From Pavona decussata (lineage: Eukaryota): a stretch of 64,000 nucleotides of DNA. A model generated the notes under the pieces. The model was given only the letters and a program-made list of their open reading frames with translations, made no database searches and had not been told where the DNA came from. Positions 1-64,000 of this stretch are shown piece after piece; position 1 is the first letter of the stretch; every line of letters begins with the position of its first letter. The DNA is taken from contig CDRNST010000086.1 in assembly GCA_977016875.1 (NCBI GenBank), positions 434,001 through 498,000 on the forward strand. The letters run 5' to 3'. The translations under genes and the position numbers were made by a program.

Positions 1-355
1 AATTTGCTTTCACGTTGGATAGGACAAAAAGACATTTTGCCGTCCTGTCTACTATGCAGTAGGCGGGCATATGGTTGTGAGGGGCTCAAAGAGAAGTGGG
101 ACATTCCATGCGGATTGAAAATGTTGGGGGTTAGCGAGAAAAAAGAAAATAGAAGGCTTGTAACTGTTAATAAGTGACACGTTAGCTTTACCATAAAGGT
201 TGAATGGAGATTAGCATCTCTCGGTTACTGTTGGATCTGTTGTCACGTGGGGTATTTGCTAGATAGCGAGATGTTTCAGAGTCTTATCCTTAATGCTTTT
301 TGTCATTACAAGGCTGATCAAACGAATTGATCTTATTTGGCCCATTTTACAGAGT
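1..355 (-). mobile_element. Part of a non-autonomous DNA element, inverted copy of 7987-8342; continues off the window start
   Basis: 1-355 is the reverse complement of 7987-8342 with only scattered mismatches. Confidence 0.8.
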
Positions 356-591
356 AACAGTCTGTTACGACTGACAAACCTGTGAGCCTCAGATTCCAGA
401 TCGAATTGGAATTTGGACGTGTTGGTTTTTAAGGAGAGGGGAAAACTGGGGAAGCCAGAGAAAAACCTCTCTGAGCAAGGATGAGAACCAACAACAAACT
501 CAACCCATGTATAACGCCAAGTCCAGGAATTGAACCCGCGCCACATTGGTGGGATGCGGGTGCTCTCATCACTACACTATCCCTGCTTCCC
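356..591 (-). mobile_element. tRNA-derived SINE, 3' end cut by the adjacent element
   Basis: Minus strand starts GGGAAGCAGGGATAGTGTAGTGATGAGAGCACC...GGGTTCAATTCC (A/B-box-like). Body is shared with 18934-19113 and 40475-40730. Confidence 0.75.
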
Positions 592-1284
592 TATCTTGTA
601 CAAATGCAACTCAGAACCTATCCTTGATACCTGTCTTTTATACAGTATAGTTCCAGAAAATATCCCCCCCCCCCCACCACCCCACCACAGAATGGATTGG
701 AAAGGACTAGTGGGGGGAGGAGGGGGCATCTCATACATGTAGGCCAAAGTTCAAAGAATTGTATGGAGCTTAATTGAAATTTCCAGAGGGGTAGGGGGTC
801 TTAGAAAAAATCTGTTCTATGGGGGTCGGGGTCTTAATATTTTTTCTTGGAAATGGAAATTCCAATGGGAAAGGTGGTTTCAAAATGATAACTTTGTAAT
901 GGAAATTATGAAGGACCGGAGTTCAAACCCATAAAGAACATAAATATTGTGGCTGGGGGCAGGTTGGTATGGGCATTAGGTGGAACAACATGCATTCTTA
1001 GTACATTATTACTTTTAGGAACTTGCTTGAGACTGCGTTGTCTTGTAGTGTGGCTTCCCTGTCTAACTTCATTGCATAAGGGCTAATAATTATACATGTA
1101 CCTGTTTATCAGCCTAATCACATGGACCAATTTACATGTTACAATTTGTTGGCCGAATTCTTTTTCTGTTGGTGAAGCGCAAGGTTAAAATCAGCATGAT
1201 TCAAAACATGTGTAGCACTGCCACAGATCAGGATACTTTTATGTAAATTGGCCTTAACACAGACTTTCTTTTTTATTTTTAAAG

Positions 1285-4200
1285 ATGATTGCTAAATATC
1301 TGGAAAATACTCATGCAGCGACTCACAATCGATATCATATGAAGTTACTTGATGTGTTTGCAGTGGATCATGAAAAGAAATCCTTCACTGATGTTGGAAA
1401 TAGGTATAACTAAGTAAATATGTAATGCAGTTGCGATTACAGATCTTCAGAAGCAGGACACAGCTACATATATAGAACAACTAATTATTATTAAAATAAG
1501 AGTGGTTATCAGTGGCTAAAAACTGACGTTACTGCCAGACTTGGGACCATAACCATGGATCTCAGTACTTGGCGATAAAAGCTATGATATGTTACAGAAA
1601 CGTCCAAGGTTTTCATAAATTTATTTGATTTTTTACAGCCTTCATTTTCTAAGTGACTAAGTAAGTAGTCTTTATTAAATGATTTCTTTCTTAATTACAT
1701 CCATTTTGAAATCACTGGTGATCCTTGGAATCTGATTGGTCCAAAATGGTGCAATTTATTCCTAAATTGCACCATTTTTTGCTCTAAATCGCATCCTTTC
1801 TCTAGCCCATCAAAATGGAAATGAAGTAACACAAATAGAATATTAATATTGACAATGATACTCTGTGATTTCAAAATGGATGTAATTAAGTGGTAATTGA
1901 ACTTCGTGTCGTGCAATTTTGGTCTGAAATCATACTTGTGATTTGAAATCAAACTCGCGCTGCGCGCTCGTTTGATTTTGAAATCACGCGTATGATTTCA
2001 GACCAAATTGCACTCCACTCAGTTCAATTACCAATATAAAACGTTCCCCCACTTCCCTCCCCTCCCCATTTTTTTTGTCTGGCTACAACAATATTGCATT
2101 TTAGAGAACATCATCTTGTTTGTTAGTTTTCTAACAGCCGGGACCATTAGTCTGCAATTTTTAAAAGTCATATTCTTTTATCCATTTATGTCTGAAAATA
2201 GATTAAGGAGGGAAAAATTAATTGTCTTTTTCTATTATGTACCCCTGGATATGCTGGTCCATTCCTCACTTAACACAAAACAATATGAAGGAAGAACGGT
2301 GCCGGAAACGAACGGACCAATAACAGAAGGAGAAAGAACTCTGTGAAGCCGTTCTGATGCGAGTATCTCAAGTTCTGTTGTGGAGATTGGTTCTCTAGTT
2401 GGTTGTAGCCTGCCTAGTCAGCAGTATTGTCCATGTGCAAATATAAAGGTTTGGCATTATGCCGCAAGAAAATACCATTTCAAATCCTGGCCATTTCCCC
2501 ATTCCCTTCACGGCTTTGCTGCTTGTTCGCCCATTTTTTGCCTTCGCCCAATATATCGCCAGCTGTGCAGGCTTGTTGGTTCCTTTTCCCAAACTCATCA
2601 GCTATATCCATTTACTTTGCAATGTTTTTCTCTTGTAGGATGCTTCTATGGCATGGATCCCGTTTAACAAACTGGGCTGGCATTTTAAGTCAGGGATTGA
2701 GGATACCTCCCCCAGAGGCCCCAGTGACAGGCTACATGGTAAGATCATGTTGAAGCAGTGTCATTGAGGATGACGGGTTAGGATGCAGTTTGTACAAACT
2801 GTACGTGATGGACGGTAGTAACTTTCTCAGATCTGTGCTTGCATGTGCTACTTGTCTGACCGGTACAACAGTCGTTGTCTTTTTGTGTACCTTAAATTTC
2901 AGGGCAAGATTGTTGTGACAGACGTTTATAATGTCCTGAAATTGTGTAAGCTTACACAAGACAAGTTTGGCTTGCCCTGGAAATTAAAATGTTTCTTAGG
3001 TAAATCTTTGCCATCAGAAATTTCAGAAGGAAATCTGCAGATGTCTTTGAGGGTTTAAGAAAATGATTTTTTTCTTTTAAAATTTGCTTAGAAGATCTTT
3101 GGAAACTGTTCGTGAACCGTAGGAACTGCCAACCAGGAACTGGATTACACGTAAAAATCAATGGAGAATATTAACTGGTTATAAAAGTTACTGCAACTGG
3201 TTTATGGTTAACTTTAATGTTTCTCCTTTATTTACTTGTAGTTTGGCAAAGGTGTCTATTTCGCTGACATGTCATCTAAGAGTGCAAATTATTGCTCTGC
3301 TACAAGGACAAAGAATGTTGGCTTACTGCTACTCAGCGAGGTCAGAAAAATGTAGCTTGAGCGCATTTTTTGAAATCTGTTGGCAAGGATTTTTTACCCC
3401 CGTGAGTTATTCGTCCATCACTTGAAGGGTCGCTCCTCAAAACAGGTAAAACTCGAAATCGTCCAAAAGCTGTGCACTTTGATCATTAAACGGCTTCTCC
3501 GAGTGATCTGTTTTGTGGAGAAGCAGAAAATGACTTTCACTTAGTCTCTCTCGGACGTTTCGAGGCGTTCTTTGCATTCTTTACATGGAAAGCAAAGTGA
3601 CTATTATTAAACCATGAAGTACATACAGCTGTGCATTCAAGTGTCGTTTGAAATGAGGGGAAAAGGCGTGCGAGCGACTTGGCTCTGCTTTGACTTGCTG
3701 TTCGCTGAGAAAGTGGCGCGAGTTTGGCTAATCTAGTCTAGAAAAACAAAACCAAAGCAGACAAAATTATTTTCAACTGAACTGAACACGGTTCTATTCC
3801 TTTGCAAAAAAATCACGGCATAGAAGAACAAACTTTGAGTGGAAGAAAATGTATAATATGAAAATTTTCTTTTTTTGCACGCACTATCCTATACGGCAGA
3901 TGACGGTATTTTTTTTTTCACACAGTGACACAGGCATACTCCGAGTTATTCTAACAGGAGTCGAAACTATGACTATCCTACAGATTACATGTTTGGTACC
4001 ATTCGTAGTCTTATCACTTGGCTCCAAAAATAAATTCCTGCACTCCGTTCATTGGCTGTGTTTATTTACAGGTTTCCCTCGGAAAGAGTAATGAGCTTCT
4101 AGAAGGGGATTACACTGCTGACAAGCTACCTACTGGCTGTCATAATGTTAAAGGCATGGGAAAAGTGGCTCCTGATCCGAACGACACTTGTACAATGTAT

Positions 4201-6565
4201 GTTGTGTTGGTCACCAGAGTATTGTTAGATCAGACTACCCGAAGTACTACTGCTTTCTCAGGGAACTCGAGCAAAAAATACGCCAAGTATCAGATCTTTC
4301 CTTAGAGGAGTGGGGGGGGGGGGAGGTAGGGGAGTGGCGGGGGGGGGGGGAAGCCTGGCTAACCAAGAATTCATTTAATTTATTATGGACACAAGCCGAC
4401 AGTATCACTGTCTTCAATTAAGTGGAATGTTCCGTTGATAAATAATGACAATATGCGTCGCTATCGTCTCCGAACTGACGCCCAATACTTGGTCTTTTCT
4501 CACCCACTGAGATCATGAACCATTCAGTTCAATTGAATTGAGCTTATTTGACTGTTTTTTTGAAGTGATCTGTGAGCTTTCGTGTGCCACAAGTTTGTCA
4601 ACTTACCTTAATAGTCACTACTCCAACGCCGCTTTACAAGTGGGTATCACGGCGTAAAATTGCGTGTCCTGTGATCGTTGTAAGAGTTACAATATTTCAT
4701 GTTTGATTTTTCAGGAAAGATGGGGTGGTTGTACCTTGTGGTAAAAGCAAAGAGACCGGTGTGGTCAATCCACGAGGATATACGCTCAAACATAACGGTA
4801 ATTTGTCTTATGCTTTGTTTGTTTACTTGAGTGAGACTTCACAACTGTAAACCTAGAAAAAGAATTAAATAGATAAAACATTAAAAGTGAACATCAAAAC
4901 TGTAAACCTTAAAAGGGAGACGCAAAAGGAAAGAGCCTCAATCAACCTACTCCAATTGTAAGGAGAAGCGGAAATTAAAACCGTAAAGCATTATTGCGTT
5001 CGACAGCAGATTGGAGTCGAGATGGTACGGGACAGCGTTGATTGCCGTGAATGAATGGATCTTGGGACGCGTATCTGAAATCCCCCGCAGATTTTTCAGG
5101 AGCTGATGACATCATCACCAACTTGGCAAAGGAGAGAGAGCCTGGTGAAATCGAACGCACTCCCTAATCTTTGATTATTCAGTACTAGTCTACATTAAGA
5201 CATGATAAAGGTAAGAACAAGGATAATGCGTTTTGGCCAGTGTCGTTGTGACAGCTGCAGTCATGGTAGATTGACCAGGTACAGGTCAAGGCAGGGTCTG
5301 AGAAGTGCTAGTTTGCAAAGGCGGTGACTAACAAACTGGATGAATAGAGCCGGTTTTAATTGAGTGTGTGTAATTGCGTTTTTACTTTGGCTCTGCATTA
5401 CTACGTTCTGTGATTGGTTGATAAAACTCGCGCCACTTTCTCAACCAATAAGATGTAAAACCAAAACCAATCGTGCCTCGCTCGCACGTGTTTTCCCGCG
5501 CCTGGCGCCGGTTACATGTATATTTACTTTGAATTCTGATTGGTTCATTGTGCTGTTTACATCTGTTGTGATTGGTCAGAGTAATTACTTTGGTTTTGGT
5601 TTTGGTTTTACGACACTCGATTGAAAACCGCTCTATACTGACATCGATATACATGATCACGGCGCATACCCAGTTCTATATAGTAAGGGGCTGCCGCCCA
5701 CTGCCTTTACGCATTTCTCCAGATTGCTGTTTAATAATAGCTTTGTTTTTATGAATTTTCGCAGTAATATGTGGGGTTTTTTTATAGTGAAAAATCTGAG
5801 GTCTTGGTTTAACATATTTTTGGTTCTTTGGTTTTGCAGAATACATAGTCTACAACACAAATCAGGTAATCAATTGCTCTGCACTGATTAGTGGAACAAA
5901 AGAAGTTGAGCACAAAATAACAAAAAAAAAAAAACCCGTTTTTTTTTCTATATACACTGAAATAAAATATTGCATAATGAAAAAAATTGTACGCCCGGAG
6001 TGCTTAAAACTGCGTACAAAACAGTCAGAGGTTTCGGGGATAAACCCCCTCATTAATGTTTATGTTTAGCTGTTTTTGGCACCCAGGGACTTGTTAGTGA
6101 ATTTGAGTAACGCCTTCAAAAATGTCACTTCAAAAAGTAAATTCACGTAGCCTAGTTATCCAGGCTGAATTGGTGAATATTGAATTCACCGACCTGTTCT
6201 CATCTTATCAATAAAACTTTAAATTTGGTCTCTTTGCGTTGTTGTTTTGAACAACGGCAAGGCAAGTGACCAAAATTTGCACCGCATGGGTGGATTTCAA
6301 TCACTCTTGGTCAAAGTATTACCTTTAAGAAGATCTAGTTGAACAGCTCGTGACTGCCTGTAGAGCAGGTTAATTAAGACCTGCGATTTTGTGCTTCTAA
6401 GCAAGCACAACTTCGAATGATTCACTGTTAGAAGTCTTGTGTTGTTGTCTTTATATCTGTGGGCCTTTTTTTTTCTTACTTAAAGATTTGGTTAAATTTA
6501 TTTGTTTTCATTTTCCCTAGGTGCGAATGCGGTACTTGGTGAAAGTCAAGTTTAACTTTAAATAA
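1285..6565 (+). CDS. PARP2: PARP2-like paralog, catalytic (ART) half only; 5' exons not in window
   Basis: Exons 1285-1403, 2639-2738, 3242-3340, 4072-4196, 4715-4797, 5840-5865, 6521-6565, all GT-AG and in phase. Encodes [51 protein letters not shown]...[33 protein letters not shown] triad intact, no stops. Confidence 0.9.
1694..2035. repeat. Fold-back interspersed repeat, present in PARP copy 1 intron only
   Basis: ATTACATCCATTTTGAAATCAC...GTGATTTCAAAATGGATGTAAT and GGTCTGAAATCATAC...GTATGATTTCAGACC inverted arms; absent from the paralogous intron near 23150-23200. Confidence 0.6.
2406..2573. mobile_element. Short TAGCC...GGCT element (shared with copy 2 near 23497-23666)
   Basis: Termini TAGCCTG / CAGGCT; GTTGGTT repeated on both flanks. 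Confidence 0.45.
4974..5180. repeat. Interspersed repeat, second copy at about 41480-41700
   Basis: Shared ATGGATCTTGGGA...CCCCGCAGATT...AACTTGGCAAAGGAG...ATCGAACGCACTCCCTAATCTTTGATTATT. Confidence 0.65.
5345..5635. mobile_element. MITE with TAGAGC...GCTCTA terminal inverted repeats
   Basis: TAGAGCCGGTTTTAATTGAGTGT / ACACTCGATTGAAAACCGCTCTA; degraded relatives near 3660-3800 and 24780-24915. Confidence 0.7.
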
Positions 6566-6892
6566 GTCCGTTATACTCTATCGGGCGGAAGTGATGTGTA
6601 AAGCCAAGGAATTTTTTAAACGGTCCAGCAGATAGTTACATGTAAAGATCCAGAAGAAAATGTACAAAAAGACAGCGGACGATTTTGACAAGGAGCCTTG
6701 TCAAAGACCGCCAAATATGGTGATAACTGACATAGTAACTTTATTTAGTTGGAAATATCGCAGAGACGGTATTAATGCCAGGTTGTATCGTGAGGTTTTA
6801 TATCTGTTGTGTGTACAGTTGCGTTCATGTTTTAAAAAATAGGAAAAACATCCCACTTCGTTTCGCACCCCCACCCACTTTGTCGTGCACCA

Positions 6893-7446
6893 AGGGTGGT
6901 CGCTTACGAGAGGTGGTCGCTTACGGGAAAGATCAATAAAATAAGCCTAATGCTGGACTGATAAATTAATTACCTAAAAATCTTACCCTAGCAGCTGCAA
7001 TTAGGTAAATAGAAACTAATTTATTTGATTTTTTCACATTTATTTATTCTTCTGACGAAACTTTGTTTAACATTTTGGAACAGATCACACTAACAATTTT
7101 CATTTACCTACAGATCTAATTATAGTAATCTTCTCTGTCTGTAAACTGCCAGTTGTCCGACGTAGCGTCATTAAAAATTGAACTTTTGTTGCTTCTGAGT
7201 AATTATTTACTCAGATCATACGCGAATATGTTGGGTGGTCGCTTACTGGAAACAGAAAACAAAAGAAGATGTTAAATTTCTGGCCTAAAAAGTGGTCGCG
7301 GTCCCTTAGAAATTTGAGTGGTGGTCGCTTACGAGAGAGCTCTTGAAACAGTATTTAACTTAGAAACAAAACGGTTGTTTACGAAGTGGTCGCTTACGGG
7401 AGGTGGTCGCTTACGAGAAGTGGTCGCCTTGAGAGAGTTGACTGTC
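6893..7446. mobile_element. Truncated Tc1/mariner-type non-autonomous element (GGTGGTCGCTTACG repeat family)
   Basis: Multiple GGTGGTCGCTTACG(A/G)GA subterminal repeats; right end GAGTTGACTG; related to 9509-10337. Confidence 0.65.
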
Positions 7447-7723
7447 TGCTTAAATAGCTTTGATTTGAATGCGCCGACTTTCTTGCCCAAAATCGAAATT
7501 TGGAGCCTGCTGGAACAGCGTAATAAACTAGTGTAATGAAGCATTAGCTTTTCGTGACTGATTTGAATGGGCGCGCTGTACGATTTCATCCACAGACGGA
7601 TAATCCCCGCATATTTAGCGTGCGTTCGATTCACCCTATTACGGAAAAGGAATACGTACAATGACGACAGGAAATCCCTCATAAGAGGATTTTGGTTGGA
7701 GTTACTAGAGTACAAAATCGCTC

Positions 7724-7870
7724 NNNNNNNNNNNNNNNNNNNNNNNNNNNNNNNNNNNNNNNNNNNNNNNNNNNNNNNNNNNNNNNNNNNNNNNNNNNNN
7801 NNNNNNNNNNNNNNNNNNNNNNNNNNNNNNNNNNNNNNNNNNNNNNNNNNNNNNNNNNNNNNNNNNNNNN
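7724..7870. other. Assembly gap (N run)
   Basis: Run of n. Confidence 1.
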
Positions 7871-8472
7871 AGCTCCAGCGAGACCTCTATACAACAGTTT
7901 TTTGGCTCAATAAAGAAAAAAGATATTGCTTTAGTCCACATTCAGTTTTGCTTATTAAATAAGAGCGCTCCGTTGCCTTTTCTTTAACTCTGTAAAATGG
8001 GCGAAATAAGATCAATTCGTTTGATCAGCCTTGTAATGACAAAAAGCATTAAGGATAAGACTCTAAAACATCTCGCTATCTAGCAAATACCCCACGTGAC
8101 AACAGATCCAACAGTAACCTAGAGATGCTAATCTCCATTCAAACTTTATGGTAAAGCTAACGTGTCACTTATTAACAGTAACAAGCCTTCTATTTCCTTT
8201 TTTCTCGCTAACCCTCCAAAATTTTCAATCCGCATGGAATGTCCCACTTCTCTTTGAGCCCCTCACAACCATATGCCCGCCTACTGCATAGTAGACAGGA
8301 CGGCAAAATGTCTTTCTGTCCTATCCAACGTGAAAGCAAATTCCAAGCGCACACGTTGCCCATTTTTGGAAATGCCGAAATGGCTGTTTTTATCCTTGAG
8401 GACGCATTATTCGTATGGACGAGCTATTTTTCCGTTGTGCGTCGTTCGAGACGAACAACGGAAGATAGTTCG

Positions 8473-8510
<38 letters not shown>

Positions 8511-8590
8511 CAGCGAGAGACGAATAACCGGAATGTTTGCCCAAGTTCGCCCAGACGGATAATGCGTCCTCTAGTATAAACAGCCGTTAA
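7871..8590 (+). mobile_element. Non-autonomous DNA element, probable right terminus ...AGACGGATAATGCGTCCTCTAGTATAAACAGCCGTTAA
   Basis: Repeated CCAGACGGATAATGCGTC motifs and an inverted GACGCATTAT; interior matches 1-355 in reverse. Confidence 0.65.
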
Positions 8591-8859
8591 ATGCTTGAAT
8601 GTGAAGGCAATGTCTCAACTAAACACTTTCAATTGTAACTGTTAAAAACTGAGCTTGAAAAATTTATTACAATTCTCATGTAATTCCCAGAAATTCCAAG
8701 CCAGTAACAATCAATTAACTGCAATTCCACAAACTTCCCACAATTCCTAACCCTAACCCAGAATTCTGGGAATCTATTTCGCAGGGTCATTCAGCAATTT
8801 TTGGAAAAAATAGATAAAAAATACCCTTATGTTTTAGAATACCGTCAAAGCCGCTCTTA

Positions 8860-9500
8860 AATTACACAAGCTGGATTTTTTTGTATGTTGATTGCCGTAC
8901 AAGAACAGAGCTTTCCCTAGTACAACTCTCGTTGTAGATTTCGATGTATCAGGACAGCTGCCAGGACAAGATTTTTGTCCGCAAAGGTTCCTCATTTTCG
9001 GCAAGTGCTGAAAACAGGAATATTCAGGCTCTTAAAACTACATGTAAATAAGCATCTCCCAGTGATGTTGCCATAAGACCGTATTCTCAGAAGGACACCT
9101 AACTTAACTCAAAAGATCGTTTGACTTTCAATCTTCCTTTCCGACCGTTTTGAAAATGCATGCATCAAATGTCTCGAATCTCGGCAAAATTCAACGCCGG
9201 CTGCGACGCGGAATTCTCGAAAAACAATAATCTTTGGAAAGTTTTATATTGCTATTTTCATAAATAGTTCACTAAAGGGATTTTCCTGAAAAAATAAGAA
9301 GAAATCCGAAATTTCAGTTTTGACCGCGAGTTCTCGATATTCTCAGTCAACCGCTCATAAATCAGCTTGAAAACGAGGAAATTTTGGAGGCAAAATCTTG
9401 TCCTGGTACATCGAAACTCACAATAACAGATATGCTTGAGGTAAGCTCTGTTACTTTACTGCAACATGTAAGATATCAAGCTTGGGCATAGAATTTAATA
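8860..9500. mobile_element. Degenerate MITE-like element
   Basis: Inverted arms TTTCGATGTA...CCAGGACAAGATTTT versus AAAATCTTGTCCTGGTACATCGAAA. Confidence 0.5.
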
Positions 9501-9508
9501 GCCAAGTA

Positions 9509-10337
9509 CAGTCGAACCTCCTTGTGTGACCACCTCTCGTAAGCGACCACCTCTCATTAGCGACCACTTTTCCAAAATACCAAAAGTTTTCAAGGCAAAT
9601 TAGTTAAGGTGGAACCTCTCGTAGGCGACCACCTCTCGTAAGCGACCACCTCCCGTAAGCGACCACTTTTAGAGATGATTGTTCAAAATTTTCAATTGTT
9701 TTTAACCTCCCGTAGGCGACCTTTTGACACACAATTTGCTGTTTCTCTCACGGGCGGAAATTGACTGTAACATATTGGCCCACATCATTACAGCGGATGC
9801 CGTATAAAAATCTCACAGCCGGAGCTACCGGAAGTGTCTCCCGGCATTGAAACAAATGATAACATATACATGTACTATAGTGTACACTGAAATAAACTTT
9901 AATCAGGTTGAATCCCTTATAGGAAAGAAACTCTCTTATCTTGTAAATAGCATGCATGTACATGCACGACCGGTGATGACTCTCTCAACCTTGTATTATC
10001 CAACAGGAAAATTGTGGCGATAAAGAACGTCAACTGGCTTGTGTAACAAACAAGCAAACGCCGAAGTTGTTGATGTGTTACGCTTGAAATGTAACATTGC
10101 AAACATGCCGTTTACTGTTTGCTCCTAAATCAGGCAGTCTAAAGAAAATTTCTTACTTTAGGTTTCGATCAAGCACTGTCAAAAGGGTTAGGTGTCCGCA
10201 ATTGCAATATGTAAACTACCCGAAATTTAGACCCCCCCCCCCCCCCCCCGTGGTCTGACCTCTGGTAAGCGACCGCCTCCCGTAAGCGACCACATATCCT
10301 TGACATTATGGGTGGTCGCTTACGGGAGGTTCGACTG
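9509..10337. mobile_element. Complete Tc1/mariner (pogo-like) non-autonomous element
   Basis: TIR CAGTCGAACCTCC...GGAGGTTCGACTG, TA on both flanks, 17-bp GCGACCACCTCTCGTAA subterminal repeats. Confidence 0.85.
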
Positions 10338-10631
10338 TATTTACAGAATTTAACACCAACTTGTCCAAGGGAATTTTTTGTGTATTTTCTTCTGCTAGTT
10401 AACACATTTGGAATGCATTTACTTTCTATTACTTTTCGAGAGAATGACAAAGTTATCGTTTGAATACAAAATCTAAATACTCTAAACAGTTTTCCACTGC
10501 TCTGTATCAGTCCTATACTAATGCCACAGCAAATCTGTCCATCGTGTCGATTCGGGGTTTACGAATCCGGTCCAATTCTGTCCAATCCTGATTTTGTTGT
10601 TCAGATAGAGAAAGACTGGTAGCTATAATAA

Positions 10632-10652
10632 TTTGGCGCCAATTTCCCGTGC
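10632..10652 (+). promoter_or_regulatory. Candidate E2F sites in the PARP2 promoter
   Basis: TTTGGCGCCAA (E2F consensus, palindromic core) followed directly by TTTCCCG, about 120 bp upstream of the ATG at 10762. Confidence 0.5.
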
Positions 10653-10761
10653 AAGCTTGAGCTTGGTGCGAGTGAGTTGTGTCGTGGGGCTGTCCTCCAT
10701 CTTTGATGAGAACAACAACAGCAAAAGAAAAAGAAAGAAAGAAATTTGTACGGAAACTGAA

Positions 10762-13700
10762 ATGTCTCAGACGCAAAATAGACGGCGAAAAGCACCACGT
10801 GAGTACCTAATGTAAAATTAATTTTCACTTTATGCAGTAAATGATTTTGATTTGTGTAGTCGTTTCGGAGTTTTATTTCACCGATTCCCGAACACATGGA
10901 GGCTCTACATCAGAAAGGTACAAACATAAGCTTAAGCATGCTTAAGGTTATTCGACAGTTACTAGTGAGGAAAGCATTATGGTATTTCGGTAGGAGCGTA
11001 ACTGATAATAACAGTCTAAAAGATCTTACATTCACGGCTAAATTAGTTGCGATAATGTTTTGTGACTTTTTGGCAGCTTTCAGATAATGCACTAGTCAAT
11101 TGAAACCCCCACCGCCCCGGGCCCGGGACAGGTAGGGGGATTTGACAAAGGCCCTGATCAAATCATACCAAAACCTCCAGCCCCTGGGGAAAATCTTGAG
11201 ATCAAATCCCCCTCCCCCTGGGAACAAATTGGCAAGGGATTAAAAAAAAAATCCTGAACCAAACAAACAAAACGAAAAGAAATCGTTCACACTGAATTAA
11301 TCAGGAGCAAAATATATTTTGATACTGGGCAATAGTTCTCTTTTAATAACGAAATATGTCGGTGCCATGGGTCTACGGGGCCTCGGTTTGGTCTAAAAAG
11401 TAAAGGGTGGGGGCGTTCCCGGGGCCAAACAAAACTTGTTGTGGATTATTAAATTTTGCAAGAATATGAATTTCACATTACAACAGAGCATTTCTGAACA
11501 GTGGTAGCTTTGAAAATGTTAAACATCACATTTCAGTACAAAGCCGCTTTCGACTTGGTGCATCCACAAGTCCCATGCATTCGAAATGGAACCACTCTAT
11601 AGGGCAGCCAGGATTATCACAAGCAATCATATTGGGTACAAGAGTAACAGGCCTGCACGGCTCCCTAGCGCGTGTTTAAGCCTTTTTTATAATTTGGCTA
11701 TTACGGGTATATCTTTGACTGACCGCCCTCTCAGTGTAACATATGAGGGGAAGGTCTTTGTAGACTTCTTTGAACAATGGTTGTTGCTCTATTAAATGCC
11801 AGGCTTTCATGAGGATTTGTTTTAAGTTTGGCACTGCTGGGTGTGTTTTGTAACGAAAGGCAAGATTCATTTGTTCTCCTTTGGTTTTTGAAGGAGTGCT
11901 CAGTAGTTTCCTGTTTTCAAATTGCACTTCTGAGAGGGTCCTTTGAACAAGGTTCTCGCCTGTAGGCGTGATTTAGGATTTTGAATTTACTCTTCAAATA
12001 AATATTATGTTTTAAGAAGAGTTTGTTCTGAGAAGGCTCAGTGCTTCGCCTTTGATGAAGCGTTTTTTAACCGCTGGTGGGTGGCACGAAGAGGAGTGCG
12101 TATATTGACATGTTTCAGTAGGTTTGAAGTGCGTATGCACATCAAGAACTGAATAATTTGCTTTTGAATCTTTCACCTTTATAAATGTTTGTATCCAGAA
12201 ATGTTTCTGTTTCTGAAATTTCAGCCGTAAATTTAATTGTGGGGTGGTGTTTATTGGCTTGCTCAATGAACTGCTTTATCTCCTCTCCTTAAAGTCCAGA
12301 GGGAAAATATGTCGTCCATATATCGTTTCCAAATGAGCGGTTTTAAAATCTCCATTTCAACCTTAGCTATGAGATATTGGCAAAGGCGACTGCCGTTTTT
12401 GTACCCATGGCTGCACCATGGGTTTGTAGGGAGAGTTTTCCATAGAGCTGGAAATTATGAATTTTCTTCTTTCTTCAGTTTGAATTGTCTTTAAACCAAA
12501 TTTTGCAAAGCATTTTGCCAATAATCAGCCAATATGGATGGCGCGAAAGTGACAACGTGCAATTGTTTGACTTCGCAACGGACCTCGGTACCAGTCAACC
12601 ACAGTCAAATCTCCCTGATTCCCCGAGGTGGGGACATATAAAGAAGCAAAACACATCTTATCTACCATCCCCAGGGGACAGATCTCTGATCAAAAGTGCT
12701 TATATGCCCCTATTATCCCCCTATCTGTCCCGGGTCCGGGGGGGGGGGGGGGTGGGGGTTTCAATTGACTAGTGCATAAGCTTATTGTGTATCATATCTA
12801 GAAAACTCTCTGTGATGTGGGATTTTTTAAGTAAATAGGTGATAAGCTTAAATCAAGGGACTCAAATTCAATGAAAAATGGCTTCAGATGTTGGAGAAAG
12901 AAAGGAAACAAAGCCTTGTATTAAAGTGGCATTCAATCTGCGATCCTTCTTACCTCTGGGGTCCCTCGCAGACGCTCTTTTGGCTCATCACGCAATCTTT
13001 CCTCTCCAATGGTGAAATGGTTAGGAAAAAAAAAACCATGACATTCAAATTTAACAGTTTCTTTGAATATATTTTACACACTCAAATAATTTTCAGGTCG
13101 TTGAAGGTTGCCTTTATTCACACCAGTTGTGTATTTCCATGTTCATTACTGCAGTAGAGAATTTGTTTGTGATACAAGAGAATCAAAAATATTTTTCTTT
13201 CCAAATGCCTTGAGCAAAGGTTCACCAGTGTATCTGTGTGTGGAACTAATGTTGCTATGTATATCAAAATGACAGAAGTCTTATTCTGGTAAATATAGCA
13301 TATTAACCCAGGATTCAGCAGTGGATCCTTCTGTCTTGGTTAGATGTGGAGTGAAAATAATTTAAATCTAACAAGAGAATTAAAAGATTGATGTGGACAA
13401 TTTTTAGCAAGTTCTGATGGCCAAGATTCTTCAAAAACAGTTCAAGCAAAAAAGGCAAAAGTTGATACGAATGGAACTGTGAATGGTACAGCAGCGACAT
13501 CAAGCTCTCGTTCAACACTAACATGGGAAATAGAAGCAGCTAAATCTACATGGACAAAGTATTCTGACAATCTTGTGGAGATAATTTCAGAAGCCTTCAA
13601 AAGTGGGAAGACAGATGTTGATATCTTGGATGGAAAAGCAGAACTAACTGTGATATTTGAGCGCATGGTGCAAAGGAATAAGAAAAGTGGATGGGAGAAA

Positions 13701-16700
13701 AGAATAAGATGTGTTTCAACAGCTGGAGACTCAGACCCAGATGAATGTAAGCATCAAATCCATACAGTACTAAAGTGTGACATCATAAATATTTGAATTT
13801 TTGAAATTATGGGATTTATTAAGATGTTCATAAAGAGCATGATGAAAAATGACTACTTGCCAAAAATCAGTATCTTATTACAATTTGGGAGTGAGATGTT
13901 GGAACTTTTATGCTCCATTGACTCCATGCAAATACTTCTAATTTTGTTTCTGTTCTGTACATTTAGAACAGAGACAAAATTATGAGGATTTGTATAGGGT
14001 CGGTGGAGCATAACAATACTATTATTGCACCCCCAAATTGCAATAGGATGCTGATTTTTGGCAAGTAGGCATTTTTCATCATGCTCTTTTAAAATATCTC
14101 AACAAATGCTATAATTTTGGAAATTTAGTTTTTGTGATGTCGTCACTTTAGTACTCTATGTATCACACATCAGTTATTAGCAAGTAAACAAAGATACATA
14201 TGTGTACTCTAGGGACTGTTGCAAATGTTTGCACAAAAGCCCTTTTCGAAACCAATAACAGCCCAATTAAAAACAGGAAAGATATACAAAGGATTAATCC
14301 AACCCAGGATTAATTCATCTGGATCTCTAAAATTTCAGTTTTATAGCTTATAAAATGAAGGTTTCTGTAGATTATTTTGGCTTACATTTTGACACGAGAG
14401 CCATCTTTCAGACTGGAACTAAAACAGTAGTATAAAGTGCGTTATGACAAAAGAAACAAAATGCTTTTTTAATATTCAATTTTCTGGATTAGAGTTTATA
14501 AGCACTAATTTAAATTAGAACAACTGGACCAAGGTTAGTTAATAGAAAAAGTGCAAGATTGGACACTGCAGGGCTTAAGAAAGTTATCTTCCAAATTCAA
14601 GATCAATAATGTGATGTGTGACAGAAGATGTCAACTAAAATGCTTATATATATAGCATGCATGACATATATTTTATTCGATGGTTTTACATATAATACGC
14701 GGGGATATTTTGCGAGTTGCGTTGTATTTTCGGGGCTCGGAAAAATACGAGCAATGAGCAAAATGTCCGCGAGTATTACATGTAAAACCATCGAATAAGA
14801 GATTTATTATTCCACTACAAAAAAATTTTGTTATTTTGGCTTCTCTGTTTTGGTAACAGTTTTGAAATACACTCGGCATTAACTGTCCATCGGTATATGG
14901 CGCGTACGAATGATGTAAACAATGCAGAAAGCCAGTTAAATGTCTTTAATTTGATTTGATAAAATGAAAAGATAAATGACAAGTGATTGGCATGCTAAAA
15001 ACTTGTTTTTGAGCTTGCATCGTTTCAAAAACTATTCTTCGTCGAGTCCGGCCATTGTTGCTCCTTTTTTCTGCCTTTTCCTTCCATATTCACTCTGTTG
15101 TAAACCGGTCAAACCGGGACACAACAGTGTATTATGGTCTCATATTTTGCGCGTTCTCTTGACCTTATTTGGTGAAATGACATAATAGTGGAATAATAAA
15201 GTCACATATTATATCTTTTGGTGCTTTACAGACCACTTCTGTTGATGAGGTTGAAAAGTAAGCTTGTCATATGCTGTAAATGACAATTCAAAAAAGTTTT
15301 TGAGGTAGCATGGTCAAGTGGTTAGGGTGCCAGACTTGAAATCTGGAGGTCCCGGGTTCAAGTCCAGCTCTGACAACTAGCTGGAGTTGTTTCTTGGTAG
15401 CCCCAAGTTCAACTCCTCGGCCGTGCTTGTAAATAGCCAGCTGGTCTGCCTCCTGCCAGTTGGGATTCTTAACCTTGTTATTTTCAATTTAAATTAAATT
15501 GTGTTTGGAAGTTTAATACTTGGCCACAATAGCAATTGTGCTATAAACACTGCTGAGGGTAAATAAAGGTTATTTATTTATTTATTTATTTATTTTAACT
15601 TCATCATTCCAAGTGTCATTTTGCTCGTCATTTAGATACCTGGGAATGGGAAGATGCAAAGGGTAACTGGACAGAATATTCCAAACCCACTGTCTACCTT
15701 TTAGAAGCTGCTTCCATGTTTGGTTTAACCAGTGTCAGGTTGAAAGAGGACAAAAAAGATCTTATTGTGGATTTCACAAAGAAAATTCAAACAACTAAAA
15801 CTGGGAGAGGATCTAAGAATGTTCATAGGATCAAAGCTAGTGATGCTGGTAGGTGAATATATTCAAGACATTTGTGTTTAGTTTGTATTGAAGGTGATCT
15901 CAAGTGAATATATTCAAGACATTTGTGTTTAGTTTGTATTGAAGGTGATCTCAAGTAAATAATAATGAATGATGTTGTTAGGCTGCATCAGTGAGAAGCT
16001 TTTGTGAGTGGTGAAGTACAACTGTTTGGATCACTTTAAACTTTACTTTTAAGGGGATCATGGGTAATCAGGGCAAACATGGCAGGAAGTACAGAAATTT
16101 GTACAGGAATGGTAACTTAAAACATCTTCATCATACATCTGTTGTGCAGTTCCAGAAAAAATCCATACCCACCCCATGGAAGGTCATCAGAAATTCCTAG
16201 GGGGAGGGGGGTCTTAAAAGTCAAAAGTTTAGAAGCAGAGTATAAGGCTTAACTGGAATTTTCTGGGGGGAAAGGAGGATGCAAAACAAAAAGCCTTCAG
16301 TGGGGGGAGTATGAATGTTTTCTGGAACTGCACATTTAATGAAAAATTATACTACTTTTGACATGTAAGACAGATGTGCAAAGATAATGTGAGAATCTGT
16401 TTTACAAGATTCTCTAACAAGCATGAAGTGGTCTACTGTCTGTCATTCTTAATTATATTACATCTATTTATTATTTATGTAATTTTTTGTTTTGATGTAT
16501 CATGGTACACAGCTCTAGTCATCCAACAGATTAAAATGCCCTGTTTGTCGCAACTGTTATGACATATGTACACTTATAGGGAAAAAAATTAACACTCTGT
16601 GATTATATGTATGCCTTTCCTCTTTCAGGTGCTTCAAAAGTATCGTCATCTCCTAAAGCTGTTAAAACAGACACGAGTGTAAAGAAAGAAAACAAGAAAG

Positions 16701-18831
16701 TGAAAAAAGTAGAGGCTGATACTAAAGTGAAAGCTGAAAAAGGTTAACTAAATTTGTTTTGGCATTATCCTGTTGAGTCTGCACCTTGATTTCTGCAGGT
16801 TAGAGTAAGCTACATGCAGAGTATGAAACTAGTGAGGCATTGAGAATAATATGAGATTAGCCCCGTCAGCCATTGACCAGGAACTATTGTTGTTAATGGG
16901 ATGACAGCTCAGACAACTGTTTAGTATTTTCGTGATTAGAATTATGTTTTTTTTTCCCAGATGAAGTGAAATCAGTCGTGTTCAGTGGTAAGGCCCCAGT
17001 CGACAGTCACTGTACCATTAAAGACAGCACTCATGTGTTTACAGAGGGTGAATGCATCTGGGATGTGATGCTTAACCAGGTAATTACCTCCTTCTTGTGA
17101 TATGCTGACATGGTACATGTAGATTAGAAGGGAAAGTTGTTGGCAAAATGTTGGTGTATAACCCATTTCTCCTTGCCCACAATACCTCGATGGGATGACC
17201 ACTTTGTAGTGTTGGGATGGCTTATGTGTCTCTGTGACCCTTACACCTATGCTGGAGGGAATTTCAGCTCTGGGCCACCCATGCTGAACAAGTCAAAGTG
17301 TAGAGGCTAGACAAAGAGTGGTCCTCTGGTCCTCCAGATTGGGGGTTGAACGTATGGCTAGCAACCTTATCCAGGGGGTTTATAAGGCCCAGGCAACCGG
17401 GCAAATTGAAGAACATATCCAAGCTAACTATCCTTTCCTGGTGTACTAACCTCTGCCCACTTCTTCAAAATCTTAATGAAACCCCTGCTTAATAAATTTA
17501 GTATGCTACAGAAACCAAAACCAGTATAGTTGAAAGGGTGTGTACTGGTAGATGCCCTTTACTCTCCTGAAATTGCTAAGGATTGATGATGATGATGAAG
17601 ATGATAATGATGATGACAGAGTGACAAGAAGTTATTGAAAGTAAAGGCCAGGAGAAATAAACCATTTTGACCCCTTTGCCATTATGTATAATTCTCTAGG
17701 CCATAACTAAAGGTGACTGGTGAGAGAAAAAAATCAGAACTGTAAAATGGAGTTAATATAAAGAAATAAAATATTTATGGACCATTGGTGATCATATTAT
17801 TAATCTCTTTGCTTATTGGCAATCACCCAGCAAGAAGACTAATGATTTGTAAACTCCAAGATGCTTCATTCTTCAGAACTAATTTAATCTCTTGCTGTAC
17901 GTATGATGTATGGTCCAAGTTAAACAGTACTGTAATCTATATTTTGCCATTATTTCTTTTTGAAAAAATTCCACCCCTGGTTTTATAGCTCAATAGTTTA
18001 AATTCTTGAAGTATACAGCATGTTTCACGCATTGCATATAATTTCCTTGCAGACGAATGTAATGAACAATAATAACAAATACTACCTGATTCAACTGCTG
18101 GAAGACAACCGAGCCAAGAAGTATTATGTCTGGCAAAGATGGGGACGAGGTAATTATTTCGAAAAAGATTATTTCGTTCGTTAATTCTTGTTTACTTTGT
18201 GGCGTATTGTACAGTTCCAGCAAAACTCCATATCCACCCTATGGAAGGTCATTGGAAATTCCTAGGGGGAGAGGGGTCTTAAAAGTATGAAGCTAAACTG
18301 GAATTTCCTGACTGGATGGGTGGTGTAAAACAAAAAACCTTCCATGGGGGGAGTATGGATATTTTCTGGCCTTAGACATTTATTCTTTTATTTAAATTAA
18401 TTACTGCCGTGTCATATACTTTATGCTTGTATTGCTGTTTAATTGTGAGTAGCCTGCGAGAGCAGACGCATTTTCCGACTTTTGTTTTACCTGCCGTGGT
18501 TGAAAGAAATGTTGGAAAAGGCGTCTGCTCTCACAGGCTAAATTGTGAGCTAATTTTGCAAAAAAATTTGTCTTTCAGTTGGGTTCAGTGGACAAAACAA
18601 TTTAGTTACTTGTGGTGCAGACCTTGAAGAGGCTAAAAAAGTCTTTACAAAAAAGTAAGTTTGGTTACTTTGTGAAACGTGCACAAGTATGCATAGCTTG
18701 ATGCAAATGTAACAAAAACAATACACAGTTCAATATCATTCAGCAAATACTGCTCAGCAACTGTACATATAATCCTCATGGCCGACTCACAGTAATATAC
18801 ATGTGCAATGTAGCTCATAAATATAATAGTA

Positions 18832-18910
<79 letters not shown>

Positions 18911-21900
18911 GATAATAGTAATAATAATAAATCAACTTTGTTTAACGAGGGTGACACTTAATAATTTGTTACGACTGACAAACCTGTAACACTCAGATTC
19001 TGTATCGAAATTTGAATTTGGACGTGTTTGATTTTTAGGAGAGGGGAAAACCGGAGTACCTGGGGAAAACCTCTTGGAGCAAGGACGAGAAGCAACAATA
19101 AACCCAACCCACATTTGCTCCTGGAATGTCAGTCCCCTTCAAAACTATCTTACACAATTGCAGCCCATCTCTGCTGTCATTTTTAAAAGTTCTAGGTCTC
19201 CCTAAACATTACCACATTAAAAATTCACGTAGCATGCCCATGTGAAAATGGAAATGTTATAATATGAATTACATTCCTCTCATCAACTTAAAATGGCTTT
19301 CTTAGATTCTCAGACAAGACAAAGAACGACTGGCAAGATAGGGATAGTTTTGTAAAAGTTCCAGGAAAGTACGACCTACTCATCATGGACTACAATGCGG
19401 AACAAGAGGAGAAAGACACTGTTGATGCACCTGTCAAAGAAGAAAAACCTGTTTTGGAAAGCAAACTGGACCAGAGAATCCAAACCTTAATAGAATTGAT
19501 CTGTAATGTACAGGCTATGGAAGAAATGCTGAAAGAGATGAAGTATGACACAAAGAAAGCACCTCTAGGTTAGTTTTTTTTTTGTTCCTTCCTTAATTAA
19601 TTAGACTGTTTGTCTTAAAGGGAGGGGTTCACTAAATGCTTTTTTCTCTTTCTTATCAACTTTATGGACTTAATAATCCCACTCACCTGTACTTCAGTAA
19701 TCACATTCTATAATTAGTCCAAGCAAAATGACTGATGACCAAAATTCACAGAAAATGCTAGTGGATTGTACTCATATTGTCGATATTGAATTTAGTATTG
19801 ACCCATAGGATTTATTCCATGGTTGATGTGTTTTCAGTTATTTGCATGTGAAATAACGCAATCATTTGAAAAATTACCACCCAACTTACCTATTACCTAT
19901 ACCTTCCGAATTAAATTAAACAGGCTTGGGTCATAGTGAGCAAAGGCGAAAAAGTATTTTGTTTATGGACATGCACAGAACCGTGAACCCCTCCCTTTAA
20001 ATGCCATACAATTTGCAAGCAAGTAATAATTAATGTTGTCCCTTTTCTCTCTTCCAGAAATCCTATACTAATACCCTGCTGTTCCTTTTTTCAAATTCAC
20101 GTCAAGTACCGTATTTATATGATTAACTGCCCACCTAGGCTCGATTTCCAGCCGCTGTTCGTACTGCCCACCCTGAAAGCTCAAAAAGTTAATAAGCGCC
20201 CACCCCACCACCTCCCAAGAAAAAACATTTCTGTACCAGCCTAGAGTGTAGTAAGAGGAGCGTCAGTTGCATTCCAAAATTGGTTTTAGATACGGTAGTC
20301 AATGAAATTTTATTTTTTTTATACTTGTTCATCTAGCTTTTGCATTTTTTTTTTTGTTGCAGTGAAATAAACTTGTTATCCCTTGTTTTGTTATTCTCTA
20401 AAAATGTCCTTATAATACTTTGTTGCTAAGTGCAGTTGGCACTCAAGAATCTGTAACAAAATCTATGTCAATAATATAATTTGTTATTTTAAGGAAAGCT
20501 TACCACTGACCAAATCAAGGCTGGCTATGAAGCCCTAAAGAAAATTGATACCTGCATCAGAAACAGCGACTTTGGTTCAAAGCTGGTAAGGGCCTGCGAC
20601 GAGTTCTACACAAGGATTCCTCACTGTTTTGGGTAGGTGTTTCCATGTAGATTACCAAATTGTGATGTATTGTACTTGATAATACTCTCTTTTAGAAAAT
20701 ATTTGACGTGAATCTTGTTGCTTTCTTTAAGAATGAAGAGACCACCTCTCATAAGAACAACAGAGGAAGTGAAGATCAAACTGGACTTGCTGGAGGTATA
20801 AACATTATTCCAAAATGGATGCCATTTTAAATAATATTCTTTTGTTTGCACTCAAATTAGCCCTTCTTGCCTCGTTCAAGATAAAATATTCTTTTGATTT
20901 TTGAGTTTAAGAATATTAAAATGGTAGCCATTTTAGAATAACGTGCAGGTACAATGCTTGGTTATGTGTATGTTTGGTTGATGATTTTCTATACTTTGCG
21001 AAATGTTCAGAAGACCATTTTATTAACAGCTAAACCAAATGGAAAACTACGAAGAGAATACTAAAACAAACAAGACTGCTACCTAAGAAAAATTTGAAGG
21101 AGTCCACAAGGCCACAAACCAAGAACGTGAGAGCACACTAACTCGAACTCCCAAGGGAGACCAAAAATAGTTAGTGAGTTAGCAGGGGGTAAGCGAGGAT
21201 TCAAGTTAAAAAAAATATTTTCCCAATCATGAGTCACTGGTGCAGTAAGTTTGTTTATAAGAGCCTTTTGATAAGAATGTTTAATTTGGGAATTTTAGAC
21301 AATACTTTTAGAACATGTTAAGGAAAAAACAAGGTTGAGGTCATCGTTTCCATACGTAACACACGTAATCAGTAAAGATTGAAGATTTGAACACTCCAAT
21401 TGGCCATGTTGTGACATTTTTAGATTTATTGACCAGCATCCTTGAAATAGAGTTATTGGGGTAGATTTGAGCCAAGGGAAAGTAAAATTAGTTCAAGTTA
21501 GCAGGGGTTCGAGTTAACTGAGTTCAATTAGCTGATACTTTTTAATAGTAAATGACTGAAAAATGGGTTCAAATCCCGGGGAAATCGGATTTTGTTTGAG
21601 GTAGATGCAGTTCAAGTTAGCAGGGAGTTTGAGTTAGTGGGGTGCTACTGTGATAATCTATACAGTCTGGTTTCTGCTTAAATTGCTGGCACTGTTTCTT
21701 TTCACAAGAACTCTTGCCCACATGTAATAAGTTTGGAAAATAAGTGGTACGATGCATGACTAACTGATGGTTTCTTCGTGCAGGCTTTAGGAGATATTCA
21801 GATTGCTGTTAAAGCCATGCAGGAAGAAGCGGAGTCTCTTGAACATCCAGTTGACAAGCATTACAGAACACTTCATTGTGATCTTATGCCCCTCGATCAT

Positions 21901-24900
21901 GAACATGATGACTTCAAAGTAGGTTTGCTGTCTTGTACAAAATAAATGTGCAGTTCCAGAAAATATCCATACCCACCCACAGAAGGTCATTGGAAATTCT
22001 TCGGGGGAGGGGGCCTTAAAAAGCCAAAATTTGAGAAGCAAAGTATGAAGTTAAACTGGAATTTCCCTGGGGGTAGTGGGGTGCAAAACAAGAAACCTTC
22101 CATGGGGGGAGCATGGATATTTTCTGGAATTACACAATGCAACTCAGAACCTATCCTTGATGCCTGTCTTTTATAAAATCCCCCCCCCCCCTACCACCCC
22201 ACCACAGAAAGGATTGGGAAAACCTAGTCGTGGGGGGAACTCATACATGTAGGTCAAAAAGTTTAAAGAAATGTATGAAGCAAAGTGAAATTTCCAGAGG
22301 GATAGGGGGTGGGGTCCAGGTTTTTTTCTTGAACTGCACATTGGAAATGGAAAAGGTGGTTTCAAAAGGATAACTTTGCAATGGAAATGAACATGAAGGA
22401 GTAGGGATTCAAACCCATAAAGAACATTAATATTGTGGCTGGGGGTAGGCTGGTATGGGCATTTAAGATTTTGTGGAACAACATGCAATACAATGACTGA
22501 TTGTTCTTAGTATGTTTAGGCGCTTGCTTAAGACTGAATCATCTTGTAGTTTGGCTTCCCTGTCTAACTTCATTGCATAAACTAAGGCTAATCTACACGT
22601 TCCTGTTTATCAGCCCAATCACATGGGCCAATTTACATGTTACAATTTGTTGGCCAAATTATTTTTCTGTTGGTGAAGCACAAGGTGAAAATCAGCCTGA
22701 TTAATAAATTTGCAGCACTGTTACAGAGTTTTTTAAATCGGGATGTTTTTAGTACTATCACTCATTTTCATTGTCAAATTGGGTCAAATTGGCCTCAACA
22801 CAAACTTTCTTTTATTTTTGAAGATGATTGCTAAATATCTGGAAAATACTCATGCATTGACCCACAATCAATATCATATGGAGTTACTTGATGTGTTTGC
22901 AGTGGATCATGAAAAGAAATCCTTCACTGATGTTGGAAATAGGTAAGTAATGTGATGCTGTTGTGACTACAGATGTTGAGAAGCAGGACGCAGCTATGAC
23001 TATAGAGAACAACTAATTTCTGTAAAAACAAGAGAGGTTGTCAGTGGCTAAAAAAGTTACTTCCAAACTGAGGGCGATAACCGTGTCTCTCAGTACTTGG
23101 TGATGAAAGGTATGGTATGTGATTGAAAAGTCCAAGGTTTTCATAAATTTCTTTGGTTATTGACAACCTTTTTTATCTAAAGTGTTCCTACAATTACTGC
23201 ATTTTGCAGAACAGCGTCTTGTTTGTTAGTTTTCTAACATCACTTTTGTCTGCAAGTGGTATTATTTTACCCATTTATGTCTGAAAATAGGGCAAGTTGG
23301 GGGGGGAGGAGTTGTGTGTTTCTACTATGTACCCCCCGGATATGCTGGTCCATTCCTAACTTAACATAAAACAGTATGGAAGAAAGAACGGTGTCAGACA
23401 ACGAACAGACGATTGACAGAAGGAGAAAGAAATCTGTGAAGCTTCAGATGCGAGTATCACAAGTTCTGTTGTGGAGATTGGTTCTCTAGTTGGTTGTAGC
23501 CTGTGTATCTGGTGGTTTTTGTCCACGTGCGAATATAAAGTTTTGACATTACGCTGCAAGAAAATACCATTTCAAATCCTGGCCTTTTCCCCATTTCCCT
23601 CTGGGCTTTTCTGCTTGTTCGCCCAACTTTTGCCTTCGCCCAACATCTCGCCAGCTACACAGGCTAGCTAGTTGCTTTTCCCAAGCTCATCAGCTATATC
23701 CATTTACTTTTGCAATGTTTTTCTCTTGTAGGATGCTTTTATGGCATGGATCCCGTTTAACAAACTGGGTTGGCATTTTAAGTCAGGGATTGAGGATAGC
23801 TCCCCCAGAGGCCCCAGTGACAGGTTACATGGTAAGATCATGGTGAAGACAAAACAGTGTCATTGAGAATGACGGGTTAGGATGCAGTTTGTACAAATTG
23901 TACGTGATAGACAGTTAGTAGTAACTTTCTCAGATCTGTGTTTGCATGTGCTATGTGACTATTTGGTCGTTGGTGACCGGTACAACAGTCGTTGTCTTTT
24001 CATGTACCTGTAATTTCAGTGCAAGATTGTTGTGACAGATGTTTATAGTGTCCTGAAATTGTGTAAGCTTACATAAGACAAGTTTCGTTTGACCTGGAAA
24101 TGAATTAGGATGTTTCTTGGACAGATCTTTGCAATTCAGAAATTTCGGAAGGAAATCTGAAGATGTCTTTGGGGGTGTTAAGTAAATGCCGTTTTTAATT
24201 GAAAGAGTTAAAAAACTGCTTAGTAGATCAGTTTGGAAACTGTTCGTGAACCATTGGAACTCTCAACCTGGTTTACAAGGGAAAATCCTCGAAAGATGTT
24301 AACTGGATATTAAAGTTACTATAACTGGTGTATGGTTAATATTAATGTTTTTCCTTTATCGACTTGTAGTTTGGCAAAGGTATCTATTTCGCTGACATGT
24401 CATCTAAAAGTGCAAACTATTGCTTTGCTACAAGGACAAAGAATGTTGGCTTACTGCTACTTAGCGAGGTCAGTGAAATTTAGTTTTAGCGCATTTTTTT
24501 TTTAAATCTGTTTGCACCCCATGAACCATTCGTCCACCACTTGAAGGGTCGCTCCTCAAAACAGGTGAAACTCGAAATCGTGCACTTTGAGCATTACACG
24601 CCTTCTTCGAGCGATCTGTTATGGGAAATTGTGGAGAAGCAGAACATGACTTTCACTTAGTCTCTTGCTCGGAAGTTTCGATGCGTTCTTTACATTCTTC
24701 ACATGGAAAGCAAAGTGACTATTATTAAACCATGAATTAAATACAGCTGTACAATCAAGTGGCGTTTGAAATGAGGGGGAAAGGCATGCGAGTGACTTGC
24801 GCCTCATAATTTCATAATCTTGTTCTGAGAAAGTGGCGCGAGTTTGGCTAATCTAGTTTAGAAAAACAAAACCAAAGCAGACAAAGTTATTTTCAACTGA

Positions 24901-27900
24901 ACTGAGCACTTTTCTATTCCTTCGCAAAAAAAATGACGGCAAAGAAGAACAAACTTTGAGTGCGGAAAGAAAAGGTGTAATATGGAAATATTCTCTTTTT
25001 TTGCGCGCACTATTCTATACGACAGTTTTATAAATTTTTTTTTCACAATGACGCAGGCATACTCCGAGTTATTCTAACAAGAGTCGAAACTATGACTATC
25101 CTATTGATTGAATTACGGTCACCTCGCCACCAGGGAGTCTCGCCACCACGAAACCACCGTTCGATTGTGTTCGAGTGTCTAAACGTCTGGGGTGAGTTCG
25201 AATATGTTCGATTGCCGAACGCAATCCAAATCAATCGAACTATTGGAGTACGATTACCGAACGTCCGATTGGCTCCGATGGGCTGCTTACGCAAAAGCGA
25301 TTAAGCAAGCGGTCAGTGAGCACAACACAGCGAGTTTCGAAAATGCAGTCATCAAGTTCCCTAGACATCGCTTCGGTAAAGGTCGTAATATGCATACAGA
25401 CAAGCGAATCGATGAAAATTATAGTCCCCGAACAGCTATTTCTCCTCGACTTATCGAAGAAGACTTCGCTTGGTGGCGATTTGGCTGGTGGCGAGATGGT
25501 TTCGTGGTGGCGAGACTCCCTGGTGGCGAGGTGACCGGATACCTATTGATTACATGTTTGGAACCATTTGCAGTCTTATCACTTGGCTCCAAAGATAAAT
25601 TCCTGCACTCTGTTCATTGGCTGTCTTCATTTGTAGGTTTCCCTCGGAAAGAGTAATGAGCTTCTAGCGGCAGATTACACCGCTGACAAACTACCTACTG
25701 GCTGTCATAGTGTTAAAGGCATGGGAAAAGTGGCTCCTGATCCGAACGACACTTGTACAATGTATGTTGTGTTGGTTACCAGAATATTGTTAGATCAGAC
25801 TACCAGAAGTACTACTGCCTTCTCAGGAAACTCCAGCAAGAAATACGCTAGTTTGCGTTTTTCAGGCGAGCGGAAGCAAGCACGAGGCGAGCGCAGGGCG
25901 CGAGTCACGCGAGACTGGAGGGCACCTCTCCCGTAGCGCGACTCGCGCCCCGCGCTCGCCTTGTGCTTGCCTCCGCTCGCCTGAAAAACGCAAAAAATAA
26001 CGCCTGTTTTGCAGGCTAGAAATACGCCGCGTATCAGATTAACCTTAGGGGAGTGGTGGGGGAGTAGGAAGCCTGGCTAAGCAAGATTTCATTTATATTT
26101 ATTATGCACACAAGCCGACAGTATTACTGTCTTCAAATAAGTTGATTGTTGCATTGCAAATAGTGACAATATGCGTCGTCTGTAGCGCTAAACATTTACC
26201 AACCCGATCCTTAATCATTTCCGAACTGACGCCCAATACTTGGTCTTTCCTCACCCACTGAGATCATATAAACCATTCAGATCACTGGAATTAAGCTTAT
26301 TGGACTGTTTTATTTTTTGAAATTGAAGCGATCTATGAGCTGTACTACAAGTTTGTCAACTTACCCTAATAGTCACTAATCCAACGCCGCTTTACAAGTG
26401 GGTATCACGGCGTAAAATTGCGTGTCCTGTGATCGTTGTAAGACTTACAATATTTCATGTTTGATTGTTCAGGTCAGATGGGGTGGTTGTGCCTTGTGGT
26501 AAAAGCAAAGAGACTGGTGTGGTCAATCCACGAGGATATACGCTCAACTATAACGGTAATTTGTGTTATACTTATGTGAGACCTCACAACTGTAAACCTA
26601 GAAAAAGACTTGAATAGATAAAACATTAAGAATTGAACGTTAAAACTGTAAACCTTAAAACGGAAGTCCCAGTTGGAAGGAGCGCGAACGGTACTAAAAC
26701 ACCCATGGATAAGGGCCCCCTCCACCCCCTCGAATTGTAAGGAGGAGAAAATTATCTACATTATAAAATGATAAAGATAAAAACAAGGATAATGCGTTAG
26801 GTCCGGCGTCAGCTGCAATCATCGTAGACTGACCGGATACAGGTCATGGTAGAGTCTGAAAAGTGCCAGTTTTACTCAAAGTAAAGTAAAGTAATTAATC
26901 TTTATTGACTCACACTCTGATTTGGTACAAGAAGATTATAAGTTAATCCGAAAAAAAAAAAAGTGGCAAAGAGCGTAATTGTTAATTGAAGCCTAGAGGG
27001 TAAAGGAACCGCAAGGTTTTCGAGTTAGCCCCTAATAGTTGTTCAGAGTTAGTAATAATTGCTGGCGAGCGTTAGCGAGACAGCACACTATTCTTGTCAA
27101 TAGGGAGAAAAATCCAAAATTTTGTCGGATGTAAGACTCGAAGCTTGCGCAGTAGAGCATTATCCGGGATGGTTGAGACGACAATCATGCGCAAATCACA
27201 TGGCTGACATATAATCCGGGATACACACCTCACTTTGATGCACTTGAGAATCGCACGCTGTCAGACGCTTTCGGTTACGAGGTGCAGTTCACGTTGCCAT
27301 AAAATAGGTAGGTAGTTTTTCTATTTGCTGTCTTTATTTGCTTTCGTAATCATTCATCAAGGTCACGAACGGAAAGAGATCAATTTGTGTTTGGCTGCTT
27401 TCATAGATCCACCGCTTGAGAATTGAGATCACTTTCCACGGGATTCATCATTAATCCGTTCTTGACCTTGATGAATATTTTCACAAGCAAATGAAGACAT
27501 CTAGCCAATAAAAATATTTAGAAATACTTACCTACTTGTTTTATGGCAAAGTCAACTGCGCCTCGAAATCGTCTGTGCGTAAGATCGTGGTAAAATTCTC
27601 CCGTGGAACTGAAAGTGATCTCAATTCTCAAGCGCTGGATCTATGAAAGCAGCCAAACACAAATTGATCTCTTTCCGTTCGTGACCTTGATCTGCTTGAT
27701 GAATGATTACAGAAGCAAATAAAGACATAGCAAATAGAAAACATACCGTGGAGGCTAATAATTCCAGATCGGCGAACCACTCAACTGTGAAATCAAAGGA
27801 CTCGTTGTACTTTGACACGAGTTCTTCGCCCGTGGAGGCCAATAGTTCAAAATCTGTGAAGTCTGTGCCGGATAATTCGACCGTTGAGTCATGCTCTTTG

Positions 27901-29687
27901 TCCGTAAGTGTGTCCGGTCAGGCAAAAGAATTGAAAACGTGTCGATCGCTCGTCGAAGCGAACTATGCAACTGGGAAATCAGGTGATTGTTTCACTCTGA
28001 AATCAAACGACTCCTTGCACTTTCACACGAGTTCTTTGCTCGTATTCAAAATCTGTGCCGTTTGGGGCGGCTGATCCGTCTACTTCACCAACACCCCCAT
28101 CCCACAAAAAGGAAGCGTTTTCAACATTTCTTCCCCAATGTGGGTTATACAAATCACTAAACCTGTCATGACCCATTTTCAAAACCAATGCTTGCTGTGG
28201 TCATTTTTGCAACTCATCCAACTGAAACCTACTCTTCCTACCCTCAAAGTCGACCCCCTTTTCCAAACCCATTCACTGTTTAATTAAATCCCCACAACTT
28301 TATACCCCTTCGCCAGCACTCACTTNNNNNNNNNNNNNNNNNNNNNNNNNNNNNNNNNNNNNNNNNNNNNNNNNNNNNNNNNNNNNNNNNNNNNNNNNNN
28401 NNNNNNNNNNNNNNNNNNNNNNNNNNNNNNNNNNNNNNNNNNNNNNNNNNNNNNAAAACGGACTTACTAAATAATGCTAAAAGGAGGCTGTTGACATAGA
28501 GATTTGTTGTGTTGACAACAACGGGTGCGGCCGTGACTGACAAACTGAATGACTATACTGACATCGATATTGCCATTTCACACAGTGCATACCCTGGTCT
28601 ATATAGCGAAGGGCTACCGCCCACTGCTTTTCCCATTCTTTCAGATTGCTGTTTAATAGTAGCCTTGTTTTTATGACTTGTCGCAATTCATTCGTGATGA
28701 AAATAATTTCAATTTTCGCAGTGATTTTGGGGGTTTTTTATATTGAAAAATCTGAGTTCTTGATTTAACATATTTTTGGTTGTTTGGTTTTGCAGAATAC
28801 ATAGTCTACAACACAAATCAGGTAATCAACTGCTCTGCACTGACCATTAAGTGATATTTATTTTAGTGGAACAAAAGAAGTTTGGCACTGAAATAAAATT
28901 TTGCATAATAAGAAAAAATTGCACCACCGAAGTGCTTGAAACTGCATACAAAAAACAGTCTGAGGTTTCGGGGATAAACCCCCTCAACAATGTTTATGTT
29001 TAGCTGTTTCTGGCACCCAGGGTCTTGTTAGTGAATTTGAGTAACGCCTTCAAAAATGTCACTTCAAAAAGTAAATGAGCCTGCGAGAACAGACGCCTTT
29101 TCCAGCTTTTGTTTGAACTACTTCGCCGTTATTCCAAATTGTTCATTTTATGTGGCCATGTAGCCTAGCTATACAGGAACTGAATATGTGGATTGCATTG
29201 CCGCCATGTTGGAGTCAAAACAAAAGAAAATTTGCTCACATAGTTCGCATAAAAAAGGAAGTTAACCCCCAGAGAAGAAAAATCTTATTGTTCCTATCCA
29301 CCAGCGTGGCCGCCATGACGTCTCATGCAATCAACCTATTGGTGAATATTGAATTAACTGTCGTGTTCTCACCTTCTCCATAAAACTTTGAATTTGGTCT
29401 CTTAAGTTGTTGTTTTGCAAACAACCACAAGGGGATTAACCGAAATTTGTACCACATGGGTGGATCTCAATCACTCTTGGCCAAAGTATCAATTGAACAC
29501 CTCGTGACTGCCTTTAGCAGAGGTTAATTAAGATTGTGACTTTTTGCTTTCGAGCAAGCATAACTCTAATGAATCAATGTTAGAAGACTTTGGTTTTTGC
29601 CTTAAAGATTTGGTTAAATTTACTTGTTTTCATTTTCCCCAGGTGCGAATGAGGTACTTGGTGAAAGTCAAGTTTAACTTTAAATAA
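10762..29687 (+). CDS. PARP2: Poly(ADP-ribose) polymerase 2 with two N-terminal WWE domains (WWE-WWE-WGR-HD-ART), 730 aa
   Basis: 18 in-phase exons: 10762-10798, 13408-13746, 15636-15848, 16629-16742, 16961-17079, 18053-18149, 18579-18654, 19306-19568, 20494-20632, 20732-20795, 21784-21918, 22824-22942, 23732-23831, 24370-24468, 25637-25761, 26473-26555, 28796-28821, 29643-29687 (2193 nt). WGR: [24 protein letters not shown]...VWQRWGRVG. HD: KAPLGKL...[13 protein letters not shown]: WHGS, GIYFAD, GYTLNYNEYIVYN (PARP2-type). Exon 1 is the least certain. Confidence 0.92.
11088..12776. mobile_element. PIF/Harbinger-type non-autonomous element in PARP2 intron 1
   Basis: TIR TGCACTAGTCAATTGAAACCCCCAC at both ends; TAA duplicated at 11085-11087 and 12777-12779. 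Confidence 0.8.
11676..12470 (-). pseudogene. Frameshifted Penelope-like retroelement reverse transcriptase fragment
   Basis: Minus-strand pieces [28 protein letters not shown] (YxDD), [56 protein letters not shown]. Confidence 0.8.
13763..14158. mobile_element. Palindromic MITE
   Basis: TACAGTACTAAAGTG / CACTTTAGTACTCTA ends; long internal inverted arms (AAAGAGCATGATGAAAAATG / CATTTTTCATCATGCTCTTT). Confidence 0.7.
15305..15597 (+). mobile_element. tRNA-derived SINE (second family) with (TTTA)n tail
   Basis: Head GTAGCATGGTCAAGTGGTTAGGG...GGGTTCAAGTCC; non-tRNA body; TTTA tail. Confidence 0.7.
15853..15954 (+). repeat. Perfect 51-bp tandem duplication just inside PARP2 intron 3
   Basis: GTGAATATATTCAAGACATTTGTGTTTAGTTTGTATTGAAGGTGATCTCAA x2. 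Confidence 0.9.
16143..16334. mobile_element. About 190-bp MITE (TGTGCAGTTCCAGAAA TIR family)
   Basis: TIR TGTGCAGTTCCAGAAA / TTTCTGGAACTGCACA; relatives at about 645-850, 18208-18370, 21947-22136 and 22175-22340. Confidence 0.8.
17195..17373 (+). mobile_element. Probable relic of an RTE-clade LINE 5' UTR
   Basis: GGGCCACCCATGC...AGAGGCTAGACAAAGAGTGGTCCTCTGGTCCTCCAGATTGGGGGTTG...GGCTAGCAACC resembles RTE 5' regions (recognised from memory). Confidence 0.4.
18450..18540. mobile_element. 91-bp TAGCC...GGCTA hairpin element with 9-bp TSD
   Basis: TAGCCTGCGAGAGCAGACGC / GCGTCTGCTCTCACAGGCTA; AATTGTGAG on both flanks. Confidence 0.75.
18832..19113 (-). mobile_element. 5'-truncated SINE with expanded (TTA)n tail (AAT microsatellite 18832-18931)
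   Basis: Body matches 356-510; about 30 AAT units. Confidence 0.75.
21947..22136. mobile_element. MITE inserted only in PARP copy 2
   Basis: TIR pair; the paralogous site at 594-610 (TCTTGTACAAATGCAAC) is empty. Confidence 0.8.
25110..25542. mobile_element. 433-bp MULE-like non-autonomous element, 9-bp TSD
   Basis: TIR CGGTCACCTCGCCACCAGGGAGTCTCGCCACCACGAAACC; CTATTGATT at 25101-25109 and 25543-25551; single site in copy 1 at about 3978-3986. Confidence 0.85.
25849..26018. mobile_element. GC-rich hairpin element (TAG...GGCTA) with 9-bp TSD, copy 2 only
   Basis: Inverted arms TTTGCGTTTTTCAGGCGAGCGG / CCGCTCGCCTGAAAAACGCAAA; GAAATACGC on both flanks; empty site near 4275-4285. Confidence 0.8.
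26875..28550. mobile_element. Unclassified insertion(s) of about 1.7 kb in copy 2 intron 16, with internal inverted repeats and a gap
   Basis: Absent from the paralogous intron 4798-5839; 27316-27443 is inverted at 27598-27742. Confidence 0.5.
28326..28454. other. Assembly gap (N run)
   Basis: Run of n. Confidence 1.
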
Positions 29688-30828
29688 GTCCACCATACGC
29701 TATCGGGCAGAAGTGACACATAAAGCCAAGGAATTTTTAAACAGTACAGCAGATAGTTACATGTAATAATCCAGAAGAAATTGTACAAAAAGACAGTGGA
29801 CGATTTTGACAAGGAGCCTTGACAAAGACCGCCAAATATGGCCATAACTGATTTAGTAACTTTATTATATAGTTCTGTTGGAAATATCGCAGAGATGGTG
29901 TTGATGCCAGGTTATGTCTGTATCGCGTGCAGTTGCGTTCGTGTTAAAAAAGAAACAAAAAAGGAAAAAAAATTCTTTTTCGTTTGCTACTGAAGAGTAT
30001 GCTGGACGGTGCCTACTAAAACTGAAGTGTTTATGCGCGGTTTATGACTATGCGGAGAAAGCAGATCTTAGCAAGGGCTATTGGAATCCAAAAAGAAAAG
30101 TGGGGGTAACCACGCATTTTTTTAGAGATAATTAAGCAACAGTTATTCTAAAAAGCCGTAAAATACAAAGCAATGTATGGCGGTTTTTTTTTGCAAATTT
30201 AAGCTTTATCTCTGAAAAATACATGGTTACCCCCAATTTTCTCGCCCAAAATCGAAATTTGGAGCCTCCTGAAACAGCATAGTAAACTAGTGTAATGAAG
30301 CATTAGCTTTTCGTGACTGATTTGAACGGGGGCGCTGTACGATTTCGTCCACAGACGGATTTCAAGTATATGAAACAGTTCTCGTATATTTAGGTTGCGC
30401 TCGATTGACCCTATTCCGGAATAGGAATACATACAATGATGACAACAAATCCATCACAAGACGTTTTTTTACTGGAGAACAAAATGGCTCTTGAATTATC
30501 ATGTGTCAGCGAAAATTTGCCGACATGTCTTCCCAAATTTACTTAAAAAGAGAAATCTAACAGCTATTCCGGTTGTTCTTGTTCCGGAGGACGCGACTAC
30601 CCACTTTTAAAAGCAATAAAAAACATCTTTTGGTTTGCGAACTTCCTTGTCTTGTTTATTGCATTTTGCGACACTGTTATCTTAAAAACAGGAAAAGTGC
30701 GCCTACAATGTCTACTTATTGTATTTAATTACCAGCATGAGATTAAACTTGAAACAGATGTTGAATTAACTCCCTGTCCTTGTTAAGCCAGAACGCCCTC
30801 TGTTCGACTTCCTTGTTTTCATGTTAAG

Positions 30829-30995
30829 AATAGCCCTTTTCACGGTTGATTTTTCTCATTTGCATTACAATGTTATCCAACGTGGATGCGAGGCAATTTC
30901 GGGCTAAAACTACAAAATAGCCCGAAATTGCCTCACATACATGCTAGATTTCATTGTAATTCAAATAAGCAGAGTTAACCGTGAAAAGGGCTATT
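30829..30995. mobile_element. Palindromic MITE
   Basis: AATAGCCCTTTTCACGGTT / AACCGTGAAAAGGGCTATT. Confidence 0.75.
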
Positions 30996-31809
30996 ACAAT
31001 GTTATGTTTCTTCACCGCGACGTCCTTCACTTTGGTGTTGGTCGGGTGAGTATAACAGTCTTACATTTAACGTTTTAGGCACAACCGTCTTTTCTACAAT
31101 TGGAGCGGTATTGTACGGGGAAACTTAAGGTTTTCTTGTCAAATGTTCCCTATTACATGGTGCGAAATGCAGCGTTTTGGAAAACGGGTAAACTTCTGGG
31201 TTTTTTTTTTTTATTATTATTATTTTTTTTTATGTTTAACACGCGATGAGGCTCAATTTTCGTTTCGTTTAGTAGATCATTCCCGCGGGAGACGTAAACG
31301 ACCAAATACGAGAAGATAAGACCGCTGCTAAAATTGAGTCAGGTCGCAAGCTACTCCATGTTCCCTGGAAACATCGAAAATTTCCAAGAAACTCCGCAAA
31401 GGTTTAATTCTTTGATCGCACTCGCATTTGTCGGCACGACAAGATGAGAGCACGAATTGTACGTCCTTTTTTTTTTTTTTTGAAACTTGAATTTTGATTG
31501 ACGTGGCGGTTTCTTTACGACTTACAAAAAAGCTGTTGGACTGCAACATATTTTTTCAAATCGGTCGTAAATCGGGTGTCGAAATCCACGTACGATTCGT
31601 GCTCCGATACTATCGGGCCAACAAATCGCAGCGCGTACAAGTAAAACCGGTTATTTTAAAAGTCCTTCAAGTTTTGCTTTAAAAAGTGGCAATAAAGAAG
31701 TTTCTCTAAGGCTTCCGTTTGACAGAAATAAATTGACTTGCTGGGGTTGGCTATCTATTGATTTAGCACAGCCTAAAACAGTTGTTCCCCGCTGGGTCGA
31801 TGAGTAGTT

Positions 31810-32663
31810 TACAATTATCCTACGAAATTGCGCGGAATATCGCCTGGTAGTGGTAAGTGCACCATGACCATATTTGTGTAGTTAAATGATTGGCAAGTAT
31901 GCTAATAAGGATTAAGACACAAAAGAGTAGAAAAAGGACGAATGGTATCAAAGTCACGAGAGAGGATTGTATTTTTTAATTTAGACTGAAAAGAAGAAAC
32001 AAGAACCATCTGTTGTTGAGCTCAGCGCCCGTTGATAAAGAACGAACCCTGACTGATGGGCTCAATAGTCAACTAGTCTACCACAAAACGTCGATGATTC
32101 TAAACGAAAGGAGCTAGAAAAAGACACTGACTTAACAAAAAAACAACAAGAACAAATAAAAATAATAACAAATAGCCTATATGCGGATTAAATAGAAAAC
32201 TGGAGACGTGGCGTTGTAGCCAACGTGTCATCTCCCTCAATTAGATTGCAAGCAGAGGAAAAGTGAAGGGAATGGTAGTGTTTCAGACCGAGTGTATTTA
32301 GGCGTGGCTTAAGTTTTAAGAGAAATACATATATTTTTTTTTTCTGATAAGTAGTTCCTTCCTGTCACTTTATTTCCAGCTAATATTCTTATTATTATTC
32401 AACACGTTGTAACAATGCCCAAATATGGTCATGGTGCGCTGAATATTCGTAGTCAACTCATCCTGTGACATACGTAATTTCGTGTGTCTGGAAGAAAAAT
32501 GGCAAAATAAAGATCGTCTCCAGCTTTTCTGCAATAAACGGTGCTTTATGTCCTTTATCATCAACGAGTTGATTGATTAAACAATTATTTTGCTCAATCT
32601 TGCGGAATATCCCCTGATTTTAGGCGATATTCCGGCCGCACGATTTCGCAGGATAATTGTTAA
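31810..32663. mobile_element. TIR-bounded non-autonomous element upstream of mini-JARID2
   Basis: ACAATTATCCTACGAAAT...GGAATATCGCCT / AGGCGATATTCC...ATTTCGCAGGATAATTGT. Confidence 0.6.
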
Positions 32664-32820
32664 AGCCACCGCAATAACTCTGACGTTATTAGCCGAGCTT
32701 TTCATGAACTTGTTATATCTTTAATTTTGTGTTGGGGAAACTACGCATTTCCGTTTCTCGAAGGGATCCATGAGGCGGCTCTTGTGCCTTTTACACACCC
32801 CTTGACCTGTTGACCACTGG

Positions 32821-32886
32821 CACGTGCGCGGAACACACGATATGTCCGAGCGGGACTGGGAACAAATTAGTTCGGGAAGATGGCGG
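32821..32886 (+). promoter_or_regulatory. Promoter motifs of mini-JARID2: E-box and YY1 consensus
   Basis: CACGTG at 32821-32826 and AAGATGGCGG at 32877-32886, in a CpG-richer patch before the ATG at 32954. Confidence 0.5.
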
Positions 32887-32953
32887 GTAATCTTGCATGT
32901 GGTCTTTGTGCTTTCTTCATTTAGTTTGCTTTGGCTTCGCAGTATAGTTCAAA

Positions 32954-35900
32954 ATGGCTGATAAAAGACCCAAACGACAACGGAAAGTGCGTTCCGCAAC
33001 GGTAAGTTGTTTAAGTGAATGTTTTGGAGTATTTAGGTAGATTCGTGAGTGTTGTTTTGCTCCGCGCGGCAAACGTGCTCTCCCAGTGTAAAGCCAGTTT
33101 CAAAACAATGACTTGATAAAGCGAACTTGTAAAAGTTAAAAGTTAGGCCTTGCTCTGCTAATACAACAAGTTCAGAATGAACTTTGGCAAATGTTTGTCA
33201 ATTTTTCTTTAGAATCGATGAATACAATGTACTGAAAGAGGTCGTGTATATTTCGTATTCGAAGCGAAGTATCGATCGCTTGCAATTGTGTGGCATGAGT
33301 GCGAAATCAACAAGTGTCCCAGTAATCGTGAGTTTCAAGTAACCTAAATGTACTTTTCAATCACGGTTTTGAGTGACCTGCATATGTTCAAGAGAAGTTG
33401 CATTCATCAATTAAAAATGATAAAGATTATCAGGACCCTAACATATCAGAGTGTGCGCGAGCCATGGATAATGTAACTTACACCTTTCATTAAGCTTCAA
33501 GTTAAAGCTCTTGGTGTATTTTTAAGGTTTTTCCATCCTTAAGTTAGTCTTTAAGATCTCCTTATTACCCAGCTTTTATTTGTAAAGCACAGTAAGAACA
33601 GGATTGTAAACGTCGCCCAGTTAGAGACCGCTTTTAAGAATTACCGTCTTGTCTCAGGAGTAAAAAGAGACTGCGTGTTCAGATCAATTTATGTACGTTC
33701 TAAATCCAATCATCTCAAAATTAATGTTTGTAATTTAATTCGGAGCTCTTATTTCTGCTTTATGTTTAGCAGGTGAAGGCAAGTTTTAGTCATTAATTAG
33801 TGATTTGGGGATTTGCAAACTCAAGACTTAACTCAACATTTAGACCAAACTATGTTTCTTATTAAATCCAGTAACCAATTATTGGGTTGTTTCTGATTGA
33901 TTTGAGCACTCTTGCTTCTTACCATGGAGAGCAGCGTCCTACGCAGACATTCCTTTGGCTCGTCACGTCACGCACTTTGTGGGGAGAAGTGTGTTAACGT
34001 GACAAGCTAAACAACGTCTGTGTAGGAGGCTACATGGAGAGTGTCAAGAACTTCTTTCAGCAAAAAGGTAAAACAATGTACCTTATGTATACATCATCGT
34101 CATTTGGTTGGTGATACTACCTATGACTACATCTACAGACTCTGAAGTTAAAAACCTCAATAGTTTCCATTTGAATGGTTACACTCTGGGATGATTCTCA
34201 TCTCCAGACTAAATGCTTCAACTATGAGTAACCTTTCAATCAAAGCTAATGAGCACTTTTTTCTAATTCTAGCTCACTTTCTTGAAGTAGAGGATTAACT
34301 TGAATTTAGATCGAATATTTGTACTAGAGTAAATTATATCATGTATTCCATAGGAGTTTTTCGGGGGAGGTCTGTTACACAAAGAAGAAGTAGAATTGAG
34401 GAGGGCACTGCAGGCATCACTGAAAGTAGCTTATCAGAAGAAACAAGAAAAACTTGCTGAACCAGTTGTATCAGCTAGATCTGTTTGTACCAATACCAAA
34501 GCTTTCGAGAAGGAACAAGACAAGCCCGCTGAACCAGTTGCAACTAGATCTATTTGCACTGGCACCAATACGAGGTTTCGCATAAAGTCTTCTGTCAAGA
34601 AGAAACTGAAAAATGCTACAAAGCAGTGTGGGGATTCCCCTGAAAAGAAAAAGAACGGCATCGAGGAAAGAGAAAGTGGAACTTCCCAAGGAACCAGTCC
34701 GGTGTTAACCAAACCGTTGAAGAGAAAGGATGTTGCGGAAATTACTTTTACTTCTGTTAAAAAGAAAAAGAGAGAAAGTGAAAAGAGAGACAAGGAAGGA
34801 TTCCATAAGGGAAGTAATAAAGGATCAATAAAACTGAAAAAAGGAAAAGGTGTTGGAGAGATCACTGAGAGAAGAAAAGATGATGGAAAGAAAATGAAGA
34901 AGTTGTTCAGTGAATCTATTGTACGGAAAGAGCTAAAAAGTCCAGGTAAAACAAGCCAAGTTACACAATCTTCCAAGGGAAAAGAGTTGATGATTCTACC
35001 TAAAAGCAAAGCAGCTGTACACAAGTTACTCAACGACAGAAAGATAAAAGGTCATCAGAAAAGCAAAGTTGTTCAGAGTTTGACTGAGAAATTTAGTGCA
35101 ACTGTAAGAGATGGAAAACAACCAGCTACAGGTTTTATGAAGAAAGATAGTGAAGATCAAATGGATAGAGATTTTAGCAGTGCTAAAATCAAGAAGAAAA
35201 CTGGTTTGCAGAAGGATAAGTTTGAGAAATTAGAACAAAGTTCAGGTCCTTCCAGTGACTCTTCTTGTAAAACTAATAAGATTTGTGAACTGGGACAACA
35301 AGTGTCAAATTCACTGCAGGGAAAAGTCAGAAGAAGACTTAAACATAAGTTTAAAAACAGAAGGCTTGTGAGTCCACTAGGAGAGATCTACATACCAGCT
35401 AATATAGCAAAGACAGAAGACTTCCTGACTTTCTTGTGCTTAAGAGGTAAGTTGGTAAAAGGCAGGGAGTCTGTTCCTTGCAATATAACTATTTTCTGTC
35501 ATGAACATTACCGTTGTCAAACAGACACAACAAACAACTTTACTATAATAACAACAGAAAAACTGACTATCTTCTGCTGTGTGATGAAACCACTACCATT
35601 AGTAAATTCATTAGGACTCATCATCAAGAAAATGTATAAACAGTGTAGTTGGCTTTGTAGAAATCTTTCATCCAGGCAGAACTTCTTAAATGTGTTGTCC
35701 TCCCTATAAGGGAGGCTCCCCCCAAAAGGGGTACCTTTTCCAGGATGGAAGTATATAAAAGGGATTTCATGAGCCGAAGTATAGAAAAGGGTAGGGGGAA
35801 ATTGTCATTTAGGTATTTAAAAGGGCCTTTCAAAATATCTCGAACAGACCCAATGAAAAAAGATAGTGTTTCTACTGTAGGTATGTGAAAGGGTTACCAT

Positions 35901-36655
35901 TTCCTATGGAAGAAAAATGCTTCATCAAAGGGTTAGAGTTTGCACCTTGGGGCAGATCCTCCCCATCTTCCGATTGCATCGCTAGAAATGGTCATGATTA
36001 ACTGTCATCTGCCCTGCAACAGCATCAAATCTGCTGTTTTTGATTGTTTCACATGCCAAAATGAAAAAGCAAAACAATGTTGCACCGTAGGCTGTCTTAC
36101 AAAAATATATGTCAGCTTAAGTTTGGCCAATCATTACATGCAGGTGAATCAGTGTCAGGGACTGTCCCAAAGTTTGGGGAAGGGAGGGTCTTCCTGGTGT
36201 CCTTCCTTCTTTGGGGGTGGGGGGAGGGGTAGAGTGTAAAGATACCATCTGCTTGGATCCCCAAAAAATGCTGTGGATTCCAGTTACTTGGAGTACAAGA
36301 AGCATAACCCCTTAAGCACCTTCAAAGATGCCCAAAAGAAGTTAATGAAAACAATCACCAGCTTTATAGTTCACAGTAATGAGAGTACATCTCTAATTCA
36401 TTAGTCCTGCTAAAGTTATTGTTTAATTGTTTGTTGTCAGGTAATTCCAGTCTCCCAAGATGTTTTGATGTGTTCAACAACCCTGATCCATTTTTCACAC
36501 AGCCAGCTCATGATAGCGATGCAGCAGTGTCCTTTCCAGCTCTTCCAATGCAGTCATCAGTCACTTACTCTCCACCTTCATCAAGTGCACCTAGTGAGTC
36601 TTCAGCAGCTTCACCCATGTCTTCTGTTGATGGCTGGGTGATAAATGAAGACTAA
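32954..36655 (+). CDS. Truncated JARID2 paralog ('mini-JARID2'): UIM, Lys-rich region and PRC2-binding motif; no JmjN/ARID/JmjC; 451 aa
   Basis: Exons 32954-33001 (MADKRPKRQRKVRSAT), 34354-35446 (EFFGGGLLHKEEVELRRALQASLK...KTEDFLTFLCLR), 36441-36655 (GNSSLPRCFDVFNNP...INED*). GT-AG, in phase, 1356 nt, no internal stops. Confidence 0.8.
33932..34032. mobile_element. Short hairpin element ending GGCTA, 9-bp TSD
   Basis: TCCTACGCAGAC / GTCTGTGTAGGA arms; CATGGAGAG on both flanks. Confidence 0.7.
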
Positions 36656-37121
36656 AAATGTCAGGCCAAGTAATCAAGCAAGTCGTGAAGTGTTTTATAC
36701 AAGCTCTAGTGCAGTCAAAATTCTCATCTGTGACCATTAAAAGATGGTTGGGTAGGGCTATGTTCCAATTTACCTGCAAAATACTTGCACTTATCTAAAT
36801 TTGCAGTACGTGGCGGCGCCAGAAAAAATTGCATACTATTCACCACACATGTAGGGATTTCAAAGTGGCATATGCATCCAAAAGTTACCTTTTTCTTTCG
36901 AGTAGGCCCATTATAAACTCTCGTGGATAGGTGGTGCAGATAGTAGGTGCAGTGTGATCAGAAGGTCAATCTGTGTAAATTTTCTCATGGATCCAAACTT
37001 TGGGTCCGGTACAACGTGAACACGCCCTAGAAGAAGTGGTCATTTACGTTGGGTCTAAATATATTAACAAGATGAAACTTGGTGTTGTAGAAAGTGGCCA
37101 TGTAAGAAAGGTGGACCTTAA

Positions 37122-37625
37122 CCCTATCCAGACCAGGCTTTTTTGTGTTTTGGGGGTGGGGTAGGGGGATTCTGCCCCCCTCCATAACTTTGCAACTATT
37201 GAGGCTTGGAGGAGAGATAGTATGTCCAAAGATGTTTCCTTTGAGGTTCGTAACAAGAAGTGATGTCATCTAACGTGGTAATCAAATCATGATTACTAAA
37301 GGCAGCCATCTTGGATTTCCCCAAAACTTTAGGAAGCGCCAAAATTAAGTGAAAAGTAATCAGAACCAATAAAGGAACACTAATAAAATTGTGAGATAAA
37401 AACACAAAAGTTACAGTAAGAATAGTAATTTTTCTTATAAAAAAATGGATTTTCCATTTTCTGAAAAAACCACTTGTCCAAAATTGGTTGTCATGATAAC
37501 ATGAAAGTCAATGAACACTAACCAACCACATCAAATTTTTCCCAGATAAATTTCTGACAAAGTTGTAAAGTTATTCAGGTTCAAAGTCACCATGGGCAGA
37601 ATCCCCTCTGTCCTCCAGTCTAGGG
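37122..37625. mobile_element. piggyBac-like MITE relic
   Basis: TTAA|CCCTA...TAGGG|TTAA ends. Confidence 0.55.
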
Positions 37626-38327
37626 TTAACGAGAGTTCGTTACTTGGTGAATTTTGACTGTAACAATGTTTTCTAAGCTTAATAGAACTTAGTTAGTTGG
37701 TGTGAAATTCACACAGTGATGTTACCCAAATAATTTAGGTGATGATTTACCTACCACAAGGATGATCCGACAAGCAACAATGTTGTTCAACAAGAACCCC
37801 AGATTCCAGGGTGCCCATCCACAAGGAACTGACATTGTTGCCCAAAGTAATTATATGCCAGGCTTGCAAAATATTCACTATATTGTAGAAGTAGACTAGT
37901 CTAACAGGGCTGTCGTTAAGTTTTCAGACATCTGTTTCATTGAGTTTTACCAGTGAAAAATTCTAAATCTCTCTAGTGTTTTAACTTCTGAGATTTGGGT
38001 TTCTTGGAATATTCTTTAGCATAACAGCCTTGGTATTGGGTATCAAGTAAATGCTGTGAAAGAATACTGCATTGTAGTATTAGATGCAAAGCACAATCAA
38101 GTGTAACTATTCATTGTTGTTAGGGAGTTATTGTATATAATGTGCATGTTTCTTGGCAAAACAATGATGTGATATAAAAGTATTTATTCCACAAATGCTA
38201 TTTTTAATATTGCTGGATTTGTATTATATTCTGATGTATTTACCTTTTATGTGTAACTATACCATGTAAATGTTCACTGACCGGTGATTTGTTTATTTTT
38301 GACACAAAATGAGAAGATGGGTGACTC

Positions 38328-38349
38328 AATAAAATGTTTATTTTTTATT
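38328..38349. terminator. Candidate back-to-back polyadenylation signals for mini-JARID2 (+) and MTG2 (-)
   Basis: AATAAA at 38328-38333 followed by TTTATT at 38337-38342 and 38344-38349, then a T-rich tract. Confidence 0.4.
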
Positions 38350-38858
38350 CACTTTTTTTTTCTGCTGATTCCTATTTTTTTTTTTTTAGTATGGCGTTGC
38401 CATCTTTGAAACTGTCACCAAGGCTCAGACAGGATGAGAGAAGGACTCAACACCATTTTTTCTTTCATGTCCACTTTCCTTTGACCTTGCTATCTACTCC
38501 AGTATGGCCTAAAGGCAGGTTATGCAAACTATGACTTGTCTGCCTGTCACAGTATTATACACATACGAATAGGTCTTTGAAATCTCTTCCTCCACAATTC
38601 TCAGTCTTTTGCACAAGCCCCTGAGTCACATCTGCTTTTGAAACCTAAAACTCTGTCCTTTCCCTCTCTACTATTCGTCATAGGCTTTTAGCTAGAAAAT
38701 GAAAGTTGGGCGTCCAACGGGCATTTTTCTTGGAAACATTTTAAGGGATCAAGTGGGTGAATTTTAAATAAAGTTTTCCAAACATTGTCTAATCAACCTT
38801 GATTCACGACAAGGTCTCCATGAGGCATTATTAATTGCACGTAGATAATAAAAATATC

Positions 38859-40368
38859 TCAGAAAATGACAATGGAGTCATGAAAAAGTTTCCGTACTTT
38901 TGCTTTCAGTTCTGGTATACCTGTTCCATACTTTGCAGATACCGGTATGATGGGTAAAGGCAATGCCTCCGCAATTCTTTGAATTTCATTTTCAGATTCA
39001 ACCATGTCTATCTTATTTGCGACAATTGCGCCTGGTCTTTGTGAGAGCTGCTCCTTGTAAAGCTCTAACTCTTCCCGTAAACATGCAAACGTTGCTAATG
39101 AGTCTTTCTGAGAAACGTCCAAAACGTAGAGCAGGCAGCGACACCTCTCAATGTGCCGCAGAAAAGCATGTCCTAGCCCCTTGTTCAGATGAGCTCCACT
39201 TATTAACCCAGGAATATCTGCCACTAGAAAAGAAAGGATTTACATGTAAGTTGAAAATGTCTTAAAACGGACAAGTTGCAGAGATACAAAAAAGCTAAGC
39301 CTAGGGTATTAACATGCTCTTGAGCTTAGTGACTCACCACTGCTATTACTATTAATATTAAACAGGAAATTCTGGTATCAAAGGGGCCAGGCATGGCCAT
39401 TCTCACCTTAAGTTGTCAACCAATTATCAGAGCTTAAACAACTGACAAACAACAACTCTTAGTGATCAAATTGGCTTAGTTTTGGAATAAACCCTGTTAA
39501 CAGAATTAGAAATCAATGTCTTATATTACTGTGGTGATATTATGAAATTTGAGGCATATTTTTCAGAGGATGCCCAAGTCAACAACGTGCCACGACTGAA
39601 CGATGTCTAAATTTGAATTTTATGCTCAGAAAGGTGTGAGAGGAAGGAGTGGCTTGCCCTTTTTTAGTGGAACTTCTTGTTTAAAAGCATCAATCCAAAC
39701 AGTACTGAACTTGAGGTAGTTTTAAATTTTGCCCAGAATTTGCCCGAGGCATAAAAACAATGGAGCTGAAGGTTACCAGGGTCCAGTGAAAAATAGAGCT
39801 GAGAAGAGGTGTGGGCCTACTGGTACTCTTTACTCCTAATGGGTTGGGTAGGGGCTGCAGCCCTTATATCTCCATCTCCTTGAATCTGCCCAGGCCCAAT
39901 AATTGTTCATTAATTACGTACTGGCATGCACTTTCTTTGTTTGCTGGCATGGAGGGCAACCAAGAAACCTCTACCCAAAGGAAAAAAGGTTGTGGTTGAA
40001 TTTTATCAGACTATAAGTATACATTTATGTTTCAGCCTTACACCCTGTTGGAGGTGAACTGGACGAGTGAGTGATAATTTTATGTCATCAAAAAATTACG
40101 TGTACTGTACCTTTTGTCTGACCAATCTAAGTGAAGTGTGAGTCAAATCAACATCAAACTGGGTTATGTTATGTACCTGCAATCTGTGAGTAATCTTCAA
40201 ACTCCAATATGCCAACAAAAGGATTTATTGTGGTAAAAGGATAAGCAGCCACTGCTGGCTTGGCCCTGGAAATTGCTCTCAAAAGAGTAGACTTGCCAGC
40301 ATTAGGGAAACCAACCTGAAAAGTACAATCAGGCCTGGCTCTTAAAAATAAACACTATCATTTAACAA

Positions 40369-40411
<43 letters not shown>

Positions 40412-43400
40412 ATTCTAGTCAAAGGTTTGTTAACCATCCCTGCTCCCCTAGTTCTAACTAATTAGTTAGAACTAGGGGAGCAGGGATGGCGCAGTGGTGA
40501 GAGCATTTGTCTCCCACCAACGTGGCCCGGGTTCAATTCCCGGTGTTGACGCCATGTGTGGGGTGAGTTTATTGTTGGTTCTCATCCTTTCTCCGTGAGG
40601 TTTTTCTCTGGGTACTCAAGGTTTCCTCCCTCCACAAAAACCAACATTCCCAAATTCCAAGTAGACCAGGAAACAGTGGATGAAAGATCTACTCTGTGGA
40701 AGCCACTGAAATTCCTATTTATTTATTAGAGTCAATTATGAGAGTTCATGACAGTATGTAGTCAAACCACAGCAAATGCCTGAATTATTGGCAGGTCAAA
40801 AAAACCTTTTTTCTCGTTTCATTTTACAATGTACAGTAGTTATTCTGTCCATCTCCATTTCTCAAACTAACCAAGCCAATATCAGCAATGGTCTTCAGTT
40901 CCAACTCCACAACTTTCTCCTCTCCAGGGGTCCCCTCAGTGTGCATTTTGGGAGCTTGATCCAGTGCTGTCTTGAAGTATGCATTTCCAAGTCCACCCAG
41001 CCCTCCCCTGGCAGCTACAAATGTTTGTCTCTCAGCTGTCAAGTCTGCTAAAACTTCACCATTTGCCTTAACCACTGTTCCGAGAGGAACCTGGTAAATA
41101 CAATCATGTTATTGTAAGAAAACAACAGTACTAATCAATAGTCTAATTACCGGAGAATTTATAATTTGCAACAAAATGTCCCAAGTTATACATACTTATT
41201 GTAAAAACACGAAAGGACCATAGGCCTATCAATAATACCTAAACCTCTGGTCGTAGGAATGAAAATGTTGTGGCCTTATCATCAATACCTGAACCTAGTT
41301 GTCAACATTTCAGACTGAGAGTTTAGCTGACAAGAAGCAAAATGAAAGACCTTTGAAAACTGCAAAACTTCACACAAACCCAGCTTGTAATTTTGCAATT
41401 TATTGATAAGTTTAGCCAATCCATAGAAGCTGTCTGATTTTCAGTCTGTTATTTCAAAACTCTGAGCTTATTGCATTCAACGTAGGAAGAACGCCTTCCA
41501 AATACAGATTGGAGTCAAGATTGCATGTATGGGACAACGTTTATATTTGCCGGAAAGAATGGATGGATCTTGGGATGTGTATCTGGCATCCCCCGCAGAT
41601 TTTTTTTTGCAGGGGCGGATGACATCATCATCAACTTGGCAAAGGAGGGAGAGTCTGGGATCGAGATCATCGAACGCACTCCCTAATCTTTGATTATTAA
41701 TAGTAGGTATTACCTGGTATTTAATACATATGTTAACAACAAAAGTAATTTTATTGAAGCAAGACCACTGTAGTTGGGTAGGCAACTTCAGCAGTTGCAA
41801 AAAGAAAACCTGAAAAATTCAGGTTTGAATGGGATTCAAATCCATGGCCACTGGAATTCCTGTGCTGTGGTCAACCAACTAAGCTATCAAGCCAACTGGG
41901 AACTAGTCATTTTGTGAGTTGACGGTTCATAATACGCCCATGGTCGCCTGTGAACATGGATGTATTTCCGGCTGAGAGAAGCAACAGCCGGAAATATGTC
42001 TATGTTCACAGGCTACACCATTGGAGGTCATCAATAACAATAGTTGAATATTATTTTCATTTTACGTCAAATTCAAAAACAAGTAAGACTACTGATATAA
42101 CTAGTCTAAAAGGGATTCACCTCAAACATGCGATCTGAGCCATTCTTGCCCTTACAATCCTCGCCTTTACCAGCTCCACCATTCTCTGCTTTGATGTGCT
42201 TAGGAAGGTGAGCAAACTCCTTTACAGAGTAATCTGCAACCAGAACTACACTTCCTCCATGGCCACCATCACCACCATCAGGGCCAGCTTTTGGCTGGAA
42301 TCTACATTGTAACAAATGTATGAACATCATAAACTGAAGTTAACATTACAGTCATATGGTTCTTCCTTGGATTACTGAGGCGGGAATTGGTGGGCAAGAC
42401 AAAACAGTAATTAAAATTTAATTATTTTTCAGAAATTATGTGAATCATGGGATTACCATTTTAATCATAAAGAGTTTAAGTTACACATGCAATTGCCTCA
42501 TTTATCAGTTGAAGAATTTTTGGCATGACTAGCATGAGTGCCTTTTTTTGCCTTGAAATAACAAGAAATAGCTTATTACTTTTCTTGAAAATGCAAGCGA
42601 CTCACACAAAAGAGATACCAATACTCGACTGTTTCCTTTCTGCATGAGACAGATAGAGCCCTGCATGCAAGCCTGAGCCGGAGACCGAATGAACCATTTG
42701 TGTTGTGAACAAAAGAAATCAGTCCAGTGTCGGTATCGCACAATTTTGTGACATAATTTTTACATAACACCACCATTTTCAATAAAGGCATTGTTGGACT
42801 GCCATTGTAGAATGTACTTGTGCTTTATAATTTCTCATAGATCTTCTTCTGTCAAAGTTACTGGTTAAAATCCCCAACAGAATTTTTGTGCATTGGACAA
42901 CGAAAACTTCTGATTCCCTTACAGAAACCAAACCCAAGACCTTGCATAGCTGCACAGGGAGACCCATGGCAAGCTAGGATGCATGTATATAAAATTTTTG
43001 TAAATAATTTTAAGCATAACTGTATGTACTAATTAGTACTTATTAAATTATTATTTCTAAAATATTTAAAAACTGGTTTAAAAAACTCTTAAAGCAAACA
43101 TAAATTATTGTAAAGACACTGAAATTAAAGATGTCTCAACCTAAGAGCTTGTCTCAACCCAGTTCATCCTGAATCCTGGTTTCAATTTAGTATTTTTCAT
43201 AAGGTACTTACTTTTTCCTCCTGAAGTGAACACACCCATTGCCACCATCTCCTGCCTTGAGAACTACTTTCTTCCAGTCTATAAACTGTCTCTCCTATTC
43301 CAAAATATAAAAGAAAAATATTTACAGTCAAATGAGAAATGAAACAGTGGCAATTAACTGCATGAGAAATTAATTACTATTAACAACTTTTTATATCACC

Positions 43401-45370
43401 ATGCAGTATAAAGAGGATATTTAATACATGGCGGTACAAAGATATGAATTTTTATTTTCAAGTCAATGTGGTAAAATATTGTTTTTAACACCAGAAAATA
43501 AAGTTCACATCTTCAAGCCACCGTATAATTTCTTTTTATTATATAGACAAATCTATCGCTCACCATTTTCTCTGACTGTTTGTACAAACAATGGTGAAAA
43601 GGTGGGAAATTACACCATCAATATCCTCACTGGTGAGGATATGGAAAATATGGCACTCAGGCCCCGAATGTAGTTTCACATGAATTTCATAAGTGGTGTA
43701 ATTTCGTTCCAGTAAAACACTTAGGACTGTCTATATATAAGAGACAGTTTCAACACTGCTGATCATAGAAACATACCAGATGCACATCACATTAATTTTT
43801 GGAACTTTAGTATTCTAAATGATCTATTTTTGTAGTTAGTGAACTCACTATATATATCAGGTCCCAGTAGTTCAATAGTTAGAGCAATTCCAACTTGTGT
43901 ATGGAAGGTCATGGGTTCAACAAAACATTTCAGCCTAAAGGGTGTGCAGGTGTCCTATAGACACCACTAAAAAAAAAAATTAAAACATTCCACAAAAATT
44001 TGCCTAAAATCCTTAAAAAATTTTACATGTATTGGTGACATGCCTCTTTCATGCCCAGTTTGACTGCCATAATTTGCTGACTCAAAATTTTTCTTTCTTC
44101 CATGATAATCACATGCTGAATACTGCGGCCACTTTATACTACTTCATGACAGAGATCGATGTCTTCCAGATGAAATGTCTAGATGTCATCTGCATGCCAA
44201 TATAATAGTGAATGATCTTGCCATAATTACGTCCCAAATAGGAAGAAAAATTATTAATGTCTACTTTGGATTTTTTCAGTCAAATTTAAAACATGGCCTT
44301 GATATCACTGTTTTTGAAAATATACCATCATAATGATTGTTGGGTATGAGCTGTCTACAAATTAAAAACAACAAGAAATCCTTAGGAACCTTACAACTGC
44401 AGGGCTGTTTTTACCACACCTTAATTATTCCCTCAGGCAAATTTCAATTACAGTGTAGAGTCAACTTTTTATCAACATTTGATGACGAGCATATTAAACA
44501 ACAACTATCACAACAGCGTAACAGGCCTGCTTTTAAAAAGTGAGAATTCAACTTTTCTCTCTTGTTACTTAAATCTGTTTCTACCTGAGTTAAATTGATG
44601 TTTCAAACACAATAAGTCTTTTTGGCATGACAATCGTTTTATTGCATAATGCAGGGCATTAGTTTGCTCTTCAAAAAACAGCTGCAGGCCATATATTTTA
44701 AAAATATATAGGGAGTAGCTGTTACTTGACGTCTAAAACATAAACATGGGATGATCCAAAATATAGCAATGTAGATGAGAGAAAGAAGTTCTGATTTTCA
44801 TTTTGAGCATTTTTTGTTATTGTCCTGACCAAGAGAAATCCCAACGTCTGGAGTGATTGCTGTGTAGCCGTGAGGGTGGTAAAGGGATTTGTCGTTATTC
44901 ACAAATAGCTTTTAATTTTCCCAGTAAAAAATTATTTGAATATATAACTTTTTTTCTCATGAATTTCTTGTGATATGAACATTAGCTGTGAGCTGTGATA
45001 GTCTTATGACCAAATGGCAGGATTTTGCTCAGTCCCGTTACCATAATTCATTTGTCTGTTCTGCTAACAGGACTGAGCAGTGTTTGCGTCCTGCCATTTT
45101 GGTATCACAAGACCCACTGATAAATATAATTAGATAACAGCGTAATTATCCAGCCAAACTGGATCCAAACTGGATCCCGGGATTGGATGTAATAAAGAAC
45201 AAAGACTATTGTTGTTGCCCAAATTTATCACATAATTTGACCAGAATTTGACTCGTGAAAAGTTCAAAGCTCAGACAGGCCTTGGATATGAAACACACAT
45301 CTCAACATACCTTATTATGAGTTTTGGAACTATAATGCCTGCAAACTGAAAATAACCACCCCCTGAACAT
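38859..45370 (-). CDS. MTG2: Mitochondrial ribosome-associated GTPase 2 (Obg family, GTPBP5), 348 aa
   Basis: Exons 45370-45311 ([20 protein letters not shown], presequence-like), 43294-43212 ([17 protein letters not shown]), 42301-42121 ([11 protein letters not shown]), 41090-40872 ([10 protein letters not shown]...[12 protein letters not shown]), 40315-40177 ([12 protein letters not shown]...YPFTT), 39223-38859 (ADIPGLI...NKID...SAK). 1047 nt in phase. Confidence 0.92.
40367..40412. repeat. (TAAA)n microsatellite
   Basis: About 11 TAAA units. Confidence 0.9.
40434..40489. repeat. Perfect 56-bp palindrome overlapping a SINE head
   Basis: CCATCCCTGCTCCCCTAGTTCTAACTAA|TTAGTTAGAACTAGGGGAGCAGGGATGG. 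Confidence 0.9.
40475..40730 (+). mobile_element. tRNA-derived SINE
   Basis: GGGGAGCAGGGATGGCGCAGTGGTGAGAGC...CCCGGGTTCAATTCCC head; body related to 356-591. Confidence 0.8.
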
Positions 45371-45584
45371 TGCTCAGGCCTAACAAGGCTAGGCTACCAA
45401 GTAAACAGGCGTGGCTACTAATTATGAACCCGCTGACCTGTCAACAACCCGCAATAAAAAAGAGTTGTTTACAGATCGAATGAGCGCTGAAAAGTATGGA
45501 GGCAAAGTACACGTGGTCCCGATTTTGTTTCCTAACTGGCATGCCAATAACAGTCAAATTTAACAGCTAGTGGCCTAGAGAAGA
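45371..45584. promoter_or_regulatory. Bidirectional promoter MTG2 / JARID2
   Basis: Divergent ATGs 214 bp apart; CACGTG at 45510-45515; YY1-like AATGGCGGC over the JARID2 start. Confidence 0.7.
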
Positions 45585-48500
45585 ATGGCGGCGGAGCGCC
45601 CAAGGCGAAGGATAACACAGCCGTGCTTGGTATGTAAATGGGTATTGCTTCAACGCGCGATTTCGGCAACTTCAGTGAATTCAAAGGCTTACGTGTTAGT
45701 TTCTATCGGAAAGATGGGCGTTATGTTTCTCTCCTTGCTGTTAATGTTGTGGTTCCATAATGTGGCTTGCTTGGTGTGTCGCATTTCCGAGTGAAGCAGC
45801 TGTTCTTTTACGCCATTTCAACACCAGAATCGTGAGGTCTCCATTTAACAGCGCGAATAATAGCGTTTCGTTTTCAAAACACACTCGATTGGTTTTATTT
45901 TCACCATATCGAAATCTTAAACAGGTTTTCGGGTTTAGCTGTCTGCTTCTTGGGCTAAAGTACAAGAGGAACAATTTCCTGCGTCTTTGTGATATTTAGG
46001 TCAAAGAGGAAAAGCACCATGCATTCAATTTGAAATTTCTATTAAAAGTTAATTAGCTAGTAATACCCTGTCGGACTCGAAAAGAAAACATAAAAATCCT
46101 CATTTTGACAATTCTCTGGATGTTTAGCCGCTTTATGAAATGTTATAAGCCCAGTTGAAAACTTTGAGTTGTTTTTATAATCACTTACTTGAATATTTAG
46201 TTTTTATCTCATTTGTGTCAAACAATAAACAGCTGCCGTCGGTAATGATTATCAAGAATCGAGCAAAGAGAGGCTGTCTCAATACCTTTTGTTTGGTGAT
46301 AAAATACTGCTGAATGTACTAATGTTAATCACTTAAGCCTAAATACTTCTGTGTTTATTGTCTTCGTTAAAAAAAGACTACAAATGGATAAAAGCTTAAT
46401 CCAACAGGGGTTAAAAAATTTTAACTTTTAAAGATACAAGACCATAATGTTACAGTTGACTAACAAAGCGGAAGGTTCCATCAGCAGTACTCGTAAATGT
46501 TTGCCGACAAGACTGTTTGCAGTATTCGGATCTTCTGTATTTGCCTTCATGAAGGCAACTTTTTATCAAAAGGTCCCTTTAAAAATAGGGCCTTTCATAT
46601 TTAAAGCTCACAGCTAACTTGTAGATTTTTGCAACAGTATCCAGAATTTATTGATCACTATGGTTTCATTAATTAAGGAGCTATTTAGTGACCCTTGAAG
46701 TTTTAGAAGTGTGTACCTTTTAGAAGAGCTTCTAAAGTACTTGTATCTCAGCATGAAGTCAAGTTTACCCTTCGAGCCTGAGATGATATATAAAAAGCAA
46801 CGCTAAAGGTTGTGCAGGTGTATAATATATATTAATAAAAGTTATCAATTCTGTATCTAGAAAGAAGGAGTGTTCCATTCCCTGTCCTTAAAAGGGAAGT
46901 ATCACTTGACCTTTTATCATGAAAATGGTGTGCAACATCTTCACTTACTAGTTACAAAATAATTCTAGAACATCAAGAAAAAGAAATCAACTGAATTCTT
47001 GAAGGGAACAACTTCATGGCCTGCCCTTAGCTAGTGTATTTTGGGAACGAAAATGGGAGAACTTGAAAGCAGTTAGCCTAACTGTTTTCAAGTTGCATTC
47101 CATTCTAACCCAGTCATCTGTGGCCAGAGACACTTACAAATAGATAAATAAGCAATACCTTTAGGTTTCTGTTGATAAAAAAAAAAAACATTTTGGAGTT
47201 TTTGACATAACACCAAATTCCCCTGATACTTCCCCTTTAAACCTTTATATAATAGATACAGTGATTTAGATCAAACAAACCACCTGTTGAGATTCACTTT
47301 CGATCCATTATTGGTGAAAAGCAATATAAATTATGTATCAGGGGTGCTCCCCTATGTAAGGTATTCTTGGTTTGCAAATGATGTCACCAAAACTGTGAGA
47401 CCTTCAAAATTAAGTTTTATCTTCATCAGGGGTAACTTGATTACTGTACCTACATCTTTTACAAGTTTTCAGCTCGATAGCATCCTACATGTTTGTACCT
47501 TTTAAAATAGAACAAGTCATGTAGAATTTTTCAATGTTTTCACCTTATGTGGCATCAAGATGGCAGCCATGACAGAGCTGTTTCGTGTGTAAAAAATGAT
47601 GCTCCTCTGGTAATTTCTAGCATTCTTAACAATTAAAGTATTTGGAATTTAGGTATTTATGTGAAAATTCACAAGTTCAAAAGAGAATTAGTAACTGCTT
47701 CTGTAGCAAAAAGTGAATTCCAGATGTTTTCATTAATTTCTGGCCACCATGTTAGATCTGGTGTCCCTCGGAGGGAAACCAATGTGGTGTCTCGATACTG
47801 AGCTCTATAAATTTGTGTGGAACATTTTGACAAGCATGGGATGCTGCACCGACCTGAGACTTAAAACAATATTGTTCATTTGTTTTTCTTCTATGACATT
47901 TCAACTTCTTTCACTTCGTGAAAAACAGCAAATATTAGGTATGTGCGGCCCCAAAGGGTGTAGATTTTAAGCTGTTGTCTGAAATAGGGTATAGATTTAA
48001 ACCCTTTTTGTCTGAAAGTTAGAAAACTAGTATGTAAACTATCTGAAAATGGGGATGAATTTGAGAGGCCAGGTCTGACAAAGGGTCAGGAGTACATCTC
48101 TGTGGATTGATTCATTTATGTATGACAAAATGGTGTAACATGTTGTTGAAGAAAATATCCATCCCTTTCAGTGGAAGGTTCTTTCTATTTGGATACCTTT
48201 ACCCCTCTGAAAGTTCCAGTGTAAAGTTTAGTTTTAAGTTGGCTTACTACAGTTTTTGTACCACTATCAAGCTTAACATGCACGCTCTCCAAGACAAGAA
48301 AGCACCACGTGTACAAAGTGACGAAGCCAGCTGATGAAATCCCGCGAACACACAAGCTGTTATTTTGTGGGAAAATGCCGGAACACGAAGGCAGCATTCA
48401 CTCACCAGTTGGAGCGCATGCACGATGGAACCCGGGTTTTCCCTGAAAGAAGCATGTGCAATGGCTTTCTCACCGTAGGTCGCGATGACCATTTTTTCTC

Positions 48501-51500
48501 GCTTTCTTTCTCCAAATCTTGCTGTACAACCTACGTTCAAATTTTTGCTGTTCACAGAAAACACTAAAACAGAAACGTGAACATTTTTTAAAGAAAATTT
48601 ATCAGAAATTTTTTTAAGAATTTTCAAATAAGGCAAAATTCCACAATGTCGTAATTTGCCAAATTTCTACCTTACAGAATTATGTGTGCTTCCCTGTAAA
48701 TACTTATTTTTGGCCATTTTCCAAATCCTGAAATTTTGAAGTGGGGTCATACAAGTAGATTTAGAGCCAGACAACTCTAAAAGGTGTAGCTCCCATGCCC
48801 CCGCTAAAGACTCGTTCTACTGTATTGGACTCAAAATTATCTCCATTGTATTTATCTTTGTAGAAAAAATCTTCAAGAAAACTCTGACCTGTTAGCATTA
48901 TCCTAAGTTTGATTCAAGGCCTGTTTTCGCCCCAGAAAACTGTAGTAAGCCACCTTAAAAATGTTGGCTTTTGTAGATCTCAATGTGGAAAGATGGGTGG
49001 GTATGGGTATTTTGTGGAACAACACTTGACAAATTAGGTGAAATAAATATCTCACCGAAAAAGTTATCAGCCCACCCAATGTTAGTTAAACCTCATGAAA
49101 TTCCAGGCACCATTTAGACAGTCACTTGAAGTGGGAGTAGTGGTGACTGATTGCACATTCTTCTGTTCTTCTTGCACTGTCAACCGGTAACAAACTGTAC
49201 AGGTCTACACTTTTCTTTGATTTCGTCTCCCTCCATTTTTCACAATTCAGTGTTGTTTAGAAACTTATGTACGGTGCAAAACACTTTGCATTCCTTGCCC
49301 TGTCCAACACTGTATGGGGAAAAGGGGCTATTTACTATTAATTATTAATACAGAGTAACTCCAGAAAAGGTAGAGGATCTAAGGGGGTAATTGTGATGGT
49401 CATTTTTTTTTAAACCACATAGAAATTACATGAACATGACAGTGTATGAAATTGGCTGTTTTTCAGGGAGTTAAATAATCAATTCTTACACAAAAACCAA
49501 GATCTTTGGTTCACATACATGTGCATGTGTCCTGCCAAGTCTTTTCTCTCTTTTCTTTTTCTTTAATAATTATTATCACATACAGGTGTACACTGTCATT
49601 TGTGACCAGCCATAATTAGAGAGCATTTGGTCATTAAAAGCTCTTCGATCTACGGTATTAATAAATGTTTGATGCCAAGCAACATAACTGAAACCATCGG
49701 TGTGACGATATATATTGATATTTTAATTAATAATGTTCTCTTTTCTGATATATAGGAATACAATGGAGGCCTTCTGCATAAGGAGGAAGTTATGTTGCGT
49801 AAGGCTATGTATGCCTCATTGCATGAGTCCAAGAGACCTCTTACAAAGCTTCCCAATGAACTTTCAACAACAAGCAGTGAAACATTAAGCAGAAATGGCT
49901 CTCACATTTTCACTGTTGTTGATTCCAAGGAAGAAGAGTTAATTAGCAAGCAACATGTCTCTCCCGATGAGCTTGACAACAATAATGGTGGCAGTGAATC
50001 TGGAAAAAACATTGACCCAAATCATCCCTCCTTGCAGGCTTACCCTGAAATGAAAAAGAAGTTGAAAATATCAAAGGAGCCAAGCAAACTTCTTAATTAT
50101 GTCATCAAGAAAAAGAAGGAGAAAAGAACTAATTCAAGAGCTTTGATCAGAACTCTGTCACCAACTAAACTTTCAGGGAATGCTGAAACAGGTTTCCCTG
50201 GTTCTTTGAATGGGAAATCGAAAAAGAAAAAAAGGAGGCAAAGAGGAGCGCTTGCTGTATTTGTTGCCATGAATAAGTCAGCAGGTGGAAAAATATTGAG
50301 TAAAAATCATTTCTCTAAGCCAGAGAAAGAACAACTCTTAAAATCTAAAAGGAAGAGAAGGAGGAAGAGGAAAGAATTTGAGAATGAAATTTGCAGTCAG
50401 GGTGATGGTGCTGGTGTTGGAAGTGAGGAATCACCACCCAAGAAATCCAAGAAAGAAGACAAAAAGTAAGTTCTGTTAGCTGTAAATTTATTACAGATAC
50501 TTTTGAATAGGACTTATTCTATTTAAACAAACTTGACTGTGTAAATTTTGTTGAGGGGCTTAATTAGCTGACAGTTTGCCCCAAAGAGCTACATGTATGT
50601 TGTGGTTCAATTTTATCCTTGGTTTAAATTTTATTTTTCTTTGTTTTAAACCCATTATCATTACGTTTTCATAACCAAGAACAATAGAAAGATAAAATTT
50701 AAACCAAGGATAAATTTCAACCACAACATACTTACTTGTAAGTTTTTAGAACATCAAATTGGCAAGGGAATCTATCAGACAGTGCATTACCCCTGAGACG
50801 GAAGCACTCTTACTACTATCTTTATTGTTGAACACTACCAAATCTTCTTCAGATTCAGAACAGATCTATATATGTATGAATATAATTGGAATGAAATTTT
50901 GACCTGTTAGGCAAACAGTTGAAATAAAAAAGGCATTATACCTTTATCACTCAGCGGCCATGTTGAGTCTTGGGGGAATAAAAAGCTTTGTTTTCGCATG
51001 GCAAGCATCGACTAGCTAAACAGGAATTCAGTGCGAGGCTTGCCATGCAAAAACAAACTAAGCTTTTTATTCTCCTGAGACTCAACATGGCAGTCGTGTG
51101 ATAAAGGTCTATTGGAAAGAAATAACTTAGTACATTATAATGAAAGCACCCTCCTTGTAGTGAATTAAAAATAAAACAAATGCATGACATGGATTTATTA
51201 CTACTTTTGCACCGTATGATCAGTTAAAATCAATAAGACTAGAAGAGAGTTAAGTGATGAACTATAAGAGCAATAACTTGAACTACATTTGTTATTAAAA
51301 TAAAAAAACATTTCACCAGCAAGTGGTAAATGAAAGGTGTTCCTTCAGGAGCATTTTAATCAAATTAAATGAATCCCAACTTGTCAGACCTATTGGAACT
51401 GTTATTACTTGTTATTGTTACAGGTATCATTAAGTAAACTGTAGCTTGGGAAAAACTATGTATTACTACATGTAATGGCTGCTGTGTAAATTATATCCCT

Positions 51501-54500
51501 TGCGTGGTCAGCACGTAATAAATTGATTTTACCTTTGTCCCGCTCAATCCACAGGTAGTGACAGTGCATAAACAGAGCTTGCAGGATTAAGATCCATTTT
51601 CACAAATCAAAGCAATGCTAACTCTAGTCCACCACGAGGTCACTCCTGGTTTTTGCTTAGTGTAACTGATAGTCTCCTGGAACCCTGGCTTGTTGTTTTG
51701 TACATTTGTTTGTAAAGCAGAGTTCTAAACAATATGATGCAATGTTTCTTGTCTGAAGCTACATGCATTATATATGTAATGTTGGAGATAATCCCAAACA
51801 CTGTCCTTTAGAATTTGGAAGTGTTGAAACTTGTGCATATTTAAACACTAGACCCTACACATCCTGATGGTGCCTTCATAACCCCTTAATAAGCCCTGAT
51901 ATCAACAGGTATATTCCCATCATTCTGCTCCATATATTTCTTTTGGTAAAAGTTTGGAGAATGTCGCCTTTGTGATTATTGTTTCCTAAATATTCTTGTG
52001 ACTCATATCGGTCACTGTTTGTTTTTAGACTAGGCAGAATGGTGCACGCTCAGAGGAAATTTGCCAGGACACATCCACCGAGTCCGTCCAGGTAGACCCT
52101 GCAATTTTGCTTTACAGTTAATTGTGCTGCAACAATAAACTGCAATATCAGCGTATTGTGGTATTAATTTTTTTCACACAAATATATGAATACCAATAGA
52201 AGAACAGGGATACAAAATGAATATGATTACAGTGCCCTAAATACATCTTTCTTTTATATTAATTACTGTTTACAAAAACAGGAAGATAAAGGCTCTGCAC
52301 CTTCCTCCCCCGACCCAAGAAAAAAATACTGGTAAAAAATATATTTCATTTGGGAATGCTGTCTTGTACCCAAGTATGAATTTCTTCAGACTTTCAGTTT
52401 CAGTGGTAGATGAGTTTATGAAGATATATGTCCAGAAATGCAGGCAATGACGAAAATTGTTAAATTTGACGTTATTTTGCCAGCAACCAAAATTCAGGCG
52501 AATGAGCTCAAGAGAATGGTACCAACAAAGTGGTGAATTTGTCAAATACAGCGAATTTGGCAAATATGGCGAATTTGATGATATTTTGCCAAGGCCAAAA
52601 TTCAGGCGAATAAGCTCAAGAAAAGGGTACTAACAAAGTGGCGAATTCAATGAATACGGCAAATTTGGAAAATATTGGAAAACAGTTTTTTAACTCCCCC
52701 ACAGATCAAAGCAATTTACTGCTCGATAAATAAATAACAGCATAAAATTAGAGAAAATATACCCAAAACTGAAAACAGTATAACTATATAAAATAGGCTA
52801 GATTAGATTGTGACCTGAAAATTGGCGCCCATGTTTAATGTCAACACCTTTTCTGGACCATCACATGCATTTTATTTATTTCAGAACTTGGAATTTGAAA
52901 ACTGTATATATTATATTAATCTTCTTCAAGAAGAAATGATACTTGCTTTGTTTAATCTATAAAAAAAAATAGTATGTTTATAATTTTGCTATAATAGCTG
53001 TTTTGAACCTTGATCCTTGCCTGCATTTCTGGACATAAGTGGAGAACAGTTATTAACAGCTTGCTCATGACACAAAGTCTGTGAAATATCAGTGGAAAAG
53101 AAAACTTTTTTTCCTTTTTGGATCTTCTTAAGTCTGCCACACACTAGCTGATTTTTTGTCGTCCGAAGAAAAATCTTCACTTGTTGGCTAGTGTGCAGTA
53201 AATTCAGACAAGTCTGCGACAAGATCAGGGCTTGGCAGGCGATATCTGACAGTGCTAGATCTCAAACCGTCTTGTTGGGCCTTGTCAGCTAGTGTGCGGT
53301 GGACCAAGACAATTTGTCGGGGCTCGCGCGCGCCTCAACCAATTAGGAAATGTCATGAGAGTCATGTGAACAAGCGTCTTTTCCAACACGCCGGAGGTCG
53401 AAGCTGAGATCAGCGCGGAGATCTTAAGATAATCGGAAGTACCACTGAAACCCAGTCGGATCTTCGTTCCCAAGCTCTTGAATTAGGTTGTTATATACAC
53501 CTTGTTCATTTCGTCTGGTAATCCAGCTTTTAACCCATGTTGTTCTTGTGCTGCTTTTGTGATGCCTCTTTATCCTCTATAGAAAAGTCAAGGTAAACAA
53601 AGCAAGTTTCAATTTTTGCCACGTCAGTGGAATAGGCGCCATCTTGATTTTGGATGACTCGGCCCCAAGCCTCAACGTAGTTACTGTAGTTGCGACAAAA
53701 AATCCGCTGGTGTGCTGCAAGCTGACGGCCAGACAAATTTTAACCCGATTTGACCCCAACAAAAAATCTGCATTTCTTCAACAAAAAATCGGCTAGTGTG
53801 CGGCAGCCTTAAACTTGAGGTGCAGCTTATGTACAAGTGTGGTCTAATTCTGCAAGTGGTTAACATAATACTATGTCTTGCTTTTTAACTTCAGTAAAGT
53901 TTGCTTTTTACTTGTAAATTGTTGCTGTTTAAGAACCATAGATTTGGGTTGCACAGTGAAACATTATAATAGCCCTTTTCATTATGGGCCAGCATAGCCA
54001 ATAGAATGAAAACCTTTGGAACTATCTTGAGGGTCTATGCTTAGAAGCACGCCAACGCACATCAGAGGCAAATGTCATGTGTCAATAATATTGTGACCCC
54101 ATTAATTTTCCTCTTACGTAAGTTGGCAATGTACTCTGGAGTTAACAGTTTGCGATGGCGTTCTTCAACTTTGAAACCAACCAGCTGAACATTCTGCCTG
54201 TTGCGGCATAGGTCAGGTCTCCATGACGTTTTGTTTGTGGTAATTAATTTTAGTAAATATTATAATTACGGCCTCTAAAATTATGTGTTTATTTCATTAT
54301 TTTCTCTCCAGCATTAAACTTAAGGAAGACAGAAATTTGTTGTCGTGTTCTTTAACAAGAGCCAAGACTGAGGATTTCTTGACCTTCCTTTGTTTAAGAA
54401 GTAAGTAGCATACATGTACATCCCAACAGTACTGTCGTCATCTCACGTTGACCAGTCCTTTCAACGAGAGCTCGGAGGCACAAACTATGTGTGACTACTG

Positions 54501-57500
54501 TGAATTTTAGTCCACAAATTTCAATGATGGCATTTTGTACAGTCTACTATATGAATTGAAGGGCTGAGAGCATAACTGACCTAAATGCATTTTAGATCAC
54601 TGTTTGTTTTTTTAACTCAGATTCACCTGAGTTTTTGCATGTGGCCTTGAATTTCTTCAGGAAACGTTGTTCCAATGTTTTATTCGCTGCTGTTCACTTT
54701 GTTTTGTGATAAAAATGGACATCTTGCCCATAATGATAGGTTTACATGTGTAACTGCAAACGATTTGCAAAGCAGCAGATAAAATTCAAAGCATTCAAGG
54801 CCAAATGTAAAAACTCTGGTGAATCTAAGCTAAAATGACAAAAGCAATCGGAAAAATCATTTAGGTTGGTTATGCTCTCAGTCCTTCAATTACTCATGTT
54901 TACTAGTCTAGATCTGATGAAATGCTGATAAGTGTGTGATCATCAGACAAGTATAATTTTTTAATGCTATCATAAATACCCTTCACTGGATAAGTATCCC
55001 ATTAAGGGGGAGTAGTAATGCTCATTTGTTTCATCGTGCTACAGAAAATGGTTTTAGGTTCCCGTGATCATGAGCCAGTAGAATATTGAAGACACTACAT
55101 TGTACGTTGCACAGAACTGTTGTTAATGTTTCAAACTTTTTGTTGCAGATAATCCTGTCCTGCCTAAAGAGCTTGAGATGTTCAATAATCCTTGTCTACC
55201 AATGTCACCCTTATCAGACAACGATGAGGACATTTCGTCGCCACCCTCCCCCACCCAGTCCCAGTCATCAATGTCAAATTTCTCAAACCCATCAAGTACA
55301 TGTACCGTCCAAAAATCCTTTTCTGACTCCCCTGCCCCATCCGTGGACAGTCCAGCCACGGGAGAAGGGCCTTCTTGGGAGAGTGGAGTAGTAAGAATGT
55401 ACGCCGATGGTCCCAAGGGGCTTGCTGGCAAGGACAAAGAGCAGAAAAAATATGACGAGTTTCTACCAAGCGATGAGGCTGATGTGAGTGATTATTTTTT
55501 CTTGATGTGTGAATATTAACTGTATATGGGCAGCGCAGTGGAACCTCACATTCCAACCGCCCCTTTATTTCGACCAGCTATGATAAACGCAGTCACATCT
55601 TTTCAGCGCAGACTGTTCATAACTTATGCAGCCATTTTCTTATCTGAAAGCACTAATCCAAGCGCCCTGGGCCGAGTTGTTCAAAGCCTGATTAAGCTAA
55701 TCCTGGGTTAACGTGAACTTTGGTTCGAGTATATGTTACTAATCCGTAAGGATTTCTCCAAAAGATTTTGCCCCTCAGTTTTGCCTTAGACTTTTCTTTA
55801 CCATGAGATTAAAATGAGCCTTTAAAATTATCTTTAACAAGCGAGTTGAAAACCTCGGTTAACTTTTAATCATGGATTAGCGTTAATCGGCTTTCGAACA
55901 ACCCGGGCCTGCTCTATCAAGGAGGTTCTTCTGTACCATGTTCACTCATTCAAGTTTAAATCATACACTCATTCTTTTTATCAGTTACAACATGTCACCC
56001 TTACCCTTTATTGCCGGTATCAACTCGCACCCTTCTCAAAATGTGTCACAAGCTGGCACTTGTGTCATGTATGCTCAATCATTTGCTACTTCCTTCACAT
56101 TGGAGTTTTGTTTGTGTATAGGTTTGAATCTTTCATAGATTTCCATCACATACTCTGTGCACAGGCGTGGTTAACCTTTAAATCCTATTTTACAATAATG
56201 ATCAAAATTCCTGCATGCTGATTTACTCATAGCTATTGTCTACAAGAGCACAGACATTAAAATTACATCAGATGTGCACTTTCTCAACAGAAAATAAAGC
56301 CAATTCCGCTCATACTATTTCCATGTTATTGGATATGATCTGTACTCTTATAGACCATAAAATGTTCAAAACTTGGCAGTGAAACCACTCACCGCACCGT
56401 TTTGGACATTTCATGACGTCATTTTATGGTCAGACCATAAAAAGTTGCTGTTGATTTGTTTATTATCAACATGAATAATTATTCTCCCTGCTTCACTCCA
56501 TATATTTCTTTTGGTATTATTTGGCAGAATTTGGGTTAAACATTAACAGATTTTATCTTTGGTGATCATTTCCTATATTCTCACCACTTTTATGTTTGAC
56601 TAAGCAGTGATACTGTAAGAAGAAGTTAGAAATTACATGTTTTTGTGCTTCATACCACTGTTTCATTATTTTTCATGAATTTTTCAGAATTTGGATACCG
56701 TCCAAATATAATTTGAATTCAAAGAAGTACCTCTTATCATACTGATTATTTAATAACTTATTGTCCGTAAAGAATGCAGCAACATTGTGTGAATAATCAC
56801 TTGTACTTTAAATTGTGCATTTTATTACCAGCTGCCAAAAGAATCATATCACCGAATTTCGATTCTGTTGTGTAAAATACCAATAAACGTAAGATGCTCC
56901 GAACGCATTTGCAATGTTGTTACTGATCAAAGCTAGCGTAAGTGGTATCTTGTTTTCAGTTGTTGACTGTTATTAGGTAACTTCCATTTGCTTATTCTAT
57001 TTTATATTTCATAAACTCACAAGTTACCACTGTTACTTGTAATACTGAGTTAAAAATCTGCTTGTACATCCAACGGTTGCATTGCAATTGATTTTGTTTT
57101 CAATGCCTTGCAGTGTGAATTCATTAAACGCGTTGATTTTTGAAAAAAAATGTATTGTGTCAGTTACGTTTACTTCACCTGATATTGAACTTGTGTTGAA
57201 GGAAATTAAGTATAAAATTTAGATTAAAACATTAAAACAACTAAAACCTGTTTCCATATGGCAATTTTAATTGTTGGCTAATTGAAGATGTAGTTACTGT
57301 TTTTGCCAACTGGACGCCTTCCTAAGTATGTACATGAATCTCAATACTGTAAAACGACATCAAGTATCAAGACGTGTGGAAACGTTTTTTTTTTTTTTAA
57401 TTTTTATTTATTTTATTTATTTATTTTTTTTTTACGGTTAATGAAAAAGACTACCTCAAGAGGATGTTAATGCGACAGGAAAAGTAAAATGCTAACTGGA

Positions 57501-60500
57501 TGACAGTTGGGATGTGTTAACTGGAATCGCGTATGTTTAGTTTCAGTGCAAAACTGGCAAACTTCAATCTTATGACATAGGGAAGAGTTGAGCCAGCTTC
57601 AAACACGAAAGAGCCCACTTTCTGCAACACCGTGTAATTTCTTTTAATTTCTGAAGTCGTTTTGTTTTTGTTGATTGGCGATAAAGAACGATGGCCTGTT
57701 ACTATTTCACTCTCAATAAGTCCTTGGTATCTACAATGTATTTTTTTTTTTTTCGAAAATTAGCTACTGAATTTCATGGCAAACGATAATATCGCACAAA
57801 CCATGCGTAACCAAGTGTTTGGGTAAACACTTCTGCCTATGTTTGCTCTACTTTCTCAAAGAAAGTCACAATGAAATTGCCAAATTACATGCTAATTAAT
57901 ACATAGAGTTCAAAGTGGTTTCTCTCAAATTCCTTGGTGGTTTGTAATCAATTCCCTTGGGAATTCATCTAATGAATTCGCTTAAAATTCCTATGCAATG
58001 CAACCATTGTTGGTCAAATACCTTTCAATTGGGTGGGTCTCTGAATTAACAGAATTAAGCGGTGCTAATCGCCCGGCTAGAGGGATTGTTTGAATAACAT
58101 CTGCGTTGTTGCAATCGAAGTAAAAGTTCTTTCAGTTATTTGGATTATTTTGTTTGTTGTTTCGCTTCCATAAATCAGAATACATATAATTTCAGCTTGC
58201 TTTCCGATGATTGCAGCCGATCCGCAAAGATCGTAGAAATTGTTTATCGATCGCAAAAGATCGCCAAGAGTTGTGTCCCACATGATCGCAAAGCATTGCA
58301 AACGATCGAAAAAATATATTCTTGTTTATTCTATTCTGCCTGTGTCCATTCTGGACATCCGAATTGGTTTATGAACTATAATGGCATGAATTTGTATCGC
58401 GCGATTGTTAAACATTGGTTTTCAGTTCGCACGATCGTAGCTGGTCGAAAACGGTCGCAGACGATCTAAGGAGAGACAACATTATTCTATCTTTCACGGT
58501 CCCCTACGATTGAGATCGCAGAATCATAGACGATCGCAAACGATCCAGAAGTTTGTTTCCACATGATCGCAGAATTTTGGTGGCTAATATTGCGTTTTTC
58601 TGAGATTTTTGCTGGGGTAGCTCAACTGCGAACAAGAGCTATTTTAATTTCTTTTGGTAACTATTGACGAAAGAAAAGCTGAACGAAAATAACAGGTTCA
58701 TCAAGCGACCAAGTAAGAGTAACAGCGCGGTAAAAATTAGCCTTCAGCTGGTTTGTAAAATCTTTTCAGTTCAATCATATTTAATCCCATGCTTTCTCCT
58801 TCTGTTTCCTAGGATCCAAGAGAACTCATCAAGTCAGTTACACCTCCACTTGCCTTTCGAGTGTCCTCTCGCCCAACAAACTGGACAGGCTGCAGGGCAA
58901 AGGACAAACAGCTTCCCAGACCCATTCCAAAACCATTCGCTGTGAAACCTCCGCTAACGGGGGCTTCAACCAGCAGGACTTCATTTTTCCCCACGGGGGC
59001 TTGTGGTACAGGGGATGACGGCATCCCCCCTCCCCCTCCGCTATTACACCCTGCGGAGTCAACCTCGTGTTCTCCACCTCCGCCTCCATTGCTGTACATC
59101 CCTGCTGCGGCTCAGAGAGTTACGCACCTTCATGGCCCTCCCAAGCTACAACGATTCCCTTCAACGTCTCCTACACACGAGCAAGAGAGCGGTGAGTGCA
59201 CAGAGCAGCAGAGGTTGTCAATCGATAGGAATGCTGGACCCCCGCCTCTAACGAGATTTCCGCCTGTTGTTATAGAAGAGCAGGAAAGCGGGAAGAAAGA
59301 TCACGATTCGGAAGGAAGGGTCTCGAACGAGCTGTCTTCAATGCAAAGTAGTTCTTCAGAGCTCCGTTCCTGTTCTTCGTCGTCGGAGAGTAAGACTGAA
59401 TTGAAAGCTGATTCTCCTGCTTCTAATTCCGCTTTACCTAGCAGCGGTAGATCGAGCAGTTCTCTTTCCGACTTGAGCAAAATCTCGCAGATGGAAACAG
59501 AGGCAGAAGGAGCAGCGTCCCGTTGGAGAAAGAAAGAAATGCCATTGTTAAGGAGGCACTCCTCAGGCAGTCATGACGCTGTGTGCTTTGAACAACTGGT
59601 GAACTTCCCTGGAAGGTCACGCGTTATCAACTCTAGGAGCAGTCCACCTCAGCTCCAACGCGTTCCTATCTCAGCGGACGCAAGTATTCAAAGACAGCCC
59701 GGCCGACTTGAACCTTCTAGCAATCTTCTTAAAGCCTCTGCTGGTGTTTCTCAAACTTCTGTTGATCGATTGGAAACTTCCGGTAGCCGACTTGAATCTT
59801 CTGCTAGTCGAATTGAACATTCCTGTACTGGACCTGAAACTTCCGCTGATCGAGTTGAAACTTCCGGTGCTGGTCCTGGAACTTCCGGTAGTCAATTTGA
59901 AACTATCGGTGGTCGACTTCCGTCGACTCCCTTGGGTCGATATGAAACTTCCAGTAGTGGACTTCAAACTTCCGGTGGTCGTCTTGAAACTTCCTGTAGT
60001 CGATTTGATGCCTCATATAGTCGGCTTTCACCGAACTTGCCGTTACAGCCTCCTGGGCTGGTAAGGCACACAACGAGCGGACAGGGTCACCGCGGGGCAA
60101 ACTTCAGTGTAACAACACTTCACAACGATCTATCAACTTCAAGTGGATCCTGTCAGCTGCGGGCCTCACCATTGGCGTTTTCTGCGCACAGAAACAGTCC
60201 CAGAACGTTCCAAGAAAACAATTACCAAAGACCTATCGCCATTGCTGAGGCAGCTGTGCCTGCAAGGAGACCCACTCCAGTTCTGCTCGCCACTAAAGAC
60301 AGGTATAAAAGCACTTACGTGTTCTCCAACCGGCAAACTTTTCTGCCGCCGGAAAATGAACCGAGACCTCTGCAAGTGAGCTCTTTGATTATACCGAGCA
60401 AACATCCCGTGAGTATAGCACCGAACCTTGGTGAAGTCAGCTCAGTGCCTTTTCAGTCAGTTGATAACTTTAGCCAATCGGATGAAAGGCGGTCTTTTGC

Positions 60501-63500
60501 TCGGAATTCGCCGCACTTCGTGCAGAACCAATACGCGGGCAATCATTCGTCACCGTACATTGTTCGACCACATGAGTGCTCGAGTGAAGCAAGCAGACAG
60601 TTTGGTGATTCCTTTGGACCCAAGAGAATACCTTCACCAAGATCAGACTTGCTCAGCAGAATCTCGAACGAGCCAGCTAACTCTTTATGTATGACTCGCG
60701 TTGGTGTCCCGTCTCCGGGATCCCCCTTTACAGGAGATCAATCTACGGCTTTGCGATCGAACATTCGGCATAAAGATAGCACGCTTGAAAGCTTTCCTCC
60801 TATGTGGTCTCATTTGGAATCTCCCTATTCCGTACCATCTATCGCCTCTCGAAATTCTCCCCCTAAACCGTACACTTTCTCCGTAAACTTGCCTCAAGCT
60901 TCGCTCCCTACGCGTCATTCTGGATCTCCATCTCTTGGATCACGTTCGAATTCAAGCACGCCAACCTTAGAAGGTTACTCTTTGGCTCCCATCCAAACTA
61001 CAGATCATCAGCGTGTTTCTGTGATTCACTCCGCGAATCTCAACAAAAGTGAGTCGCCGAACAGTATACAGCGTGGAATTCGTGTAGACGAACATGAAAA
61101 TTCCACAACGCATCATTTGCCTCCGGCTTTCCAAGCAGGCGATTCGCGGTACGGATCAAGAACAAACGCGATTTTCAGCGAATCCACGCTGACTGACACT
61201 TCAATGAGGGAACGCCCAACTCGAGGATCTTTCCTAAACGATCGTAGTTCTGGGGATTTGAACAGGAAAACGTCAAGCCCGTTGCTTCGGCATGTTGAAC
61301 TTTCATCCAAACATCCCTTCTCAAAATCACCAAGTTTGAATAGCGACACTCCAAGTCCATTACCTCGTCATAATGAGCTTCATGCAAATCCACCGTCTTC
61401 GAAATCACCTAATTTAAAAGTAACGAAAAACAACGTTTCGAATTTAGCCGTCGCCGGCGGTGTTAGTGACCCTGAAAAGTCTTCAGTGATTGCCGGCAAA
61501 AAAACTCTAGGTTCCAAACATAAGCAAGCGGTTTCCTCTTCACCTGTTTTTCACCCCAGTGAAGAGGAATTCAAAGATCCAGTTGCGTATATTAAGATGA
61601 TACGCCACGAAGCTGAGAAGTTTGGCGTGTGTGTTATTGTCCCTCCTGAGTCGTGGAAGGTTAGTCTTTTATTTTGTTTTTACTTTCCATTTTGGGGTGG
61701 GCTTTACATTTGAAAACAATGTTCAGTCGTTCATGAGTTTACAGTTCAATTTCCGAACACAATCCAATGGCTAGCCTGCGCCACAGACGGAATCGACCGC
61801 CAGTAAATACCGTCTGCGAAGTAGCACCCAAATCCTTGTTAATTTCGAAAGTGACTTCCGGTATTTCGTTTCCTTCGTTGGTGGTATAGAACAAGGATTT
61901 GGGTGCTAATTCGCAAACGGTATATACCGGCACAGGCTATCCTGTGGTCTGACTAAACTAAGAGACACTGAGGATGCATATGTGTCCCGATTTAGACATG
62001 TAACAAATCGTGCTTCTCGGAAACGAGTCATTAACACTCTTCCTTCCCAAAGAAAGCTTGTACTTCAGAATCAGATGTTCCCCAGTCTAACCTCATCAGA
62101 AGAAACAAAAGGCATTCCGTAACAATGCATCCTAGTTAAGTTCGCCCCTTTGCGCTTTGAAGTGATTGGTTTAGAAGATGACAAAATTTTGCCTTGCGCA
62201 AAACTTGAAGCGTATGATCAATAATGTAACGTGTACATCACGTAGTGAGTTCATGTTTTCACCAGTTTTATGTCGCAAGCGCCCTTTTTTTGGAGTTACG
62301 TGCTAATCACTAACAATGTTTACATCTGCAGCCCGAGTTTCAGTTGTCCGACAATGTGAGGTTCAATAGCGAATGCCAGCTGATCCACAGACTTCAGGAC
62401 AGGTGAGATGATGTGACCCTGACCTGATAAGGTCAGTGTAGAGTGTATCGAGTTGAAGGGGCACTGTCACGACGATTTTGCTGTATTTTGGTCAAAACTT
62501 CTCAGATATTTGACGAAAAACGTTTTTGCTGACATGAAATTGCTCTTAGAACACCGGGAAGAAAATATTAAGGGATTTCTCCAAGGAAGAACTAACTATG
62601 ATCAGTTTTTAGCGACTTCTCTAAAATACACAAGAAGAACTAAATTTTTTCAAGTTGCAATCCATTTCCATCCTAGCCATCCGCAGCCAAACATAATTTA
62701 TACTAGTTTCTGTGCACTAGTAGGGTTATTGTTAACAAAACTGAACCATTATTTTAAGAATTCCACCGATTCAAATATGTTTTTGGCCATTCAAAGTGAG
62801 AGTAAAATAGGTGACATTGCCCTTCACTCGCAGCAACTTCGTTTCCAGAGCCCCTTCTCTCCTCGCTCGCTCCCGCGCGAGGACGGAGGGAAGAAAAGAG
62901 AGTCCCTGGGAATAAGATTGCACTCGTTGAACCAAACCATGGCCGTGAGTAAGGTTTTATGGTTAACGTGTGACTGTTCAAATGACAGTGAGTAGTACTT
63001 TTCAGTGGTGCTGTAACTAACCTTTAATTTTTTTTCTCAGTGGAAATTCGGGGTATAATAGCACGTAAATGTCGCAGTGTAACTCTGCAGAACAAGTGGT
63101 TAAGCGGTGCTGAGAGAACGAGGAAGAAATGCAAAGAAGAAGCGCGAAACAGAAGTCAAGAACGGGTGACTTGCGTGACCATACCTGACCACCCGGACAT
63201 TTGCGCATTTTGCGTTTGTTCTCTCAACTCCGCATAAGCACCAATTCTCCCGGACGGGTTGTTCGAAAGCCGATTAACGCTAATCCAAGATTAAAAGTTA
63301 ACCGAGGTTTTCGTCTCGCTCATTAAAAAATGATTTTAAAGGCTCATTTGAAGCTAATCGTAAAGAAAAGTGTAACGTAAAACTAAGGGACAGAAATCTT
63401 TTGGAGGAATCCTTATGGATTAGTAAATATACTCGAATCAAAGTTTACGTTAACCCAGGATTAGCTTAATCGGCCTTTGAACAACTGGGCCCCGTTCATT

Positions 63501-63737
63501 ACGGTGCAGACGTGCGTAAGAAATCCCATAACCATTGATTTTTAATATTTCGGCATGAGAGCGAACGCCATGACGCCCCCAATCTTTGCCATTGCCATGC
63601 CACCTCATCTGCGCCTCCTTCATTCGCTCACTATTTTCGTGAAAATCTTCCTTAGGTGGGGTCCCGTGGAGGAGGAATTGGCATGCATCAAGAAGCATCT
63701 GGATCAGCAGTCCATCTCACTCGTGCCCATGCCTCAG
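45585..63737 (+). CDS. JARID2: JARID2 / Jumonji (PRC2.2 accessory subunit), 3'-incomplete
   Basis: Exons 45585-45629 (MAAERPRRR), 49756-50465 (UIM GLLHKEEVMLRKAMYASLHE), 52029-52091 (AQRKFARTHPPSPS, K116 motif), 54312-54400 (KTEDFLTFLCLR), 55149-55483, 58813-61659 (ends in JmjN PVFHPSEEEFKDPVAYIKMIRHEAEKFGVCVIVPPESWK), 62332-62402, 63656-63737 (RWGPVEEELACIKKHL, ARID start). All in phase. Confidence 0.9.
50597..50730. mobile_element. Palindromic MITE
   Basis: TATGTTGTGGTT...TATCCTTGGTTTAAATTTT / AAAATTTAAACCAAGGATA...AACCACAACATA. Confidence 0.7.
52455..52680. repeat. Degenerate tandem repeat (GGCGAATTTG / CCAAAATTCAGGCGAA units)
   Basis: About 110-bp unit duplicated, with internal 9-10 bp motifs. 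Confidence 0.55.
53132..53808. mobile_element. Harbinger-like non-autonomous DNA transposon
   Basis: TIR (G/T)CTGCC(G)CACACTAGC(T/C)GATTTTTTGT; TTAA on both flanks. Confidence 0.7.
54558..54888. mobile_element. MITE
   Basis: GAAGGGCTGAGAGCATAAC...CCTAAATG / CATTTAGG...GTTATGCTCTCAGTCCTTC. Confidence 0.65.
55667..55909. mobile_element. MITE; inverted sister copy at 63251-63493 and older copy near 14290-14530
   Basis: GTTGTTCAAAGCCTGATTAAGCTAATCC / GGATTAGCGTTAATCGGCTTTCGAACAAC. Confidence 0.75.
59701..60027 (+). repeat. Coding 21-nt minisatellite (heptads such as xRLETSG) in JARID2 exon 6
   Basis: About 15 imperfect CGACTTGAAACTTCCGGTAGT-like units. Confidence 0.8.
61772..61939. mobile_element. 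TAGCCTG...CAGGCTA hairpin element
   Basis: Terminal TAGCCTG / CAGGCTA; internal arms TAGCACCCAAATCCTTGTT / AACAAGGATTTGGGTGCTA. Confidence 0.65.
62455..62826. mobile_element. MITE (accounts for spurious ORF 62453-62995)
   Basis: GAAGGGGCACTGTCAC / GTGACATTGCCCTTC ends. Confidence 0.6.
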
Positions 63738-64000
63738 GTAACGTATCCACTGCTTTGCAGTCAACACCCGCTGAAACAGACCGTTGGTATCACGGTCTGG
63801 CGTTCCTCATTTCACAACAGTCAATATTGCAACGCGGGCACCATTCCCGCCAAAACGTTTGCAGACGATATTTAGGCAAATATAGAATCTTATACTGAAC
63901 CTAGGATTTCTGTTTACGTTTAGTTTCTGCGCTGGTGTGAGACTGTTAGCTTGCGCTTTTTGTGATTAATGTTCAGTCTTCGGTATGCGGTTAAGATTGG

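What the first reader, a model, noticed from the sequence alone, without database searches (positions are those of the whole stretch)
4788..4797. PARP2 duplicate naturally carries the equivalent of the PARP1 Y986H hyper-branching mutation
Seen: copy 2 reads AAC TAT AAC G|AA (N-Y-N-E, as in vertebrate PARP2 TLNYNEYIVY), whereas copy 1 reads AAA CAT AAC G|AA (K-H-N-E) through an adjacent two-base change. Established: the Tyr two residues before the catalytic Glu is PARP1 Y986 in the acceptor site, and engineered Y986H makes shorter, highly branched PAR. Inference: this animal may encode a paralog specialised for branched PAR beside a canonical one, giving a natural two-enzyme PAR-architecture system.
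Basis: partly seen in the sequence, partly recalled or inferred. Interest (0 to 1): 0.78.

Follow-up and report, generated by a model that had tools for sequence, protein, structure and literature searches.

The report
Catalytic-only coral PARP2 duplicate with Tyr-to-His
A stony coral carries, just upstream of its normal PARP2 gene, an intact but fast-evolving copy of only the catalytic-domain exons, in which the tyrosine two residues before the catalytic glutamate is really a histidine (the change that makes engineered human PARP1 build highly branched polymer); whether the copy is expressed and active is not shown.

Summary
Window 4788-4797 reads AAA CAT AAC G (K-H-N-E) and the second copy at 26546-26555 reads AAC TAT AAC G (N-Y-N-E). 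The His aligns with the Tyr of GYTLNYN in solved PARP2 chains, which is PARP1 Y986. A related species' contig carries the same A and C.

Copy 1 is not a full paralogue. Homology to the full WWE-WWE-WGR-HD-ART gene (copy 2, about 13392-29687) begins at 599, inside an intron, so copy 1 holds only the last seven exons. These give 198 codons starting at an ATG and cover the whole ART domain. It sits between 360-nt inverted repeats.

- **For a kept reading frame:** there is no stop or indel (3.9-8.4 indels expected from intron rates), all splice sites are canonical, and the H-Y-E triad is intact.
- **For relaxed constraint:** its branch carries 13 non-synonymous and 5 synonymous changes, against 2 and 5 for copy 2. 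The replacements fall at random with respect to conservation, and Y-to-H is one of three hits on near-invariant sites.
- **Expression:** only hinted, by one copy-1-type contig over exon A in an RNA run.

Tyr is present in 280 of 289 related enzymes and His in 2. Hyperbranching remains an untested analogy. The scan has not noted this before on other DNA.

The parts
1..360 (.). Left arm of an inverted repeat. It reaches the window start, so it may be longer.
   Evidence: 1-360 is the reverse complement of 7982-8342 at 95-98% identity.
363..593 (.). Dispersed repeat, lying just before the point where homology to copy 2 begins.
   Evidence: similar to 18967-19111 (+) and 40660-40473 (-).
599..7693 (+). 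Duplicated segment (copy 1), homologous to 22131-30468.
   Evidence: colinear blocks at 78-96% identity; intron distance about 0.126.
1285..1403 (+). Copy 1 exon A. It is the first ART exon, begins with ATG, and carries the His equivalent to PARP1 H826.
   Evidence: Pfam PARP profile positions 6-36.
2639..2738 (+). Copy 1 exon B. Holds the LLWHGSR His of the triad and the D-loop with the derived A-to-P change.
3242..3340 (+). Copy 1 exon C. Holds the triad Tyr and the SKSANY motif.
4072..4196 (+). Copy 1 exon D. Carries the derived E, G and N replacements.
4715..4797 (+). Copy 1 exon E, ending K-H-N plus the first base of the catalytic Glu codon.
4788..4793 (+). Codons AAA CAT (Lys173-His174 of the 198-codon frame). 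These are the L985 and Y986 equivalents of PARP1.
   Evidence: Kept in organism B.
5840..5865 (+). Copy 1 exon F. It completes the Glu codon, then Y-I-V-Y-N-T-N-Q.
6521..6565 (+). Copy 1 exon G with the TAA stop. Its acceptor is TAG, against CAG in copy 2.
7724..7870 (.). Run of N between the end of the duplicated segment and the right inverted-repeat arm. Left untouched.
7982..8342 (.). Right arm of the inverted repeat.
13392..21942 (+). Copy 2 (parent gene) N-terminal part: two WWE exons, a Lys-rich linker, and the WGR and helical-domain exons. Exact splice sites were not all fixed.
   Evidence: Pfam WWE twice, PARP_reg.
22824..29687 (+). Copy 2 ART exons: 22824-22942, 23732-23831, 24370-24468, 25637-25761, 26473-26555, 28796-28821 and 29643-29687.
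26546..26551 (+). Copy 2 codons AAC TAT (Asn-Tyr), the canonical state.
   Evidence: All coral orthologues read TLNYNEY.

Best explanation
Copy 1 is a lineage-specific partial duplicate of the coral PARP2 gene. It contains only the seven exons of the ADP-ribosyltransferase (ART) domain and sits about 5.7 kb upstream of the parent, between 360-nt inverted repeats. Its 198-codon frame starts at an ATG that coincides with the first duplicated exon and covers the whole ART fold with an intact H-Y-E triad. I think it is most likely still a coding sequence, kept by weak selection and evolving fast. It would give a stand-alone catalytic domain without the autoinhibitory helical domain or the DNA- and PAR-sensing domains, and so would be DNA-independent if active. 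Its acceptor site has been remodelled (Asn-Tyr to Lys-His, plus Gln-to-Arg two residues after the H826-equivalent His and Ala-to-Pro in the D-loop). By analogy with PARP1 Y986H it would favour short, branched polymer. Shown here: the sequence, the domain content, the intact frame, the rate asymmetry and the conservation of His in a second species. Inferred: transcription from its own start, enzymatic activity and the branching phenotype.
For: - **Frame and splice sites:** seven exons, all with AG/GT boundaries, 597 nt, no stop and no indel relative to copy 2.
- **Domain coverage:** exons A-D match Pfam PARP profile positions 6-150, and exon E aligns to solved PARP2 chains.
- **Indels:** introns of the two copies show 0.013-0.028 indel events per aligned nt. 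That predicts 3.9-8.4 events in 594 nt on the copy-1 lineage; none are seen (P about 0.02 to 0.0002).
- **Non-synonymous changes:** 13 on the copy-1 branch, against about 25-29 expected at the dS or intron rate (P 0.007 to 0.0006).
- **Age and origin:** the copies are sister (support 100/99) with dS 0.107, against at least 0.63 to any other coral.
- **Second species:** organism B keeps A and C at 4790/4791 and the copy-1 letters at 4716/4717.
- **RNA hint:** in RNA run X15, coverage is exon-only, and 8.8 of 26.2 depth over exon A carries all five copy-1 letters. The copy-2 contig breaks exactly 30 nt after the last difference, as expected if a second path joins there.
- **Literature:** Y986H gives 15-16-fold branching (PMC7544232, PMC6486540). 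L985, Y986 and H826 line the acceptor site (PMC10711553). HD-less PARP1 has DNA-independent activity, and HD-less PARP2 was crystallised with HPF1 (PMC8150716; PDB rows 5dsy/6tx3).
Against: - **No upstream gene parts in view:** no promoter, 5' end or upstream exon is visible. Homology stops in an intron at 599.
- **Relaxed rate:** omega on the copy-1 branch is about 0.6, against about 0.1 for copy 2 and 0.02-0.09 among coral orthologues. From the N:S ratio alone it cannot be told from 1.
- **Random placement of replacements:** they fall at random with respect to conservation. Three of 12 hit sites that are at least 90% conserved (A63P, S131N, Y174H), whereas differences between orthologues avoid such sites.
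- **RNA over other exons:** in X15 the contigs over exons B, D and E show only copy-2 letters.
- **Protein collection:** no ART-only coral protein with K-H-N-E was found, though this species seems absent from that collection.
- **Flanking repeats:** an inverted-repeat-flanked gene fragment is the typical look of a captured, non-functional piece.
- **Transfer of the phenotype:** the branching effect of Tyr-to-His was measured in PARP1, not in a PARP2-type or HD-less enzyme.
Confidence: 0.45

Rival explanations
1. Copy 1 is a non-functional relic: a gene fragment duplicated or captured without promoter and N-terminal exons. It is drifting under relaxed constraint and has not yet been hit by a disabling mutation. 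Tyr-to-His is then one neutral replacement among 13.
For: - It is a partial duplicate starting in an intron and flanked by inverted repeats.
- There is a 5-fold branch-length asymmetry, with 13 N to 5 S on its branch.
- The N:S ratio is not different from neutral (binomial P 0.22).
- Replacements are placed at random with respect to conservation, including three near-invariant sites.
- Three further non-synonymous changes (E20K, V53A, S131N) arose in this species after the split from organism B.
- Only copy-2 letters appear in RNA contigs over exons B, D and E.
Against: - No indel in 594 nt, where 3.9-8.4 are expected.
- All 13 splice sites are canonical and there is no stop.
- There are half as many non-synonymous changes as the neutral rate predicts.
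- The copy is kept, with intact exons D and E, in a second species.
- A copy-1-type contig over exon A occurs in an RNA run that has no intron coverage.
Confidence: 0.35
2. The seven exons are the 3' part of a longer gene whose 5' exons lie upstream of the window. That gene could be a full second PARP2 with an enlarged, repeat-filled intron, or a chimeric gene with an unrelated N-terminus. In that case the first reader's 'second enzyme' would be closer to the truth.
For: - Exon A keeps a canonical acceptor.
- The window begins only 1284 nt upstream of exon A, and its first 360 nt are a repeat arm that may continue leftwards.
- A sponge has an annotated short PARP2-like protein with an unrelated N-terminal stretch of about 55 residues in front of the same ART start (P0163).
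Against: - The last helical-domain exon of copy 2 lies about 200 nt before the homology boundary, and nothing like it is found in 1-598.
- No full-length coral protein with K-H-N-E is among the 120 best full-length hits or in the five coral clusters.
- A rough depth calculation on X15 suggests the copy-1 contig runs about 34 nt upstream of the acceptor rather than being spliced there. This is a weak inference.
Confidence: 0.15
3. It is an assembly or sequencing artefact: a mis-placed haplotype, or wrong bases at 4790/4791.
For: - A run of N follows the segment (7724-7870) and inverted repeats flank it.
- The second sample of the species did not yield a copy-1 contig over exon E.
Against: - The copies differ by about 12% in introns, with many indels, which is far beyond allelic divergence.
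- A second sample of the species matches copy-1 introns exactly and also holds copy-2-type contigs.
- A second species has the same two bases.
Confidence: 0.03

Closest known systems
Engineered human PARP1 Y986H (Rolli et al. 1997; Aberle et al. 2020, PMC7544232)
   Same: His replaces the Tyr two residues before the catalytic Glu, in the acceptor site. The H-Y-E triad is kept.
   Different: - The PARP1 variant is a laboratory mutant of full-length PARP1; here the His is a natural substitution in a PARP2-type ART.
- Here the helical domain, WGR and WWE are absent.
- A neighbouring Asn-to-Lys and 11 other replacements accompany the His.
- No product has been measured.
PARP2 catalytic fragment without the helical domain (CAT deltaHD; PDB 5dsy and 6tx3, seen)
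   Same: Essentially the same boundaries: the ART fold alone. Such fragments fold, and PARP1 deltaHD shows raised DNA-independent activity (PMC8150716).
   Different: Those are constructs. Here the truncation results from a partial gene duplication, and translation from the exon-A ATG is inferred, not shown.
Full-length coral PARP2 (copy 2 of this window; Acropora, Montipora, Pocillopora and Stylophora 'poly [ADP-ribose] polymerase 2-like')
   Same: The ART sequence is 93% identical to copy 2 and 82-89% identical to other corals'. Exon structure is the same.
   Different: Those proteins are 697-756 residues with WWE, WGR, PARP_reg and PARP domains, and all read TLNYNEY. Copy 1 has only the last 198 codons and reads TLKHNEY.
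Short PARP2-like proteins with the same Tyr replaced in other lineages: sponge Corticium candelabrum (P0163, P0168: Cys) and Raphanus sativus (P0255: His)
   Same: These are PARP2-type ARTs with the acceptor Tyr replaced. The two sponge proteins carry only the Pfam PARP domain and lack WGR and the helical domain.
   Different: - They are independent events in distant lineages.
- The sponge residue is Cys, not His.
- P0255 still carries part of the helical domain at its N-terminus.
- Their function and expression are equally unknown, and they were not examined further here.
PARP3-type enzymes
   Same: This position is not Tyr in PARP3-like proteins: Gln in P0128 and His in P0120. Natural ARTs of the PARP1-3 clade can therefore work without the Tyr.
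   Different: They are only 31-34% identical to the coral ART, and PARP3 is mainly a mono-ADP-ribosyl transferase (my own knowledge). Copy 1 is clearly PARP2-derived.

Membership tests
[quoted passage not shown] | Complete ART fold with the H-Y-E triad. | tested here: met
   Exons A-D match PF00644 profile positions 6-150 and exon E aligns to PARP2 chains. The 198-codon frame keeps LLWHGSR, G-V-Y-F-A-D, SKSANY and the Glu of H-N-E. The joined model itself was not sent to any search tool.
[quoted passage not shown] | Acceptor-site residues for elongation: the H826, M890, K903, L985 and Y986 equivalents (PMC10711553). | tested here: not met
   The H826, M890 and K903 equivalents are present. The L985 equivalent changed Asn to Lys and the Y986 equivalent changed Tyr to His. 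Tyr is present in 280 of 289 relatives.
Canonical DNA-damage PARP2 (WGR + helical domain + ART; in invertebrates also WWE) | Helical regulatory domain (PF02877) directly N-terminal to the ART. | tested here: not met
   Homology to copy 2 begins at 599, in the intron after the last helical-domain exon. No such exon lies in 1-1284. Sequence upstream of the window is unseen.
Canonical DNA-damage PARP2 (WGR + helical domain + ART; in invertebrates also WWE) | WGR DNA-break-sensing domain. | tested here: not met
   WGR exons are found only in copy 2, at about 16936-19570.
Canonical DNA-damage PARP2 (WGR + helical domain + ART; in invertebrates also WWE) | Purifying selection typical of the family (omega about 0.05). 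| tested here: not met
   The copy-1 branch has 13 N to 5 S, omega about 0.6. Copy 2 has about 0.1 and orthologues 0.02-0.09.
Hyperbranching PARP variant (as PARP1 Y986H) | His at position -2 from the catalytic Glu. | tested here: met
   CAT at 4791-4793.
Hyperbranching PARP variant (as PARP1 Y986H) | Raised branch-point to linear-unit ratio of the polymer made. | not testable with these tools
   This needs an enzyme assay (R2-Ado/R-Ado by LC-MS).
Unprocessed pseudogene / dead partial duplicate | Disabling mutations: frameshift, stop or lost splice site. | tested here: not met
   None in 597 nt and 13 splice sites. From intron rates, 3.9-8.4 indels are expected.
Unprocessed pseudogene / dead partial duplicate | Neutral pattern of replacement. 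| tested here: inconclusive
   Placement of replacements is random with respect to conservation, and the N:S ratio is not different from neutral. But the number of non-synonymous changes is about half the neutral expectation.
Unprocessed pseudogene / dead partial duplicate | No mature transcript. | tested here: inconclusive
   RNA run X15 has a copy-1-type contig over exon A (8.8 of 26.2 depth) without intron coverage, but only copy-2 letters over exons B, D and E. All data are contigs, which drop the rarer variant.

The most novel reading that the evidence does not exclude
Some stony corals keep and express a stand-alone PARP2 catalytic domain with no helical domain, and therefore constitutively active. 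Its acceptor site has naturally acquired the Y986H-type change together with added positive charge (Asn-to-Lys next to it, Gln-to-Arg beside the H826-equivalent His). It would make short, heavily branched poly(ADP-ribose) independently of DNA breaks, giving a natural second 'PAR architecture' enzyme next to a WWE-bearing canonical PARP2.
Probability: 0.15. Interest if true: 0.75.

Novelty: new variant of a known kind. Interest (0 to 1): 0.45.

Why it matters
Branching of poly(ADP-ribose) has so far been studied with artificial PARP1 mutants, and Y986H is reported as the only mutant that raises the branching ratio strongly (PMC6486540). A natural enzyme with that residue would be a ready-made tool, and it would be evidence that polymer architecture is something evolution tunes. 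An ART-only PARP without its autoinhibitory domain would also be an unusual regulatory solution. If the copy is instead a slowly dying fragment, the case is an ordinary example of relaxed constraint after partial duplication. It is also a warning against reading single famous residues in duplicates without first checking the gene's integrity and rate.

Tried and rejected
1. **Metagenome pattern scan.** I scanned metagenome contigs for the exon-E motif with four free bases. The 17 hits were all chance matches without PARP similarity. Two came from gut-metagenome assemblies. All were set aside and not studied further.

2. **Word-index search for ART-only coral proteins.** Queries were P0024:545-744 and P0316:532-729. 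No coral protein of 109-346 residues appeared among representatives. The two 198-residue cluster members found later (P0414, P0422) read N-Y-N-E and come from truncated mRNA contigs of other corals. This species' own PARP2 is not in the collection, so the absence says little.

3. **Genomic context in Montipora.** The look-up via P0408 found no record, so I could not test whether other corals have an upstream partial copy.

4. **Tree building.** A direct IQ-TREE call failed; treekit gave the tree.

5. **Share of 31-letter words in RNA runs as evidence of expression (0.07-0.11).** Rejected, because about a quarter of the stretch is high-copy repeat (depth bins 1570-2169 and 4970-5769).

6. **Gene conversion as the reason for the clean frame.** Considered unlikely, because exon dS (0.107) is close to the intron distance (0.126).

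7. **Joined spliced model.** The joined 198-residue model was used only inside scripts, for translation, alignment and counting. It was not sent to any search, look-up or folding tool, so no exact look-up of the product and no structure prediction of copy 1 were made.

8. **Runs of N.** The runs at 7724-7870 and 28326-28454 were left as they are.
Full report
**1. The observation**

The bases at 4788-4797 are AAACATAACG, followed by GTAATT. The exon begins after the AG at 4713-4714 and reads [27 protein letters not shown]. The next coding exon starts AA TAC ATA GTC, which completes a Glu codon. A 22-nt probe finds only one other place in the window, 26534-26555, with two adjacent mismatches that give AAC TAT (none expected by chance). 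Against the sequences of solved structures, the copy-1 exon aligns to PARP2 catalytic fragments, with its His opposite the Tyr of GYTLNYN. That Tyr is PARP1 Y986, two residues before E988.

**2. What the two copies are**

A self-comparison shows that 599-7693 is colinear with 22131-30468 at 78-96% identity.

- **Copy 2** is a complete gene. Stop-free stretches and comparison with full-length relatives place two WWE exons (13392-13793 and 15599-15853), a Lys-rich linker, and WGR, helical-domain and ART exons between about 13392 and 29687.
- **Copy 1** holds only the last seven exons: 1285-1403, 2639-2738, 3242-3340, 4072-4196, 4715-4797, 5840-5865 and 6521-6565.
  - All have AG/GT boundaries, and together they form 198 codons plus TAA, without stop or indel relative to copy 2.
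  - The first duplicated exon begins with ATG. Exons A-D cover Pfam PARP profile positions 6-150.
  - The frame is thus the whole ART domain and nothing else.
- **The 5' boundary.** The last helical-domain exon of copy 2 lies about 200 nt before the homology boundary. Copy 1 has instead a dispersed repeat (363-593) and then a 360-nt sequence whose inverted copy lies at 7982-8342, just beyond the other end of the segment and a run of N.
- **Mode of duplication.** This is not a simple tandem duplication. The layout resembles a fragment inserted or captured between inverted repeats. The left arm touches the window start, so its full length is unknown.
- **Host.** The nearest proteins found here are indeed coral PARP2s.

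**3. Is it real in other data?**

All four runs laid on 570-6569 were held as contigs.

- **X4**, a second sample of the same species, matches copy-1 introns exactly over several pieces of 339-602 nt and also holds copy-2-type contigs. Both copies therefore exist outside the assembly. Over exon E, however, only the copy-2-type contig was laid. Contigs keep one branch where two near-identical paths meet, so this is not evidence of absence.
- **X5**, a different species (organism B), has a 287-nt contig over 4589-4875 with six differences and no gap.
  - It keeps A and C at 4790/4791 and the copy-1 letters at 4716/4717, and it lacks copy 2's 13-nt intron deletion.
  - The Lys-His pair is therefore shared by at least two species.
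  - Organism B has the copy-2 (ancestral) letter at 1342, 2677 and 4145. E20K, V53A and S131N therefore arose in the window's species after the split.
- **X7**, a coral metatranscriptome that also covers introns, holds two contigs over 4686-4880. One has TCA...AAC TAT (Ser, Asn-Tyr) and one has ACA...AAA TAT (Thr, Lys-Tyr). A Lys-Tyr version thus exists in some coral, which suggests Asn-to-Lys and Tyr-to-His were separate steps. I cannot say which gene copy or species these contigs belong to.

**4. Expression**

X15, from the same species, covers exons and repeats but not the introns at 2170-2569 and 2770-3169, so it behaves as RNA.

- Over exon A, 17.4 of 26.2 depth carries copy-2 letters. 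This belongs to a 1048-nt contig whose other 953 nt lie elsewhere, the parent mRNA. The remaining 8.8 carries all five copy-1 letters.
- The parent contig ends exactly 30 nt after the last difference. In a 31-mer graph, that is where a second path would join.
- Over exons B, D and E only copy-2 letters are seen. This is what bubble removal would leave if copy 1 were the rarer transcript, but it is equally what absence would give.
- I count this as a hint, not as proof.

**5. How the copy evolves**

Six coral PARP2 mRNA contigs (L001, L003-L007) align without gaps over the 198 codons.

- **Tree and distances.** The two copies are sister with 100/99 support. Branch lengths are 0.045 (copy 1) and 0.008 (copy 2). 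Pairwise dS is 0.107 and dN is 0.033, while dS to any other coral is at least 0.63 and omega among orthologues is 0.02-0.09.
- **Branch counts.** Parsimony puts 13 non-synonymous and 5 synonymous changes on the copy-1 branch, and 2 and 5 on the copy-2 branch. Three synonymous changes are ambiguous. Omega is thus about 0.6 against about 0.1.
- **Against neutral decay:**
  - Introns differ by about 0.126 and carry 0.013-0.028 indel events per aligned nt. That predicts 3.9-8.4 indels in 594 nt on the copy-1 lineage, yet none is seen (P about 0.02 to 0.0002).
  - The 13 non-synonymous changes are about half of what the dS or intron rate predicts (P 0.007 to 0.0006).
  - All splice sites are intact and no stop is present.
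- **For relaxed constraint:**
  - The N:S ratio alone is not different from neutral (P 0.22).
  - The replaced positions are as conserved on average (0.56) as random positions (0.63).
  - Three of 12 fall on sites kept in at least 90% of 280 relatives (A63P in the D-loop, S131N, Y174H). Of the 65 differences between coral orthologues, only one hits such a site.
- **My reading.** The frame has been kept by selection for most of its history, but not under the rules that govern a canonical PARP2 catalytic domain.

**6. How unusual is His here?**

In 289 PARP1/2/3-type catalytic domains gathered by three searches, the position is Tyr in 280. The exceptions are:

- His in 2: a 248-residue Raphanus 'PARP2' and a PARP3-like protein.
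- Cys in 2: two short Corticium sponge proteins with only the PARP domain.
- Asn, Phe and Gln once each.
- Glu in two proteins that also lack the catalytic Glu.

All coral PARP2s from Acropora, Montipora, Pocillopora, Stylophora and unnamed transcriptomes read TLNYNEY. His is thus rare but not unique.

**7. What it could do**

From papers:
- Y986H gives a 15-16-fold higher branching ratio, shorter chains and good residual activity. It is explained by tighter binding of the acceptor pyrophosphate (PMC7544232; PMC6486540).
- The acceptor site is lined by H826, M890, K903, L985 and Y986 (PMC10711553).
- Removing the helical domain raises DNA-independent activity (PMC8150716).

In copy 1:
- The H826, M890 and K903 equivalents are kept.
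- The L985/Y986 pair has become Lys-His.
- Residue 16, two after the H826-equivalent His, has become Arg.
- Overall the copy has gained about four positive charges (Q16R, E20K, S149K, N173K, against A117E).

It is an inference, not a result, that this raises phosphate affinity at the acceptor site and shifts the product towards branched or short polymer. It is also an inference that an ART-only protein would act without DNA breaks.

**8. Verdict**

| Reading | Weight |
|---|---|
| Retained, fast-evolving, probably ART-only coding copy with an altered acceptor site | 0.45 |
| Not-yet-broken relic | 0.35 |
| 3' part of a longer gene that starts left of the window | 0.15 |
| Artefact | 0.03 |

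The 'two-enzyme PAR-architecture system' is not shown. The specific hyperbranching claim has perhaps a 15% chance overall. Interest is moderate: a rare natural variant at a mechanistically famous residue, in an unusual truncated paralogue, but with function unproven and a relaxed-constraint signature.

**9. Limits**

- The joined spliced model was never sent to a search, look-up or folding tool.
- The N runs were not touched.

Noticed in passing
window 1-360 and 7982-8342: Inverted-repeat arms of 360 nt (95-98% identical) enclose the whole copy-1 segment. The left arm touches the window start. This could be the ends of a large mobile element that captured the gene fragment, or a local inverted duplication.
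   Followed up: partly
window 13392-13793 and 15599-15853: The parent PARP2 has two WWE domains (Pfam E 1e-9 and 4e-10). The WWE + WGR + PARP_reg + PARP architecture is widespread: oysters, echinoderms, hemichordate, sponges, lungfish, coelacanth and sturgeon all show PF02825.
   Followed up: partly
proteins P0163 and P0168 (Corticium candelabrum, same 8.5-Mb contig): Two short sponge 'PARP2-like' proteins (280 and 210 residues) carry only the PARP domain and have Cys in place of the same acceptor-site Tyr. P0163 has an unrelated N-terminal stretch of about 55 residues. This is an independent parallel to the coral copy.
   Followed up: no
run X7 contigs over window 4686-4880: A coral metatranscriptome holds a version with ACA ... 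AAA TAT (Thr, Lys-Tyr), intermediate between copy 2 (Ser, Asn-Tyr) and copy 1 (Lys, Lys-His). It shares the derived C at 4757 with this species, while organism B has the ancestral T there. That does not fit a simple tree and may reflect conversion between the copies or incomplete lineage sorting.
   Followed up: no
window 1570-2169 and 4970-5769: Two introns of copy 1 contain very high-copy repeats: contig depth is in the thousands to hundreds of thousands in all four runs, against tens for flanking DNA. These inflate word-share figures for any coral run.
   Followed up: no
copy 1 codons 16, 20, 149, 173, 174 (window 1330-1332, 1342-1344, 4716-4718, 4788-4793): Five of the 13 replacements add positive charge or a His (Q-to-R, E-to-K, S-to-K, N-to-K, Y-to-H), against one that adds negative charge (A-to-E). 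The net shift is about +4 for a domain that binds a polyanion.
   Followed up: no
window 6518-6520 versus 29640-29642: The acceptor of the last exon is TAG in copy 1 and CAG in copy 2. It is still a usable acceptor, and it is the only change found next to a copy-1 splice junction.
   Followed up: no

Follow-up and report, generated by a model that had tools for sequence, protein, structure and literature searches.

A stand-alone JARID2-like gene of stony corals as a candidate lineage-specific PRC2 cofactor

JARID2, its shortened forms and other PRC2 cofactors

PRC2 accessory subunits set the place and strength of H3K27me3 and, to our knowledge, the lineage-specific ones (PALI1/2, EPOP and EZHIP) are known almost only from vertebrates. 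These proteins are largely disordered and lineage-restricted and act by short peptides, which in EPOP target SUZ12, in PALI1 (a methyl-lysine plus an aromatic residue) EED, and in EZHIP the EZH2 active site; they are unrelated to JARID2 by descent, PALI1 having been described as convergent. The front of JARID2, from residue 1 to about 170 in human, carries, in order, a basic RPKR sequence, a ubiquitin-interaction motif (UIM), a basic stretch, KTEDFLTFLCLRG and LP..F..P. In mouse complementation the N-terminus of JARID2 is enough by itself to bring PRC2 back to H2AK119ub, in a UIM-dependent manner, and the affinity of the UIM for ubiquitin is weak, above 1 mM (PMC5133711). The TR segment of JARID2 fits the SUZ12 ZnB-Zn/AEBP2 groove, where JARID2 competes with EPOP (PMC6672058), and EED binds methyl-lysine followed by an aromatic residue (10.1101/2020.05.28.122556).

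Shortened forms of JARID2 have also been described. Delta-N-JARID2, described in human keratinocytes (PMC6356158) and a dragon lizard (PMC9020659), no longer binds PRC2 but retains the Jmj, ARID and zinc-finger parts, and has been proposed as a competitor of the full-length protein. Delta-C-JARID2, which arises by retention of intron 15 in reptiles (PMC9020659), keeps the PRC2-binding front and is a splice variant minus the terminal zinc finger only.

The short gene described here lies in a 64,000-nucleotide stretch of Pavona decussata DNA, the whole of which was analysed and is referred to as the window. It has the element order of the JARID2 N-terminal region, the same intron position and phase at three boundaries, and the same TR peptide. 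Unlike JARID2, it is a separate gene that ends 70 residues past TR, without JmjN, ARID, JmjC or zinc finger; it also lacks the pair of phase-2 introns that flank the K116 micro-exon of canonical JARID2, reads RRRLKHKFKNRR in place of the canonical VHAQRKFA, and has conserved motifs of its own and a middle unrelated to that of JARID2. Like Delta-N-JARID2 it splits the PRC2-binding front from the chromatin-binding back, but Delta-N-JARID2 is the reciprocal half and is an isoform or cleavage product of one JARID2 gene, whereas the coral form is a separate conserved gene. Delta-C-JARID2 resembles it in being C-terminally shortened with the front kept; the coral protein, however, is without every folded domain and has its own gene. 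The vertebrate cofactors are comparable in disorder, lineage restriction and proposed action through short peptides, but the short protein is a true JARID2 paralogue, coral-restricted and so far a candidate modulator.

Literature searches on JARID2 in cnidaria or coral, and on the RefSeq locus and protein identifiers of the gene, found no paper describing it. As a separate, expressed, long-conserved gene encoding only the JARID2 front end, it is therefore probably an undescribed lineage-specific Polycomb cofactor.

A separate three-exon gene upstream of JARID2

The model of the short gene, checked by hand on the sequence, consists of three exons (1356 nt, 451 aa) at 32954-36655 on the plus strand, with GT/AG at all junctions; canonical JARID2 starts 8.9 kb downstream on the same strand. 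RNA contigs start at 32882 and 32889, about 70 nt 5' of the ATG, and delimit a 5'UTR (32882..32953) containing AAGATGGCGG, a putative promoter-proximal element of YY1 type. The first ~25 nt of the transcript recur at the 5' end of the transcript in a coral with only 35% protein identity (L003/L004). The coding part of exon 1 (32954..33001; 16 codons, phase 0) encodes MADKRPKRQRKVRSAT, is conserved in orthologues and gives a basic N-terminus of JARID2 type that is probably a nuclear localisation signal. Intron 1 (33002..34353, 1352 nt) was absent from contigs in 4/4 runs, with depth near zero. Exon 2 (34354..35446; 364 codons + 1 nt) contains the UIM, a Lys-rich disordered middle, a basic stretch and the TR motif, and ends in AKTEDFLTFLCLR. 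Intron 2 (35447..36440, 994 nt) holds a dispersed repeat at about 35661-35942 with very high read depth and many loose ends. The coding part of exon 3 (36441..36655) encodes LP..F.VFNNPDPF followed by an acidic tail rich in Ser, whose last residues are SPMSSVDGWVINED; the stop codon occupies 36653-36655. The 3'UTR extends at least over 36656..37267 (RNA contig X2 record 11), with poly(A) signals at 37368 and 37382. All of these features are on the plus strand; between the short gene and JARID2 sits a minus-strand gene for an Obg-family GTPase (MTG2, 38859..42330), placed from its ORFs. Runs of N occur in the window at 7724-7870 and 28326-28454.

Splicing was read from contigs of four runs from four studies, which were presumed, by guess, to be RNA and whose source individuals differ by a few per cent from the window (exon 2: about 3-6%; 28 of 40 listed variants were common to L005, a 96%-identical relative). 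Both introns were spliced out exactly as modelled, GT..AG, with the joint 33000/1 to 34353/4 present in 4/4 runs and the joint 35444/6 to 36439/41 in 3/4. In contig X2 record 11, exon 3 was unbroken from 36439 to 36900, through the stop codon, with 367 further letters beyond the mapped stretch; since the contig passes through the stop into the 3'UTR, the short-gene mRNA stands alone. Genome matches for the short gene were confined to the window's own locus (single copy in the 602-Mb genome), and, as this sole locus has its introns, a processed retrocopy was ruled out as the origin of the spliced contigs. What lies here is a genuine gene that stands alone and is expressed. A first-pass annotation had proposed a separate, intact, three-exon gene of 451 aa about 9 kb upstream of JARID2, for which a three-exon transcript was expected, and the model, the spliced contigs and the 8.9-kb spacing agree with it; obligatory splicing into the downstream Jmj exons, the outcome it had set against this, is contradicted by the passage of exon 3 through its stop into the 3'UTR.

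Shared motifs, family-specific motifs and descent

For comparison, a by-eye model of the canonical JARID2 5' exons in the same window (45585..55483, plus strand), drawn from GT/AG sites and reading phase, has exon 1 (45585-45629), UIM exon (49756-50465), K116 micro-exon (52029-52091, VHAQRKFA), TR exon (54312-54400) and FNNP exon (55149-55483), with JmjN downstream near 61.6 kb. The N-terminal RPKR/RPRR, the UIM, the identical TR and FNNP, which had been described as common to both genes, all paired on the same strand (short/canonical: RPKR 32966 / RPRR 45597; GLLHKEE 34369 / 49768; EDFLTFL 35416 / 54370; FNNP 36473 / 55181). Three exon boundaries have the same position and phase in the two genes: the end of the RPKR exon (phase 0), the beginning of the UIM exon, and the one that follows FLCLR (phase 1). 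The stretch from UIM to TEDFL occupies three canonical exons (UIM, K116 and TR) versus one in the short gene, which corrects the first-pass annotation. Its statement that everything outside the motifs had diverged beyond recognition held: BLASTP of the short against the canonical protein aligned the UIM only (E 3e-7), plus a marginal exon-3 match (E 0.037), hhalign aligned the UIM alone (probability 96%), and blastn between the two loci gave nothing better than E 0.04. Equating KLLN...SLT.KFS with the canonical KLLNYVIKKKK...IRTLSPTKLS by eye was unsupported by BLASTP or hhalign and was dropped. Pfam identified no Jmj or ARID domain in the short-gene exons or in full-length orthologues; of the JmjN, ARID, JmjC and C5HC2 zinc finger of full-length JARID2 the gene has none, its ORF ending at 36655 and being followed by UTR.

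The UIM (34369..34422, GLLHKEEVELRRALQASL) fits the UIM consensus (acidic run, then L..A...S) and is identical to the canonical coral UIM at 15/21 residues. Single 17-residue motifs often score under the Pfam threshold, and with Pfam UIM (PF02809; threshold 21 bits) scores were 12 bits for the window exon and 15.1 bits for the Acropora orthologue, short of that threshold; an orthologue with three UIM copies (P0005) scored 40.3 bits. The TR motif (35407..35446, AKTEDFLTFLCLR(G)) has 13/13 residues as in the canonical copy (54361-54399) and 12/13 as in human JARID2, while 8 of its 13 codons differ between the short and canonical copies, all synonymously; it is invariant in all orthologues compared. 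Its core, KTEDFLTFLCLRG, has the same sequence in human and matches human JARID2 ('Protein Jumonji') chains in PRC2 structures 6c23, 6c24, 8tb9, 9dch and 9c8u, and these matches, together with PMC5133711 and PMC6672058, agree with the published basis that had been invoked for the gene (a UIM that reads H2AK119ub, an N-terminus that suffices and a TR that docks on SUZ12).

Judged as a JARID2 N-terminal module, the short gene has the UIM and the TR followed by LP, and is without a K116-type motif. Where the canonical micro-exon has VHAQRKFA the short gene reads KHKFK, within a family-specific block (35314..35406, LQGKVRRRLKHKFKNRRLVSPLGEIYIPANI) whose HKF (35344-35352) is the positional equivalent of the K116 motif. 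Orthologues have HKL, HVL, QRL or QKL at this position (KL, VL or RL in other lineages), and K-F is therefore not a family feature; it is carried by the window species, acroporids and some other lineages, in which allosteric activation may occur.

A Lys-rich middle with an internal AEPV..RS.CT repeat had been noted and was found as described: the exon-2 middle is 21% Lys (pI 10.1), and the repeat region (34456..34572) comprises two copies of AEPV..RS.CT.T (34456-34497 and 34528-34572), the second bearing a family-conserved CTGTNTRFRIK block. Exon 3 is Ser-rich and acidic (pI 4.05). Short-family blocks with no canonical JARID2 counterpart are PLGEIYIPAN, CTGTNTRFRIK, KSKVVQSLT.KF and the SPMSS.DGW tail, and every scleractinian orthologue compared has K[ND]R[RK]LV.PLGEIYIPAN; PLGEIYIPAN, directly 5' of TR, could change or redirect the TR binding partner. 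These conserved family-specific motifs were absent from the first-pass annotation.

The window gene was searched exon by exon, and full-length analyses used the orthologous proteins retrieved. The searches gave 48 short homologues, including full-length spliced proteins of 390-456 aa on 1.4-2.5 kb contigs. Intact orthologue models were present in RefSeq or GenBank for Acropora, Montipora, Porites, Stylophora, Oculina and Desmophyllum, in all of which the C-terminus and stop position are kept; RefSeq treats the gene as separate (LOC114952643 in Acropora millepora, LOC111322264 in Stylophora pistillata), and database labels are "uncharacterized", "hypothetical" or, wrongly, "titin homolog". Members of the orthologous group share the three-exon layout and both protein termini, and are syntenic with respect to the Obg GTPase and JARID2. 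The ORF was intact and its stop codon unmoved in both major coral clades (split at least 245 Myr ago, PMC5730576) and in five other loci read, so that the coding frame, whose disruption in relatives would have spoken against the gene, is whole across stony corals. In three other assemblies (L001, from Oculina, and L002 and L007) the short gene adjoins a minus-strand Obg GTPase, and in L002 and the deeply divergent L007 canonical JARID2 lies beyond it, which is the arrangement, two JARID2-type copies flanking MTG2, that had been named as a sign of conservation among anthozoans. Pfam GTP1_OBG and MMR_HSR1 matched the syntenic neighbour genes in L001, L002, L005, L006 and L007. Exon 2 of L007 matched nothing but itself in searches, and the bHLH gene neighbouring it had no match above 33% identity, Desmophyllum (31%) being the one named hit. 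The gene tree of the short family matches the coral families, indicating vertical descent. The best explanation of the locus is an ancient partial tandem duplication of the JARID2 5' exons, kept as a single-copy orthologue throughout stony corals.

Values of dN/dS were 0-0.07 for the UIM and 0.57-0.68 for the Lys-rich middle, and exon 3, compared with the more distant relative L006, gave 0.16-0.17; against the closest relative, exon 2 was more diverged than the introns. The low values on the motifs favour the proposal that they were preserved by selection and not left in a decaying fragment, and purifying selection on JARID2-type motifs across stony corals is supported by these sequence comparisons. 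An AlphaFold model of orthologue P0008 (mean pLDDT 42) had helices only at the UIM (residues 25-43), KSKVVQSLTEKF and DFLTFLCL, and the short protein is accordingly predicted to be disordered except for three short helices. A feature search of the ESM Atlas with the Acropora orthologue returned best scores of 0.76-0.84, the level expected by chance, and gave no lead.

Proposed role in PRC2 and alternative readings

We lean towards a reading, to which we give slightly more credence than doubt, in which this expressed stand-alone JARID2 paralogue is an alternative PRC2.2-type subunit that reads H2Aub and competes with JARID2. The motif content suggests that the short protein binds PRC2 and H2Aub; its class, a putative PRC2 accessory subunit of PRC2.2 type, is assigned from the identity of the TR motif only. 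The product would be an intrinsically disordered, Lys-rich nuclear protein stringing together short linear motifs: a basic N-terminus, the UIM, short-family motifs, the invariant TR peptide and an acidic Ser-rich tail. The TR peptide would sit in JARID2's SUZ12 ZnB-Zn/AEBP2 groove, making the short protein mutually exclusive with full-length JARID2; the UIM would read H2AK119ub, and the Lys-rich middle may give unspecific affinity for DNA or nucleosomes in place of JmjN, ARID and zinc finger. As the family has no K116-type methyl-lysine motif throughout, the short protein is expected to bring PRC2 to H2Aub chromatin, or hold it there, with little if any allosteric stimulation of the JARID2 type, and so to modulate JARID2-PRC2 by competition.

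A fuller version of this reading is offered tentatively, and we would not be surprised to see it fail. Stony corals would here run JARID2 as a pair of genes, with the short paralogue as a dedicated PRC2.2 subunit that couples PRC2 to PRC1-deposited H2AK119ub without the allosteric 'jump-start' or the DNA-binding domains, while its own motifs would recruit coral-specific partners. If true, the short gene would represent a naturally occurring separation-of-function allele of JARID2 that has stayed fixed for over 245 million years (date from PMC5730576).

A pure decoy or inhibitor, which fills the SUZ12 groove and, as a naturally occurring dominant negative, keeps PRC2 from full-length JARID2 by titration, with no activation or productive targeting, has a real but small chance of being correct. 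The absence of the canonical VHAQRKFA, of a K-aromatic pair conserved across the short family, and of JmjN, ARID, JmjC and zinc finger is in keeping with such a role, as is the known competition of JARID2 and EPOP for one SUZ12 surface (PMC6672058). For a decoy, however, TR alone would do, yet the UIM is under the strongest constraint found and one lineage (P0005) has tripled it. Several family-specific motifs and the exact C-terminus are also conserved, which points to additional partners and a positive function; the absence of these motifs from JARID2 likewise argues for more than a simple decoy.

The same blocks without canonical counterpart, among them PLGEIYIPAN abutting TR, and the complete divergence of the remainder of the protein would also suit a PRC2-independent role, as a ubiquitin-binding chromatin or nuclear scaffold whose TR-like peptide and new flanking block bind another partner. 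We regard this as improbable: TR has stayed the same as the canonical copy in the genome, and nearly the same as the human one, although synonymous sites are saturated, a pattern with no easy explanation other than a continued fit to the same highly conserved SUZ12/AEBP2 groove. That there is no independent functional gene, and that the locus is a partial duplicate in decay or supplies alternative 5' exons to the JARID2 unit, is scarcely credible, for although its proximity to JARID2 on the same strand, the fast exon-2 middle and the excess of exon-2 over intron divergence might suggest it, the ORF and stop have outlasted the clade split, the motifs are strongly constrained, a contig runs through the stop into UTR, an opposite-strand gene intervenes and RefSeq annotates a separate gene.

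On the favoured reading, as an alternative PRC2.2-type subunit, the short gene would be a cnidarian lineage-specific candidate PRC2 subunit with a clear origin. It encodes the portion of JARID2 that in mouse suffices for H2Aub-dependent PRC2 recruitment (PMC5133711), and it has persisted as a gene in its own right from a time before the robust and complex corals parted. It offers a natural experiment on a JARID2 front end without the Jmj, ARID and zinc-finger body, on whether the K116 switch is dispensable, and on how PRC1-PRC2 crosstalk is tuned outside bilaterians, and coral genes labelled "uncharacterized protein" or "titin homolog" acquire from it a name and a function that can be tested. 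The proposed docking partner, SUZ12, is present in the genome of the window species and is expressed in a coral metatranscriptome, where its contig (L014) is 5'-truncated and begins without about 20 residues of ZnB.

Structure of the short gene and its kinship with canonical JARID2

The stand-alone JARID2 paralogue (here the short gene) was read by hand from the sequence as three plus-strand exons at 32954-33001 (16 codons, phase 0), 34354-35446 (364 codons plus one base) and 36441-36655 (stop codon at 36653-36655), with GT/AG at every junction and a product of 451 aa. Lysine makes up 21% of the middle of exon 2, whose pI is 10.1, and exon 3 is Ser-rich and acidic. JARID2-type motifs were located by a six-frame motif scan, and each has one plus-strand copy in the short gene and another in downstream canonical JARID2: RPKR/RPRR (32966 and 45597), GLLHKEE (34369 and 49768), EDFLTFL (35416 and 54370) and FNNP (36473 and 55181). 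The canonical start codon at 45585 lies 8.9 kb past the stop of the short gene, its JmjN lies near 61.6 kb, and a minus-strand Obg-family GTPase gene (MTG2) sits between the two copies. Three exon boundaries are common to both in position and phase: the end of the RPKR exon (phase 0), the beginning of the exon with the ubiquitin-interaction motif (UIM), and the junction that follows FLCLR (phase 1). BLASTP of the short against the canonical protein aligned the UIM alone (E 3e-7) plus a marginal exon-3 match (E 0.037), profile-profile comparison aligned solely the UIM, and blastn between the two loci gave no match better than E 0.04. The first-pass annotation is thus upheld in its intact 3-exon ORF upstream of JARID2, its very Lys-rich middle, its shared motifs (RPKR/RPRR, the UIM, the 13-residue SUZ12-docking peptide or TR, and FNNP) and the divergence of everything outside them.

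Canonical JARID2 exon limits were modelled by eye, and place the K116 motif, a PRC2-methylated lysine followed by an aromatic residue (VHAQRKFA, LGRMVHAQRKFARTHPPSPS), on its own 63-nt micro-exon at 52029-52091 (+) with phase-2 introns on both sides, so that a single exon of the short gene equals three in JARID2. The whole UIM-to-TR stretch occupies one exon in the short gene of both the window and a very divergent assembly (L007), and the intron difference from canonical JARID2 is therefore old. Within the canonical UIM exon (50224-50292, +), a block, KKRRQRGALAVFVAMNKS.GGK, is near-invariant in the window, an acroporid-like assembly (L002) and L007, and is absent from Nematostella JARID2; its 'AMNKS' resembles the H3K27 context AARKS and may mark a candidate second PRC2 pseudo-substrate.

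Transcription and splicing

Logan contigs from four runs of four studies, which bear the window's organism label and are taken as RNA on the tool's guess, were compared with 32700-36900. The joint 33001|34354 with GT..AG ends was present in all four runs and the joint 35446|36441, likewise GT..AG, in three; intron depth was approximately nil except across a dispersed repeat at 35661-35942, and contigs started at 32882 and 32889, ~70 nt 5' of the ATG. A single contig of 1252 nt spans the joint between exons 2 and 3, passes the stop, reaches 36900 and extends for 367 further letters, so exon 3 ends in a 3'UTR. The 3-exon transcript proposed earlier is accordingly found, and the obligatory splicing into downstream Jmj exons that would have made it part of JARID2 is absent. 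A processed retrocopy as the source of the joined contigs was rejected, because the family profile matches the 602-Mb genome at the short-gene locus alone. Divergence between contigs and window is a few per cent, with 28 of 40 listed variants common to a 96%-identical relative (L005), so the transcripts stem from close relatives, be they individuals or lineages, and not provably from the window haplotype itself.

In each of the four runs the intron 2 repeat (35661-35942) reached 10-20x exon depth with numerous loose ends; it is an expressed, SINE-like element with copies elsewhere in the genome. At 32878-32910 (+), the first ~25 nt of the short-gene mRNA (GGCGGGTAATCT.GCATG...) are conserved in the transcript of a coral with just 35% protein identity (L003:1-30), and contain AAGATGGCGG, which we take to be a YY1/Pho-type core. 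The canonical JARID2 start, GAAGAATGGCGGCGG (45580-45595), looks like the same 5' element with its ATG serving as start codon, so the duplication may have carried over part of the promoter or start of the parent gene.

Orthologues and selection

With exon 2 as query, 48 proteins of 244-497 aa were retrieved, many being full-length spliced products (390-456 aa, contigs of 1.4-2.5 kb). Homologues have in common the N-terminus, UIM, TR, exon-3 block and a C-terminal ...SPMSS.DGW..N-acidic-stop. Names were taken from cluster look-ups: Acropora palmata XP_074616190.1, A. millepora XP_029184460.2 (LOC114952643), A. muricata XP_067055656.1 and Stylophora pistillata XP_022781075.1 (LOC111322264), all labelled uncharacterized protein; Porites harrisoni KAM7450153.1, Oculina patagonica ACROYT_G011801 and Desmophyllum pertusum OS493_004884, labelled hypothetical protein; P. 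evermanni CAH3030931.1, an unnamed protein product; and Montipora capricornis XP_068721349.1 and M. foliosa XP_068693702.1, labelled titin homolog, a misannotation caused by the low-complexity, Lys/Glu-rich middle. These cover both complex and robust corals, a split placed at 245 Myr or more (PMC5730576). In a maximum-likelihood tree, exon-2 regions grouped by coral family (Acroporidae 100/100, Porites group 100/100, robust corals 86/73), the pattern expected of one vertically inherited orthologue. The order short gene, minus-strand Obg, canonical JARID2 is kept in L002 and in L007; exon 2 of L007 encodes just 208 aa and has a branch length of 2.7 substitutions per site, yet the gene retains its three exons and its conserved tail. 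In Oculina (L001) the order is PARP(WWE-WWE), BTB-Kelch, short gene, minus-strand Obg. In both the window (about 4.8-16 kb) and Oculina (1-3720), the short gene is preceded by a PARP with tandem WWE domains, making the PARP-to-JARID2 block syntenic across coral families; the BTB-Kelch gene is likewise upstream in Oculina.

When 1.84 billion representatives were searched exhaustively with the family profile, only 12 clusters fell below E 1e-30, every one of the short type; canonical JARID2s (Nematostella XP_001638542.2, Xenia XP_046842849.1, bilaterian) matched weakly, via the TR. No short orthologue was found in Nematostella or Xenia among the representatives searched, which cover annotated genomes and so give no proof of absence.

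Nei-Gojobori dN/dS was computed for the window and L005, each against an ~83%-identical relative (L006), and was 0.05-0.07 for the UIM, 0.16-0.17 for exon 3, 0.33-0.43 for the last 64 codons of exon 2 and 0.57 for the Lys-rich middle. Between the window and L005 the UIM has zero amino-acid changes and the middle a dN/dS of 0.68; the exon-3 value, 0.62, carries little weight with three differences in all. The TR reads as the most direct selection signal: all 13 residues equal those of the canonical copy and 8 of 13 codons differ, all synonymously, leaving synonymous sites saturated and the peptide unmoved. An alignment of eight full-length orthologues further revealed conserved blocks without counterpart in JARID2, namely CTGTNTRFRIK, LQSP, KELKILPKSK, KSKVVQSLT.KF, K[ND]R[RK]LV.PLGEIYIPAN (immediately N-terminal of the TR) and the tail QSSV.YSPPSS...SPMSS.DGW. 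Every splice site and reading frame is kept in L005 and L006, and full-length orthologues occur across stony corals. Disrupted orthologues were thus not the case, conserved copies do flank MTG2, and the motifs are preserved by selection rather than left in a decaying fragment; confidence is high both in the reality of the gene and in the selection acting on it.

Exon 2 (34354-35446) is 5.5% diverged from L005 (dS 0.08), exceeding intron 1 (2.1%) and intron 2 (4.0%), and many differences are window-specific against RNA contigs, L005 and L006 together. This excess may stem from rapid change in the disordered middle or from separate exon and intron histories.

Putative role in PRC2

AlphaFold2 with the eight-orthologue alignment gave a mean pLDDT of 42 and three helices only (numbered on the orthologous protein P0008): the UIM (residues 25-43), KSKVVQSLTEKF (254-263) and DFLTFLCL (371-378). 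The protein is predicted to be a disordered string of short linear motifs. Full-length analyses were made on orthologous proteins rather than on the joined window exons. In the PDB, a single part of the coral protein matches any solved chain, namely KTEDFLTFLCLRG..LP of human JARID2 (PRC2 cryo-EM entries). Pfam reports a sub-threshold UIM alone, above threshold in another coral orthologue, P0005 (ENA contig of 734 kb), where three tandem UIM-containing units score 40 bits; this tripling suggests that higher avidity for ubiquitin was selected.

The JARID2 UIM binds ubiquitin and H2AK119ub nucleosomes, and the JARID2 N-terminal region alone restores PRC2 recruitment in a UIM-dependent manner (PMC5133711). 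The TR sits in a groove formed by SUZ12 ZnB-Zn and AEBP2, where JARID2 and EPOP compete, and K116me3 binds EED and activates PRC2 (PMC6672058), EED reading methyl-lysine plus the next aromatic residue (10.1101/2020.05.28.122556). By analogy, the short protein would dock on SUZ12 in the JARID2 manner, making the two mutually exclusive, its UIM would read ubiquitin, and its Lys-rich middle would stand in for the nucleosome- and DNA-binding domains that the protein lacks. The Pavona decussata genome contains SUZ12, which is also expressed in a coral metatranscriptome. The K116 equivalent is HKF in the window species and acroporids and KL, VL or RL elsewhere, so allosteric activation is no conserved property of the family. 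Given this variability and the presumed docking, we lean, with moderate confidence, towards a putative alternative, weakly or non-stimulating PRC2.2-type subunit that occupies the groove and hence also competes with JARID2. Selection is tightest on the UIM and the many private motifs, which makes a pure decoy, competing and doing nothing else, less likely; the unchanged TR is difficult to reconcile with a function independent of PRC2.

Models of the short gene already stand in RefSeq and GenBank, solely as "uncharacterized", "hypothetical" or under mistaken names, and among 8.4 million papers and preprints none was found that describes a short cnidarian paralogue of JARID2 or names the locus identifiers. 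On motif content the gene would encode a PRC2 accessory factor derived from JARID2; known shortened JARID2s differ, being either Delta-N, the reciprocal isoform, or a splice variant without the zinc finger.

Follow-up and report, generated by a model that had tools for sequence, protein, structure and literature searches.

Among cofactors that mimic H3K27me3, the textbook case is JARID2 K116. The motif that contains it (QAQRKFAQ in human) is methylated by PRC2, and the resulting K116me3 binds the aromatic cage of EED. What, then, are we to make of a JARID2 paralogue with a SUZ12-docking motif in which the K116 place reads LKHKFK instead of AQRKFA? The window analyzed here, a stretch of 64,000 nucleotides from Pavona decussata, carries such a gene, which we call mini-JARID2, and the canonical JARID2 gene lies 13 kb downstream of it on the same strand. 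A sequence-only reading of this DNA proposed that the K116 motif had been rewritten in mini-JARID2, and that the paralogue binds PRC2 but activates it poorly, acting as a possible dampener. Is the site a methyl-lysine mimic at all?

The stretch in question (35329-35446, frame 1 of the + strand, RRLKHKFKNRRLVSPLGEIYIPANIAKTEDFLTFLCLR, followed by the donor AG|GTAAGT) forms the 3′ end of the second exon of mini-JARID2, which is a real stand-alone, spliced and expressed paralogue of JARID2. The coding part of exon 1 (MADKRPKRQRKVRSAT, 32955..33002, + strand) was placed using the sequence and its GT donor, and the 5′ UTR extends to at least 32882. Exon 2 (34354..35446, + strand) is a single exon that covers the span of three canonical JARID2 exons, and it encodes a UIM (34372-34422), a K-rich linker, the basic block that concerns us here, and the docking motif. 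Exon 3 (36441..36655, + strand, G-NSSLPRCFDVFNNP ... SVDGWVINED) has its stop at 36653-36655, and the 3′ UTR extends to at least 37269, with transcripts ending about 600 nt past the stop. The protein has about 452 aa, and nine full-length spliced orthologues range from 390 to 454 aa.

Expression is seen in contigs 94-99% identical to the window; their RNA label is a guess, and it is the spliced joints that show RNA. The joint 33000>34353 (GT..AG) appears in runs X1, X2, and X3, from three studies, and the joint 35444>36439 (GT..AG) in runs X2 and X3, where record 19 of X3 covers 35022-35444 together with 36439-37269. RNA-contig depth at mini-JARID2 falls on the exons and on an intronic repeat, with little intron-1 signal, from one run. 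None of the listed RNA-contig joints goes from mini-JARID2 to canonical JARID2. Single exons were used as queries, and the spliced orthologues in the database are full-length mini-JARID2 models: the N-terminus of exon 1 is also found in spliced orthologues, and the C-terminus of exon 3 is matched in nine of them. A search for further copies in the window's own genome found this copy alone. In NCBI, mini-JARID2 proteins are named 'uncharacterized' or 'titin homolog', and their identity as JARID2 paralogues corrects those database names. The window also has two runs of Ns, at 7724-7870 and 28326-28454.

The canonical gene has its own start. Its exon 1 (MAAERPRRRITQPCL, 45585..45629, + strand), found by a pattern scan and its GT donor, lies downstream of an Obg gene and agrees with the N-termini of the canonical proteins P0053 and P0056. 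The other canonical exons that matter here, all on the + strand, are the UIM exon (49756..50465), the 63-nt K116 exon (52029..52091, phase 2 to phase 2, encoding LGRMVHAQRKFARTHPPSPS), the docking (TR) exon (54312..54400, IKLKEDRNLLSCSLTRAKTEDFLTFLCLR), in which the portion N-terminal to TRAK is variable among corals, and the exon after TR (55149..55483, NPVLPKELEMFNNP ...), which is homologous to mini exon 3. Between the two JARID2 genes, an ORF scan finds the exons of the Obg-family GTPase on the - strand (38862..41108), and they serve as a synteny marker: GTP1_OBG and MMR_HSR1 matches have the same position in loci L001 and L003-L006, where the gene order is mini-JARID2, Obg(-), JARID2. Mini-JARID2 and JARID2 lie on common contigs in three further species.

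Orthologues of mini-JARID2 are found in Acropora, Montipora, Porites, Stylophora, Oculina, and Desmophyllum, and the gene predates the split of the two great stony-coral clades (Complexa and Robusta). For residues 323-364, the last 42 residues of exon 2, within which the basic block falls, dN/dS is 0.06-0.07, and for the linker it is 0.4-0.7, in comparisons where dS ranges from 0.6 to 1.2. We also looked for relatives of a divergent mini copy in L005 as a possible intermediate state, and the search returned only the copy itself.

Four N-terminal parts of JARID2 are kept in mini-JARID2: the RPKR start, the UIM, an extended TR, and an LPxxFxxF segment. The mini copy and the canonical TR exon have identical docking motifs (AKTEDFLTFLCLR), and the TR (SUZ12-docking) motif KTEDFLTFLCLRG has 12/12 identity to the human JARID2 chains of the PRC2 structures 9c8u_E, 6c23, 6wkr, and 8vnv, in agreement with its earlier description as perfect. 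It sits in an extended docking block (SPLGEIYIPANIAKTEDFLTFLCLR, 35371..35445, + strand, with TEDFLTFLCLR at 35413-35445), and P341 to R364 are invariant in 49/49 mini sequences, positions 351-352 excepted. The spacing had been given as 21 aa, which is slightly off: from the Lys to the Thr of TEDFL there are 22 residues in mini-JARID2 and 30 in the canonical copy. The UIM has 15/21 identity to the canonical one (hhalign profile-profile E 8.3e-9). Its Pfam match is weak, with a precomputed UIM hit for P0005, and in three full-length mini orthologues no Pfam domains were found. The TR motif is known to bind the SUZ12 ZnB/Zn platform, and the UIM to bind H2AK119ub (PMC9255955). Mini-JARID2 stops before JmjN, ARID, JmjC, and C5HC2, and of the two genes only the canonical one, downstream, has a JmjN match.

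At the K116 place, the mini copy reads LKHKFKNRRLVSP (35338-35376) and the canonical copy AQRKFARTHPPSP (52048-52086); translation bears out the letters on which the sequence-only reading was built. In the 63-nt exon the canonical copy reads MVHAQRKFARTHPPSPS, with the Lys codon at 52057-52059. The mini residues belong to a conserved basic block (GKVRRRLKHKFKNRRLV, 35320..35370, + strand), with codons at 35344-46 for the His, which does stand in place of the -1 Arg, at 35347-49 for the Lys, and at 35350-52 for the Phe. The pattern of the basic patch is three basic residues, L/I, K, H, K, F/L, K, D/N, R, K/R, L, V, in which K334, R336, L338, and V339 are invariant.

How well are the residues of a potential mimic conserved? 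Position -1 is H in 45/49 mini sequences, Q in 3/49, and C in 1/49, and R or K in 0/49, which means that the His does not vary freely among orthologues. Position +1 is Leu in 34/49 and Phe in 15/49, with Phe kept in the window species, Acropora, and Montipora, and Thr in L005. The candidate Lys is K in 45/49, R in 3/49, and V in 1/49, and Q in one Porites member; these losses (R, V, or Q) occurred in four lineages, with Lys replaced by R in the 291-member P0046 cluster and in P0037, and by V in the P0008 cluster, in genomic and transcript contigs alike. The S-P match at +8/+9 pointed out earlier stands for the Pro, which is invariant in both the mini and canonical families, and fails for the Ser, which is S in 15/49, N in 22/49, and C in 12/49. 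Neither QRKF nor RKF is present at the mini site, in 0/49 sequences and in none of the cluster members that were read. On the canonical side, QRKFA is present in every JARID2 examined from corals and other animals, QRKF is invariant in 20/20 aligned proteins from other animals, and AQRKFA is in 5/5 coral K116 exons (the window's own and those of four other coral loci).

Are the two sites homologous, as had been asserted? When the mini and canonical profiles are compared with hhalign, only the block YIPAN..TEDFLTFLCLRG is aligned (E 4.6e-17). In a forced global alignment K116 falls opposite the mini Lys, R115 opposite the His, and F117 opposite F/L, but the portion N-terminal to the docking block is at chance (E 0.85). 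Profile Smith-Waterman with column-shuffle nulls placed no mini site above chance, with all candidates within the null: the basic block scores 20.0 and 18.9 against basic clusters of canonical exon 2, and 9-11 against the K116 exon, all inside the null. An hhalign comparison of the K116-exon profile to the whole mini alignment gave no match, and an ungapped PSSM scan did not rank either candidate site consistently at the top. A PDB search with the 20-aa K116 exon gave no match, and one with the K246 island of the linker (see below) gave chance matches. MAFFT aligned the mini K-L/F-K-D/N-R-x-L-V with the start of the canonical TR exon (IKLKEDRNLL), a homology that we reject because four other corals do not share that sequence (MRYQVEGNLL, MRYQEEANML, LKMQEENDYLL, MRYREEANLL). 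By these comparisons, the homology between LKHKFK and AQRKFA is positional only, and at chance level. Since the profiles rise above chance only at the UIM and the docking block, a motif that was rewritten is indistinguishable from one that was deleted and replaced, and descent of the basic patch from K116 cannot be shown by such profile comparisons.

The mini site can also be evaluated against the published requirements of PRC2 and EED. The preferred PRC2 substrate is [ACVP]-[AVL]-[RK]-K-[FYH]-[AVCTS] (PMC9255955; PMC6771386), and EED requires Kme3 plus an adjacent aromatic residue (PMC8319299; PMC4352895), such that an F117A JARID2 peptide shows no EED binding and no PRC2 stimulation (PMC4352895). 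The flanks of the mini site fit the substrate preference poorly. Arg at -1 is indeed preferred, as the sequence-only reading had it, but the preference is not absolute: two PALI1 sites, K1241 (K at -1) and K1219 (Q at -1), are methylated in cells and their Kme3 peptides bind EED, and K1241 is also methylated by PRC2 in vitro (PMC8319299). With PALI1 methylated at sites that have K or Q in this position, an argument built on His at -1 is too narrow, and Leu at +1 in most species and the loss of the Lys in four lineages are the stronger arguments. Given a position -1 that is never R or K, a position +1 that is mostly Leu, and a Lys that is not invariant, a conserved role of the mini site as a substrate of PRC2 or a ligand of EED is unlikely.

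We have described the gene structure, expression, and conservation of mini-JARID2 and the absence of the canonical motif as observations; what the protein does has to be predicted. From the identity of the docking motif we infer an association with PRC2 through SUZ12. Because the docking motif is perfect and a basic patch replaces the K116 motif, mini-JARID2 probably binds PRC2 without mimicking H3K27me3. The explanation we lean towards, with some confidence and well short of certainty, is that mini-JARID2 keeps docking without any recognisable K116 mimic, that the basic patch serves otherwise, and that PRC2 is bound without EED mimicry. Most likely the patch serves neither as a K116-type substrate of PRC2 nor as a ligand of EED, and it is probably kept as, for instance, a nuclear localisation signal or a contact to nucleic acid or nucleosomes. 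Mini-JARID2 would then occupy the JARID2 site on SUZ12, would be able to read H2AK119ub1, and would supply no H3K27me3-mimicking lysine; SUZ12 docking without a mimic lysine would form, or compete for, a PRC2.2-like complex with a free EED cage. Several observations speak against this explanation. The window species, Acropora, and Montipora have Phe at +1, and PALI1 shows K or Q at -1 to be compatible with methylation and EED binding. The forced alignment pairs the Lys with K116, and the Pro at +9 is invariant in both families. The retention of His at -1 and of the Lys in most lineages at saturating dS could reflect a specific function of the dipeptide, including methylation by PRC2 or another enzyme. 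Finally, K246-F247 in the linker could supply the mimic instead.

Could LKHKFK be a direct descendant of AQRKFA after all, with its Lys a weak PRC2 substrate, and mini-JARID2 a weakened activator that displaces full-length JARID2 and thereby dampens PRC2? The collinear order of UIM, linker, basic run, K-F/L, Pro at +9, and docking motif agrees with that, as do the K/K116, H/R115, and F/L with F117 pairs of the forced alignment, and a His and a Lys each present in 45/49 sequences with no orthologue having R or K at -1. We think this unlikely, with similarity outside the docking block at chance, the Lys lost in four lineages, and +1 mostly Leu. Nor does a dampener follow, because loss of K116 function in mice raises, not lowers, Polycomb activity: allosteric-defective JARID2 mice show a Polycomb gain of function (bioRxiv 10.1101/2025.03.13.642955). 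The direction of the effect of mini-JARID2 on PRC2 is uncertain. Slightly easier to entertain, although still a minority view, is that the K116 exon was deleted outright and the UIM exon fused to the docking exon, so that two introns and the motif are gone and the patch comes from a basic cluster of the UIM exon or is new. Mini exon 2 spans three canonical exons with flanking introns that keep position and phase, and the patch scores 20.0 and 18.9 against the exon-2 basic clusters versus 9.4-10.8 against the K116 exon. However, every one of these scores is inside the shuffle null, low-complexity K/R runs align trivially with each other, and the loss of two adjacent introns via a cDNA copy explains the structure equally well.

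The methyl-lysine mimic could also have been relocated. The linker has a conserved island (KSKVVQSLTEKFSA, 35059..35100, + strand) with K246-F247 at 35089-35094, the sole Lys-aromatic pair conserved across the mini family (Complexa and Robusta), present in 36/37 aligned orthologues versus 12/37 for the K-F of the basic block. In this scenario, K246-F247 in KVVQSL-x-x-KF-S/G-A would be the EED ligand of mini-JARID2. The pair lies in the sole strongly conserved island of the linker, and the all-animal K116 profile has its best local match there; but the score of that match, 11.1, equals the null mean, position -1 is E, A, V, L, or K and not the preferred R or K, and the divergent L005 mini copy has no such island, all of which leaves relocation improbable. 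We give hardly any credence to the mini copy being a decaying partial duplicate, or just a set of alternative 5′ exons belonging to JARID2. It does lie 13 kb upstream on the same strand as a partial tandem duplicate, and its linker evolves fast (dN/dS up to 0.74 versus the closest relative). Still, both the pseudogene and the alternative-5′-exon readings are rejected by a frame that is intact in more than 45 species-level clusters, by spliced RNA with its own stop and 3′ UTR and no listed joint to canonical exons, by dN/dS, and by canonical exon 1 at 45585, with Obg in between on the other strand.

Mouse knock-ins have recently reopened the question of what JARID2 K116 does in vivo: animals that lack the mimic show Polycomb gain of function. 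Coral mini-JARID2, having apparently dropped the mimic while keeping the motifs for docking and ubiquitin reading, and being conserved across stony corals, amounts to an evolutionary experiment on the K116 question. It is also a ready-made UIM plus TR reagent without K116 for PRC2 biochemistry. More speculatively, and only as a tentative proposal, mini-JARID2 might be a separation-of-function JARID2 older than the Complexa-Robusta split: a small PRC2.2 adaptor with H2AK119ub1 reading by the UIM and docking by the TR, leaving the EED cage empty, such that the ratio of mini to full-length protein would tune the read-write spread of H3K27me3. A bolder version would have K246-F247 as a relocated mimic with its own rules.

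How does mini-JARID2 compare with known systems? The closest is the K116 site itself, which belongs to the same family. The mini site is likewise between a basic run and the SUZ12-docking motif, and in the window species it has a Lys followed by Phe and a Pro at +9. On the other hand, the K116 heptad is identical in all canonical JARID2 (PMC4352895), and the mini site differs at 4/5 flanking positions. PALI1 K1241 and K1219, sites in a vertebrate PRC2.1 subunit that mimics JARID2 by convergence, are methyl-lysines without Arg at -1, so His at -1 alone does not exclude function. PALI1 K1241 and F1242 are fully conserved in vertebrates, whereas at the coral mini site most species have lost the aromatic residue and some have lost the Lys. 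With the N-terminal module of full-length JARID2 (PRC2.2), its tandem neighbour, mini-JARID2 shares the RPKR start, the UIM, and the TR, and the two genes agree in the position and phase of the introns that follow exon 1 and TR. Unlike full-length JARID2, it is without the K116 motif, the RNA/nucleosome-binding region, JmjN, ARID, JmjC, and the zinc finger, and it has 390-456 aa versus an estimated length well over 1500 aa for canonical coral JARID2. Finally, Delta-N JARID2 is a mammalian short form, an isoform or processing product, without the PRC2-interacting N-terminus and with the C-terminal domains kept. It is a naturally partial JARID2 that splits the functions of the protein, and coral mini-JARID2, the N-terminus only and as a separate gene, is its mirror image.

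Mini-JARID2, the short JARID2 paralogue, is a real gene with three exons on the plus strand: exon 1 (32955-33002, MADKRPKRQRKVRSAT), exon 2 (34354-35446) and exon 3 (36441-36655), which has the stop at its end. The last part of exon 2 (35329-35446) translates as RRLKHKFKNRRLVSPLGEIYIPANIAKTEDFLTFLCLR, and it is followed by a consensus donor AG/GTAAGT. The joint 33000>34353 appears in contigs of three runs from three studies, and the joint 35444>36439 in contigs of two runs, both GT..AG and all under the same organism label; the RNA label of these runs is a guess of the tool, and the evidence that they are RNA is the spliced joints themselves. Contig depth is confined to the exons plus a repeat inside an intron, except that one run has a little depth in intron 1. 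Past exon 3, one contig runs on to 37269, and therefore the transcript has a stop of its own and a 3′-UTR of about 600 nt; among the contig joints of the runs, we find none from mini-JARID2 to the canonical gene. The repeat, at 35683-35996 in intron 2, has very high RNA-contig depth (up to ~125) and many loose ends. It is a dispersed repeat, abundantly transcribed, and not part of mini-JARID2.

The canonical gene, also on the plus strand, has its own start in a first exon at 45585-45629, and a minus-strand Obg-type GTPase gene stands between the two. Its K116 exon (52029-52091) encodes LGRMVHAQRKFARTHPPSPS, its docking exon (54312-54400) has RAKTEDFLTFLCLR at its end, and the exon after that spans 55149-55483. 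With 63 nt and phase 2 at both ends, the K116 exon could be skipped in frame, which would give a full-length JARID2 without K116. Upstream of mini-JARID2, two sets of PARP catalytic-domain exons (2347-4302 and 23547-25933) lie about 21 kb apart and carry one same 18-letter protein stretch; in this region, then, PARP and JARID2 each have a partial tandem duplicate, and the two duplicates are neighbours.

Using separate exons by reference, as opposed to joined spliced models, our searches find a single copy in the window's own genome and 48 homologues of exon 2 at 35-90% identity. Nine of them are spliced and full-length (390-454 aa), eight on transcript-like contigs of 1.3-2.5 kb and one as an annotated genome model, and all nine have the same start and C-terminal S-x-D-G-W tail. 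Named members come from Acropora palmata, A. millepora, A. muricata, Montipora capricornis, M. foliosa, Porites evermanni, P. harrisoni, Stylophora pistillata, Oculina patagonica and Desmophyllum pertusum, and thus both major stony-coral clades are represented. The order mini-JARID2, Obg (minus strand), JARID2 is found again in five fetched loci, and three further species have both JARID2 genes on shared contigs. Against three relatives, dN/dS is 0.4-0.7 in the linker and 0.06-0.07 in residues 323-364, at dS 0.6-1.2.

Database names of these orthologues are uninformative or wrong: the RefSeq entries of M. capricornis and M. foliosa (P0158, P0159) are called 'titin homolog', and the orthologues of Acropora, Stylophora and Porites 'uncharacterized', 'unnamed' or 'hypothetical'. 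We found no description of a coral gene of this kind in the literature searched. One coral orthologue (P0005) has the ubiquitin-interaction motif (UIM) segment (LLHKEEV...) in three tandem copies and Cys, not His, at position -1 of the candidate methylation site. A far more divergent copy adjoins Obg in the same place in ENA assembly ERZ25071792 (L005:167-790), with an exon 2 of 208 aa in which the UIM, H-K and the docking motif are retained but the K246 island is missing; no other relatives of it were found in the protein collection. Its site reads R-H-K-T-P-G-K-R-Q-V.

The sequence-only reading had paired LKHKFK of mini-JARID2 (Lys at 35347-35349) with the K116 motif AQRKFA. Both peptides are indeed seen in the translated exons, and the docking motif it called perfect is identical at 12/12 residues to the human JARID2 chains of four PRC2 structures (6c23, 6wkr, 8vnv and 9c8u). 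A forced global alignment does repeat the proposed pairing, but ahead of the docking block its score is no better than chance (E 0.85). When the mini block is compared to canonical sequences with hhalign, only the stretch from Y-I-P-A-N to the docking motif aligns (E 4.6e-17); with whole-exon profiles, only the UIM does (E 8.3e-9). The K116-exon profile has no match in the whole mini alignment. In profile Smith-Waterman comparisons, the K246 island (11.1-13.0) and the proposed site (9.4-10.8) both score within the shuffled null, and the basic block scores just as well against the basic clusters of canonical exon 2 (20.0, null 18.6 +/- 2.4). A likeness of the mini block to the start of this coral's docking exon was rejected, as it is not kept in other corals. 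Mini-JARID2 and the canonical gene share a phase-0 intron behind exon 1 and a phase-1 intron behind the docking motif; mini-JARID2 lacks the two introns that border the canonical K116 exon. This structure is explained equally well by one deletion, fusing exons and taking the K116 exon out, and by two introns being lost via a cDNA copy. Homology of the site to K116 would be positional: plausible, a shade short of probable, and not demonstrable.

Across the family, K246-F247 (35089-35094) is the sole conserved pair of Lys and an aromatic residue; it lies in the linker island KVVQSL-x-x-KF (35059-35100, KSKVVQSLTEKFSA) and is kept in 36/37 orthologues from Complexa and Robusta. The island may be a short linear motif that has gone unrecognised, possibly a site of lysine methylation.

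The docking motif attaches to SUZ12 at its ZnB/Zn platform, and H2AK119ub nucleosomes are bound through their ubiquitin by the UIM (PMC9255955). Mini-JARID2 would thus dock on PRC2 and could read H2AK119ub1 with the EED cage left unoccupied, its basic patch probably retained for another role. In mice with K116-defective JARID2, Polycomb activity goes up, not down (bioRxiv 10.1101/2025.03.13.642955).

In canonical JARID2, QRKF is present in 20/20 aligned proteins from other animals, in agreement with Sanulli et al. 2015, who found the seven-residue K116 stretch identical in every species they examined (PMC4352895). AQRKFA is identical in 5/5 coral K116 exons. Over these canonical sequences as a whole, 29 to 94 residues separate the motif from the docking motif. 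Among 49 mini-family sequences (24 distinct), position -2 is K in 46/49, the Lys position K in 45/49, R in 3/49 and V in 1/49, position +1 F in 15/49 and L in 34/49, and position +2 K in 49/49. Cluster members bear out R at the Lys position in 14/14 and V in contigs of both genomic and transcript origin, and one Porites sequence has Q. Sanulli et al. also showed that an F117A change leaves the peptide unable to bind EED or to stimulate PRC2 (PMC4352895). Of the S-P reported at +8/+9, the Pro holds in 49/49 but the Ser only in 15/49 (N 22/49, C 12/49). Compared with the PRC2 preference [ACVP]-[AVL]-[RK]-K-[FYH]-[AVCTS] (PMC9255955; PMC6771386), L-K-H-K-F-K fits at +1 only, and the family consensus fits nowhere. 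The absence of Arg at -1 is borne out among orthologues, with H in 45/49, Q in 3/49 (Stylophora and the 291-member P0046 cluster), C in 1/49, and R or K in 0/49. But His at -1 alone proves little, because PALI1 K1241 and K1219, with K and Q at -1, are both methylated and both bind EED (PMC8319299).
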